The notes beneath the pieces are model-generated. The model ran no database searches, was not told the origin of the DNA, and saw only the letters and a program-made list of their open reading frames with translations. The translations under genes and the position numbers were made by a program. From Prorocentrum cordatum (taxonomy: Eukaryota), in assembly GCA_963575745.1 (NCBI GenBank), contig CAUYUJ010000292.1, positions 124,001 to 188,000 on the forward strand: a stretch of 64,000 nt of DNA, read 5' to 3'. Shown here in pieces: positions 1 through 64,000 of this stretch. The first letter of the stretch is position 1. Every line of letters starts with the position of its first letter.

Positions 1-1397
1 CCAAGAGGCCCGAAAGAGACCCCAAAAGGCTCCAAAACGGAGCCCCGAGATACAAAAATCAGTGATCCTCTTAGGTTTTTGAAGGTTTTTGGCTTCCTCG
101 CCTTTTCGCCTTTCCGACGCTCCAAGACGGCCCAAGAGGGCCCCAAGACCACCCCAAGACGGCCCAAGAGGCCCCCAAGAGAGCCCCAAGACCGCCCAAG
201 AGGGCCCCAAGACAGCCTAAAAGGCGCCCAAGCGGGCCCCAAGAGGCGCCCAAGATGGAGACCACGAACCGAAAATCCAAGCCCTTCCGCTCCAAGAGGC
301 CTCCAGGACGCCCCAAGAGGCCCCCAAGAGGCCCCAAGAGGCGCCAAGAGGCCCGAAAGAGACGCCCAAAGGCTCAAAAACGGAGCCCCAAGAGGCAAAA
401 CTCAGTGATTTCCATTAGGTGTCTGAAGGTTTTTGGCTTCCTCGCCTTTTCGCGTTTCCGACACTCCAAGACGGCCCAAGAGGCCCCCCCAAGACCCACC
501 CCCAAGACCACGCCCAAGAGGCCCCCAAGAGAGCCCCAAGACCGCCCAAAGAGCTTTTCAAGACAGCCCAAAAGGCGCCCAAGACTGCCCAAGAGGGCCC
601 CAAGAGGAGCCCAAGAGATGGAGACCACGAACCGAAAATCCGAGCCTTCCGCTCCAAGAGGCCTCCAGGACGCCCCAAGAGGCCCCTAGAGAGGCCCCAA
701 GAGGCGCCAAGAGGCCCGAAAGAGACCCAAAACGCTCCCAAAACGGGCCCCGAGATGCAAAAATCTGTGATCTCTTAGTTTTGAAGGTTTTGGCTTCCTC
801 GCCTTTTCGCGTTTCCGACACTCCAAGACGGCCCAAGAGGCCCCCAAGACCACCCCAAGGCAGCCCACGAGGCCCCCAAGAGAGCCCCAAGACCGCCCAA
901 GAGGGCCCCAAGACAGCCTAAAAGGCGCCCAAGAAGGCCCCAAGAGGGCCCCAAGAGGGGCCCAAGATGGAGACCACGAGCCGAAAATCCGAGCCTTCCG
1001 CTCCAAGATGCCTCCAGGACGCCCCAAGAAGCCCCCAAGAGGCCCCAAGAGGCGCCAAGAGGCCCGAAAGAGATCCCAAAAGGCTCCAAAACGGAGCCCC
1101 AAGAGGCAAAATTCAGTGAATTCCCTTAGGTTTCTGAAGGTTTTTGGCTTCCTCGCCTTTTCGCGTTTCCGATACTCCAAGACGGCCCAAGAGGCCCCCA
1201 AGAAGCCCCCAAGACCACCCCAAGACGGCCTAAGAGGCCCCCCAAAGAGCTTCAAGACAGCCCAAAAGGCGCCCAAGACGGCCCAAGAGGGCCCCAAGTG
1301 GAGCCCAAGATGGAGACCAGGAGCCGAAAATCCGAGCCTTCCGCTCCAAGAGGCATCCAGGACGCCCCAAGAAGCCCCCAAGAGGCCCCAAGAGCCG
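1..1397. repeat. CCAAGA/GGCCCCAAGA-rich satellite with ~350 bp higher-order unit (truncated by window start)
   Basis: 'ccaagaggcccgaaagaga' recurs at ~1, ~345, ~707 and ~1056. The same repeat type fills elements at 49.0-50.0 and 52.05-52.8 kb. Confidence 0.9.
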
Positions 1398-1822
1398 CCA
1401 CTCTCTTTCTCTCTTTTTCTCTTTTCCCTCTCACGTCGAGTGGCATACCTGTCGCAACAGTTACACTGTGTTCATGGCCCCCGCATGAGCGTCCACGAGC
1501 AACGAGCCCCCACAAAGGCGCCAGGGACACCCCAGAGCGGCACAACCCAGGAAGCCCCGTGGAAACAACGATTCCCCCGACACCTCCTCAGAAGGTCGAC
1601 GCGAGCTGTTTTCGCGGGGGCAGCTTCAACACCACCATCCCGAACGCAACGCCTCAAAAAAATTATCCCCCCGGCAAAGCAACCTAACATCGATGTGTAG
1701 GATCATATCTGGAAGCATTCCCCTTAAGATTCGGATGAGAATCCAGTTGTAGAATTCGTGCTGTTCTCGCAGTCGTAGTCGCATTCGCGATGACAGTCGC
1801 AGTGGCAACGGCAGTCACAGAC

Positions 1823-3333
1823 ACAGCCTCAGCCTCAGCCTGCCTCAGCCTCAGCCTCAGCCTGCCTCAGCCTCAGCCTGCCTCAGCCTCAGCCTCAGCC
1901 TGCCTCAGCATCAGCCTCCTCAGCCTCAGCCTCAGCCTGCTTCAGCCTCAGCCTCAGTCTGCCTTCAGCTCGGCCTCAGCCTCAGCCTGCCTCAGCCTCA
2001 GCGGCATCAGCCTCAGCCTCAGCATAGCCTGCCTCAGCATCAGCCTGCCTCAGCCTCAGCCTGCCTCTGCCTCAGCTTCAGCTTGCTTCAGCTCAGCCTG
2101 TCTGCCGCGCTCGGCCTCAGCCTCAGCCTGCCTCAGCCTCAGCTCAGCCTGCCTCAGCCTCAGCCTCTGCCTGCCTCAGCATCAGCCTGCCTCAGGCCCT
2201 CAGCCTCAGCCAGCCTGCCTCAGCCTCACCTCAGCCTGCTTAGCTCTCAGCCTCAGGCTGCTAGCAGCTCGCCTCCTCAGCCTCAGCCTGCCTCAGCCTC
2301 AGCCTCAGCCTGCCTCAGCTCAGCCTCAGATGCTTCAGCCTCAGCCTGCCTCAGCCTCAGCCTGCCTCAGCCTCAGCCTCAGCCTCAGCCTGCCTCAGCC
2401 TCAGCCTCAGCCTTAGCCTCAGCCTCAGCCTGCCTCAGCCTCAGCCTCAGCCTCAGCCTCAGCCTGCCTCTGCCTCAGCCTCAGCCACAGCCTCAGCCTC
2501 AGCCTCAGCCTGCCTCAGCCTCAGCCTGCTCGGCTTGCCTCAGCCTCAGCCTCAGCCTGCCTCGGCCTCAGCCTCAGCCTCAGCCTGCCTCAGCCTCAGC
2601 CAGCCTCTCAGCCTCAGCCTGCATCAGCCTCAGCCTCAGCCTCAGCCTGCCTCAGCATCAGCCTCAGCCTCAGCCTCAGCCTCAGCCTCAGCCTGCCTCA
2701 GCCTCAGCCCTGCTCAGCCTCAGCCTCAGCCTCTGCTCAGCCTCAGCCTCAGGCGAGCCTCAATCTGCCTTCAGCCTCGGCCTCAGCCTCAGCCGCTGCC
2801 TCAGCCTGCATCAGCCTCAGCCTCAGCCTCAGCCTGCCTTCAGCATCAGCCTGCCTCACCTCAGCCTCAGCCTGCCTCAGCCTCAGCCTCAGCTGCTTCA
2901 GCCTCAGCCTCAGCCAAAGCCTCAGCTGCCTTCAGCCTCGGCCTCCGCCTCAGCCTGCCTCAGCCTCAGCCTGCATCAGCCTCAGCCTCAGCCTCAGCCT
3001 GCCTCAGCCTCAGCCTGCCTCAGCCTGCCTCTGCCTCAGCCTAAGCCTGGCCTCTGCCTCAGCCTCAGCCTCCAGCCTCAGCCTGCTTCAGCCAAAGCCT
3101 CAGTCTGCCTTGAGCCTTGGCCTCAGCCTCAGCCTCAGCCTGCCTCAGCCTCAGCCTGCATCAGATCAGCCTCAGCCTCAGCCTGCCTCAGCATCAGCCT
3201 GCCTCAGCCTCAGCCTGCCTCTGCCTCAGCCTCAGCCTGCTTCAGCCTCAGCCTCAGTCTGCCTTCAGCCTCGGCCTCAGCCTCAGCCTGCCTCCGCCTC
3301 AGCCTGCCTCAGCCTCAGCTCAGCCTGCCTCAG
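1823..3333. repeat. (CCTCAG)n hexamer microsatellite with CCTG interruptions
   Basis: Direct inspection. Confidence 0.97.
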
Positions 3334-3752
3334 CATTCAAAATGTGGCCCGGGGAATGGAATTCTGGGAACTCGAAGAACACGAAGTGGCCTACAGTTGG
3401 CTCCGGGCATTCAAAATCATGCCCAGGAATGGAGTTCTGGGAACTCGAAGACCACGAAGTGGCCTACAGTTGGCTCCGGGCATTCAAAATGTGGCCCGGG
3501 AATGGAGTTCTGGGAACTCGAAGACCACGAAGTGGCCTACAGTTGGCTCCGGGCATCCAAAATGTGGCCCGGGAATGGAGTTCTGGGAACTCGAAGAGCA
3601 CGAAGTGGCCTACAGTTGGCTCCGGGCATTCAAAATGTGGCCCGGGAATGGAGTTCTGGGAAGTCGAAGAGCACGAAGTGGCCTACAGTTGGCTCCGGGC
3701 ATTCAGAATGTGGCCCGGGAATGGAGTTCTGGGAGGTCGAAGAGCACGAAGT
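3333..3752. repeat. 73-bp tandem minisatellite, ~5.7 copies
   Basis: Unit 'cattcaaaatgtggcccgggaatggagttctgggaactcgaagagcacgaagtggcctacagttggctccggg' starts at ~3481, 3554, 3627 and 3700. Confidence 0.95.
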
Positions 3753-3898
3753 GTGTGACTGTATGCAAAAAACGATCCCCCCCGGAAAACCCCAACGGCT
3801 CCCCAACGGCTGCCCAGACCCCCCTGGGGAGTCATCAGATGCTCTCTTTTGACACCACTAGAAACCTACCAGTCTTCGATGTTAGGTAAAAAAAAAAT

Positions 3899-3993
3899 GC
3901 GCCGACCCCTGCAGCTCCGCACTGCCGACGACCTCTCGCCCACTCGACCGCGGTGCCTCATCATGGGCCAGCGGAATGAGCGAAGCGATTCAA
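3899..3993 (+). mobile_element. Minimal/truncated copy of HINE-like family 4 (3' end)
   Basis: Ends in 'tgggccagcggaatgagcgaagcgatt'; the body resembles 49930-50025. Confidence 0.6.
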
Positions 3994-3995
3994 TA

Positions 3996-4290
3996 AATTG
4001 CACCACATAACAATACAACGCATATATTGCACAACGTAGAGTACACAACATGGATTGCACCACGTAGACTGCACCGCATGTATTGCACCCCGTCAATTGC
4101 ACCACATAGATTGCGCACCACAATGATTGCACCACAAAGATTGCACCATATTGATTGCACCACATATTCTGCACCACAAAAATTGCACAACATAGTTTGC
4201 GCAACACGTATTGTAAAGCCTACATGTTACAATACGGTTTGCACCACATCGATTGAACCACATATATTGCTCCACAAAGATTGCACAGCA
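3996..4290. repeat. Degenerate ATTGCACCAC(A) tandem repeat
   Basis: 'attgcaccac' variants recur every ~15-20 bp. Confidence 0.85.
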
Positions 4291-5640
4291 TGTACTGCTA
4301 TAGGTACACTGTTTGGGGGCCACGCTGGCTAACATGTGTGTCTATATACATATACAATAGAACCACGCGCGCGCTGTTCTAGCCCAGCCCATGGCGCTGT
4401 GATGGCACGAAGGTCGGGGTTTGCGGGCGACTCACTGTCCGAGAAGAGCGTCTTGGACCGGTTATGGGATGTCGCAGGGCTTCGTTGGACTGACTGGCTT
4501 CGGGGATGTTTAGGCGCTGTCCGAGGGGGGGGAGGGGGGGCACGTGTCTTTGGCCCCAATGGCGCCGTCCAGGGCTGCCGGATCGTTGTCACAGCACGCA
4601 AGTCTTGGCTTGTGGGCTCGTCGGGAAGATCGCTGAACAGCCTTGGGGCATTGACTGGCTTTCTGTTGAAATGTCGAGGCTCTAGTTTGCTGGTCTTTGG
4701 ATGTCGTCACATGCTTGGCCTGTCGGGCCGAGCACGTGCGGGAGGGGCGAGGAATGATGGAGGACGGGACAAGAGCTGCCTTGAAATATAATGGACGCGC
4801 TGTCCCGCCAGCTGTCGGAACACGTGAAGAATGCCAGAGGACGCAGGGATAACTTTTTTCCGCGAGTTCAAGCGCTCAGCCCCTTCAGAACTGTAGAAGC
4901 ACAGTTCAAGAGCACTTACCCAGGCGCGTTGAAGAGCGCCACCGCCAAAAGACTGGGACAGACTTCAACGGGCCTGGGCCTCATGCTGGGCTTCTGCAGG
5001 ACATCGATGGGGCAACAGAGGGGAGAGGGAGGAGAGGGAGCGAGGGAGGGGGAGGCGGAGACGAAGACTCTGGACACTGGACGCTGCGCCTGTTCGCCCC
5101 ACGGGGCGACCCTACGGGATGGGACTGCACAGCCGCTCATCAAACCACAGGATAGCAGCTCGGCTGGAGCCGCTCGCTGAGCAAGTGCAGCAACTGCACT
5201 GCCTGCGCGGGGAGCCCGGCCGTCGGAGCCTCGACGGGAGGGCGGGGCACACAAAAACAAGTGGAATGCATAGCACTGGCCCTGTCGAGTTGCGTCGGGC
5301 CTCCACTCGGACGAGTCCCTTGGACTCAGACGGCGTACCTTGCCAAGCCAACACGTTCGCCTATGAAACTGGAAATCCGTGCCAGGGCAACGAGATGCAA
5401 CTCAGCAGAGAAGACATTGTGCAATCACGCGTGAGAACTCGAACTGGAAACAATATAATTTGGCCCAGTGCGAATCCACCTTAGGGTCAGTTGTTGTAGC
5501 CCGGGTTCGTATGACTGAGCCGAGGGATGAAACGAGATACGTCCATGCCCGGAAAATGTCGAACCCAAAGAAAGAATAAGATAGCATGGGCTCAGGCAGC
5601 TCTGCAACCACCGGAAACAGGACCAGATTGCTGCCGCCTG

Positions 5641-5674
<34 letters not shown>

Positions 5675-6949
5675 GCCCAGTCGCGTCGAATCGGTCCACA
5701 AGCGGACGCGGACAGAAAACTGTGAAGTCACCTGGGCGACAGACAAATTGCACGCATCATTGGGCTCGGAAGCCCTGCGGTAAACTCACGGGGCCAAGCA
5801 TGTGGGGCCCAGCCCTGAGCTGTACGAGGGGGGGGGCGATCCCAAGCTTTCCCCCTCTTCCTTCGGCGGTGGACAAACCTCCCTTTAGTAAACCTCCCCT
5901 TAGTGAAAGCGGCCTGGGACCGAAACCGACGGACCTGGACCCGCAAAAATGACGGCCGCGACGCCCTCCCGCGAACCGAAAACGGCCAATTCCTTCATCG
6001 GCGTGTCAGGGTAGGAGTTCTGTCCACCCCCGATTCCTGAGCCGTCTCGTTTTTCGTCGAAGAGCGGGGAGGCCATGGCGGCGTCGGAACTGAGCCGGGC
6101 TCGGCGGCCCGTTCGGCAGCAGAAGGGGCTCGGACGCCGAGCAGGCTCAGAAGGGAGCCCTGGGCTCAGCGGGCCCTGGAAACGACAAGGCATTTTTTTA
6201 ACCGCTTCCATGTTGCCGTTTTTGCTCCCGGTTCCGACGCCGTTGTTTTACTGGTTCCGTCGCCGTTGCTTTACCGGTTCTGGCTCCATTTCCAATCCTG
6301 GAGCCGTCTTTTTGCAGTTTCTGGTCGCCGGTTGCCGTTTCCATGTTCAAGACACACTTTTTCGGAAACGGTTTAAAAAAACGGCTCCGCCGTTTCCGGA
6401 GCCCACTAAGATCCTGGGGCAGCATGAAACGTGGAAAGAATGCAACAACTCGCGGCCCCGAAAATGGCGGCTGTTTCTTGAAAGGCCGCCTTGCCCGAGC
6501 AAATGGCGAGGAGGGGCGAAGAGGTCTGTCCACTGCCTCTCGTGGTGGCTGCTACACGCCGTCACATGAGGCCAGGATCCTACAGCCAGGAACCTCAGAA
6601 CATGAAAATTCGACATACCTTATTAGTTGGACTGAATGGTGGCTTCCTGGACGCTCCGGTTTTCGACAATCATCATACCGCGTGTTGGCGCTAACGTGTC
6701 GACGCAAGCGGTGTAGCGAGGGCCGACACAAGCTGCATGCCATCGGCGGAGCTGAAGGGGGCAAACACACATTGGAATCGATGTGCAAATTCTCGCGACA
6801 AGGCATGTGACCGGTCTCCCTGGTCGCGACAAGATTCCCGCAGGCGCCGTCTGGGAATCAGCTGCTCTTGGGCATTCCCAAGCGGCACAGGCGCGAGACG
6901 CGACGTGGCCAGCAGCCCCCATACCCCCTCCCCCCCTCCAGTCACGCCC

Positions 6950-8179
6950 GCTATCGCCAAGGGGATACAATTAGCCTGGCGAAGAACCCGACCATATGCA
7001 GTTGTCAGTACCGCAGCTGCGGGTTTCATCTTCAATGGAACTCCCCATAGGATTACGAAACGTGTGAGGGGTGTGCCGAATTGGGTGCGGGTGGTGACGC
7101 ATGCGGGCGGCAGCACTGGGGCCTTCGGTGGAGCTCCCCCCCATGGGGCCACGAAACCTGTTGTTGTGAGGGGCGTGCCGTGGATGGGTGGCGGGGACGC
7201 ATGTTGAGCGCGGCCGCTGGGGCCTTCGGTGGAGCTCCCTATGGGGCCACGAAACGTGTGAGGGGTGTGCCGAATTGGGTGGGTGGGTGACGCATGTGAG
7301 CGCCGCCACTGGGGCCTCCGGTGGATGATGGGGCCACGAAACCTGTCAGGGATGTGCCGAAATGGGTGTGCGGGACGCATGCGCATGTGAGCGCCGCCAC
7401 TGGGGCCTTCGGTGGAGCTCCCTATGGGGCCACGAAACGTGTGAGGGGTGTGCCGAAATGGGGTGTGGGGTGACGCATGCGGGCGCGGGCACTGGGGCCT
7501 TCGGTGGAGCTCCCCTATGGAGCCACGAAACGTGTGAGGGAGGGGTGTGCCGAAATGGGTGTGGGTGACGCATGCGGGCGCGGGCACTGGGGCCTTCGGT
7601 GGAGCTCCCTATGGAGCCACGAAACGTGTGAGGGGTGTGCCGAAATGGGTGTGGGTGACGCATGCGGGCGCGGGCACTGGGGCCTTCGGTGGAGCTCCCT
7701 ATGGAGCCACGAAACGTGTGAGGGGTGTGCCGAATGGGTGTGGGTGACGCATGCGGTGCGCGGGCACTGGGGCCTTCGGTGGAGTGGGCCACGAAATAAA
7801 TGGGTTGGGTGACGCATCACTGGGGCCTTCGGTGGAGCTCCCTATGGAGCCACGAAACGTGTGAGGGGTGTGCCGAAATGGGTGTGGGTGACGCATGCGG
7901 GCGCGGGCACTGGGGCCTTCGGTGAGCTCCCTATGGAGCCACGAAACGTGTGAGGGGTGTGCCGAAATGGGTGTGGGTGACGCATGCGGGCGCGGGCACT
8001 GGGGCCTTCGGTGGAGCTCCCTATGGAGCCACGAAGCGGTGTACTGGGTGGGTGAAGAGGAGAGGAGGAGAGGATGATAGGAGGGGAGAGGAGGCGGAGG
8101 AGGAGAGGAGGAGAGGAGACGCGGGGCACCGTCTCTTCAAAACGAGGACCCAACAACACAGGTTGGTTGGGAAAAAAAA
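6950..8179 (-). mobile_element. HINE-like family 2 element with 90-bp central tandem array
   Basis: One end 'ttagcctggcgaagaacccgaccatatgcagttgt' (6971), other end 'tctcttcaaaacgaggacccaacaacacaggttggttgggaaaa' (~8132-8179). 90-bp unit (gaaacgtgtg at 7621 and 7711). Same ends at three other loci. Confidence 0.75.
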
Positions 8180-8239
8180 CATCTGGGCCAACACGTGACC
8201 GCAAGCTCGACGAGACTTTCAGACGAGGGAGCCGGGCAC

Positions 8240-8321
8240 CCCGTAACGCGTGTCGGCGGCTATGGCCACGCACTTCTCGCCCGCCATCGCCACGATGGCG
8301 GAACCGTTGTAATTCATGATC
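8240..8321 (-). CDS. PSMB3: Proteasome subunit beta type-3, coding exon 2
   Basis: Translates (S)IMNYNGSAIVAMAGEKCVAIAADTRYG, matching the conserved beta-3 N-terminus [29 protein letters not shown]. Acceptor cccag|G at 8322/8321; probable GT donor at 8239 (exact end +/- a few nt). Confidence 0.85.
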
Positions 8322-8641
8322 CTGGGCGGAAAGAGGGGGAGGGGGGGGTTCTGGCTCCGGACCTCCGCTTGGTACGACTGTTTGAAAAAGTGCGTCCTGT
8401 GGAGGGCACTCCACCTGCCTGAAACAGGCGCCAAAAACAGCGATGATCGAATTACTCCACGGAAATGTTGGATTGCACGCGTGTTGAACCATCTGGCTGT
8501 CATGTAAAAGCGGCGCTGCCGCTAGCAGAGTGCTTATAAAAGTAATCTGCACGGGCACCAAGTGAACAAGTTCAGTGCAGTAGGTCCCACCGATCCCGCC
8601 CCTGACAAGGATGCAGCTGGCACGAACATGCATCATGGCAC

Positions 8642-8646
8642 GACAT
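8642..8646 (-). CDS. PSMB3: Proteasome subunit beta type-3, coding part of exon 1 (ATG TC)
   Basis: Minus strand reads gccgccATGTC|gtgcc. Splicing to G ATC ATG AAT gives M-S-I-M-N-Y-N-G; intron 8322-8641. Confidence 0.7.
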
Positions 8647-8818
8647 GGCGGCTTGCACCCCGATCAGCTGCCCCTGTCGGGGGGGAGGAGGGGAGGGGGG
8701 GTGCGAGCCCCCGAAGCCGCGGGCACGGACAGATGGTCAACGTTTTTTGCTCGGCGTTTCGACATTGGCCGGAGGGGGGGCGGAGGGGGGGGGTCTGGCT
8801 CAGGGCCTCTGCTTAATG

Positions 8819-8971
8819 TTAAGTCAGGCCTGTTCCCCTACAGGGTGATTTTGGAAGAAAAATTAGACATACCCCAAAAAGATTCAAATCAACGCTCGAA
8901 AAAACTAAAACAATAATCCCCATACTATTTCTTTATTATTTTGAATATCTGGAGGGACAGGCCCAACTTAA
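8819..8971. mobile_element. Small inverted-repeat (MITE-like) module, copy 1 of 5
   Basis: ttaagtcaggcctgttcccctacag ... ctggagggacaggcccaacttaa around an AT-rich core. Confidence 0.6.
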
Positions 8972-9610
8972 GCTGAATAGCGTCTGGGGGCCCAGCCCCC
9001 GAGGCCACGGGCACGGATAGATGGTCAACGTTGCTGTTACTCGGCGCTTCGACACTGGGCGGAAGGGGGGAGGCAGGGGGGGGCTGACTCCGGACCTCTG
9101 CTTCACGGCGTCTGTTTGCAGCGGTGCGTCCTGCGGGAAAGACTCCACCTGCTCGAAGCAGGCGCCAAAAAAGCAGCCAAGATCTGCTCCAAAAGGGGGG
9201 GGGAGGGGGGGGGCGAGGGCCCGCGCCGGCCGGCAACACAATGAACCAGAGAACGATGACATGTTCTTCGCCCATGAGCGCCGAGCCCTCGACGCCGAGA
9301 GCACCCAACAAGGTCCTCGGGGGAAGATATCGTCGCCGCCGCCGCCGACGCCGCTGGTGGGAACAGGCATGTTTGAGGCTCGGGGGTTCCCCTCCCTGGC
9401 GCGCGGAGCGCGCCAGGGGCGGCGCCGGAGGCGCCGCCGGGGGGCCCCAGCGCCGATTCGAGAAATCCGCGCGGACCTCCGAGTTTTTATGTGTATGTCA
9501 CTTGCTGTTCCCCTGCCGAGTCCGTGAGTCGGTTTCACCTCGACTGGCCCGCGTGCGGTCTCCGATCAGAGTTCGGCGTGCCGGACTCCGTTGCCCCAAT
9601 AGCCAGGCAC

Positions 9611-9983
9611 TGTTTTTTAATCCGCGGGTCGAGAGCGCACCTCTTCCGGTCGAAGCTAAGCGGGCCGCGCGAAGCTTGAATTAACCAGAGGTGGGGGAAA
9701 AAGGGGGGCGCAGCCTCAGAACGAGGCCGGGAGGAGGCAAAGCCTCGGAATCAGGCGGTGCCGAAACCGGCGTACTTGCAAAGGAGCGCCTTCTCCATGA
9801 ACCCGGTGGCGAAGTACCAATGGCCAGGCACAGGGAGAGGGGAGGACGGGGACCGTGACGAGGCCTCGGGGGGGAGGCCGGCACCAGAGGACGCCGACTG
9901 CACACAGTTGTTTTTATATTCGCGGGTCGAGAGCGCACCTCTTCCGGTCGAAGCTAAGCCAGCCGCGCGAAGCTTGAATTAAC
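9611..9983. repeat. ~75-bp direct repeat pair
   Basis: 'cgcgggtcgagagcgcacctcttccggtcgaagctaagc...gccgcgcgaagcttgaattaac' at ~9611-9684 and ~9909-9983. Confidence 0.9.
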
Positions 9984-12199
9984 ATCCCCGACTGCACACA
10001 GACACCGAGGACGCCAGACTCGGGCCTGCCCCATGTATCATGCCCCAGCACGAGGGGTCGCTCCCTGTCGAGCCCACGCAGGGAAATTCTTCATCAGCTC
10101 GACTCCTGCGAAGTGGAGTCCTACATGCACAGCATTATTCGACCGAATCCCGCCAAACGCGTGCGTCCTGCTGTAGCTCCCAGCGTCGATGCTCAGCATT
10201 TAGCCATTACTTACTTGATTAAATGGCCCTTTGCCTAGTTTACCGATCAGGTGACCGTGTAATCGAAACACATGTACGTCGGTTGCTCGAATGGCTGATT
10301 GATTGGCCGACAAACAAAAGCAGTGATTTGGCTGGATGCCCAATCACGGTAAAGTACTGGTTCATTGCATCGATGGCTATTAATTGGTTGATTGACAGGT
10401 GGGTGTGTAGATCATTGACTGCTTAGTTGAACTTTTGATTGAGTAGCCCGGCACCTGAATGTCCAATTGAATTGGTTGTTGGTCGTATCTTGCTTGCTGG
10501 TTTGGGTCAATCGGCTGACGATTTCATCAATATCTTGATCTGTACCCCTCAGCTGACGCAGGACGCCATCCAATCCGTCATCCTGTGACCGCCATGGAAC
10601 CACTTAGCAGAACTCCTGGCGAGGCGCAAAGATTACACACTGGACCTCGGACGGGGCCGTCTTTCGGCGAACAGACTGCTCCGATGGCACTCGCAGAAGC
10701 TCTCGCGCCCGATCGCAGGGCTTCGGGAGAGACAACGTTGGTGAACAGTCTTCCGATGGACCGAGTCCCACCCCGCCATTTCCCCGTATGCCTTCAGGAT
10801 GACACAGCCGCAGAGACATCCGACTGAAGCCTCCTCAAACGCCACCCGAGAGGTCCTGCAGAGCATCATGGGTCCCCGAGATGACCCTGGCCAGCCTCCA
10901 AGGACGACCCCGAGACCGCTCCGAGGCGGCCGCCGACCGCCCCAAGACGGTCCCGAGGCGACCCCACATCGCCAAGAGGGCTCTGAGGCATTCCTAAGAC
11001 CCCCGAAGGGACACACAGGAGCCAACAGGGCTCAAGAAGGCCCTGAGAGAGCCCTGACATTGAAACGCGCGTGCGGAAGCCATACCGGCAAACAGTCCCT
11101 TCCTTGGAGATTTGCGTCCTGGGTGCCCCTTTGGGGCACACCGTGACTCCCGTTATGCGCACTCGATCCGCCATTTTGCCCGCATGATGCGGGGTCGTTC
11201 GAATCACAATCACCACCACCACCATCATCACCATCGCCATCACCACCTTCATCACCATCACCATCGTTAGCATCAACAACATCACCATCACCATCAGCAT
11301 CACCATCACCATCGTTGGCATCAACAGCATCACCATCACCATCACCATCCGCCCGCCACTCCCCCTGTCCCTTCCCCCTCCCCGCGCGGACAGGGGGGCG
11401 AGGGCGAGAGAGCGTCCCGCTCATGGCGCCGCGGGTGTCGTGCGGCCGCCGGGGGCCCTGCGGAGGGAAGGGGGGAGGGGCCCGCGGTCACAGGTCACAG
11501 GAGGAGAGGGCGGGGGAGGAGAGGAGGAGGAGGAGGAGGAGGAGGAGGAGGAGGAGGAGGAGGAAGAAGGGGAGGCGAGCAGGGGAAGCATGAAGGACGG
11601 AAGGAGGCGCTGACAAGATCGGTCGACCAATCGATCGAGCTTTCGAGCTGACAAGAGGAGGAGGAGGAGGAGGAGGAGAGGAGGAGGAGGAGGAGGAGGA
11701 GGAGGAGCAATAAGCAATGCGCGGGGAGTTCAAATGGGTTGCGCGGGCAGTTCAATGAGCAGATGCGCGGTGCGGGTCCCGCCAGCGAGGGTCTCCCCGT
11801 CTTTTCCACAGCCAACCCGCACACCACCAAGTCGGGTTGCGCAGAGTTCTTTCTGAAATGAGGTAGAGGAGGAGGAGGAGGAGGAGGAGGAGGAGGAGGA
11901 GGAGGGGGGGAGGAGGAGGAGGAGAGGGAGGAGGAGGAGGAGGAGGGAGGAGGAGGAGGAGGAGGAGGAGGAGGAGGAGGAGGAGGAGGAGGAGGGGAAG
12001 GACGGGGAGGAGGAGGAAGAGAAGAAGAAAGAGGAAGGAGGAGGACGAAGAGAAGGAGCCCCCAGCCGCCTGGGAGCCCCGCGGGGCGGGGGGGGCCGCT
12101 GGTCCGCCGCGGGCGGCCCCCTACCGAGACCGGCCTGCTTCCGTCGCTCCTGCGGCGGGCTCGCCCCTCCCCCCTGCCTGGGCTCACCTTGTACAGTGG

Positions 12200-12840
12200 A
12201 GGCCCGACCACAAGAAACCTCCCACAAGAAACCCAACCCTGAACCCCAGGACGCCCATTGACTTCGGACGTGGGCACGTCACGCCCTCCATGGCAGAACC
12301 ATCGAGACCCAAGAGAAACCCGGGGCACCCTGGAGGCAAGCAGGGTGTCTCTTGGCGTGGGCCCCCACTGGTAACCCATAACTTTGGACGCCCGAAATGG
12401 GCACGGAAAGAATGGGTACAATGCCCAACAACCAATGTTGTCCCAAATCAACAGCGGCCGCTGTTGGGCAGGCGGCCTCCTGTCCCAAAGGAGCACGGGC
12501 CGCGGCGGCGCGGACAGCGATCCCTGTTCAAGATGAACAGGAACTGCTGTTGGGCATTGTACCCATTCTTTCCGTAGCCATTTCGTTCCTGCCTGCCGCA
12601 CCACCAGGTGCGTCGTCGGGGCGGGCCGGGCGTTTCGCCTGAGGCTTCCTTCAAACACTGCAGTAGGAGCCCGACCGCAAGAAACCTTCCACCAGAAGCC
12701 CAACCCTGGAACCCCAGGACGTCCATTGGTGTTTGGGGGAGCGTCAGGCTCTCCATAGCAAAACTGTACAAAACCATCAAACCCAAGACCAGGGCACCCT
12801 GGAGGCAGGCAGAGTGTTTCTTGGCATGGATCTCCACTGC
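12200..12840 (+). repeat. Two copies of a ~170-bp dispersed repeat flanking a foldback element
   Basis: 'cccaaccctg..accccaggacg...gggcaccctggaggcaagcagggtgt' at ~12200-12365 and ~12665-12840. Also at ~19985-20150 (+), ~20325-20490 (-) and ~45175-45340 (+). Confidence 0.8.
12393..12585. mobile_element. MITE-like foldback element with 38-bp TIR
   Basis: cgaaatgggcacggaaagaatgggtacaatgcccaaca (12393-12430) is the near-perfect reverse complement of 12548-12585. Second copy at 23076-23268. Confidence 0.75.
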
Positions 12841-12984
12841 ACTCCGACAGTAGGATCCCGCATCAGAATCCTCTCGGCGAACCTGGGGAATTACCCTCGA
12901 TCGCCGTCCTCGTGATGGGTGGGGCGCCCTTGCTGTCTCCGCTGCGTCGTTTTCCTTCTCGCCCCCTTGCCCTTGCGCAGGGGC

Positions 12985-14180
12985 CCGAAAGTGACGACAG
13001 TTACAGGATTCGGACGACCCGCTCAGATTAATATCACAATCTGCGGGCCCTATAGAGAGGGGGGTCCCGCCTGAGACTTCCTCGCATTTCACTCACGGAC
13101 GAGGCTCTCGCACGAGACTTCATCCAGATTCAAGGCTCAGGGGCCCGACGGCGACGACAATTACAGAATTTGGATGACCCGCTCGGATTAATAACAAAAT
13201 CTGTGGGCCCCATGAGGAAGAAACGAAACGAACGAGGGAAACGGAACCTGTGCAGGTTCCCTCTCCCGCGGCTAGAGCGGGAGCCCTTGCAGGTTCCCTC
13301 TCCAGCCGAACGAGAGCAAGACAGGGAGGGACACTGTTGCAGGCTCCTTCTCCCGCGGCTAGAGCGGGAGCCTTTGCAGGTTCCCTCTCCAGCCGAACGA
13401 AGGAAGGAGAGGGAGCCGTTGCAGGTTCCCTCGCCCGCGACTAGTGCGGGAGCCTTTCCAGCTTCCTTGTCCAGGAGGGAAAAAAAGCATTTGCAGGTTC
13501 CCTCTCCCGCGGCTAGAGCGGGAGCCTTTTTCAGGTTCCCTCCTCAATCAACCACGACGAAGACCAAAACCACGACATCGAATTTCTCCGGAAAGAAGGA
13601 GACAAGAAAGAACGATGATCCAACTATTCTCGCCGAGTGCTTGCACGAGCCTGCAACGAATGCTACTCGCACGAGGCCCCCGATCGAAAGTTCCCCGTTG
13701 AAGCTTCCTCCGACGTAAATCTGGCCCCTCGCAAAGGGGGGAGGTCCGCCTAAGATTTCCCCGCGTCACAGGATTCGGACGACCCGCTCAGATTAATATC
13801 ACAATCTGCGGGCCCTATAGAGAGGGGGGTCCCGCCTGAGACTTCCTCGCATTTCACTCACGGACGAGGCTCCCGCACGAGACTTCATCCAGATTCAAGG
13901 CTCAGGGGCCCGACGGCGACGACAATTATAGAATTGGAATGACCCGCTCGGATTAATAACAAGATTCGGGTGACCCGCTCGGATTAGAACCATGATCTGC
14001 GGTCCCCATAGGGAGGGGGCTCCCGCCTGAGACTTCCTCGCATGTCAATTACAGACGGGATTCCCGCACGAGACTTCGTCCAGATTCAAGGCTCACCTGC
14101 GGCTCCCAAAGGGAGGGGGCTCCCGCCTGAGACTTCCTCGCGCTTGACTGACAGACGGGGCTCCTCTGTTCGAGACTTCC
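12985..14180. repeat. Complex repeat: ~200-bp direct repeats enclosing short TGCAGGTTCCCTCTCC repeats
   Basis: 13003-13200 is nearly identical to 13768-13960. 'tgcaggttccctctcccgcggctagagcgggagcc' variants lie at 13250-13540. Confidence 0.85.
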
Positions 14181-14355
14181 TTAACATGAACGTATGCGTG
14201 TGCATGCGAAGGCGATGATTATGGGGATGGTGCTGTGAAAGTAATGCTGGTGATGACCAGATGGTGATACTGAGCGAGATGATGATCATGCTGATGGTGA
14301 TGCCGATGATGAACTGAGTGCGTGACAGATGTATTGTGTATGCTGAGTGTGTGAT

Positions 14356-14429
<74 letters not shown>

Positions 14430-14430
14430 C

Positions 14431-14492
<62 letters not shown>

Positions 14493-14493
14493 C

Positions 14494-14539
<46 letters not shown>

Positions 14540-14540
14540 G
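14356..14540. repeat. (GAT)n microsatellite
   Basis: Direct inspection. Confidence 0.97.
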
Positions 14541-16379
14541 TGTGAGTGATTGAATTAATGATGCTGATGTTGCAAGAGATGGTGAGGAGGCTGGTGCTGT
14601 TATGATGATGGTGGTGTGAGTGGCTGACTGTGATTGTGCGAAGGGAGACAAGCATAGGGAGGAGGAGACGTACTGCGCGGGGCTCCAGAGAAAACGAAAA
14701 CCTCACTACTAAGGATGTGGGGGGAAATCCGCCGACCCTGTCAGCGTATGTGAATTGTTTTTCGGTTTAAACCGACCTCGTCGCCGCTACCCCGCTTTCC
14801 CTGGGCCCTCCTCCTCAAGCGATCCAGCCATACGGAAACCAAAGAACGTCGTAATTGATTCGACGGGAAAGCCCTTTCTTTTGATCCCTTCCCTGGCGGG
14901 GGAGGTAGCAGGGAGAGGTCCCCAGGGGGTGGGGGGAGTAGCAGGGGGAATCCCGGGAAGGGTAGCGGGGGGGGGGTCCGAGAGGGGTCCCGGGCGTCGT
15001 GCCGCCTCCGCCAGAGGGGTCTCCCCAGTGCAGAGGATGAGCAGGGGGGCGGTCCCCTTGTGGACAGAAGGACCCCCCCCCCGCCTCGACCCTGTGGACA
15101 AGGGGACCCCCATCCTCCCCCCCCTCCTGGACCCCCCCCAAAAAACAGGTACCCTCCTCGCTCCCATCTGCTGTTGCACGGTGCTGCGTGTTTTCCTTGC
15201 ATGACTCCAGGAGGCCTCAGATCTAGTCCGAAGCGTCTCCAAGTGGCCACCAAGCTTCCCACAAAGTCTCCCAGTGGTCCCCCAACAGAGCCCAACAGGC
15301 TCCCAAGAGAGCCCCAAGAAAGGCTCCAGAGCATCAGCGTCGTCGTCGTCGCCACCGCCGCCGCCGCCGTCGTGCCCCTCCAGGGCCGGCGGCACCAACA
15401 GCAAGGCCTTCCGAATGTAAGTGCTTCCCAGTTCGAGATGCGCCCCCAAGAATTGCACAAATGGGGAACTGGTCATATTCAAAATGGAGCTCTCGCCCTA
15501 GAGAAGCGAACACCCTCTTAAGCATGTCACACAGCAGACACAACAACGGCAAGGACGCGGACGCACAACGGGCACGCAATGGACACCCGCGGACATACGA
15601 CGGACACTCATCCTTCTCCTCCTCCGCCTTCTCCTCCTTTCCTCCTATTCCACCTCCTCCTCCTCCTCCTCCTCCTCCCCCTCCTCCTCCTCCTCCTCCT
15701 TCAGCGACCTTCAGCGATCGTGGGCACATCCCTCCGCACCGAGATGCATGAAACGCGTGGCCGGCAAACAACAACAAAGAAGAAGAAGAAGAAGAAGAAG
15801 AAGCGGGGCGCGCCCGAGCGCCAGGGGCCGTTGCAGCCGAACGAGAAGCTCGGCGGCAGCACGACGGCCGACGACCGCCCGAGGGGGCCTCCGCACTCCG
15901 CAGACGCGCCAAGCCCGCGCGGCGCGGCGCACCTCCGCCCGGGGGCACGCCTGGACGACGGGGACTGCGCCGCCCAGGGAGTGCCTTCGAACTCCGGGTG
16001 GCGTCCCTGGCTTCGGGGGGCGGTCCGAACGGGGGCACCGCGCGGCGAGGATGGAAGCGGTGCCGCCCCGAAGGCGCCGCGCCTGGAACATGTCCCTGTC
16101 CCTATGCTGGGCATCTCCTCATCACGATGCCAATCTTGGGGATTCCCTTATTGTTTGAGGGCGCGTCCCTAAGCTTGTCATCGCCGTTTGGCGTGTCAGT
16201 CTGAGGGATAGGCATAAGTTCGAGGCTGGCAATCTTCGAGCTCGGGGTGGCGTCCCTGGCTTCGGAGGGCGGTCCGAACGGGGGCCCGCGCGGCGCGGGG
16301 GAAGCAGTGCCGCCCCGAAGGCGCCGCGCCGCGAGCGCCGCGAACGCCACGGCCACATCCGATGGAAAAGTCCGCGGGG

Positions 16380-16990
16380 CTCGCGAGCGGCCCTTGCAGC
16401 TCTGGACAGCCCACGGCAAACAGTTTTGCAGATGCCCACCCCAGTGCCTGACTCCTCCGCACGGTGCACACTGGTGCTTACCCTTTGGCCCGATGCGGAT
16501 CGGCTGTTGGCCGAGCGCACCTGGCACCAACCCGAGCTGAGTAGGGCGGCGCCGAATCCCCGCGCGCACCTCTTCAACATCTGGAAGGCCGCATTCGAAA
16601 AGGGCGCCTCACCGTCTCGCGAATGAGGCAGGCGCCCTGTGCCACGAGCTTCTCCTGCTCGGCGCATAGCAGACGAGCTTCAAGGTAATGGGGCTGCAAC
16701 TCCGCCCCCAGCCTGGCCAACCGATTGGCCTCTCGCTTCCCAGCCAAGGCCCAATGCAGGGCCCCCCGACCCAAGGCCAGGACCCGAGAGAGGTGGCGTT
16801 TGACCTTGCTGACTCTGATATTTTGCAGCCCTGCATCCCTGGCCCTGGCAAAAGCGTCGCACCAAATCTCGCCGAAGGCAACGCTCGTGGGGCCCAAGTC
16901 GGGCCCGCGGGCCCAAACGTCGAGGGCCATCTTGCGGTCCGTGACAAACTCCATTTCACAGGAGCCCAGCTGCCTAGGCGCCATGGAGCT
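16380..16990 (-). pseudogene. LINE-derived RNase H plus Cys-rich C-terminal fragment
   Basis: EFVTDRKMALDVWARG...AFGEIW...IRVSKVKRH...WALAGKREANRLARLGAELQP aligns by eye with the RNase H of the 27871-29286 ORF (VVCDCKMVVDIW...AYAEVW...VEKIRSH...WRGNREADRLAK). Confidence 0.75.
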
Positions 16991-17191
16991 ACTGGAGCGC
17001 GTGGGGGAGGCGCCCATAGATCGAACCGATGACGCCCTCCCCCCCCCCCTGTCGACGGCAACGGCCCCCAAACCAGCGCGCGCGCCACCAGGTCCCTGTC
17101 GGGATCCACAGCAGAGCCGCCCGAGCAGATTTTGCCAGTGTCGAGCGCCCCAGACGGGGGGGCGAGGGGGGGGAGGGGGGAAGGGGGGGGG

Positions 17192-17222
<31 letters not shown>

Positions 17223-18069
17223 CGAAATCCATCTGAACTGGAATCCACGCGGGGGGCAGGCCAGACACACTCTGGGCTCGGCAAGAAAGCGCGGGTCGCT
17301 CCCTGGGTCGTCGCCCGAGCGGGCTCGCGACCCAAGGGGCGAAAGCATCGCCCGGGCCGAGGCTCTCCCCGAGCACGCGGCTGCCATCGCATCCGCAAAG
17401 CCGGCGCTTCGGGGGGCCCGCGAAGCCGCCGCGCCACTAGCAGAACGGGCGCAGGACACGGCGCTCCGCAAAAAGGGCACGCTGGGTGAGGAGCAGGAGG
17501 AGGAGGAGGAGGAGCAGGAGGAGGAGGAAAAGGAGGAGCAGGAGGAGCAGGAGGAGGAGGAGGAAGGGGAGGAGGAGGACGACGAGGAGGAGGATTATGA
17601 GAAGGCGGAGGAGGAGGAGAAGGAGGAGGAGCAGGAGGAGGAGCAGGAGGAGGAAGGGGAGGAGAAGGACGACGAGAAGGAGGATTATGAGGAGGCGGAG
17701 GAGGAGGAGGAGGGGGAGGAGGAGGACCAGTGTAAACCCAAGAGTCATCAACGATGTTGGAATTAACCTCCCTCCAAGCTCCCTCTTCATAGGCCCCTAC
17801 AACAGTTCATTTCCATTGAGGGAACTGCCTCGGTGGAAAACAACCGTTTGAAGACCCTGAAGCATGCCAAACCATTGTTCTCGGGATTTCAACGCCACGG
17901 ATCAACCTGACTGCTGCGTATTGACGATTCGGAATCGTGCCAGAATGCAATTTTGGGATCTCAACACCGCGAAACAACATGACTGCTGCACCAGCATAAG
18001 CCTGAATCCTTCCAAAACACCATTTCTGGTACGCTGATCATGGGGATCCGTGAAACTCTTGCAACTTGT

Positions 18070-18450
18070 TAGAACGAATGCGCTCGACGCCAAGGCGATA
18101 GCCACATTTTGAACATCACCCGCCCCCAATCCGTGCAATGTGCGCAGCGCTGGGGCGAGAGCCGCATTTTGAAAACCAACCGCCTGAATTCCGTGAAACG
18201 GTTGCGAATGTTTAAAAACAATGTGCGCGGCGCTAAGGCGAGAGCCACATGTTGAAAAAGACCCGCCCTCAATCCGTGATTTGTTTGCAAATCTTTGAAA
18301 CGAATGTGCGCGGCGCTAAGGCGAGAGCCACATTTTGAAAACCACCCGCCCTCGATCCGTGAAACTCTTGCAGTGTTTGTGAAAGAAATGTGCGCGGCGC
18401 TAAAGCGAGAGCCACATGTTGAAAACCACCCGCCCTCCTGTGAAACTGTT
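18070..18450. repeat. ~83-bp degenerate tandem array, ~5 copies
   Basis: 'aatgtgcgcggcgctaaggcgagagccaca' at ~18221, 18303 and 18387, plus diverged copies upstream. Confidence 0.85.
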
Positions 18451-19339
18451 GTCACTTTTTTCTTACTTCAGAAAATAAGTGGTAAGGAAGTCTCAGGCGA
18501 AACGCCCGGCTCGCCCTAAAAACTGGGCTCGGGGTGCGGCAGGGAGAAGTTATTTACAAGGAGAAGGAATGGAGGAGGAGGAGGAGGAGGAGGAGGACGT
18601 GCCTCTGAGCTTCTTGCTCGATAGTTAATAAGGGTCCCGAGCGCCCTCTTGCCCCATCCTACCAGGACGAGCCGAGATTCCGCGGCAGGCCACCCCATCG
18701 CGACACACTCGAACCGCCCAGCCGCGACGACGAAGGGTGCACAAAACCGCGCCAGCAGGTCCCGCGACCTGCCCCCAGCCAAAATCCCCAAAAAAGCAGG
18801 CGTCACAACTCTTCTTCATCTGGGCCCGGGCTGCCCCGTCTCCGTGCACGGTCAGGCACCGAGTGAGAAGGGGGTCGGTGTTAGCCGCGGAGGAAGGGTC
18901 GGATGTTTGATCCCCCCAAGCTGATACTCTATCCTGGATCGACCTTTCGGGGTCCCAAAGATGGACTGGCCGAACACAAATCTAACTCGGCGAAGCCTGG
19001 CATCCGCGATGCCCATGACAGCACTGCCGCACATGACGGCTGGGAGACATCCAGTCATGACCACGCACGAGACCCCTCGGAAAAATGGCCGAAAGCCCCG
19101 AAACCGCTTCACCCTCGGCGCGATGGAAGAGACCCTCTTCCTCTGGACCCCAGCACTCCGCTATCACTTTTCGACCGAAAAAAAAGACCCACTTCTTTCG
19201 TTCTCAAAGTATTAAAGCCCCACCCTTTTATCCCCCTCACCACCTCCTTGCCTACCTCCCCGTCCGCGGCCATGGCCCCCTGGAGATGAAGAGGAAGAGG
19301 CCCTGGAGCTGGGTGGGGGGGCAACTGGCTGTAGCGCCC

Positions 19340-19840
19340 AATCGCTGTCCTAGGTGGGTGGGCTACAACTCCCGCGGCAAAAAGCGCGGTGTCATCCACC
19401 ACGTTAAACGCACGAGTGCTGGGCCAGCGGGCAATCGCGGCATCGACGGGGGCGAGCAGGATGAGCTTGATCAGGCTGGTTGCGAAGGCACAGCCCGCGA
19501 TGACCCGTTGCCCCACGTAGATGATACCCGAGGTGGACTGGTTCATCTGGAGCAACTTGGGGGCATGGCATATAGAGAGCAGAACCAGGCACCTAACCAG
19601 GGAAAATCCACGCCCGATCGCCGCGTGGGCCAGAGGGATCTGGAACACTGTGATTGTTATGCGCCTTGGCAAGGTCCACCAGGACCGCCCCTGTGCCGAC
19701 CTCGACCAGAACCCGAATTCGGCGGCGTGCGCTTGCTCCCAAACCGACCGCTCGCAGCTTCTGCCGACGGCCACGCAGTGGCACCACCTGCCTTGCTTGG
19801 CCCCCAAGGCCACAGCTTCGGCACGCGTGACTTTTCCAAA
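19340..19840 (-). pseudogene. LINE reverse transcriptase fragment (same family as the 23.5-29.4 kb element)
   Basis: GRSCERSVWEQAHAAEF ... VIAGCAFATSLIKLILLAPVD...RAFNVVDDTAL parallels GRSCERAVWEQSAIGEF ... ILAGCTVATILLKVFLDP...RTFNVVDDITL. Frameshifted. Confidence 0.85.
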
Positions 19841-20579
19841 GGAGGAGGAGGAGGAGGTGGAGGAGGAGGAGGAGGCCAGAGCCCTGTGGGCCTGAAACCC
19901 CATCAGGAGTGGGGAGAAAGGCGCGAACATGAGCGCGAGCTGGACTGGCGCGCGCCCCAAGGGCCCGCACCGAGTTTCCAGGGGGCCCGACCACAAGAAA
20001 CCTGCTACAAGAAATCCAACCCTGAGACCCCAGGACGTCCACTGATGTTGTTTTGGTGTGGGAGCGTCACGCTTTCCATCGCCAAACCATCGAAACCCAG
20101 GAAATTCAGGGCACCCTGGAGGCGAGCAGGGTGTTTCTTGGCATGGGTCTCTGCTGTACACGTGCCGCCCTTCCCACGACCTTCGAACTCCTCCCCCAGA
20201 ATCGTCGACCTCGCGTCGCCACGGCCACCTGCGTTGATCGGCCATTGCCAGAGAGGAACAGTTGTGCCCCGACTCTTCTGGTGCTGTCCAAATGCGGAGC
20301 ACCAACAACATCATGTACCGTGGAGGCCCGTGTCAAGAAACACCCTGCTTGCCTCCAGGGTGTCCTGTGTTTCTTGGGATTCGATGGCTTGGCGATGGAA
20401 AGCGTGACGTTCCCACACCAATAGAAACAGTGGACATCCTGGGGTGTTGGGATTATTGTGGAAGGTTGATTGTGGTCGGGCCTCCACTGTATGCAGTGGA
20501 ATGCTCGCCCGAAGCGAAGCAGCCTATCTGAGCACACGCAATGAAGCCGTCCTGCCCAACTGGCTCGACAAATTTAATA

Positions 20580-20616
20580 CTTGGGCCACAATGGCTGGAG
20601 GCACAATGGCTACGGA
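20580..20616 (-). other. Genomic dinoflagellate spliced-leader copy plus tandem relict SL
   Basis: Minus strand TCCGTAGCCATTGTGCCTCCAG (19/22 to DCCGTAGCCATTTTGGCTCAAG) immediately followed by CCATTGTGGCCCAAG (13/15 to the relict unit). Confidence 0.8.
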
Positions 20617-20618
20617 AT

Positions 20619-20990
20619 CTCCTCCTCCTCCTCCTCCCCCTCCTCCTCCTCCTCCTCCTCCTCCTCCTCCTCCTCCTCTTCCTGCTCTCACTCCCCCTCC
20701 TCCTCCTCCTCCTCCTCCTCCTCCTCCTCCTCCTCCTCCTTGTCCTCCTACTCCTCCTCCTCATCCTCCTCATCCTCCTACTCCTCCTCCTCCTCCTCCT
20801 CCTCCTCCTCCTCCTCCTCCTCTCCTCCTCCTCTTCCCTCCTCCTCCTCCTCCTCCTCCTCCTCCTCCTCCTCCCTCCTCCTCCTACTCATACTCCTATT
20901 CTACCTCCTCCTCCTCCTCATCATCATCATCATCCTCCTCCTCCTCCCCCTCCCCCTCCTCCCCATCCCACTCCTCCTTCCCCTCCCCCC
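20619..20990. repeat. (CCT)n microsatellite
   Basis: Direct inspection. Confidence 0.95.
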
Positions 20991-21829
20991 TTCCTCTCCC
21001 TCATCCCCCTCGGCACAGCCTGAGCGCCAACGGAGCGTCTGCACCGATGCACAGAAGTGGGTAGCGCTGCCCTTTGATCGGTCCTTACCACTTTCGCCCC
21101 CACACATTCCAGTCAACGAATGCCAAACCAGCTGCCTGTGAGTGCTTGCTGGCTCACCAGCACAGGTGGGATCGGCAGAACGGAGGGGTTGCACAAGCAC
21201 GTGCCGCTCCGTAGTAACATGGATGCGACCTCGGGCAATAGTGGAATGAACCCGAGCGCCCGGGGATCCAGCGGGCTGCGGTCCAGGGTAGGCATCGGCG
21301 AACTTCGCTGATACCGAATTTCCTCACACCACGCACACTACACTTAAGTCGGGCGCGTCCCCCTACAGAGGGGTTTCCGACGAAAAATAAAACATACTCA
21401 CACAATGCTCCAAAATGGTCAAAAAAATACTAGATGTGAAAAAAAAGTCCCCAGACTATTTGTATCATTTGTGAATATTCCCCCTGTAGAAAGAGAGGGA
21501 CAGGCCCGACGTAACACTACACACCACCTCCCCCCCACAGGCTGGAAAGGATGGGCAGCATATACCCGTCCACCTGCACTGGCCTGCCTTGTATCTGCGA
21601 GGCCCGCACGAGGAGGCACGGCAGGGGTGGCAGTGGGAGGGGCGACGAGGCGAAGCTGCGTGTCGTGGGGGTTCGCACACGCAGCCTTCTGCTTGTCAGA
21701 AAAACGAGTGCTGCCCATGTCAGCCAGGGCGGGGCCAACCTGCGCGACCCAAGACGCCCAAACAGATAGGACCTTGACCTTGGCTACGCGGCGATCTCTC
21801 AACACGGCGGGAATGCGAAATCGATCGCA

Positions 21830-22230
21830 CTGGCACTGCGCCCAGCCGTCGGCCAGGTCGCTTGAAGCCTTGTGGAACTCCGAACTGAGGCCCCCCTGCA
21901 CATGCGCGCGCGTGCTGTGCGCGCGCCTTCACAACACGCATCTGCTCGAGACCGCTCAAGTCCTCGATGCGCATCCCAACCTGGCTCCACAGTTCGGCCC
22001 AGGCGCTGCGGCTGCAGACACGATACTCATGGCCCAGAAGGTACAGGCCATCGTGCACGAACCGACTGTCCGTTTAAGAGGTGGTGACAGGGGCAGCATG
22101 CTGCAGGCCGCACAGCAGGGCGACCAGCTCAGTCGCGTCGACGTCAGCTCCGAACAGAACAGGAGTGCCACAGAAAACCAAAAGCGTGCGGCGGCTGTCG
22201 GGATCGATCGCGACCAACGCCCACGCCAGA
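21830..22230 (-). pseudogene. Second LINE-type RNase H fragment
   Basis: ALVAIDP...DVDATELVALLCGLQHAAPVTTS*TDSRFVHDGLY...SAWAELWSQV...MRVVKARA, then frameshifted HKASSDLADGWAQ. E, D and terminal D motifs lie in RNase H order; in-frame stop. Confidence 0.65.
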
Positions 22231-23075
22231 GCCTGACATCCCCCTCATCCCCCTCCTCCTTCTCCTCGCCGTCCTCCTCCTCCTCCTCCTCCTCCTCCTC
22301 CTCCTCCTCCTCCTCCTCCTCCTCCTCCTCCTGCTCCTGCTCCTCAACCCCGTCCTCCACCTCCCCCTCCTCCTCCTCCTCCTCCTCCTCCCCCTCCTCC
22401 TTCTCTTCCTCCCTCGCCGCAGACGCCGCCTGGCGGAGGGGGGGAGCCGCGTGGGCTGGGCAACGGCTCGACTGCCGGGCAGCGAGCTGAGAGCGGGGGC
22501 GCGGCCGCGGCGGCTCCAGGAGGGAGGAGAGAGGGAGAAGGAAAAAAGGAAGGAGGCTCGAGGAGGGGGTGAAGAAGGAAGGGAAGGAGGGACGAGGGGG
22601 TGGGAAAGAAGAGGAAGATGGTGGAGGAAGGTGGGGGGAACGGAAAAAGAGTAACTATATAAGAAGGCGATGAAGAATAGGAGCAATTATAATGTTACGA
22701 GGGGTAACAAGAATGAGAGGAAAAAGAAGCGGGGACAATCCTGCAAACCAGCCGATGACTCTACAACGCGCACCGCGCAGCACAGTTGACAGTGTCGACA
22801 GGTAGCGCCAGCCATCCCTCCCGAAGCGACGACAACGACACCGACCACCACGACAACATCGACGTTTCCGGCAACTGCGCCAGAGACCGTAGAGCCTCAC
22901 CGCAGGAGCCAACTCCCATGACCAAGAGAACAGAAAGGACGCGGGCAGAAAGACTGCGTGCCGAGCGCCCCCCACCCCCTCCCCGTCCTGGACCCACCCT
23001 CCACCCAGTCCACTGCCCCGCCCTCCGATTCGCGCCCGCCCTCCGCTGCTTCCAGCTGCCATATATTTGGACGCC

Positions 23076-23268
23076 CGAAACGGGTACGGAAAAAATTGGC
23101 ACAATGCCCAACAACAAATATTGTCCCAAACCAACAGCGGCCGCTGTTGGGCAGGCGGCCTTCTGTCTCAAATGTACACAGGCCACGGCGACACCGATAG
23201 CTAGTCCTGTTCAAAATGAACCGGAACCGCTGTTGGGCATTGTACCCATTCTTTCCGTACCCATTTCG
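23076..23268. mobile_element. MITE-like foldback element, copy 2
   Basis: Homologous to 12393-12585, including the internal palindrome aacagcggccgctgtt. Confidence 0.75.
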
Positions 23269-23492
23269 TTCGTACCGAATGTATCCCTCCCCACACCCCG
23301 CCCTCCGCTGTTTCCAGCTGCCATATACCGACCCGCATGCGAGGGCTGCGAATGCGACCCGCATGGCGCCCTCCCTCTGGACGGTTTCCCCCGGGGCCGT
23401 AGGCGACCCGAGGAGGGGAGGGCGAGGAGGAGGAGGAGGAGGAGGAGGAAGAGGAGGAGGAAGAGGAGGAGGGGGAGGAGGAGGGAAGAGGA

Positions 23493-23539
23493 TCCGTAGC
23501 CTGGCTCAAGCCAGCTGGCTCAAGCCGCTCTGGCTCGAG
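23493..23539 (+). other. Spliced leader plus two relict SL repeats at the LINE 5' end
   Basis: TCCGTAGCC----TGGCTCAAG CCAGCTGGCTCAAG CCGCTCTGGCTCGAG versus DinoSL DCCGTAGCCATTTTGGCTCAAG and relict CCATTTTGGCTCAAG. Confidence 0.8.
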
Positions 23540-23635
23540 ACATGCCAGGCACAGGGCCTGCACGCACCGCTCTCCAGGAGCCGCCAAAGGCTCGCCAGCG
23601 GGAAGAATGTTTCGCCACTTGCAGAGCGTACAGCC

Positions 23636-24736
23636 ATGTCGTTCAGCAAGAGCTGGTCCAAGGGAGGCGGCAAGAGTGCAGGCAAAGGCACAGCACAGCA
23701 TACGTACGCGGGAAGTTGGTACGACCAGCCTGGAAGTACCAAGTGAAGTGTGGATGCGGATGTGGCAAGAATCAAGCAGACTGGAACTGGTGCAAACACT
23801 GTGGAGTACCAAGGTCGATGGGCGAGGTCTTTCTGCCGAGGGACGGCCTCAGCCAAGGCGTTGGCCCAAGGTGTGCTCCCTCCTCCTGGTCTTCATCTTG
23901 CACCTCTGCGTGTGGGAGCTCAGCATGGGACTGGCGGCTGCGGCGGCTGCCAGGACCTCAAGAGCCTCATGGATGCGGAGCTGCAGAGTTTGGAGCAGTT
24001 GGGCAGCAAGACGAACAATAACCAGCTCACCAGTGCTTGTCAGCAGGAACGTGTTCGCCGATCACAGCCAGGCCGTGCAGCGCACGAAGTGGCAGGAGAG
24101 GCGCACTCGCATTTGCAGTACATGGAAAAGCAGCTGCTGGTTGCGACCGAGAAGCTCGAGGGCCTCTCCAAGCAGCACGCCGAGCAGCAGATGGTCACCG
24201 ACCTGGTCGCGAAGGTGGAGCTGGCCAAGTCCGAGTACCAGCAGGCGGTGGCGGTGCTCCACTCCAAGACCGTGGGAGCGCAGGAGAGAGTGCAGCCTCC
24301 GTCGGTGTCGGCCAAGTTGTGTATCCGAGACATACTGGAAGGCAACATTCAAGATATCTTCGTCGACGACGAAAGTCTCTTCGGCCTGGGCGACGTGCAG
24401 GAGCTGGATGCGACTGACAAGTCCCAGCTTGAGGAGCGCAAGAGGTTGCTTCCAGAGGGTCTCAAGTCAGTCACGGAGAACCTGTTCAGTTCGGTCAAAG
24501 AGAAGGCGGAGTCCCTGGTACAGCAGCATCAGGAGCACTCCGAGCGCCTCAAGAAGAAGCGCAAGGGTGACAACAGCAAGCAGGTGCAGAAGCAGGTGGA
24601 GAGCGTGGCCGCGGAAGCGACGCAGGCTGCTGCGAGTGCAGCGGCCGCCGCCACACCTGAGTCGAAGCCTTCTGACGCTCTCGCCCGAGCCAAGGCAGCC
24701 CTCGCTGCCACGGGCGAGAGCCCGACGCATTCCTAG
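23636..24736 (+). pseudogene. LINE ORF1 (RanBP2-like Cys finger plus coiled coil), frameshifted
   Basis: gccATG at 23636 (MSFSKSWSKGGGKSAGKG). Adjacent frame gives WKYQVKCGCGCGKNQADWNWCKHCG; a third frame gives a long E/K/Q-rich helical region ending at stop 24736. Confidence 0.7.
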
Positions 24737-24808
24737 CCATCACGAGCGCCTAGTAGCCTGCAACCGTCCGTTGTCTCCTCCGCCTTCCTCCCCCCCCCCC
24801 CCCCCAAG

Positions 24809-25520
24809 TTGCAGGCTGCGAAGCGCCGTGAAGAGTTCGTGGCGGAGACCGCAAACTCTTCAGGCTGGGGGCCTCTTTGTCGATTCTTGGCTGAGGAGTC
24901 GAGAGCCGATGTGGTTTTAACCCAAGAGATCGGGCGAGCTCAGTTTCAGATTAAAGAGGCAGAATCTCGATTAGCTACCTTCGGCTGGCAGTGCAGCCTG
25001 AGGTCCTCAGTCGTTACCCAGGACGGCGGGCTTTCGGGTGGCGTCGGTGTCGGATGCCGACGATCATTCGGGATGAGCCTGCCGCCTGGAGCCAGCAACC
25101 CTCGTCCCCCCAGCCCCCACAGGGTCCACACATGCTGGGTCAATGCGTATATCCCTGGAGGGTTCCTCGCTGTTTCACTGTATCTTCCCACGGGGGGTAT
25201 GGCCTTGGGGCCTGAGGGGTCTCATCTACTTGTCAGGCTAGGGGAGCTGTTACATGGATGGAGATTGCCATATGTCATAGGCGGAGGCTGGAACTGCACT
25301 CCGCAAGCGCTTCGTGAGTGTGGATGGGAGTCTCGGCTTCGTGCTACTATATGTGGTCCGTCTCTTCCTACGTGCAGATGTGGTAAGGTCTGGAAAATTC
25401 TTGATTACTTCTTGGCCTCCCCTGGGCTCGCTAGTTCCGTCAAAGAAGTACGTCGTAGCAGAGCTTCAACGCTGAAGCCGCACTGGGCAGTCCAGCTAGT
25501 GATGCGGCACAAGGCGGTGT
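24809..25520 (+). pseudogene. LINE ORF2 apurinic-like endonuclease (APE) domain
   Basis: ETANSSGW...DVVLTQE...SGGVGV...VSLYL...YVIGGGWN (GDWN with D>G)...LDYFLAS...PH. Confidence 0.85.
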
Positions 25521-25864
25521 TGCCAGAGGTGCCGCGCCTGTTCAGCCCCAAAAGTGTTCCTCGAGACCGAGCTGATGCACCCTTCGGGCCGCCGACGGCG
25601 CCAGTGGAGTGGGGCACGCTCTCGGCGCGTCTAGAGAATGCGCCAGATGCTCACAGGTTTCAGTTGTTATTCTCAGAGTTCTTGGGCTTGTGCGAGGACG
25701 AAATGCGCAGGGCCTTCTGTCTGGACGAGGAGCTCGGGGAGGAATATCGGGGGCGGGTCCAGGTGCCCAAAATCCAGGTGGTGCCTGAGATTCAGACCAC
25801 GGGGGGTCCGTACCCTGTGGGGTGTGCTCTGGATCGAGGGTAGCGATCCCTCCACATCTGGATT

Positions 25865-27852
25865 ATGGAGCTGTTTTATATCAAGTCTAAGGGGGTGTCT
25901 TGGCGCGGGGTTGATACCCAGTGCATCGTAAACAAGGTTGTCCGAGGCCCTCCGTCACTTAGGAACTACCAGAAGTGGATCTCGTGGTGTCCTAGTCGTT
26001 CAGTGCTGCAGGACGCGTCCGCCCAGGAACTGTACCTCTGGGCGTTAGACGCGGGCAGCATCGCCGACAAGTTAGAGCGCGCCCAGGTCACAGCACGTCA
26101 GTCCGCCTGGAGCTGGGTCAAAGAAGCTGTTAAGAATGGTGGGGTCTTGGTCACAGGTACACTAAAGCCCCCCTCGGGCTGGGTCCCTTCTAAGGCCCCG
26201 ACCCCTGACCAGGCCCCATCTGGGCCGCAAGAGATGTTAGGTGATCTTACTTCGGAGTGGGAAGGGATCTGGAATACTCCTGGGGGGGAAGTTCCATGTG
26301 AGAGTCCACTTGAGGTTCTGAATGATCACATCGCCAGCCTCAACGATGAGGAGTTTCACCGCATGTTGGACTGGGAGTTCGACCCAGTCGCCATCCGCGC
26401 TGCATGCAAGAAGTTTAAGGCCAGGACGGCCCTGGGCAGCGACAACGTCCACCCGAGGGACATCCTCCTGGTCAGCGATGACTGTCTTCATGCTTTGGCA
26501 GGCCTCTGGAAGACATATTTCGGATCGGTCACGTTCCCAGTCAAATGAAGATCATCCTGGTTGCTATGATAGAAAAACCTGACGGCGGTCACAGGCCCAT
26601 TATGCTGCTTTCGGCGGTTGTTCGGATCATGTCTCGGATGCTCCGTCGCGCTGCAGCATCATGGGAACGGGACCACCCGCGTGAGTATGCTTATGGCAGT
26701 GCTGGCCGCTCGTGCGAGAGGGCGGTCTGGGAGCAGTCGGCCATAGGAGAGTTCGCCCAGAACACTGGGACAGAGTTTGCGTCCTCCCTCCTCGACTTCA
26801 CCAAGGCGTATGAAAAGGTTGCTCAGATTATATTGGTCCAGGCTGCCATAAAACACAATTTCAACGGTTTCACCCTTCGGTACCTTCTGACGGTTTATCG
26901 TGGCCAGCGTCATGTTCTCCTGGGGAAGATGTGCTCTCGTGGGGTGTTTGCCATACAAGCCATACTTGCAGGATGTACGGTTGCAACTATCCTCCTGAAA
27001 GTATTCCTCGACCCCCATCGACATGCTCGCGGATACTTTTCGTTTGCCCGAACATTTAATGTGGTGGACGACATCACTCTATGCATGACGGGGAGCGGCA
27101 GGACTGTAAGAAATGGTGTTGGCCTCGCCAATTTCTTCCTGTGCCCGCAGCTTGAGCGGATGTGCTTGATCGTGTCCAGGACCAAAGGGGCGGCAGTCGC
27201 TACTCAGGGTTGGATATCAAAAGACACCGCCAGCAAGCTGAAACGATGGCAGTTCAGGCATAGTAAGTCTACTAAAAGTTTGGGTGTGGACGTCAAGGTC
27301 AGGGGACGCCTTGGAGCTAGAGTCGACCTTGGTCGCATCGGCAAGCTTCAGCATCGAGCGCACCGCTTTCGAGCCCTTCGCTCAGCAGCGGTGGGAGCCA
27401 AGCGTATTTTGAAGACTGGAGGTCTCCCTGCAGGAATGCACGGTGCGCGGGTGCACGGAGTATCCAACAAAAGGCTCGCGCAGCTGAGATCAGTTATTGC
27501 TCGCAGTGCGTTTGGAGTTTCGCGAGGCAGATCACGTACTTTGGAGTTCCAGCTGTGTGCCGACCCGACCCTCGACCCTACCTTCCAGGCCAACCTCCTC
27601 CCACTCCAGTCCTGGGTGCAGGCCTGGCGTGAGCAGTGGTTGCCCAGAAGTCTCCTCACGAACATCTTCGAGGTTGCCCATAAGCGCCCTGGGTTTGATT
27701 GGAAGCATGTCCATGGTCCTGGGGGCGCCGCTGTTTGTACTTTAAAGCGGCTGGGATGGACGGCTCGTCACCCAGTCATTCGGAAAGACTTCAGAGGCAC
27801 GATCTTGGATTTTGGGCATATGGAAAAGAAGACTCTTAAGACGCGTGTTTAA
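25865..27852 (+). pseudogene. LINE ORF2 reverse transcriptase domain (frameshift near 26545)
   Basis: TALGSDNVHP; IEKPDGGHRPIMLL; LLDFTKAYEKV; ILAGC; FNVVDD; KSLGVDV. Confidence 0.92.
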
Positions 27853-27870
27853 TATGGCATCAAGCTGGCC

Positions 27871-29286
27871 TTGCAGAAGGGCCTCGAGGGCATCAACTTC
27901 CACGGGAGCGTCTTGGTTGGAACCCCTCGTCTGGAGCCCATCATCGAGGTCCTGAGGCAGTTACGATCCCGAGGCCAGGCTGCGGGTGCAGCCTACTTGG
28001 CAGGATGCGTGGCAGGCGGCTACCCTACCCAGAGCATCCTTTTCAGAGATCGGCGGGCGATCAGCACGAATTGCAGGTTCTGCGGCGACCTCGGCACGCC
28101 CCAGCACAGGATTGTAGGATGCCCAGCCACGTGGTGGATTCGACGGGAGTTGGATGTGCCCGAGGCGATCGCAGATTTCGAGCAGGCTCCGTCTTACGAC
28201 ATTGGTACCGCCCGATGCCTAGTCCCCAGCCTGGCGTTTGAGGCCCCTCCCCCCCGTCAGGATGAGTCTCAAGTCTGGAATGTTTTGCCCCCCAACGGTG
28301 TCTTCGGTGGGAGTGTTGCGATTGATGGCTCGGCCTTTTCCCCTGGAGACCTCGCGTTGGAGCGTGCTGGTTGGTGGATTGTCCAGGTTGATCGCCATGG
28401 AGGTTGGGATGGGGCTCTATATGGGCCCTTGCCCCACCCTGTCCAGCAGTCGGGGTGTGCCGAAGTGTACGCCCTTTTGATGCTCATCAAGAACGTCGGG
28501 GTTGAGCCCGTGCATGTAGTGTGTGACTGTAAGATGGTTGTAGATATCTGGGAAGCTGGCAGCGGCCAGCGCCTGGATAACGTTGCGTATGCTGAAGTGT
28601 GGCGCGAGATTTTCCGCAGGTGTGAAGATTTAACCGCGCCCGTCTCGGTCGAGAAGATTCGAAGCCACCAGTCATGGGCCAAGGCGTCTGCTCAGGGATG
28701 CGCTTGGTGGGCCTGGAGAGGCAACCGAGAAGCAGACCGCCTGGCCAAGTTGAGTGCTAAGATGCACCCTGTCTCTCCGCAGCTGCTGAATGAGCTGAAA
28801 GCCGTCGACTTCCAGGTTCAGGGCCGAGCGGTCTTGGTCGTGGGAGTCGGGGGTGTTTTATCTAGGCTCAACTTCAACGATGCCGATAGGTTCCGTGCGA
28901 AGCGGTACAAAGCGGCAGATGCAGGTTTAGAGCTCGTGTCCGAGCCCAATGGACACGACCTCGTGCGAGTGGGCAAGAGATCCGCTTGTGTGCGATGTGG
29001 AATTCGTGATTCGTCGAGAAATGCTATAACGGCGTTTCCCTGCACTGGACTCCCCCGACCTGCTCGTTTGGCCCACCCCTCCCATCGACTTTGGAGTGGT
29101 GACGGTGGCCGATGGTGTAGTATCTGTGGGGCGTTCGGCACGAAGAAGGTGGTCCTCCTCGCCAAGGCCTGCAATGGAGGGCCTCGGAATAAGGATGCGT
29201 CTCACTCCCTGAGTCTCCTCAAAGGGGGAATTGACCCATCGTCAGGTGTGGAATTCGGCCGATCGTTTCCCCTCAAGAGAGAGTGA
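27871..29286 (+). pseudogene. LINE ORF2 C-terminus: CCHC motif, RNase H and two further His/Cys fingers
   Basis: CRFCG..QHRIVGC; IDGS..AEVYAL..VCDC..IRSH..GNREADRLAK; GHDL..CVRCG..C; HRL..WCSICG..C. Confidence 0.9.
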
Positions 29287-30787
29287 CCCCTCTGAGTGCC
29301 GTGCGTGTTATTATCCCGTTTTTGTCCCACGTGTTGCAGCAGCGGGACCTGGTGCGCCAAGGACCTAGAGGACCTAGAGGAGGAGGGAGGAGGGAGGAGG
29401 AGGAGGAGGAGGAGGAGCGCCGCTGTCTCCACCCCGCTCTCCGCCGTTGCAGACGCACCTCCGCCCTGCCCAACGCCCGCCCCGGCGCAAAACACCCCGC
29501 GCCCCGCACGCCGCCGAGAGCGAAGCAGACGGGCGGCAGCCCTCCGCTGCGGTGCGGCGCGAGGCCGGGGCCGCCGGGCCCACGAGGAGTTTCCTTGAAG
29601 GGGCCCAGGGACACACAAATCAATACACACACGAATCCTAGGATTCCCCATATCTTTCAATATGTTCTGGGTTTTCGTCTTCCCCCACTTCCCATATTTT
29701 CCCATGCTTTCCTGGGGGTCGACGATGAATTGTGTCTGTGTGTTTCTTTCCCTCCTGGATTTCCTGGGACCCCTGCCTGGTCAAGGACGGCCCAGCGGAC
29801 GAACAAACCCAGCCAGCCTGTTGGGCGTGGGTAGTTTTAGGTCGGGAATGTCCCCCCTACAGTGTGGTTTTGGACGAGAAATAAACAAATACTCAAACTC
29901 CCCGTAGAGGGACAGGCGCTCAGTGAGGCAGTTCGTCCAACCTCCTTCCCCATCGGGCCTGGGTCCGGAGGGGGAGCGCCGCGGGTCGTTGGAGCGTCCA
30001 AGGTGGACCAAGAGGGCCCCGAGAGCAGATGGCCCAAGATGACCTCCAATATTGCACAAGATAGCCCAAGTTGGCTCTAGATGGCCTCTCAAGTGCCACC
30101 AAGAGGCCCCAAGACGGCCTCAAAGAAAGTTCCGAGCGGCCACGGAGCCTTCCATGGAACCCCCCACGAGGCCAAAATCCTGCGGGAAAGCTACACAAGG
30201 AGTGCCGTCTTCTCGCCTTTTCGTGTCCGACCAGCTTTGGAGGTCTCAAGATAGCTTCGGCATAGTTCAAGAGGGCCCCAAAATGGACCCAGGAGGCAAT
30301 TGCTCGACCTCTGGCGGCGAGAGCGTATATAGTTGAGTATCTCCCTTCTCTGGTCGATTGCCTTCACCATGGCGTCAAAGCGCCCAAAAAAATCCACAAG
30401 AGGGCGCCGAAAATCCCCAAGATGGTCCCAAGAGAGCCCCGAAGGCCTCCAAAATAGCCCCAAGATGTCCCAAGTAAGCGGCCAACAGGCTCCCATCTCG
30501 AAAGATCCGCGAAGGCGTTGACGGTTGACTCCTGGGCCTGCTCAAGCTGATCCCGACATTCGGTTTGCTGGCTACCCCCTCCCATTGTTCCACTGCGTGC
30601 TCCTACACCTCCCTGGTCCATGCAACTCGCCTGGGCATCGCTTCCGGCTGGGCTGGTGGGGATTCGGTTCTTGTTTGGCGGGGATTCGTTCCCAACCATC
30701 CTGTGTTGGGTCCTCGTGTTGAAGAGACGGTGCCCCGCGTTCTCATCTTCTCCTCCTCGCATTCCTCCTCACCCTCCTGCCTCCTCC

Positions 30788-31730
<943 letters not shown>

Positions 31731-32238
31731 ACCCGTTTCGCACACCCAGCACAGCGCTCCGTGGCCCCATAGGGAGCCCCACCGAAGCCCCCAGTGGGAC
31801 CGCCCGCATGGGTCCCGCACACCCAGTACAGCGCTTCGTGGCCCCATAGGGAGCCCCACCGAAGCCCCCAGTGGGACCGGCCGCATGCATCCCACACACC
31901 CACTTTGGCATTTTCACACACCCAGTACAGCGCTTCGTGGCCCCATAGGGAGCTCCACCGAAGCCCCCAGTGGGACCGCCCGCATGCGTCCCCCACACAC
32001 CCAATATGGCATTTCCACCCACCCAGTACAGCGCTTCGTGGCCCCACAGGGAGCTGCACCGAAGGCCCCAGTGGGACCGCCCGCATGCGTGCCACACACC
32101 CAATTTGGCATGTTCACCCACCTAGTACAACGTTTTGTGACCCCATAGGGAGCTCCACCGAAGCCCCCAGTGGGACCGCCAGCATGCGTCACACACACAC
32201 ACACACAAACGCACACACACGCACACACACACACACAC

Positions 32239-32307
<69 letters not shown>

Positions 32308-33528
32308 CACACACACACACATTGGCATTTTCACCTACCCAGTACAGCGCTTCGTGGCCCCATAGGGAGCTCCAGCGAAGCCTCTCAGTGGGACCGCCCG
32401 CATACGTCTCACACACCCACGTTTGCGTGTTCACCCACCTAGTACAGCGCTTCGTGGCCCCATAGGGAGCTCCACCGAAGCCCCCAGTGGGACCGCCCGC
32501 ATACGCCTCACACACCCACTTTTGGCATTTCACCTACCCAGTACAGCGCTTCGTGGCCCCATAGGGAGCTCCACCGAAGCCCCCAGTGGGACCCGCCGCA
32601 TGCGTCCCACACGCCCACTTTGGGATTTTCACCCACCCAGTACAGCGCTTCGTGGTCCCATAGGCAGCTCCACCGAAGCCCCCAGTGGGACCGCCCGCAT
32701 GCGTCCCACGTACTCACTTTTACATGTTCACCCACCCGGCACACCGCTTCGTGCCCCCATAGGGAGCTGCACCGAAGCCCCCAGTGGGACCGCCCGCGAA
32801 CGTCTCCCACACCAAATGTAGCACTCCTCACACGCTTCGTGGCCCCAGAAGGAGCTCCACCGAAGGCCCCAATGCCACCGCCCGCAAGCGCCCCCCACAC
32901 CCATTTCGGCACACTCCTCACACGTTTCGTGGCTCCACAGGGAGCTCCACCGAAGGCCCAAGTGCCACTGCCCACATGCGTCTCCCACACCCATTTCGGC
33001 ACACCTCTCACAAGTTCCGTGGCCCTAGAGGAAGCTCCACCGCAGGCCCCAGTGCTACCGCCCGCATGCGTCCCCCCCACCCTGTACAACGCTTCGTGAC
33101 CCCATAGGGAGCTTCAACGACGGCCCCAGTGCTACCGCCCGCATGCGTTCCCCCCCACCCAGCGCTTCGTGGCCCCATAGGGAGCCCCACCGAAGGTCCC
33201 AGCGCTACCGCCCGCATGCGACCCCCCACCCAGTGCAGCGCTCAATGGCCCCATAGGAAGCTACACCGACGGCCCCAGCGCTACCGTAGGGAGCTCCACC
33301 GAAGGTCCCAGCGCTACCGCCCGCATGCGTCCCCCACACCCAGTGCAGCGCTTCGCGGCCCCCATAGGGAGCTCCACCGACGGCCCCAGGACTACCACCC
33401 ACGTGCGCCCCCCCCACCCAGTACAGCGCTTCGCTGCCCCATAGGGAGCTCCACCGAAGGCCCCGGTGCTACCGCCCGCATGCGTCCCCCCCCACCCAGT
33501 GCAGCAATTCGTGGCCCCATATAGAGGG

Positions 33529-33770
33529 CTCCTAGATGGGGTCGGAGTAGATGGGGTCGGAGGACCGAGCCGCATCGCTGATACATCGGCGATACATCAT
33601 CGATGCATCGGCGATGCATCGGCAATGCACCGTCGATGAGGCGTCGACGTGGGCGATGCATCGGCGACGTCGACGTGAAGGAAATCGGGCTTCACATCGA
33701 GCTGCATCGGCGATGCATCGGCGATGTGGCGCCATCTTCTGACCCCATCTACTCCGACCCCATCTAGGAG
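33529..33770. mobile_element. MITE with perfect 30-bp TIR nested in the family 2 array
   Basis: ctcctagatggggtcggagtagatggggtc (33529-33558) is the exact reverse complement of 33741-33770. Interior of GCGATGCATCG repeats. Confidence 0.85.
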
Positions 33771-34764
33771 GTCTAGACCATAGGGAGCTCCACCGACGGC
33801 CCTAGTACTACCGCCCGCATGCGTTCCCCCCCACACAGTGTAGCGCTTCGTGGCCCCATAGAGAGCTTCACCGAAGAAGAGATTCACAATTGCGGTACCC
33901 ACAACTGCATATGATTGGGTCCTTCGCCAGGATAATCTTCATGGCGCATAAACCCGTGCCCCCGACATTCATCCCCCGGGGGTGATGAAGTCTGGGGTCC
34001 CAGGGGAATAACAAATTTTCTGCCCCGGCGAGTCGCAAGTGGGATGTATGACGAGGAAAAGGAGAGGAGGTCGTCGTCGTCGTCATCGTCGTCGCACGAA
34101 GACGACGACGACCTAGCTCTGCCACACGCTCGTGACTTCGGAAAGCTGCAGCGGTGAGAATCCCAGTGCCCTGCCACACGTTCGCGACCCTGGAAAGTCA
34201 CAACGGCCATAATCTCATATAACACATATCACAGGGAGGGGAGGGGAAAGGAGAGAGAAGGGGAGGGGAGGAGGAGGGCTGGGAGAGGAGAGAGGCCCCT
34301 GGGCCAGTTTTCCCCCCCAAAAAAATTATGCTAACGGAGTTCCCCACATGAAGATATGAACGGTTTCGTGGGACCCATGGGGTACGACAACATCAACACG
34401 AAGGAGAAGCTTATCGAACGAGTAAGTACGCACGAAAGGGCAGACGAAAGAAAGGAGGAGGGAGGACAGGTGCTCAGGAAACGAAGCCTTGTAAATAGTA
34501 CGGTTTCTTGATACCCTCCTCGCTCTGGCGGGCCCCGCTGGAAGGGGGGAGGGCTACGAAACCTGGTAAAGAGTAATGCTTTCCGCGACCCTCCTCGTTC
34601 AAGCGCGGCCTCTCTGGAGGAGTGGAGGGGGGACACGAAACCGTGTAAACTGCACTGTTTTCCGAAACCCTCCTGGAGGAGGAGGAGGAGGAGGAGGAGG
34701 AGGAGGAGGAGGAGGAGGAGGAGGAGGAGGAGGAGGAAGAGGATAAGATGGATGATGGTGAAGA

Positions 34765-34801
34765 GCAGCAGCATCATCATCGTCATCATCATCAGTATCA
34801 G

Positions 34802-34839
<38 letters not shown>

Positions 34840-34914
34840 GCATCATCAGCATCATCAGCATCATCATCATCAGCATCGTCAGCATCATCGACATCATCAT
34901 AACCATCAACATCG

Positions 34915-34961
<47 letters not shown>

Positions 34962-34966
34962 ATCAG

Positions 34967-35018
<52 letters not shown>

Positions 35019-35450
35019 GTCATCGTCGTCATCGTCATCAGCATCATCAGTATCGTCGTCGCCATCATCGTCATCATCGTCATCATCATCATCATCATCA
35101 TCGTCATCATCATCATCATCACCATCACCGTCCTTGGCATCATCATCGTCCGCATCATCGTGGACGGCATCATCATCATCGTCATCGTCGTCATCACCAT
35201 CAACAGCACCAGCAGCGTCAGCATCAGCAGCAGAATAGTCATAATCACCAGCATCTGCATCATCATCCTCGTCGTCGTCGTTGTCATCGTTATCGTCGTC
35301 ATCATCATCATCATCATCATCATCATCGTCATCATCATCAACACCATCATCATAATCGCCAGAATCGCCATCGTCATCGCCCATCACCATTATCGCCATC
35401 GTCATCGTCATCGTGAACAGCAGCATAACCATCGGCATCGCCATCATCAT
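34765..35450. repeat. (CAT)n degenerate microsatellite interrupting the 77-bp array
   Basis: Diverged array units at 34487-34677 resume at ~35563. Confidence 0.92.
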
Positions 35451-35562
35451 GATGAAGCCTTCCTCATCGCAGAACTACCCCTCCTCCTCACCCTCCTCAG
35501 TGGGAGGAGTAGGACGTGAGATGGATAGGCAATGTTCTCCCCTCCTCCTCACCCATGTCACT

Positions 35563-36775
35563 GGGAGGGGCACGAAACCATTTAAATAGTGTGGGTTTCG
35601 GATACCCTCCTCGCTCAGACGGGGCCTCCCTGGAGGGGTGGGAGGGGCACGAAACCCTGTAAATAGTCTTGGTTTCCGATACCCTCCTCGCTCAGGCGGG
35701 GCCTCCCTGGAGGGGTGGGAGGGGCACGAAACCATGTAAATAGTATGGGTGTCGGATACCCTCCTCGCTCAGGCGGGGCCTCCCTGGAGAGGTGGGAAGG
35801 GCACGAAACCATGTAAATAGTATGGGTTTCCGATACCCTCCTCGCTCAGGCGGGGCCTCCCTGGAGAGATGGGAGGGAGGGGCACGAAACCATGTACATA
35901 AGATGGGTGTCCGATACCCTCCTCGCTCAGGCGGGGCCTCCCTGGAGGGGTGGGAGGGGCACGAAACCATGTAAATAGTATTGGTTTCCGATACCCTCCT
36001 TGCTCAGGCGGGGCCTCCCTAGAGGGGTGGAAGGGGCACGAAACCATGTAAATAGTACGGGTTTCCGATACCCTCCTCGCTCAGGCGGGGCCTCCCTGGA
36101 GGGTAGGGAGGGGCACGAAACAATGTAAATAGTATGGGTTTCCGAAACATTCCTCGCTCAGACGGAGCCTCCCTGGAGGGGTGGGAAGGGCACGAAACCA
36201 TGTAAATAGTATGGGTTTCCGATACCCTCCTCGCTCAGGCGGGGCCTCCCTGGAGAGGTGGAGGAACACGAAACCATCAAAATAGTATGGGTTTCCGATA
36301 CTCTCCTCGCTCAGGCGGGGCCTCCCTGGAGGGGTGGGAGGGGCACGAAACCTTGAAAAATAGGATTGGTTTCCGATACCCTCCTCGCTCAAGCGGGGCC
36401 TCCCTGGAGGGGTGGGAGGGGCACGAAACCATCTAAATAGTATGGGTTTTCGATACCCTCCTCGCTCAGACGGGGCCTCCCTGGAGGAGTGGGAGGGGCA
36501 CGAAACCATGTAAATAGTATGGGTGTCGGATACCCTCCTCGCTCAGGCGGGGCCTCCCTGGAGGGGTGGAAGGAGCACGAAACCATGTAAATAGTATTGG
36601 TGTCCAATACCCTCCTCGCTCAGGCGGGGCCTCCCTGGAGGGGAGGGAGGGGCACGAAACCATGTAAATAAAACGGGTATCCGATACCCTCCTTGCTCAG
36701 GCGGGGCCTCCCTGGAGGGGCGGGAGGGGCACGAAACCTAGTAAATAGTGTGGTGCTCCGATACCCTGCTCGCTC
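35563..36775. repeat. 77-bp tandem minisatellite, ~16 copies
   Basis: Unit 'gggcacgaaaccatgtaaatagtatgggtttccgataccctcctcgctcaggcggggcctccctggaggggtgggag'. Confidence 0.96.
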
Positions 36776-36780
36776 TTGCG

Positions 36781-37160
36781 GGTATGGTATGGTAAGATAT
36801 GTATGGTATGGTATTGTATGGGTAGTTTGGTATGGTATTATATGGTATGTGTGGTATGGTATTGTATCGTATGGTAGGTATGCTATTGTATGGTAGGTAT
36901 GGTATGGTATTGTATGGTAGGTATGGTATGGTATGGTGTGGTATGGTATGGTATGGTACGTATGCTATATAGTATGGTTGGTATGGTATGGTATTGTTCG
37001 GTATTGTATGGTATGTATGGTATGGTATGGTGTGGTTTGGCACGGTAGGTATGGTATGGTATGGTATCGTTTGGTAGTGTGTGGTATGTATGGTATGGTC
37101 TGGTGTGGTATGGTAGGTATGGTATGGTATGGAATGGTAGACATGGTATGATATGGGAGG
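36781..37160. repeat. (TATGG)n pentamer microsatellite
   Basis: Direct inspection. Confidence 0.95.
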
Positions 37161-37417
37161 CTGGAATGGTAGGCATGGTACTGATATGGCAGGCGGAAGG
37201 CGGGAGGGAGAAGGGGAGGATGTTCTGGGAAAACAAGAACCCCACTCAGGATGTGGGAACATAAAAAAAAACGATTCGGAATACTGAGCATGTTATGTGT
37301 TAAACACATTGTGTTTAGCCGTGTTCTACATCACATGCGTTAGAGCTCATGGTTGTCCCCTTCTGGTGATGCAGAACGTCCTGGATAAAAAATGGGGGGG
37401 GCTAAGGGGAAGGAAGA

Positions 37418-37448
37418 GAGTAGCAGTAGTAGTAGTAGTAGTAGTAGT

Positions 37449-37495
<47 letters not shown>

Positions 37496-38002
37496 CAGTA
37501 GTAGTAGTAGTAGTAGCCGTAGTAGTAGTAGTAATAGTAGTCGTAGTCGTAGTTGTAGTAGTAGTCGTATTATTAGTAGTAGTGGTGGTAGTAGTAGTAG
37601 TACTACTACTACTACTAGTAGTAGTAGTAATGATAGTAGTAGTAGTAGTAGTAGCAGTAGTCGTAGTAGTAGTAATAACAGTAGTGGTAGTAATAGTAGT
37701 AGTAGTAGTAGTAGTAGTAGTGGAAGTAGTAGTAGTAGTAGTAGTAGTGGAAGTAGTAGTAGCACTAGTTGTAGTCGTACTAGAAGTACGTGCTGTTGTA
37801 GCAGTAGTACTAGTAGTACTCGAACTAGTACTGGTACGAGTACTAGTAGTACTAGTAGATACTAGTAGTACTAGTAGTACTAGTAGTAATAGTAGTACTA
37901 GTAGTACTAGTAGTACTAGTAGTACTAGTAGTACTAGTAGTACTAGTAGTACTAGTAGTACTAGTAGTACTAGTAGTCCTAGGAGTACTAGTAGTACTAG
38001 TT

Positions 38003-38036
<34 letters not shown>

Positions 38037-38146
38037 CAGTCGTAGTAGTAGTAGGCGTCGTAGTAGTATTAGTAGGAGTAGCAGTATTAGGGGTAGAAGT
38101 CGTAGTAGTTGTTGTTGTAGTAGTAGTAGTAGTAGGAGTAGTAGCC

Positions 38147-38183
<37 letters not shown>

Positions 38184-38584
38184 AAGTACCAATACTAGCA
38201 GTAGTAGTAGTAGTAGTAGTAGTCGTAGTAGTTGTAGTAATAATAATAGCCGATGTAATACTAGTAGTAATCGTCGTCGTCGTCGTAGTCGTAGTCGTAC
38301 TTGTAGTAGTAGTGGTGGTAGTAGAAAGGGTAGTAGTAATAATACAAGCAGTAGGTAGTGTAGCAGCAGTAGTAGCAGTACTAGTACTAGTACTAGCAGT
38401 AGTAGTAGTAGTAGTTGTAGTAGTAGTAGTAGTTGTAGTAGTAGCCATATTGATAGAAGTAGTAGTAGTAGTAGTAGTAATAATAGTAGTAGTAGTAGTA
38501 GTGGTAGTAGTAAAAGTAGCAGTAGTAGTAGTCGTAGTAGTAATAATCGTGGTGGTAGTGGTAGTGGTAGTGGTAGTGCTAGTG

Positions 38585-38641
<57 letters not shown>

Positions 38642-38725
38642 ATAGTACTGGTACTAGTACTAGTGGCAATCGTAGTGGTAGTCGAAGTAGTGGTAGTAGT
38701 AATGATATTAATAATTGTAGTAGCA
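37418..38725. repeat. (TAG)n microsatellite with TAGTAGTAC sub-blocks
   Basis: Direct inspection. Confidence 0.96.
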
Positions 38726-40039
38726 GTCGCCGTCGTACGATGTAACACGATGTAACACGATGTAACAATACAACGTTGATGACGATACGGTTCATAATGA
38801 TACCCCCCTGATACCAAGATACCAGCTACAATTGGTACTTGGCCCGGCGATAATCCAGTTCGGCCTCGCCGCCCCCGCCCGAACACTAAGAAAGAGTTGC
38901 CCAGGGATCATCATGATACAAGGGAAGGTATCCTGTATAATCAGGGGGATGCGGTTAACGCCACCTCCGAGACGACACCAGCAGGAAAACAGCGAGACAC
39001 AAAGCGCGTGACTAGACAATTGGCATGTCAGGCCGCTCTGACCACCCACTTTCTCATCGTTGGCGATGACGAGGACGATGACGATGATGACGACGATGAC
39101 GATGGGCTGGAGGGGCCTCACCCTAATTACGCACAGCGTCGAGGCTTCCAGTCCACGACCCCTGCCGCTCGGAGGGGCCTCCTCCGCCGCCCACCGCGCG
39201 GCCCTCCTTGCACGAAGGCACCGAAGACGCCGCGAGGCCCCCCGGGCAGGGCCAGGCTGGGCCTGCAGGGCGGGCGGCGGCCGCGGGGGAGGCCTCGCAC
39301 CCTGCGCCTGCGGCAGGGCGGGCTCCTCCCGAGCCCCCGCGGGCGCCCGCCGCCCGGCGGCGCCGATGCCCCCCCGACGCGACCGGGCCCGCGCGCCGAG
39401 ACGCGGGCAGGTCACGGGACACGGCTCACCCAGCGGCGGCGTGAGAGGCACTACCGTCGGCTCGTATCATAAGGGCGATAAGGATGCAAGGGCCTCGGAC
39501 GCCCATTTGGGAAGCTTTTCGAGCGGGGCGCGGCCAGCGAGAGAGGCCAAGGATGGACCGAGGAGGCAAGGATGCAAGGGTACTCTGGGTTTCTGAATAA
39601 GCGTGGGGGGTACCCCCGACGGGGGCCAAGCTTGCCTCGTCGTCGCGCCGCGATGGGGGTCGGAGAGCCCTCGGCGCGCGGTGGCTGCCCCGCGACGGGG
39701 GTCGATGTGGGGCTGTCGGCGGGGGTGGCGCCCCCCCGACGCTTAGTAAGAACGCAGAACGCAGAACGCAGCTGTCAACGCCCCCGAGGGTGGCCCGACA
39801 ATAGGCGACAGGCATGACTAGCACGCTGGCCCTTTGCGAAGGACTGGTGAAACTGCTGTGAAGAATTACATGCAAGAAGCAGAGAAGCAGCCAAACGCTG
39901 CAGCGAGATGCAGCCAAACGCTGCTGCGAAGAAGCAAAACGCCTCACCGTCAGAGACGGTTACTAAGAAACTCGGAGTACCATGGGGAAGGTTGGACGGT
40001 TTCCCTTGGGGCCGTAGGCGACCCGAGGAGGGAAGGGCG

Positions 40040-40052
40040 AGGAGGGGGAGGA

Positions 40053-40083
<31 letters not shown>

Positions 40084-40585
40084 GAGGAGGAGGAGGCGGA
40101 GAGGAGGAGGAGGAGGAGGAGGAGGAGGAGGAGGAGGAGGAGGAGGAGGAGGAGGAGGAGGAGGGAGGAGGAGGGAGGAGGAGGAGGAGGAGGAGGAGGA
40201 GGAGGAGGAGGAGGAGGAGGAGGAGGAGGAGGAGGAGGAGGAGGAGGAGGAGGAGGGGAAGGAGGAGGAGGAGGGAGGAGGAGGAGGAGGAGGAGGAGAG
40301 GAAGAGGAGATGGAGATGGAGGAGGAGGGGGAGGAGGAGGAGGAGGAGAAGGAGGGGGAGGAGGGAGGAGGAGGAGGAGGAGGAGGAGGAGGAGGAGGAG
40401 GAGTGAGGAGGAGGAGGAGGAGGAGGAGGAGGAGGAGGAGGAGGAGGAGGAGGAGGAGGAGGAGGAGGAGGAGGAGGAGGAGGAGGAGGAGGAGGAGGAG
40501 GAGGAGGAGGAGGAGGAGGAGGAGGAGGAGGAGGAGGAGGAGGAGGAGGAGGAGGAGGAGGAGGAGGAGGAGGAGGAGGAGGAGA
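40040..40585. repeat. (GGA)n microsatellite
   Basis: Direct inspection. Confidence 0.97.
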
Positions 40586-42104
40586 GAGGACGGGTCGCCT
40601 AAGCCCTTGGGAGACACCCTCCAGGGAAGGTCGCCTCTCCTTGCTGCGCGGGTGGACCGCAGCCCCTACCACTCTCGCCGCCCGCTGGGCGGGTGGCGCC
40701 TGGAGTCACCAGTGGCGGCCGAACTCCGCGCGGCGGGGGGCCGGGAGCGCGAGGGCGAGCGGGGGCGGCGGTGTGCAGACGAGCGCGCTCCGCTGCTCGC
40801 CAAGCACGGCAGGCTGGCGTCGTGTCGACCCCGGCGTTGGATCCTGACACCGCGGGGGTCGTTCGAGCTCGAACGATCGGCCGTTCCGTGAACGCCGGCT
40901 CGTTCCACGACGGGCCGATTCTGGGCCACGGGCGGCGTTCAAGCTTACACGCCCCCGGCGGGGTCGCCGCCGGTCGACACCACGCGAGCCTACCGTAACC
41001 ACTCGCAGATGGCCTGGAGCCGCCGCGGGGGATCTGCGATCCATGACATCGGGGCAGACACGTTTTTGTTTCGGACGCTTGCGAGTATCGACTACACGCA
41101 ACAGTGACCCTGGGCAAGAGTGACCTTTGGTGCGCGGCTTTCTGGAGGCAGCGGGGGGGCCAAGCACAAGCGCGCTGGACGATGCTGCTGCATGGCGCTC
41201 GGCGATCGGGGGACCCCAGCGGGCCCGCACCGAAGACCACTCCTGCGAAGGGTCACTCTTACGTGCAGTCGAGAGTAGGCACTTTTTACGAGCAGCGGAA
41301 CGCGCTCGGTGACAGTGTGCGCCGGCGTGGGGCGCGGAGCGGCTGCCAGGCGCTCTACGCGCGGCTGGCGGCTAAACGGCGCGCGAGCAAGCGGTCCCCT
41401 GGGGCCGCCGCGGCAGCCTGCAGCGGGGCACGGCTTCTCTTCGGTCGGGCATGTCCCCCCACAGGCGGATTTTTGGCCGCAGCACAAAAAATAGGCAAAA
41501 ACAGAGTCAAAGTATATCCAAAAACAGTCGCGAGATCGTCCATGGACTACTTTTGGACTATGTTTGAAGATTCCTCCTGCAGAGGGACGTGCCCGACCTC
41601 AGGCTTCTCCTCCTCGAGGCACGCGACCCCTCTCGCCGAGGGTGCCGCTATCGCAGGCAGGAGGCCCCCGGCGCCGGGGCCGCCCTCCGCCCGCTCCGCG
41701 GCCGTCGAGGGGCGAGCTGCGGGGCGAGCTGCGGCGCCTCGGGCGCACCCGGGGCAGAGCGGGCCGTTGAAGTCGATGGCGCCGGACGTCTGGGCACGTG
41801 GCGCGCAGGCCGGGGGCAGGATGCACGGGCTGCAGCGATGCGAGGGTCGCCCGCGCCCCAGCGGTGCGAGGGGATCGCCCGCGCCCCATCCCCGGGTGGG
41901 CGGCGATGAGCCGCCGGGAGGAGGGCAAGAGGTCGATGGCAACTCGGGGCAGCCTCCCATGTCATCTTGCTGCCTCTTGCGAATCGACGCTGACAGGCGC
42001 TGATCGACGCTGATAGACGCTCAATCGCCGCTCTGTGGAGGAGTTTCGAGGACACGCGAGGCTCCCACGAGTTGCTATCGAACACAAGGTGCCCGAGAGG
42101 CCGG

Positions 42105-42503
42105 TCAGCCAGCCCAGTCCTCCTCCTCCAGGTCCGCGTCGGAGTCCGAGTACAGGGTCGAGTGCGAGGCCGACCGGGTGAGGGTGAGGGTCTTGGCCTC
42201 GTCCGACTGCAGCCAGAGCCACCTGCCGAACGAGCCGAGGGCCACCACGCCGGCGGCCTTGGCGAGGAAAATCAGCGCGAGAGTGCACGCGGCCCACCTC
42301 GTGGCAAAGCCAATCTGCGACATCTCCAGCAGATAGCGGGCGCCGAAGAGCGCGAGCCCCGCACAGGAGTGGCCCACGCACGCCAACTGCCAGGTGGCAA
42401 CGCTGTCCAGCTCCTCCGAGCGCACGGACGGGCCGTCGGCCGCGCCCCTGACGCAGCGCGCGAGGAGCCACACCAGGACGGCGTCGAAGCAGAAGCAGCC
42501 CAC
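42105..42503 (-). CDS. Probable terminal exon of an unknown membrane protein
   Basis: Non-repetitive, GC3-rich frame VGCFCFDAVLVWLLARC...DSDADLEEEDWAG* with hydrophobic segments; acceptor gag|G at 42504/42503. Confidence 0.6.
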   Translation of the reverse strand: MGCFCFDAVLVWLLARCVRGAADGPSVRSEELDSVATWQLACVGHSCAGLALFGARYLLEMSQIGFATRWAACTLALIFLAKAAGVVALGSFGRWLWLQSDEAKTLTLTRSASHSTLYSDSDADLEEEDWAG

Positions 42504-43860
42504 CTCGGCGGCTTAAAGGTGGGGCCGCGAGAGACGGTGCTCCGAGGACGAGGGTCGGCGACTCCGAAGGGTGTGGTTTGCACAAGGTGTGGTTTGCAAC
42601 TGGCGCCCTGGGGGCACCCTGGGGTGCGGGCGAGAACCTCGGCAGAGCTTTCTGCTGCCCCGAGGAGGCCCGACGAGGACAGCACCATGCTCCCCAGGCC
42701 CCGACGCTGCCGATCGCAAACCACACCCCGGCGTAACCATACCGTTTGTAGTCGCCGAGAGGGGCCCCAGCCAGGACAAGCTCAACCCAGGAACCCTGCC
42801 TGTCCGTGAGGGCCCCCTTCCCTGGAAGAGCAGGGAAGCGGCACGAGCACACACAAGTTTTCGGAGGCCCGCGCGGGCTTCCGAGAGGTTCTGAGCTTGC
42901 GCTGTTGAATTCGCATGACTAGAGCACTGTCCAGAAACAAATAAGTTGAATCCCCCCCTCCGGAAGCCACTTATTTGCATTTGCCCATCGAGAACCTTGT
43001 CCGGGGGCTCGCGCCCTGTGTTTGTTTTCCAGGGGACATGAAGGGTCACCAAACTGCGCCCCAGGCCCCCGAGTTACAGCAACAACGGCTCATGTTTCAT
43101 ATTTCATCACACTATATTGGCCAAATCGCGTTCTTGCGCGGGACATCCTCGCAAGGTATACAAGAGTTGCGCTCTCGCGTGGGACCGCATCGCAATTGAT
43201 TCAGACGCCGCGCCCTCGACACTCAGGAATCACGTTCACGCTGTGGATTTCCTCACGATGTACTTGGGAATCGCGCTATCGCTCGAGACGTCCTCGCGAT
43301 TCATGCAGGGCGCACGCTTCAGCAACCCGCCTGCTCGACCTGGCCGCCTGGGCCTGCCTTCACGAACCGCCCGATCTGTCCGCATGGTTCTGCTATATGT
43401 TTTCTGCTCACAGCCCCCCTCCTGAAACTCACTTTCGTGTTCCATCCTCTCACCTCCCCATTGCCCCTTCCTTCCATGCATCCTCTCTTCCCCTGCCCAA
43501 GGGCTGCACGAAATAACCGCTGCAGGTAAGAAAGACACATGTACCTTAAAGTGGGCACGATCGAAACGATGAGAATGGGCACCGAAGATTCGGGATATAC
43601 GTGTTGAGTGGCGGGCGAGCAGATGAGAGCGATCAGTGTTAAAATGAGCGTTGTGTATATTATTCTTCTTCCTCTTCGAATCCCTTAGGGCCCCACCTTT
43701 GAATCACCGACCACCGCCTCAAACCTTTCCCCAGGGCTGTCGCTTCAATCCCGGCCTGCTCTCGACGGCCCCGCGGCCCGGCGAGGGCCCCGGGACGAAA
43801 ACGGTTACAAAGCCTCCCGCCAGGACTTGCTGTTCGACGCGAGCATGTTCTCGAGCGCGA

Positions 43861-43877
43861 AAAAAATACGAAGGATT

Positions 43878-43923
<46 letters not shown>

Positions 43924-44075
43924 GGCTGCAAAAAAACCCAAGGTTTTTTTGCAATCCCAGGGTTTTTTTGCAATCCAAGGTTTTTTGCAATCCTTGGGTT
44001 TTTGTTGCAATCCTTGGGTTTTTTTTGCAATCCTTCGGTTGTTTTGCAATCCTTCGTTTTTTGCAATCCTTCGTA
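43861..44075. repeat. Foldback with TTTTGCAATCC subrepeats and a ~40-nt poly(A)
   Basis: tacgaaggattgcaaaaaa (43867) / ttttttgcaatccttcgta (to 44075). Confidence 0.8.
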
Positions 44076-44977
44076 CCCTTTTATCCAGGCGGGGTGGCAA
44101 GGGGCGGGGGGAGCGATGCGCCACAGCCGACGGCGGCTGCACAAGTGCAGCTGCGACGGCCCATGGGACACTACAGGACACTGGCTTCTCCGGGCATCCG
44201 CTGGCACCGAAGGCGCGCGCGCTCCAATCGGCAGAGTGGCCGACAACGCAGTGGTCGCTCTCGGGCTAGAGTAGCTCGTTCGGAGGTGGGCCCACGAACG
44301 CACAATCGAGCGTTTGGGGCTCAACGCGCAAAATGCGTCCTGGGCGGACGCCGCTGCAATCCCGCGCTCGCCCCAAACGCCTGGGGTTCCGAACGCCAGG
44401 CGCGGTCGCCAGGGGATGCTCCCCGGAAAACCCGCCTGGCGTCACCCCAGCTAGGTCCGGGCACGTGTCGGGGGGCACAGAAGCCGACGCGCGTTGATGG
44501 TGCCCCCGGACACGTACCCGTACCTAGTCGAAGTGGCGTTTGGTCGAAATCGCTCTCGGGCGCACGCGCGGCCCCCGAGAGCGCTCTCGAATGCGGCCGC
44601 AGCGGCCCCCGGGGGAGCGCGAGATTGCAACGATGCTCCTGCGGGCAGGCCCAAACGCAACGGAGTTGCGGCTCCTGTCCCCACATGGGACAAGCACCAC
44701 CACCCCAATGTTGTTCTCAACCCCGCGGACACCCCCGATGCCCACAGACGTCCCTGACGCGAACCAGGGCATGTCGCTGCAATCCAACAACCAGCCGTTC
44801 AGCGCGTCGTTGCGTCCTGACGCGCGGATGCTGAACCAGCGCGCACGCGGTAGGCCGATCGGGCGCAGTGGCGAGCGCCCAATCCAGCGGAAGGCCCTTT
44901 TCACCCAGGCCGACCCCAGGCAAGGGTATGTTTAAGACATGTCTGGGCCGGGGCCTCATCTTTGAGCTGCCGCCCAC

Positions 44978-45137
44978 CGTCCAGACCCCCAGCACCGTCA
45001 TGGCCGTGCCCGCCGCACCCTCGGCCGCCCCTCTGCGCCTCGTCACCCAGTCCGACACGTGCACCGCGTAGAGCAGCGCGAGGACGAGGTCGGCGGCCAT
45101 GGTCCTGCGGAAGAGCTTGAGGTAGTCGTCCAGGGTC
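44978..45137 (-). CDS. Probable internal exon of the same membrane-protein gene
   Basis: ag|G ACC CTG... gives TLDDYLKLFRRTMAADLVLALLYAVHVSDW...TVLGVWT|gtgggc; joins in frame to the 42503 exon. Confidence 0.55.
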
Positions 45138-46432
45138 CTCTGAGCTGGGGCGCAAAAGGACGTACAGCAGGGGCTCGACCACAAGAGTCCTCCCACAGGA
45201 AACCCAACCCTGAGACCCCCAGACGACCCTTGCTTTTTGGTGTGGGAACGTCACGCTCTGCACCGCAGAACCATCGAAACCAAAGAAACCCGGGGCACCC
45301 TGGAGGCAAGCAGGGCGTCTCAGGGCATGGGACTCCACCGTACACAGCGCCTTCGGAGCGTCCTTCGGGAAAACCGAATCGACCTGGCGGCATTCCAGTG
45401 GCCCGCCGGCGCAGAGGAACTTTAGAGGCGCGTCCCGCCGATCGCTCATGCGGTGCGACAGCAGCGGTTTGCGCGGCTGAGTTGGGCTGGGCTGGGTTCG
45501 GGCATGTCCTCCTACAGGGAAAGATGGTCGAAAAATCGTCCCCATACTATTTTTTGAAATTTTTTAAACATTCACCCTGTGGAGGGACAGGCCCGACTTA
45601 AGGCTAGGCGGGCGAGAAGCAGGAACAAGAAAGACAGAACCACAGCCGCTGGGCTGAGGAAACCGCACATGCCGCCCTCCCTGGGACGACCCCGACAAAC
45701 GGTGATGCCCTGCGCGCGGTGCCCGTTTTCGAATGCCCCGCGAAGGTGATCACTGCCAGCGGGCCGGGAACGGCCTTGGGAAGTCATTAGGGTAGTCGTC
45801 CAGGGTTCGGCCCCTCCGTGCCAAGATGCACGACAGCGCCGTGGAAGCATAGGGCCGCATCGAATCGCCATAATATCGGAATCGAATCGGATCGAGCCAG
45901 CCAAAACCGATATAGAATCGGATCGATCGGATCGATCGGAACGAAGCGGATCCAGAAGGGGGAGGGGAGCGTGTAGCGAATCAGCTGCACGCAGCTCGCT
46001 TTGCAGCGCCTCCTGGCGACAAAGGCAGCAACTAGTCGAGGAAAATGCATGGCGTCGGGGCCGAAACCAGCTGCACGCAGCAGTTTCCGTACCCCCACCC
46101 CACAACTTCCCACCCACTTACCCACCCACCCACCCACCCACCCTCTTCGACCAAAACCATCAACCCTCTGACCACTCCCAGGGGTCCACCCTGGCCAGTT
46201 TTCCGAGCTGCGCCGAGCCGTGGCGACGAAAACCTCCAGAAACTCCCCCCTAGACAGGCGAAACGACAACGCCCGACCCGACCCGACGTTCATCCCGCCC
46301 CCGAGTCCTCTCGCTGGTCCTCACGACGAAACCCCAGTGACACCTTGGAGGCCGCCGAAATGGGACCAGAGCAAATGGGTAGGCAGCATCGCCGATGCAT
46401 CGGCGATGCATCGGCCCGCGATGCCTGGGATG

Positions 46433-46475
<43 letters not shown>

Positions 46476-46699
46476 TGCCCACAATGGACACCAGATAAGC
46501 AATGAACGTACGCCTGATCCTTTGGGAGAGGACCTAAAGTAGGAGGATCGAAAGCATCAGCGATAAGGGGGCCTGTTTTGCAGATGTGTCACACGACACC
46601 ACCCCTGAGCTTAGGGATACCCCTAAAAACCGTGGACCTAAGAGAGGCCCTAAACCCATTGTGCCACTGGGCTTCGGGATTGTACTACGCTTATAAATA

Positions 46700-46897
46700 G
46701 AAGGAGGAAAACGCCATAAACATAATTGTTTGGCGCTCCGCGCGGATTTCTTGGATCAGCGCTGGACCCCCCCTCCCTGGCGCGCGGAGCGCGCCAGGGG
46801 CGTCGCCGGAGGCGCCGCCGGGGGAGGGGCCCAGCGCAGTTCCAAGAAATCCGCGCGGAGCGCAAAAAGTTTATGTTTATAGCGTTTTTTCTTCTTC
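46700..46897. mobile_element. Foldback/MITE with ~55-bp imperfect TIR and GC-rich internal hairpin
   Basis: aaacgccataaacataattgtttggcgctccgcgcggatttcttgga / tccaagaaatccgcgcggagcgcaaaaagtttatgtttatagcgttt. Core ccctggcgcgcggagcgcgccaggg also occurs at ~9390-9480. Confidence 0.75.
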
Positions 46898-47556
46898 GAG
46901 CTTAGTGAACGGCGACGTCGGCGGTGCATCGGCGACGCCAGCGTGAAGCACATCGGGCTCCGCAGCGAGCCGCATTGGCGATGCATCGGCGCTGCGGTGC
47001 GATCTTCCGACCCCATCTACTCGGACCCCATCGCGGGTGTTGCTGGAAGTGCCCCTGGCCCGAGGTGCCCCCAGCTTGTCGTTCCATTTTCGAGCCCCGG
47101 AAGCCCTCTGGGCCTCGCGAGGGGTGCCCCAGAGGCCGTTTGGGCCACCCCGAGAATCCCGGGGCACCTTGGGCCAGGGGCACTTCTAGAAACACCCGAC
47201 CATCTGGGAGGCTTGGAACCATGTTTAGCGAACACCTGCAGCAGTAGCACCAGCTCTCAAGCAGCCGCCACATCGGCGCCGCAGGGGGGCCCCCGCCCAG
47301 GCGGGGCCCGGCCTGGGCCGCAAGCCTCTCACTGCTCCGCCGGCCCGGGCCGCCCTCCTGGCGGCACGGCGCGCCGGCCGCGCACGCCCGCGCGGGCCCG
47401 GGGCCGGCCCCCATGCCGGGCCCAGGATCGGCGCAGACGCCCTCCCAGCGGAGGGGGGAAAAGGAGGACGGAAAAGGAGGTAGCGGAAGGAGGAGGAAGG
47501 AAGGGAGGAGGCAGGAGCGGAGGCAGGGAGGAGTGGGGACGGAGGAGCGGGGCGGG

Positions 47557-49000
47557 AGGAGGAGGAGGAGGAGGAGGAGGAGGAGGAGGAGAAGAAGAAG
47601 AAGAAGAAGAAGAAGAAGAAGAAGAAGAAGAAGAAGAAGAAGAAGAAGAAGAAGAAGAAGAAGAAGAAGAAGAAGAAGAAGAAGAAGAAGAAGAAGAAGA
47701 AGAACAAGAAGAAGAAGAAGAAGAAGAAGAAGAAGAAGAAGAAGAAGAAGAAGAAGAAGAAGAAGAAGAAGAAGAAAGAAGAAGAAGAAGAAGAAGAAGA
47801 AGAAGAAGAAGAAGAAGAAGAGAAGAAGAAGAAGAAGAAGAAGAAAAAGAAGAAGCAGAAGCAGAAGCAAGAAGAAGAAGAAGAAGAAGCAGAGAAGAAG
47901 AAGAAGAAGAAGAAGAAGAAGAAGAAGAAGAAGAAGAAGCAGAAGAAGAAGAAGAAGAAGAAGCAGAAGCAGAAGCAGAAGCAGAAGAAGAAGAAGAGAA
48001 GCAGAAGCAGAAGCAGAAGCAGAAGCAGAAGAAGAAGCAGAAGCAGAAGCAGAAGAAGAAGCAGAAGAAGAAGAAGAAGAAGAAGAAGAAGAAGAAGAAG
48101 AAGAAGAAGAAGAAGAAGAAGAAGAAGAAGAAGAAGAAGAAGAAGAAGAAGAAGAAGAAGAATGAAGAAGAAGAAGAAGAAGAAGAAGAAGAAGAAGAAG
48201 AAGAAGAAGAAGAAGAAGAAGAAGAAGAAGAAGAAGAAGAAGAAGAAGAAGAAGAAGAAGAAGAAGAAGAAGAAGAAGAAGAAGAAGAAGCAGAAGAAGA
48301 AGAAGAAGAAGAAGAAGAAGAAGAAGAAGAAGCAGAAGAAGAAGAAGAAGAAGAAGAAAAAGCAGAAGAAGCAGAAGAAGAAGAAGAAGCAGAAGAAGCA
48401 GAAGAAGAAGAAGAAGAAGCAGAAGCAGAAGAAGAAGAAGCAGAAGAAGAAGAAGAAGAAGAAGCAGAAGAAGAGAGAAGAAGAAGAAGAAGCACAGAAG
48501 AAGAAGAAGAAGAAGAAGAAGAAGAAGAAGAAGAAGAAGAAGAAGAAGAAGAAGAAGAAGAAGAAGAAGAAGAAGAATAAGAAGAAGAAGAATAAGAGAA
48601 GAAGGAAGAAGCAGAAGAAGCTGAAGAAGAAGAAGAAGAAGAGAAGAAGAAGACGAAGACGAAGAAGAAGAAGAATAGCAGAAGGAAGAAGAGAAGAAGG
48701 AAGGAGAAGAGGAGAAGGAGGAGGAGGAGGAGAAGAAGAAGAAGAAGAAGAAGAAGAAGAAGAAGAAGAAGGAGGAGGAGGAGGAGGAGGGAGGAGGAGG
48801 CAGGAGGAGGAGGAGGAGGAGGAGGAGGAGGAGGAGGAGGAGGAGGAGGAGGAGGAGGAGGAGGAGGAGGAGGAGGAGGAGGAGGAGGAGAGGAGGAGGA
48901 GGAGGAGGAGGAGGAGGAGGAGGAGGAGGAGGAGGAGGAGGAGGAGGAGGAGAAGAAGAAGAAGAAGAAGAAGAAGAAGAAGAAGAAGAAGAAGAAGAAG
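47557..49000. repeat. ~1.4-kb (GAA)n/(GGA)n polypurine microsatellite
   Basis: Direct inspection. Confidence 0.97.
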
Positions 49001-50028
49001 AATTCGCGGGCCCAACGGGCCAGAGGCGTGCTAAGATCTCCAGTAACTGGTAAATAGTATTTCTAGTTCGCGCGCGCGGGGCGGCCCCTGGGGGTCCCTG
49101 GATCAAAAGTACCCCGGGCGGAGCCCGGGCGGAGCCCGGGACACTCCCCCAGATCCTCCAGGATCGCCCCAAGAGGGCCCCAAGAGGCCCCCAACACAAT
49201 CCAAGAGAGGTCTGAGACGCCCGAAGGTCGCTCCACGGCGCCCAAGATGGCCTCCAGACGGCCCAAGACGTCTCCAAAATGACCCAACAAACCTCCAAGA
49301 TGCCCCAAGAGACCTCCAGGAGCACTCCCAAGAGGGCCCCAAAAGGCAAAAAAACATGTTTTTTCTTAGGTTTTGGACAGATTTGGGCGTTTCAACCTTT
49401 TCGGTTCCCCGACGCCCCTAAACGGCTCAAGAGGCCTCCAAGATCGCCCCAAGAGGGCCCAAGAGGCCCTCAAAAGGGCCCCAAGACGGCCCAAGACGGC
49501 TCCAAGACGGCCCCAGAGGCCTCCAAGACGGCCCAAGAGGGCCCCAAGAACGCCCCCAACACGGTCCAAGAGAGGTCTGAGACGCCCGAAGATCGCTCCA
49601 CGACGCCCAAAATGGCCTCCGGACGGCCCAAGACGTCTCCAAGATGGCCCAAGAAGCCTCCAAGATGCCCCAAGAGGCCTCCAAGAGAACTCCCAGAAGG
49701 GCCCCAGGAGGCAAAAACCTATGCTTTTCCTCTGGTGTTGGACAGATTTGGGCGTGTTAACCTTTTCGGTTCCCCGACGCCCCTAAACGGCTCAAAAGGC
49801 CTCCAAGATCGCCCCAAGAGGGCCCAAGAGGCCCCCAAGAGGGCCCCAAGACGGCCCAAGACGGCTCCAAGACGGCCCCAGAGGCCTCCAGGACGGCCCA
49901 AGAGGGCCCCAAGAACGCCCCCAACACTACACAGCTCCCGACGCCGCAGCTCCACACTGCAAACGACCACTCGGACAGGCGACCACGGTGCGACATTATG
50001 GGCCGGCGGAATGAGCGAAGCGATTAAA
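49001..50028 (+). mobile_element. HINE-like family 4 element with CCAAGA satellite cargo
   Basis: 5' aattcgcgggcccaacgggccagaggcgtgctaagatctcc; 3' tgggccggcggaatgagcgaagcgattaaa; flanked by (GAA)n on both sides. Confidence 0.75.
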
Positions 50029-50059
<31 letters not shown>

Positions 50060-50067
50060 AAGAAGAA

Positions 50068-51433
50068 AATTAGCCTGGCGAAGGACCCAACCATACGCAG
50101 TTGTGAATACAGCAATTGTGAATATATTATTCGGTGGCGCTCCCTATGGGGTCACGAACCGTATGAGGGGTGTGCCGAATTGTGCGACGGGGTACACAAC
50201 ACGAACGAAAACGATTGGTCTGAGTATGAAAGCTTGAGCGCGGGCGAATCTAAGCGCGAGTGGGTCTGATTTTGAGTGAATATGCGTACGATTGATTCTA
50301 TGCGCATGACTGCGAGCATGGAGTCGCCGAGTGTAAATGCATACGACTGTGAATGGTTTGGGTCCGCCTGACTCTGAGAACTCGTGACACTGAGCGTAGC
50401 CTCCGCAAGGAGTTTTCCTGAGAACCCCGACGGCAGCGCCCGCGCGCCGCGACGCCCATGTCGGCACGCCCCACACGAGGATCGCGACCGTTTCCTCCCC
50501 TTCTTTTCCTTCCTCTTTGCCCGCGCACTCCAAAAATCAAGGCTGCGGGCGCCGCGCTACGTGGAGCCCCCGCGACGCGCGCAGTTCGCCACGAAAGGGT
50601 CGCAATGACGCGCGCAGCTCGTCCGCTGTCGATGACGACGACGACGACGTCGACGACGACGAAGGCGACGGCGACGACGGCGACGACGGACGACGACGGA
50701 CGACGACGACGGACGACAACGACGAAGAAATCGGCCCTACGGAAGCTGTCGGGACCACCAGCTCCCTATGGGGCCACGAAACGTGTGAGGGGTGTGCCGA
50801 ATTGGGTGTGCGGGACGCATGCGGCCAGCGGCACTGGGGCCTTCGGTGCAGCTCCGTATGGGGCCACGAAACGTGTGAGGGATGTGCCGAATTGGGCGTG
50901 CGGGACGCATGCGGGCGGCGGCACTGGGGCCTTCGGTGGCCGAATTGGGCGTGCGGGGCGCATGCGGGCGGCGGCACTGGGGCCTTCGGTGGAGATCCCT
51001 GTGGGGCCGCGAAACGTGTGAGAGGTGTGCCGAATTGGGTGTGCGGGACGCATGCGGGCGGCGGCACTGGGGCCTACGGTGGAACTCCCTACGGGGCCAT
51101 GAAACGTGTGAGGGGTGTGCCGAGGTGGGTGTGCGGGACGCATGCGGCCGGCGGCGCTGGGGCCTTCGGTGGAGTTCCCTATGGGGCCGCGAATCGTGTG
51201 AGGGGTGTGCCGAATTGAGTGTGCGGGACGCATGCGGCCGGGGGCACTGGGGCCTTCGGTAGAGCTCCCTGTGGGGCCACGAAACGTGTGAGGGGTGTGC
51301 CGAAGCTGATGACGATGTTGGTTTCGATGATGGCGATGATGATGGTGATGAGGATGATAGTGCCGATGATGATGGTGATGAAGATGATGAGGACGATGAC
51401 GATCACGATGATGATGATGATGATGATGATGAC

Positions 51434-51475
<42 letters not shown>

Positions 51476-51630
51476 CATGATGATGATGATCATGATGATG
51501 ATGATCATGATGATGATGATGACGATGATGATGGCGGGAGGGAGGAGGGGGAGGAGAGGAGGAGGAGTGAGGACGCGGGGCGCTGTCTCTTCAAAACGAG
51601 GACCCAACACCACAGGATGGTTGGGAAAAA
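50068..51630 (-). mobile_element. HINE-like family 2 element (with internal insertion ~50190-50760)
   Basis: cccaaccat (50086-50094) / atggttggg (51617-51625); 90-bp array and (GAT)n inside. Confidence 0.75.
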
Positions 51631-51640
51631 GAAGAAGAAA

Positions 51641-52047
51641 AATTCGCCGGCCCAACGGGCCAAAGGCGTGCTAAGATCTCCGGTAACTACTTAACAATAA
51701 TTCTAGTTCGCGCGCGCGGGGCGGCCCCTGGGGGGCCCCGGACGAAAGTACCCTGGCCGATCCCCGGCTGGGTCCCGGGCGATCCCCCCCCAGGGGGGAG
51801 GCTATTTTTCCGCCACCCCTCACGAGGATCGTGGCCTCCGAGGGGGGGGCTGCAATCGACTAGCCGCCCTCCCGCCCAAAGTGGCCCCCCTGAGCCCCCC
51901 AAGAGGCCCCAGGGGAGCCCAAGACGCCGCCAAGGAGCCCCAAGACGCTCCCAAGAAGCCCCCCCTTCCCGCCCCAAGGGGCCCCCCAGAGCCCCCCAAG
52001 AGGCCCCAAATAGCGCTCCAGGGCCGACGGAATGAGCGAAGCGATTA
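51641..52047 (+). mobile_element. HINE-like family 4 element
   Basis: Same 5' and 3' termini as 49001-50028. Confidence 0.75.
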
Positions 52048-52048
52048 G

Positions 52049-52800
52049 ATTCGCCGGCCCAACGGGCCAGAGGCGTGCTAAGATCTCCGGTAACTGCTAA
52101 ATAATACTTCTACTTCGCGCGCGCGGGGCGGCCCCTGGGGGTCCCCGGACGAAAAGTACCCCGGGCGATCCCCGGCAGAGTCGGGTCAGAGACGGTTTTC
52201 CTCCTGGGCGCCGCCCCCGTGGCCCCCTAGAGAGCCCCAAGAAGGGCCACGAGGCCGCCAAGAGCCCTCCAAGATGGTTCAAGAGTGCTCCGAGATGCCA
52301 CACGATCGTTCCAAGACGCCCAAGATGACCCCCAGACGCCCCAAGAGGCCTCCAAGAGCACTCCCCAGAGGGCCCCAAGAGGCAAAATTCATTACTTTTC
52401 CTTAGGTTTTGGGCAGATTTTGGAGTGTCCATCTTTGCGGCTTCCCGACGCCTCAAGACGGCCCAAGAGGCCCCCAAGATCGCCCCAAGAGGGCCCAAGA
52501 AGCTCCCAAGGAGGCCCCAAGATGGCCCAAGAGGGCTCCAAGACGGCCCCAGAGGCATCCAAGACGGCCCAAGAGGGGCCCAAGAGGGCCCCAAGCGATA
52601 CCCCAAAGGGGGAACACAAAACAAAACTTCGAGCCCTCGGCCTTAAGAAGCCCCCAGGAGGCCTCAAGAGGCCTCTGAGAGGCCCCAAAAGCCCCCAAGA
52701 GGCCCTCAGGAGGCCCCCAAGCGACGCTGAAGAGGCCCCCCAGCGGCCCCAAGAGGCTCAGTCATGCGAAATGAGCCGGCGGAATGAGCGAAGCGATTGA
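52049..52800 (+). mobile_element. HINE-like family 4 element, head-to-tail with the previous copy
   Basis: Junction reads ...gcgaagcgattag|attcgccggcccaacgggcc...; ends ccggcggaatgagcgaagcgattga. Confidence 0.78.
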
Positions 52801-53135
52801 ATAATAGTAACAGTAACAATACGATTAATCATAATAGCAATAACAATATAATTATAATAAGAATAGTAGTAATACTAATAGTAATAATAATACTAATAAA
52901 ATAATAGTCGTAATCATAATCATAATCATAATCATACTCATACTCATAATCATAATCATAATCATAATCATACCCCATAATAATACTAAGAATACATAAA
53001 TAAATAAATACATAAATCAGTAAATAAATAAATAAATACATAAATAGATACATAAATAACAATAACAATAACACTAATAATAATAACAACAAGAAGAAAA
53101 AGAAAAAGAAGAGGAAGAAGAAGAAGAAGAAGAAG
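52801..53135. repeat. AT-rich microsatellite mosaic (TAA, TAATCA, TAAA, GAA)
   Basis: Direct inspection. Confidence 0.9.
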
Positions 53136-53961
53136 CGGCACCAGGGACGACGTCCGCAGCGGAAGGGCACGGCCCGCGAGCTCGCGAGCTCAGAACAACT
53201 CGAGAAAGGACTTATCGATGCCGACCTCGATCGCGAAGCGCATCCGCACCGACAGCTGCCGCCCCAGCGCCTCGCCGCAGCGCCGCCGAGACGGCCGTCA
53301 CGGACGCTCCGAAGAGCCCCACGGCGCTCCCCGCCTCGCCGCCGAGCGAGGCTCCAGGAAGCGCCGGGCAGCCCATGGCGGCGCGGGGGCGGCCGCACAG
53401 GCAGACCATCCGCCCAAACGTCGCTCATGACGGCGACCTTGCCCGTGCCTTTGTCCTTGTCCGTGCCCGAAGCTGCGCTGGAAGGCGGGCCGCCGTCCCG
53501 CCGCACCAGCCGCAGCTCGTCGGCCAAGGCGTCGTCCTCCAGTCGCGGCGCAGGCGGTGCAGCGGCCCCCGCATCCGCATCCCCAGCCGCCGCAGTCTCC
53601 AAGTCCATGTCTCAAACGGCGTCGCCATGTTTGTCATCCGCTGCCTCGCCCGTCTTGCCGCCGCGGCCACGGGGCCGCCGCCGCCGCCGAGGAGCAGCAG
53701 CGGGCCTCGCCGGGGCGCCACGGCAGGCGCCGAGGAGGAGGGTCTGGTCAGCATGTCCACCGCCGCCCGCAGCATGCCCTCGGCCGCCCTGAATATGCGG
53801 AGGGACTCGCGCAACTCAGGGCGGCCCGTTGTGAGCCCAGTCGCCGAATGCGCCGCGAGGAGGGCGCCACGCGCCACCTCGAGCGCCGCGCGGTGCAGGC
53901 TCCCATCGCCGCCGACGTCGGACACGCTGCGGCGGAACCCAGGGGGCGCCTGCGAAGCGAG

Positions 53962-53977
53962 CTTGAGCCAGATGGCT
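53962..53977 (-). other. Relict spliced-leader copy
   Basis: Minus strand AGCCATCTGGCTCAAG versus SL 3' part AGCCATTTTGGCTCAAG; abuts a microsatellite. Confidence 0.6.
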
Positions 53978-54489
53978 GGAGGAGGAAGAGGAGGAGGAGG
54001 AGGAGGAGGAGGAGGAGGAGGAGGAGGATGGAGGAGTGGGGAGGATGGGGGAGGAAGAAGAAAAAGGAACAAAAACGAATGATAATAATAAACAAAAAGA
54101 GAAGAAGGAGAAGGATAATGGAAAGGTGGGCGACGGGGAAGGAGGAGGAGGCGGTGAGGGAGGAGGAAGTGATGTAGGGGGGGAGGAACACAATAAACCA
54201 AGGATGCTTCAACGAGGCTGCAATGAACCCCACCGTCCGAATCTCATCATAATGACCGTGCTATCTTTCCCAGGTAACGGTCGTTACCCGGGGGGGGCGT
54301 TCTGGCGGGAGGGTCACGGTAACGGCGGCCGCGGCGGGCACACGCCATGGTGCATCCGCGCCACCGGCGTATCAATCGCCTGTGTGCACCACAGCATGTA
54401 GGGGGTGGGGTTTAGGCCAACCCTCCCCCTAGTACGATTGTTAGCGATACCCGGGGGGATGCCGGGGTAACGAACGTTACCCTGGGGAG

Positions 54490-55172
54490 GGACATTTTCC
54501 TGGCGAAAGACCCAACCATATGCAGCTATGAGTAACGCAACTGTTGGTATCGTCCTTGGGGAGCTCCTTATGGGGCCACGAAACGTGTGAGGTGTGCACC
54601 GACATGGGTGCGGTGGTGCCATGCGATCGCAGCCACTGGGGCCTTCGGTGGAGCTCCCTATGAGGCCACAAATCGTGTGAGGGGCGTGCCGACATGGGTG
54701 CGGTGGCGTCATGCGACCGCAGCCACTGGGGCCTTCGGTGGAGCTCCCTGTGGGACCACGAAGCGTCTGAGGGGCGTGCCGACATGGGTGCGGTGGTGTC
54801 ATGCGACCGCAGCCACTGGGGCCTTCGGTGGAGCTCCCGATGGGGCCACGAAACGCGTGAGGGGTATGCCGCATTGGGCGCGGTGGTCATGCAACCGCAG
54901 CCACTGGGGCCTTCGGTGGAGCTCTCTATGGGGCCACGAAACGTGTGAGGGGTGCACTGACATGGGTGCGGTGGTGTCTTGCGAGCGCAGCCACTGGAGC
55001 CCTCGGTGGAGCTCCCTATGGGGCCATGAAACGCTGTACTGGGTGGGGAAAACGCAGGGCGGAGGGAGGAGGGGGAGGAGGACGGGGAGGAGGGAGGAGG
55101 AGAGGAGGAACGCGGAGACCGTCTCTTCAAAACGAGGACCCAACACCACAGGATGGCTGGGAAAAAAGAAAA
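54490..55172 (-). mobile_element. HINE-like family 2 element
   Basis: cccaaccat (54511-54519) / atggctggg (55153-55161); ~90-bp array between. Confidence 0.75.
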
Positions 55173-56844
55173 CACTCAAATACCCTACTACTAGAGGTAC
55201 CTATCCTGTATCATAAAGTCTACGAACGGTCCAGTCCGAGCCCCGTGCTCCAAAAAACGCGTCCTCCATCAATGTGGCTGTCACACGCTTGAACACATCT
55301 GACCGTCAAGGGGGACAAGCCTCACGGGAGAAACCCATGTTGAACAGATCTGAGTGAATAACTGTGGCGCAACTCATCCGCCATCGCGATTGCATCGGTT
55401 GGTGTGTATGTGCGTCGGGTGGTTGCTGTGCTGTTCATCTTGATGCTTGCGAAGCAATGGAGATGGCTTCCTGCGCATCGAGTCGAACGCGGGCTCATTT
55501 GTGCCAGGCCCCTGCGCTTCTTCCTGAGACCGATGCCGAAATCGAGGGGCAGGATCTTCTGTTGGACATAATCCCTCGGCGACCACCACCTCTCACACTC
55601 ACCCCCGCAGCAGCAGATGGGGCGGTCCCAGTAGATGCGAGCCCACTGCATCGCAGGTTCATAGCAGCAGCATATGCGAGCCCACTGCGGCAGCGTAGCA
55701 TGACGGGGAAGACTACGCAGTGATAATGGCATGTGAATGTGTGTGTTCGGTGAGTTTTGTCTGCATATAGATTGCGCGGGCGTGATAGGGTGCATTCGTG
55801 ATCGTGCACGGTCTGTAAGTAGTACGAATAAACCAGGCGCCTAGGCAATTCAAAAGCATGATTGATTTTCCGATCGGGGGTAAATCGGCCAAGATGAGGA
55901 GAAGATGCGGGCCTCGGGACCCTTCGCGGGTTGCGTGACTGGATCCCGCTCGATGTTTCCCGTCTGCGACGTTCGTGCCGATACCGATCCCGAATTAGAG
56001 TTAATAATCCAGTTTCAGGGGCGCCAGGTTAGAGTTGCTGATGTGTTCCATGGAGAAGGCTCGTTGGTGCTCGCACGCAGTAAGGTCGCCATGCGCACGA
56101 AGTGTGGCGACTACGCCTGGGCTGGAATTCGGAGTCTCAGTAAGCCTTGCCTGCCACCCTCATACGCATTGAAACAACAGAGGGGGAGGATGGGGAGAGG
56201 GGTTTTCCCTTGTTGGTCTGCGCAGTGCAGTATAGAGGATGGGTGATTGGACCTATGCGCAAGCCAACCAGACCCGAGCTGTTCCACCTCGCGAAGCGCG
56301 GCGTGAGGAACCCTGTTGCCAGTGCTGATGAGTTGCGTTCTTCTCGTAAGTTGGTGCAGGGAACCTGGGGAGACCGATGGAGCGATCAGGAGCTCCTAGC
56401 AAGGTTTGGTCTCATGCAGAACATGCTTGGGACGCTCGTGGGCCAGCTCAAGGCCAAGTCGAGCGGCAGCGACAGTGATGGTGATGACATTTAATTGCGC
56501 TCTTGGTGCTGCCCCAGTAACAAATGGAACAGAACAGAACATAATGACGAGGGAGGAGGGAAGGAAGGAGGGAGGAGCAAGGGAAGAAAGATTTAGAAAC
56601 CCAACTCAGCGTGCACCGCAAAATGGTCTATTGAATCGGCCCGCTTGGTTTTCGGACGGCCAATTAAGCTGGAGCCCCTTGGACGCAGATGGGAAGAGTT
56701 ACGGTGACGCGGGCGAACTCGGAAGGACTCGTAGATTCCCCTGGCGCTCCCTTGTCCATGAGGATTATTTTCTGGTGTTTCCAATGGAACCCACAAACGC
56801 TCCATTTTGTCATGACGGTTCCTTTTCAACATTCTACATACAAC

Positions 56845-57150
56845 AGTGGTGCTGTGTTGCACGCGGTTGCTGTGGTGCACACAAGCGCCGTGGCGTACAC
56901 AGGCACTGCAATGCACGCAGGCATTGTGGTGCACACTGCTGTGTTGCACACGGCTGATGTGGTGTACGCAGGCGCTGTGGTGTACACAAGAGCTGCTGTG
57001 TCCGCGCGCGCGGTGGCACAAACTGACGCTGCGTTGCACGCGGCTGCTGTGGTGTACGTAGGCGGCGTGGTGTACACAGGCGCTGGTGTGCACGCGGGCA
57101 CTGACTTGTACACAAGCGTTGTGGTGCACATCGCCATCTACATGCTGGTG
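56845..57150. repeat. Degenerate GCTGTGGTGTACACAG-type short tandem repeat
   Basis: Recurring tgtggtg(c/t)acac / tgttgcacgcgg units. Confidence 0.75.
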
Positions 57151-60100
57151 CCATCCGTCCTCCGTCATTCCTAGGCATTCCCAGGCGCCGCCGGGGCGAA
57201 GCGTGACGTCATCGACCCCCTCCACCCCCCCAACTGATTGCCGCCATCGGCCTGGAATAAAAAAACAAGCTCCAGCCGCGTCCGCGCGCACGACGACGAT
57301 GAGCGACGAGCGACGAACCACGAGCCACGAGCCACGAGCGACGACGACGACGACAACGACGACGACGTCGACGACGACGACTGCGGACCAGACTCCTATG
57401 CGGATTCCTACGCGGACACCTACGCGGATCCCAACGCGCACGGCGGCAGTGCCCGGAGCGTACTGGGGGGGCGAGCGTTACGTCATGGGGGGGGGCGGGG
57501 GCCATGACGCCCGTCATGCCACAAGCAATAAAGAAATGGTCTCTAGGGGGAAGGGACGGAGGGAGGAAGGAGGAACGGAAGAGGCGGATGGAAGAGGAGG
57601 ATGGAAAAGGGAGAAAGAAGAGGGAGGAGGGAGGAGGAGGAAGGGAGCAGGGAGGAGGAGACAGGAGGGGAAGGAGAGAAGAAGGGAGGGAGGAGGGAGG
57701 GAGGGAGCATGAGGATCAGAGAGGCGCGCCGACCCCTGGCCCGGCATCGGCCTGGCCGGGAACGGCGCCCGTGCACGGCTGGCGCCCCTCGGACCTGAGC
57801 CGCCCGCGCGCAATCCTCGGGCCGCCCACAGCCGCGGCGTCGCGGCCGCGCGGCCGCGCCAGGCCGCGGGCGCGAGAAGCTGCGCAGACGTACGGCACCT
57901 GCCCCCCCCTCCTCCTCCTCCTCCTCCTCCTCCTCCTCCTCCTCCTCCTCCTCCTCCTCCTCCTCCTCCTCCTCCTCTTCCTCCTCCTTTTCCTCATCGT
58001 TGTCATTTCCCTTTTTCTTGTCCTTCTCTCTCTCCACCTATACTTTTCAAGATCGTCGCCGCAGGCCCCGCCGCCGTCACTCCGATGCCAAGTACGCTGG
58101 GCGCCCCCCGTAAGCGCGTGTCGCAGGACGCCCTCCGAGGCGCGCCCCTCGAGACGCACGCCGCAACAGGGCTCACGGGCGAACGCCGCGAGGCCTGCTG
58201 TCTGGCCGATCTCGCAGAGTGACCACATCTCGCATACACACCTGACATAAACCCCCCCACTGCGAACTCGTAAGGGGTGAGACCAGGCCTGTGCTTTTTT
58301 CGACCGGTGAATTCTCATCAGCCTCGTAGAACGAACGAAATCCTACGAGAGGTGGCGCACTGGGGGAAGGGGCCAAGGGGGGGGGTCGCGCACGTAAGGC
58401 GTCCCTCGAAGAGAAGCAGGCCGTGCCGGGTCCTGGCGGCCCACTCAACTCTGTCCAAGACCCGCTATCAAGGCGCCATCCCCGCCCGGGGGAACTTCGC
58501 TGGGAAGCACCAGGCGGCTGGCCCATCGGAAATTCCTCCTCCTCATCATCATCATCAGCATCATCATCAGCAGCAGCATTCCCGACAGCGTCAACATCAC
58601 CATCCGCATCAGCTTCATGACCATCATCATCACAAGCATCGTCATCATCACCATCACCATTAGCAGCATCATCCCCATCACCATCATGATCGGACCTGTC
58701 ATCATTGCCAGCATCATGCACATCATTATCCTCAACCTAATCTGCATCCCCGTCTCAATCGTCTCAATCGTCATCCTCATCAACAGCATCATCATCAACA
58801 GCATCACCATCATCATCCGCATCCTCATGTTCACCCTCATCCTCGTCCAATGCTCTCCTCTCACTCTTTCTTCTCCTACTGCCCTGTCCTCCTGCTGCGA
58901 CCCCACTGGAATCACGCACTCTGGAAAATATTGTAAGTACCACACGCTGGAGACCCGTCCATCCTGTTCTTGCGTCGCCTCCTCCTGCTCCTCTGGCGTC
59001 TGGGGAGGTACCGCTGAAGCAGTCGGCCCCGTCCGCGGGCGCCCGCGCAGCGGCGGGAAAGACTGCCTGCGGCGTCCCGGCGCTCTGCGACGGGCCAGCA
59101 GCGCGCATCAGTGCACCTCCAGAACCGGGAAGTTCGGCGGCGCTGGCAGCCCAGGGGCCGAGGCCATGAGTGTGCCACGGGCCCGTTGCATGTGAATCGT
59201 CGCCGTTGTCATTGGTCGTGTCCACGAAGCCTCCGAAAGATGGCGGCGCGCGAAAAGCGCTGGCGATGTTGATTGGTGCATGTTCGTCAAACTTTTCAAC
59301 TCGGCCTCCGACGCTGGACATCGGTAGCCGCAGGGCTGGAGCAGCGTCATGCGTTGGCCAGCTGCGACGCCGACCACTCGGAGAAGTAGCCAGCTGTAGC
59401 CACTCCCAGTCATCGCAGCCCCACCGTTGTGCGCAGCTCGAAATCGCAGCGTGGGGGACCACGAGAGCAGCGCGTCGGTGGTTTCGTTGCGGCGCCTCGA
59501 GAAGTCGAAGAATTCGCAGGTGGCCTGGAGGCGCGACTTGGGCCGAATTGTTTGGCGAGGTTCGCGATGAAAAAAGTCACGGCGTCCTCTGGTTGGCCGT
59601 TGACCGCGCCTCCCTCCGTAATATCCGTGAAACCCATTGAACGCGTTGGCTCGCGAGCGGCCCCAGTGAGGTTCAAGATGAAGGCAGGGCGTTGTTGGGC
59701 GCTGCCCGTGCCGGTGGCTAGCACGTTCCACGCGAGCAAATGCTGTACCCAGAGGTGGAAAAGGATACACGGACTCGCGCTCGGGAAACCTTGCGAGCGG
59801 TTGGCGGGAAGTGATCGCAGCTTGGCCGCCGCCGCCGCCCTCTGGGCCGGCTCCACCAGGCATCGCGCCCGTGAACCAGAACAGGACGGCCACGAAGAAC
59901 ATGAAGATGCTGCCACTGAACATCAAGATGGAGGTTCTCCTCTGAAAGACCTCACCACGATGATGGCTGCGAAGGCGCCTTGGGAGTCGGGCCTGCGCAG
60001 CGCGGGGCAACCACGATGACGGCGTCAACCTTGGTCGAAGCCGAGGCTGGATAAACTGGCACGTTAGCCTCCACCGTTCCACCAGGGTGGTGAGATGTGC

Positions 60101-61239
60101 TCACGAAGACAACCAGCACTGCCGCACACGCACCGGGGCGCGGCGCTAGCCCAGGGAGGAGCCCCGCAGTCGCGTCCAACGCGAAACTGCGGCCAACGCC
60201 TGCGGGGCCGCGACGGGCCCGGGAACGTCGCGTCGCTCCTGCGGGCGAAACGCCCCTCGTCGCACCTTCGGCCGAAGCCCTCGCAGCCGGGCCAGACGTC
60301 CAGGGCGAATTGCCAGTTGGCTTGCAGAACAGCAATAAGCACGAGCCGCTCAAAGAAAGTTGGGCGGCAGTGATGCGGAGGTGCAGGTAAACGCGAAGGC
60401 GCGCCCGCTCCGCACGACGCGCCCATTCCGTGGACCGCGAGACGGGATCGCCCCCAGCTCCGCCACCAACTAGAATTGCGGGGGTTGGACGCCGCGCGAG
60501 AGAAAGAACGGCGGCAACACGACGATGATTGCCGTTTGAGCTTCTCCGCACGCCACACAGACACGAGCCAATGCTGAAGCCTTACGGCGGCAGAGTATCC
60601 TAGTTGAGTGAGGAGGAGGAGGTGGAGGAGGAGGCAGAGAAGAGAATAGAAGGAGAAAGAGGAGGAGGAGCACAATGACCCAGAAGAGACGAACGGCGGC
60701 CAAGAGCACGAGCCGGAAAGAAAAAGACGTCCGTCAATCGTCCCGCGGAAAAGGCGGCGAGCGCTGGCCTGCGTCGGATAAGCTGGGTGAGCCGCGCTTG
60801 GGCGGCTGCAACGATCTACCCTCCTTGCAAACCTCCCTGGTGGCGGTAGGAGTGGTGGATACGACACATAATGTCATGAAAAATCGCAACAGGCACAAGC
60901 TGGAACCTTCAAGGAGGGAGCAAGGGGACGAAGGCAGCACGAGCAGCACCAGAGGCAGCGAAGAAGGAAGGGGGAAAACAGGGAAGCGAGGAATACACCG
61001 GCTCAGAGGCAGGACATGTCATGTAATGTATAATATGATATCCACCCATGGCTATCTCACAGAACACTAATTTCATACGGGCTTGGGAATACCTGGCACA
61101 GGTACACCGTGCATTACACAAGGATCGGAACAAACTGGCGACAGCACACGGGGGGATCAATGCCTGCAGTCGGGGAAGAGTGAACATTAGATACGTTCAA
61201 CCGTCGGGGCTCAGGTCTGGATTAAAATGTCAAACACGA

Positions 61240-63050
61240 GCTACAAATACCTTAGCAGCTGACACGTGTCGAATCCCACGAAGAAGGCCCCCGGTCTTCC
61301 CTTGTAGCCTGGGCACCTCGAAGGATGAACATTCGGGATCTGCTGGAGCCTCTGGACGTTCTCCCTCATATGGTAAAACGTAGCACGGGGATACCAGGGG
61401 CTAAATTTCCACAGAATAACACAGTCATCATCGGCGCTAAACTCACCAATCAACTTACACATATCCTGGAAGGCCCTCGACTGGAAGGCTGCCTTATACA
61501 TGGCAGCACGCGCCATACCAAAAAGATGGCGAGCCTGAACGTCGAGCCCTCCACTCTTCACGCCGTACAACAGTTCACAAGATAAGGAGTTCCTCAGGGC
61601 ATCCGTGGGGCTCTGCAGGGCACGAGCTTCTTGCTGGAGGGCATACTTGGACGGGCAGAAAAATTGGGCTACATAGCTGAGGCAGGAGAAGGCATAGACA
61701 CTGTGGCGCAACAGGGTTCTGTATAGCTCCAGCTTCAATGCTTTGCACTCTCGAGCTCGGCGCAGGGTTTTGTTTGCAGGAGCCTCCCAATTCGAGTCAC
61801 CTGAATCCTCCCCACCCATATTCCAAGATACTTGCCTGCGGTGCCGAGGACCACGCCTGGCAGCTCGATGTCGTGGTCAAGCATCAGGCGGTCGAATTCT
61901 ATCCGATTGAGCTCGTGAGTTACCACGACAACGCACTTTGGAAGGTTGAGCTTCAAGCCAGCCACTCTCTCGGCCAGCTTAAGCACGGGCATGCAGATCG
62001 CCAAGGCCAGGATGACGTCGGCCGTGCCGATACCTAGATCATCTTCAAATGCTGCTGGAATTCCAAGAGACGGCGGTAATCTATTCTCGAGCATTTCCAA
62101 GATGGGGTCCACGGTGAGGGCATACAAAGTTCCAAATAGAAGGCACCCCTGCCTGATCCCCCATCAGAACCGTGAAGAAACGTCCTCGGACATCTCCAAA
62201 GACCACCTGGACTCGAATATCATTATACAACAGCTTGATAGCCTCCAAGTCTCTGGCATCGAGCTTCAAGACTGTCAGCACACAAATAATCATGGGATGC
62301 AGCAAGGACGGGAAGACGGCCTAGTCGAACAGCAAAATTCTACCTCTGCGGCAACACTGCTGGGCAACCCAATGAAACACATAGCCTTCAAATTCTCGGT
62401 CATCTGGCGCTCTGGGATGAAGCCCCGCTGTATGGGAGCACTACACACCTGGGCGACGTAGGAAATCGGCCTGTTGATCGCGTTAGAGATAAGTTGGTTG
62501 CCGTTGTTGGCAAAGGCAATAGGACGGGAACACTCAGGGGCTCTCACAACCTTCTGCGAGTCTGCGAGTCTTCGGGGGCCTCACCCTGAGCCAGAAAGAC
62601 ACCGAGAGCCTAATTCAAGTACGGATCTCCTAGATCACCTCCAAGAAGAGCGAGCTAAGCTTGTACAGAACCCCAACCGCCTCCGAACCAGCTCTGGAGA
62701 ACGCGCTGTACGGGATCCCGTCAGGCCCAGGACTGGCATCGTGGGTTTGGGCGACCATGTCCTCCAACTCTTCAGGTTCAAGGACCCAATTCACCTCACG
62801 TGGAAGCTCAGGCACATCGCATTCGTCGACTCGAAATCCCCTCCCGCCCTATGCACCTGACCCCAGTACTCAGCTACATACTTGCAGGCGTCATCTGGGT
62901 CTGAGATCTGGAGCCCCGTAGGGTCGGCGATCGCCGATAGACTGATAACCCTCTGGTTCGCCCCCCAAGCGGCAGCCTACTGCGAAAGGCGGTGCATCTG
63001 TGCTTTCTTCTTGCTCTCAGGCACGTTGCTGTCCTCACTTCTTGCGCGCG
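61240..63050 (-). pseudogene. Degenerate LINE reverse transcriptase (different, more L1/Tx1-like family)
   Basis: Collinear fragments SPGPDGIPY; RPIAFANN; IQRGFIPER; AIKLLYND; GIRQGC across a frameshift; AFEDDLGI; LKLNLPKC; KYLGIWVG. Confidence 0.88.
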
Positions 63051-63187
63051 AGCACGACATGACTGTCTGCTTATATCAGAGAGAGCGTGATCCACCGCCG
63101 CCGCTTTACTGTGGAAAATTGCCGCCCTTTTCCTCGGGAACCCGGGAGTCCCCCCCCCCCCTCCGAAAATCCCCCCCCCCCTGCTGG

Positions 63188-63223
<36 letters not shown>

Positions 63224-63254
63224 CCCAAACCCCCCCCCTAACCCCCCCCCCTCC

Positions 63255-63970
63255 CCCCGGGGGGGTCACTACCGGTTCGAACCCCTCCCCACCCCCCCTC
63301 ACCGCCAGCAAACGACTCCCGGTCCCTACCACCGTCCTCACCACATCCCCCACTGTTGTTCCCAGCACCACTGTCCTCACCACCACTGTCCCCACTGGTT
63401 CCACCACCGCCCCTACTGTCCCCACCAGTGCCACCACCACTGTCGCACTGTCCCCACTGTCCCCACCACTGTTCCCACCACGGCCACTCTCCCAACTTTC
63501 TCCACGACTATCCCCACCCCCCACTGTCCCACTCTCACTGTCCCACCACTGTCCCCACTGTCCACCACCCCTGTACCTGTCCCATTGTCCCACCGCCGTC
63601 GTCGCCACCGCCTTCACCACTGTCCCACCACCACTGTACCCTCCACTGTCCTACTGTTTCCACCACATTCCCACTGTCCCCACACCACTGTCCCCACCAC
63701 CACCGTCCCCACAACTGTCCCACTGTCCCCACTGTTCCCACCATTGTCCTCACCATTGTCCCCACCACTACCGTCCCCACCACTGTCCCACTGTCCCCAC
63801 GACTGTCCCGCTGTCCCCTCACCACTGTCCCCACCACCACCGTCCCCACCACTGTCCGCACCCCTCTCGGTTTTCGAGGGGGGGGGGCGGTTCGAACCGG
63901 TGGTGACCCCCCCTGGTTTTCGAGTTCGAGGTGGCGGGGAGGGGGTTCGAACCGGTAATGACCCCCCCTT
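63255..63970. mobile_element. Inverted-repeat-bounded element containing a CCACTGTCC tandem repeat
   Basis: gggggtcactaccggttcgaacccc (63261) is inverted relative to ggggttcgaaccggtaatgaccccc (63942) and ggttcgaaccggtggtgaccccc (63889). Confidence 0.7.
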
Positions 63971-64000
63971 TTCATAATGAACTGGGGGGGAGGGGGGGAG

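What the first reader, a model, noticed from the sequence alone, without database searches (positions are those of the whole stretch)
23493..29417. Full-length LINE capped by a spliced leader and two relict SLs: a retrotransposon that appears to cycle through SL trans-splicing
Seen: the element starts where a (GGA)n tract ends, with TCCGTAGCC----TGGCTCAAG followed by CCAGCTGGCTCAAG and CCGCTCTGGCTCGAG, about 97 nt before the ORF1 ATG. Established: dinoflagellate mRNAs receive the 22-nt DinoSL, and retroposed genes accumulate truncated relict SL units (CCATTTTGGCTCAAG) with each recycling round. Inference: this LINE lineage was trans-spliced and re-integrated up to three times. It may need no internal promoter, because read-through transcription plus trans-splicing at the AG in the previous SL would regenerate a precise capped 5' end. 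I cannot tell whether this has been described for this family.
Basis: partly seen in the sequence, partly recalled or inferred. Interest (0 to 1): 0.85.

Follow-up and report, generated by a model that had tools for sequence, protein, structure and literature searches.

The report
Dinoflagellate LINE headed by spliced-leader relicts
A dead jumping gene in a dinoflagellate-type genome begins with three worn DNA copies of the short leader that these cells splice onto their messenger RNAs, so its lineage was copied back into DNA from leader-capped RNA several times, which points to LINEs as a possible engine of dinoflagellate mRNA recycling.

Summary
Window 23493-23539 reads as DinoSL lacking ATTT, followed by two relict units in the canonical register. 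It sits between a (GGA)n tract and a 5.9-kb LINE (ORF1, APE, RT, RNase H-like region, (GGA)n tail). The LINE is complete in layout but dead: at least 3 in-frame stops and 1 frameshift.

The match is not chance. A leader-plus-relicts template scores best in the whole window at exactly two places, the 5' ends of this LINE and of a second, divergent LINE on the minus strand (28 and 27; simulated maxima 12-17).

Two further LINEs on public metagenome contigs, one from an unrelated clade, also start with leader relicts.

The best reading is that LINE RNA was SL trans-spliced and reverse-transcribed to its 5' end, at least three times in this lineage.

Not shown: that the leader is renewed at every jump, or that no internal promoter is needed. 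No RNA data could be obtained. Polarella data show RT transcripts under-represented among leader-bearing transcripts.

Five paper searches found no explicit description in dinoflagellates. Retrogene relicts and leader-tagged Schistosoma transposons are close precedents.

Earlier notes of this scan report the same thing in at least 10 other windows of this genome.

The parts
23424..23492 (+). Upstream (GGA)n purine tract that abuts the element's first base. It is either the target microsatellite or the tail of an earlier insertion.
   Evidence: Sequence; tract list.
23493..23510 (+). Leader unit 1: TCCGTAGCC|TGGCTCAAG, which is DinoSL with ATTT deleted (18 of 22 positions, no substitution).
23511..23524 (+). 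Relict unit 2: CCAGCTGGCTCAAG (12/15 to CCATTTTGGCTCAAG).
23525..23539 (+). Relict unit 3: CCGCTCTGGCTCGAG (11/15).
23540..23635 (+). 96-nt 5' UTR between the leader array and the ORF1 ATG.
23636..24736 (+). ORF1 remnant. It starts in frame 2, has a stop at 23744-23746 and a coiled-coil-like remainder at 23747-24733. A possible zinc-ribbon lies in another frame (23500-24021). No homologue was found.
   Evidence: Zn_ribbon_3 E 0.018, weak.
24737..29286 (+). ORF2 remnant. APE about 24887-25456. RT 26569-27015 by Pfam, with family homology 26491-27759. RNase H-like region about 28417-28755. Cys-rich C-terminus. Broken by stops at 25841 and 27850 and a frameshift near 26482-26548.
   Evidence: Exo_endo_phos 25.2 bits against cutoff 24.5; RVT_1 E 4.6e-4; RVT_3 E 0.0055; RNase_H E 0.044. 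(2582 relatives at E<=1e-3). (APE+RT colinear in 68 of 153 hits).
29287..29417 (+). 3' UTR and tail: (GGACCTAGA)x2 at 29361-29378, then a (GGA)n-like tract to 29417.
15620..20616 (-). LINE-B, a second, divergent and decayed LINE. Leader TCCGTAGCCATTGTGCCTCCAG at 20616-20595 (19/22). Relict CCATTGTGGCCCAAG at 20594-20580 (13/15). Nested foldback repeat at 20491-19981. RT homology 19957-18709. RNase H-like 17487-16691. (GGA)n tail about 15702-15620. It lacks ORF1 and APE.
20618..22415 (-). LINE-C, a 5'-truncated LINE fragment with no leader. It starts after (GGA)n 22415-22245, has RNase H-region homology at 22226-21836, and ends in a roughly 390-nt (GGA)n tail (21010-20618) that runs up to LINE-B's leader.

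Best explanation
LINE-A (23493-29417) is a dead, structurally complete copy of a non-LTR retrotransposon: ORF1, then an ORF2 with apurinic-type endonuclease, reverse transcriptase and an RNase H-like region, and a (GGA)n 3' tail.

Its RNA template was a mature, spliced-leader-capped transcript. The element's machinery reverse-transcribed that RNA to its very 5' end, so the 22-nt leader was written into DNA.

A later transcript from such a copy received a new leader at the AG inside the old one (TCCGTAG|CC). This left a 15-nt relict, and that RNA was inserted again. One leader plus two relicts therefore records at least three such rounds in this lineage.

Insertion took place at or into (GGA)n tracts, probably because the (GGA)n RNA tail pairs with the nicked (TCC)n strand.

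Shown: the DNA-encoded leader array at the exact 5' boundary, its register and decay gradient, its recurrence on independent LINEs, and the LINE domains. Inferred: trans-splicing of LINE RNA, the number of rounds, and the priming mechanism.

Whether the leader is renewed at each jump, and whether read-through transcription replaces a promoter, remains open.
For: 1. Sequence and register of the three units. Each relict begins with CC directly after ...AAG. This is the truncation after nucleotide 7 at the AG that PMC3229502 describes for relict leaders (passages).

2. Identity falls from 5' to 3': 18/22, 12/15, 11/15. This is the published decay pattern.

3. The template scan puts the two best sites of the whole window, both strands, at the 5' ends of LINE-A and LINE-B (28 and 27 against simulated maxima 12-17). 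These two are the only LINE bodies in the window with RT homology (at a looser cutoff one search also found LINE-C, an RNase H-region fragment without RT homology).

4. LINE-C, an ordinary 5'-truncated fragment, has no leader. That is expected if the leader sits only at the RNA's 5' end.

5. No GT donor follows any unit. Leader RNA genes read ...CTCAAG-GTACAC (PMC12584245 passage).

6. Independent LINEs elsewhere. L154 has a leader (1 mismatch) plus a perfect relict at 84-120, an ORF1 ATG at 185 and APE homology at 2283-2984 (E 3.5e-10). L195 has three relicts at 4841-4798, ORF1, an ORF2 with Exo_endo_phos_2 and RVT_1 (3.4e-16), an A16 tail and genomic flanks. L195 shows no BLASTP similarity to LINE-A's RT. 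These are 2 of the 10 contigs that hold at least 2.5 kb downstream of the motif, out of 119 loci.

7. (GGA)n lies on both sides of 3 of 3 LINE insertions, in the element's own orientation, although such tracts cover only 4.3% (+ strand) and 0.9% (- strand) of the window.
Against: - There is no RNA evidence: no run was listed, so trans-splicing of this LINE's transcript is inferred from DNA only.
- No same-family copy could be compared, so renewal cannot be told from inheritance of the array.
- In Polarella CCMP2088, RVT_1 is strongly under-represented among DinoSL-type transcripts (Supplementary Table 11, p about 9e-56). Most RT transcripts there lack a detected leader.
- Units within one element share oddities: all three LINE-A units have lost the T-run, and both LINE-B units read ATTGTG. 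Independent additions of a canonical leader do not predict this. It could reflect local duplication, gene conversion or a variant leader.
- L154 and L195 were found by searching for the motif, so they show occurrence, not frequency. 8 of the 10 long contigs showed no LINE ORF2.
- LINE-B's lack of ORF1 and APE could be a later internal deletion and need not reflect an internally spliced RNA.
Confidence: 0.7

Rival explanations
1. Inherited fossil or leader mimic. An ancestor of the family was trans-spliced a few times, and the array then became a fixed part of the 5' UTR. Later copies were transcribed from an internal promoter starting at or near unit 1, without new trans-splicing. The DNA-encoded leader might even serve as a built-in imitation of a host mRNA 5' end.
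For: - Units within one element share the same oddities.
- RVT_1 is under-represented among DinoSL-type transcripts in Polarella.
- An earlier scan note (e1-7628838, unchecked) reached this reading for another copy.
- Giant-virus contigs hard-code the same leader upstream of genes, so DNA-encoded leaders exist without retroposition cycles being obvious.
- Relict arrays would grow without limit if a unit were added at each jump, and they do not.
Against: - The relict register itself requires at least three real trans-splicing and integration rounds at some time.
- The leader heads LINEs of unrelated clades and at non-homologous internal positions (LINE-B at roughly LINE-A position 26400-26500; L195). 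Acquisition is therefore recurrent and not a single ancestral event.
- Splicing at the leader's own terminal AG would renew it without adding a unit, so a stable array length does not exclude renewal.
Confidence: 0.2
2. Template switching. During target-primed reverse transcription, the enzyme jumped from the 5' end of an uncapped LINE RNA onto a leader-bearing RNA, which made a chimera.
For: The LINE-C / (GGA)n / LINE-B head-to-tail arrangement would fit template jumps between RNAs. Chimeric retrocopies of this type are known for mammalian L1 (recalled, not checked here).
Against: - A jump onto leader RNA would copy its intron part (GTACAC...), which is absent.
- A jump onto an mRNA would add mRNA body sequence between leader and LINE.
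- Two or three units in exact relict register are not expected from jumps.
Confidence: 0.05
3. Site-specific insertion into a spliced-leader RNA gene, as in SLACS, CZAR, CRE and NeSL-1. On this reading the leader would be flanking target DNA.
For: Leader sequence lies next to a non-LTR element. Such families exist in other trans-splicing organisms (names recalled; PMC3636483 seen in a search listing only).
Against: - The whole exon through ...CAAG precedes the element, and nothing leader-like follows its 3' end.
- The upstream flank is (GGA)n, not a leader gene.
- There is no GT intron.
- The endonuclease is APE-type, not restriction-like.
- Units are in relict register.
Confidence: 0.02
4. 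Chance resemblance in a repeat-rich, GC-rich sequence.
For: One TCCGTAGCC (12571) is indeed a chance match inside another repeat, whose second copy reads TCCGTACCC.
Against: Scores of 28 and 27 against simulated maxima of 12-17, and both sites lie exactly at LINE 5' ends.
Confidence: 0.01

Closest known systems
DinoSL-relict retrogenes ('recycled processed cDNAs': Slamovits and Keeling 2008, as described in passages of PMC3229502, PMC7245778, PMC5585692 and PMC6050394)
   Same: A DNA-encoded leader is followed by tandem relicts truncated at the internal AG, and the units decay towards the 3' side. Both are read as repeated rounds of transcription, trans-splicing, reverse transcription and integration.
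   Different: Here the recycled unit is an autonomous LINE that encodes its own endonuclease and reverse transcriptase, not a host gene. The passages read treat the source of the reverse transcriptase as unknown, and PMC6050394 favours LTR copia elements. Song et al. noted only that the GO term 'RNA-dependent DNA replication' is enriched among retrogenes.
Schistosoma mansoni transposable elements with genome-encoded SL exons (PMC5832876, passages)
   Same: A leader exon is fused to retrotransposon sequence in the genome. The authors suggest 'trans-spliced retro-transcribed elements'.
   Different: That is a different phylum and a different leader, with six cases and no relict arrays. The authors could not exclude assembly chimeras.
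Trypanosomatid L1Tc/ingi elements with the Pr77 internal promoter (PMC1874656, abstract start in search listing only)
   Same: These are LINEs living in a genome where host mRNAs are trans-spliced and promoters are scarce.
   Different: L1Tc solves the 5'-end problem with an internal promoter that yields unspliced transcripts. The elements here carry the host leader instead.
SL-gene-specific retrotransposons (SLACS, CZAR, CRE1/2, NeSL-1; recalled)
   Same: A non-LTR element lies next to spliced-leader sequence.
   Different: Those elements insert inside leader genes with a restriction-like endonuclease, and the leader is target DNA. Here the leader is part of the retrotranscribed RNA, the endonuclease is APE-type, and the target is a (GGA)n tract.
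Microsatellite-targeting LINEs (for example Kibi, Koshi, Dong; names recalled, not checked)
   Same: The same simple repeat lies on both sides of the insertion, and the element's 3' tail consists of that repeat.
   Different: Clade membership was not tested. The (GGA)n specificity rests on 3 insertions in one window plus unchecked earlier notes.

Membership tests
DinoSL-relict retrocopy | DinoSL sequence encoded in genomic DNA at the 5' boundary of the copied unit | tested here: met
   18/22 at 23493-23510, directly at the (GGA)n boundary. Top-scoring site of the window.
DinoSL-relict retrocopy | Tandem relict units that start after the internal AG (CCATTTTGGCTCAAG register) | tested here: met
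   Units at 23511-23524 and 23525-23539 both start with CC directly after ...AAG. Register as in PMC3229502.
DinoSL-relict retrocopy | Similarity to the canonical unit falls towards the 3' side | tested here: met
   18/22, 12/15, 11/15. The gradient is mild. LINE-B shows none (19/22, 13/15).
DinoSL-relict retrocopy | Transcripts carry a fresh leader upstream of the relicts | not testable with these tools
   No sequencing run was listed.
Non-LTR retrotransposon (LINE), APE type | Apurinic-type endonuclease domain N-terminal to the RT in one ORF2 | tested here: met
   Exo_endo_phos 25.2 bits against cutoff 24.5. APE and RT are colinear with 68 of 153 family proteins.
Non-LTR retrotransposon (LINE), APE type | Reverse transcriptase domain | tested here: met
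   RVT_1 is below Pfam's cutoff (E 4.6e-4). However phmmer finds 2582 relatives, 126 at E<=1e-30, and PF00078 is precomputed on the closest three.
Non-LTR retrotransposon (LINE), APE type | 3' tail and target-site duplication | tested here: inconclusive
   The (GGA)n tail is present. The repeat on both flanks prevents a duplication from being delimited.
Non-LTR retrotransposon (LINE), APE type | Intact reading frames (potentially active copy) | tested here: not met
   Stops at 23744, 25841 and 27850, and a frameshift near 26482-26548.
SL-gene-specific retrotransposons (SLACS/CZAR/CRE/NeSL-1) | Insertion inside a leader RNA gene, with leader sequence split across both flanks | tested here: not met
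   The 3' flank has no leader or intron sequence. No GT donor. The upstream flank is (GGA)n.
SL-gene-specific retrotransposons (SLACS/CZAR/CRE/NeSL-1) | Restriction-like endonuclease C-terminal to the RT | tested here: not met
   APE-type endonuclease N-terminal to the RT. The C-terminus is RNase H-like and Cys-rich.
Microsatellite-targeting LINE | The same simple repeat flanks the insertions on both sides in a fixed orientation | tested here: met
   3 of 3 LINE insertions in the window. The sample is small.

The most novel reading that the evidence does not exclude
These LINEs are promoter-less passengers of host transcription. The DNA-encoded leader supplies two built-in AG acceptors, so any read-through precursor is trans-spliced into a capped, translatable, full-length template. 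Splicing at the terminal AG renews the leader exactly, and splicing at the internal AG adds a relict.

On this reading the same (GGA)n-primed machinery is the long-sought reverse transcriptase that recycles dinoflagellate mRNAs into the thousands of leader-tagged retrogenes, and its tails seed the genome's abundant (GGA)n tracts.
Probability: 0.25. Interest if true: 0.8.

Novelty: new variant of a known kind. Interest (0 to 1): 0.6.

Why it matters
Dinoflagellate genomes hold thousands of leader-tagged retrogenes. The passages read say that the enzyme behind them is unknown and lean towards LTR copia elements (PMC6050394; PMC5585692).

LINEs that carry the leader and relict arrays at their own 5' ends show that a LINE machinery copies leader-capped RNA end to end, and does so repeatedly. 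That makes LINEs a concrete candidate for the retroposition engine.

It also suggests how a retrotransposon can persist in a genome with few conventional promoters, and it offers a rough per-lineage count of past rounds.

The claim can be tested directly with genome-wide 5'-end alignments and SL-primed long-read cDNA.

Tried and rejected
- Whole genome: none is held for this window, so the proposed census of genomic copies could not be done.
- Sequencing runs: none was listed for 23478-29380, and no RNA holder was listed.
- Other nucleotide copies of LINE-A in the window: none.
- The search for related loci with the RT segment: viral contigs gave 5 pattern matches but no relative. A3 (window plus P0005) gave 249 pattern matches in metagenome contigs but no relative.
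- Exact DinoSL scan of viral contigs: 119 stretches, 137 unique occurrences, almost all on AT-rich giant-virus bins. There were 0 LINE-family hits within 8 kb on either side.
- SL+relict scan of genome contigs: 2 loci, no LINE.
- ORF1 of LINE-A and of L154 found no relatives among the 119 SL+relict loci, nor each other. Leader-bearing LINE transcripts could therefore not be recognised among the 68 transcript-like short contigs.
- Only 73 of 102 candidate ORFs (those from loci L120-L198) were sent to Pfam. The 29 short ORFs from unflanked loci were left out.
- TCCGTAGCC at 12571 was rejected as a leader. It lies inside a palindromic repeat whose other copy (23059-23271) reads TCCGTACCC.
- The search of earlier findings by sequence and by an eight-word query gave nothing.
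- Gene orientation around the element, which bears on read-through, was not resolved. A list of ORFs of 180 aa or more in this GC-rich window is uninformative.
- Literature: five searches and passages of 13 papers gave no explicit description of leader-capped LINEs in dinoflagellates. Supplements other than those of PMC7245778 were not opened, and subscription papers (including Slamovits and Keeling 2008 itself) were not seen.
Full report
**What is there**

One search shows a purine (GGA)n tract (23424-23492 by the regex) that ends at 23492. It is followed by:
- TCCGTAGCCTGGCTCAAG (23493-23510)
- CCAGCTGGCTCAAG (23511-23524)
- CCGCTCTGGCTCGAG (23525-23539)
- a 96-nt untranslated stretch
- an ATG at 23636

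The canonical leader DCCGTAGCCATTTTGGCTCAAG is printed in PMC7245778 (passage). The relict register is described in PMC3229502 as 'truncated after nucleotide 7 ... corresponding to an AG' (passage). Against these the three units match 18/22 (one 4-nt deletion), 12/15 and 11/15.

**The element**

Downstream lies a LINE:
- An ORF1 remnant.
- An endonuclease domain (Exo_endo_phos, 25.2 bits against a cutoff of 24.5).
- A reverse transcriptase (RVT_1, only E 4.6e-4).
- A weak RNase H-like region.
- A Cys-rich C-terminus.
- A stop at 29286.
- A tail of (GGACCTAGA)x2 plus (GGA)n ending at 29417.

A full HMMER search gave 2582 relatives at E<=1e-3 and 126 at E<=1e-30. The endonuclease and RT are colinear in 68 of the 153 stored hits.

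The copy is dead. It has in-frame stops at 23744, 25841 and 27850 and a frameshift near 26482-26548. 'Full-length' holds for the layout only.

**Is it more than chance?**

- TGGCTCAAG occurs 3 times against 0.89 expected.
- TCCGTAGCC occurs 3 times against 0.48 expected.
- A local-alignment scan with the template leader+relict+relict over both strands gives its two best sites at LINE-A's 5' end (score 28) and at 20616 on the minus strand (score 27). Twenty simulated 64-kb sequences reached at most 12-17.
- The third TCCGTAGCC (12571) is a chance match inside a palindromic repeat whose other copy reads TCCGTACCC.

**A second and a third LINE in the window**

tblastn with LINE-A's proteins and with 153 family proteins finds only two further LINE bodies, both on the minus strand.

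LINE-B reads (GGA)n-AT|TCCGTAGCCATTGTGCCTCCAG|CCATTGTGGCCCAAG|TATTAAA... (20616-20580; 19/22 and 13/15).
- It has RT and RNase H-like homology at 29-45% identity to LINE-A.
- It ends in a (GGA)n tail near 15702-15620.
- It carries a nested foldback repeat at 20491-19981.
- It has no ORF1 or endonuclease. Its leader junction corresponds to about position 26400-26500 of LINE-A.
- Either a shorter, internally trans-spliced RNA was mobilised, or an internal deletion followed insertion. I cannot tell which.

LINE-C (RNase H-region homology at 22226-21836) is an ordinary 5'-truncated fragment.
- It starts right after (GGA)n 22415-22245 and has no leader.
- Its roughly 390-nt (GGA)n tail runs up to LINE-B's leader.

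All 3 insertions therefore have (GGA)n on both sides in their own orientation. Such tracts cover 2733 nt of the + strand and 597 nt of the - strand of the 64-kb window. This fits priming of a (GGA)n-tailed RNA on a nicked (TCC)n strand, or jumps between tailed RNAs. It is inferred, not shown.

**Relatives elsewhere**

- No genome is held, no run was listed, and RT-based scans found no DNA relative.
- In 68 of these loci the motif lies within 40 nt of the contig start, so they look like transcripts. Only 10 loci have at least 2.5 kb downstream.
- Two of those 10 are LINEs.
  - L154: leader with one mismatch plus a perfect relict at 84-120, ORF1 ATG at 185, endonuclease homology at 2283-2984 (E 3.5e-10).
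  - L195: three relicts at 4841-4798 preceded by ...CACCAG, ORF1, a 1049-aa ORF2 with Exo_endo_phos_2 and RVT_1 (3.4e-16), an A16 tail and genomic flanks.
- L195 has no BLASTP similarity to LINE-A's RT segment. Leader relicts therefore head LINEs of at least two unrelated clades.
- These two were found through the motif, so they show occurrence and not frequency. The other 8 long contigs showed no LINE ORF2.

**Mechanism**

The best-supported reading is the published recycling cycle applied to a LINE. The RNA is SL trans-spliced, reverse-transcribed to its 5' end and integrated. The new copy is transcribed and spliced at the AG inside the old leader, and the cycle repeats. Three units imply at least three rounds.

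Points in favour:
- The register of the units and the decay gradient.
- The absence of a GT donor after any unit. Leader genes read CTCAAG-GTACAC (PMC12584245 passage).
- The absence of a leader on the truncated LINE-C.
- The recurrence on independent LINEs.

In Symbiodinium, only 1112 of 8564 retrogenes carry two or more relicts (table in PMC5585692). LINE-A and LINE-B, which were not selected for unit number, carry three and two units. This fits elements that cycle more often than genes, but n = 2.

**What is not shown**

Against a general rule, Polarella Supplementary Table 11 lists RVT_1 as under-represented among DinoSL-type transcripts of CCMP2088 (p about 9e-56).

Units within one element share the same oddities: the T-run is lost in all three LINE-A units, and both LINE-B units read ATTGTG. 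Independent canonical additions do not predict this.

The main rival is therefore that the array is an inherited fossil, or a leader mimic, of the 5' UTR. An earlier unchecked note of this scan favoured this for another copy.

The leader's own terminal AG would allow exact renewal without adding a unit, so a stable array length does not decide the matter.

Template switching and insertion into a leader gene are rejected on the flanks and on the missing intron sequence.

**Comparison with what is known**

Leader-relict retrogenes are well known (passages). The passages read give the source of the reverse transcriptase as unknown:
- PMC6050394 leans to LTR copia elements.
- PMC5585692 notes enrichment of 'RNA-dependent DNA replication' among retrogenes and presumes LINEs.

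In Schistosoma, six genome-encoded leader exons are merged to transposable elements and were read as possibly trans-spliced retro-transcribed elements (PMC5832876).

Five searches and passages of 13 papers gave no explicit description of leader-headed LINEs in dinoflagellates. Subscription papers, and supplements other than one, were not seen.

This scan's earlier notes report the same signature in at least 10 other windows of this genome, some inside (TCC)n tracts. I treat these as leads only.

**Verdict**

- It is a new variant of a known kind: the recycled unit is the retrotransposon itself.
- Its interest is moderate to high, because it names a candidate for the retroposition machinery and is directly testable.

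Noticed in passing
L001-L119 (viral contigs), e.g. L012 8001-8021, L024 8001-8121, L054 8001-8021: The exact 21-nt DinoSL is encoded in DNA on AT-rich (GC about 15-30%) giant-virus MAG contigs: 119 stretches, 137 unique occurrences. It usually lies 30-90 nt upstream of an ATG and is preceded by recurrent AT-rich motifs (for example ...aaatataaatttta|SL...ttttactaaacca|SL...ctagta|SL). It looks as if giant viruses of dinoflagellates hard-code the host leader at the 5' ends of their genes. No LINE-family homology lies within 8 kb.
   Followed up: partly
window 15620-22415, minus strand: Head-to-tail chain: (GGA)n, then 5'-truncated LINE-C without a leader, then a roughly 390-nt (GGA)n tail, then 'AT' plus leader-headed LINE-B, then (GGA)n. 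Either there were successive insertions into an earlier tail, or one event with template jumps.
   Followed up: partly
window 12192-12842, 19981-20491, 45163-45345: Foldback or MITE-like repeat with about 180-nt inverted arms (75-81% identity between copies). One copy is nested in LINE-B. The copy at 12192-12842 itself holds a palindromic 213-nt repeat (12376-12588) that recurs at 23059-23271, just upstream of LINE-A.
   Followed up: partly
window 53962-53975, minus strand: A lone relict-like unit CCATCTGGCTCAAG directly after (TCC)n...CCAG, with an ATG about 60 nt downstream. It may be a leader-tagged retrocopy of something else. Its score is within the chance range for the two-relict template (14).
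   Followed up: no
window 29361-29378 and 15735-15705 (minus strand): Both LINE tails are preceded by a short direct duplication: GGACCTAGA x2 in LINE-A and (G)GTCGCTGAAG-like x2 in LINE-B. This may be a slippage signature of tail synthesis.
   Followed up: no
window 35479-36860; 7421-8039, 50668-51380, 54470-55034; 1-1300 and 49415-49900: Other satellite arrays: a 77-nt tandem repeat (15 copies), 90-nt repeats at three places, and CCCAAGA(N)-type 10-11-nt repeats at both ends of the window. Together with many (GGA)n and (GAT)n tracts they make the window very repeat-rich.
   Followed up: no
L240 (genome contigs), contig end: A contig in a MAG labelled Flavobacteriaceae ends with a full DinoSL plus two perfect relicts. 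This is most likely dinoflagellate DNA or cDNA binned into a bacterial MAG.
   Followed up: no
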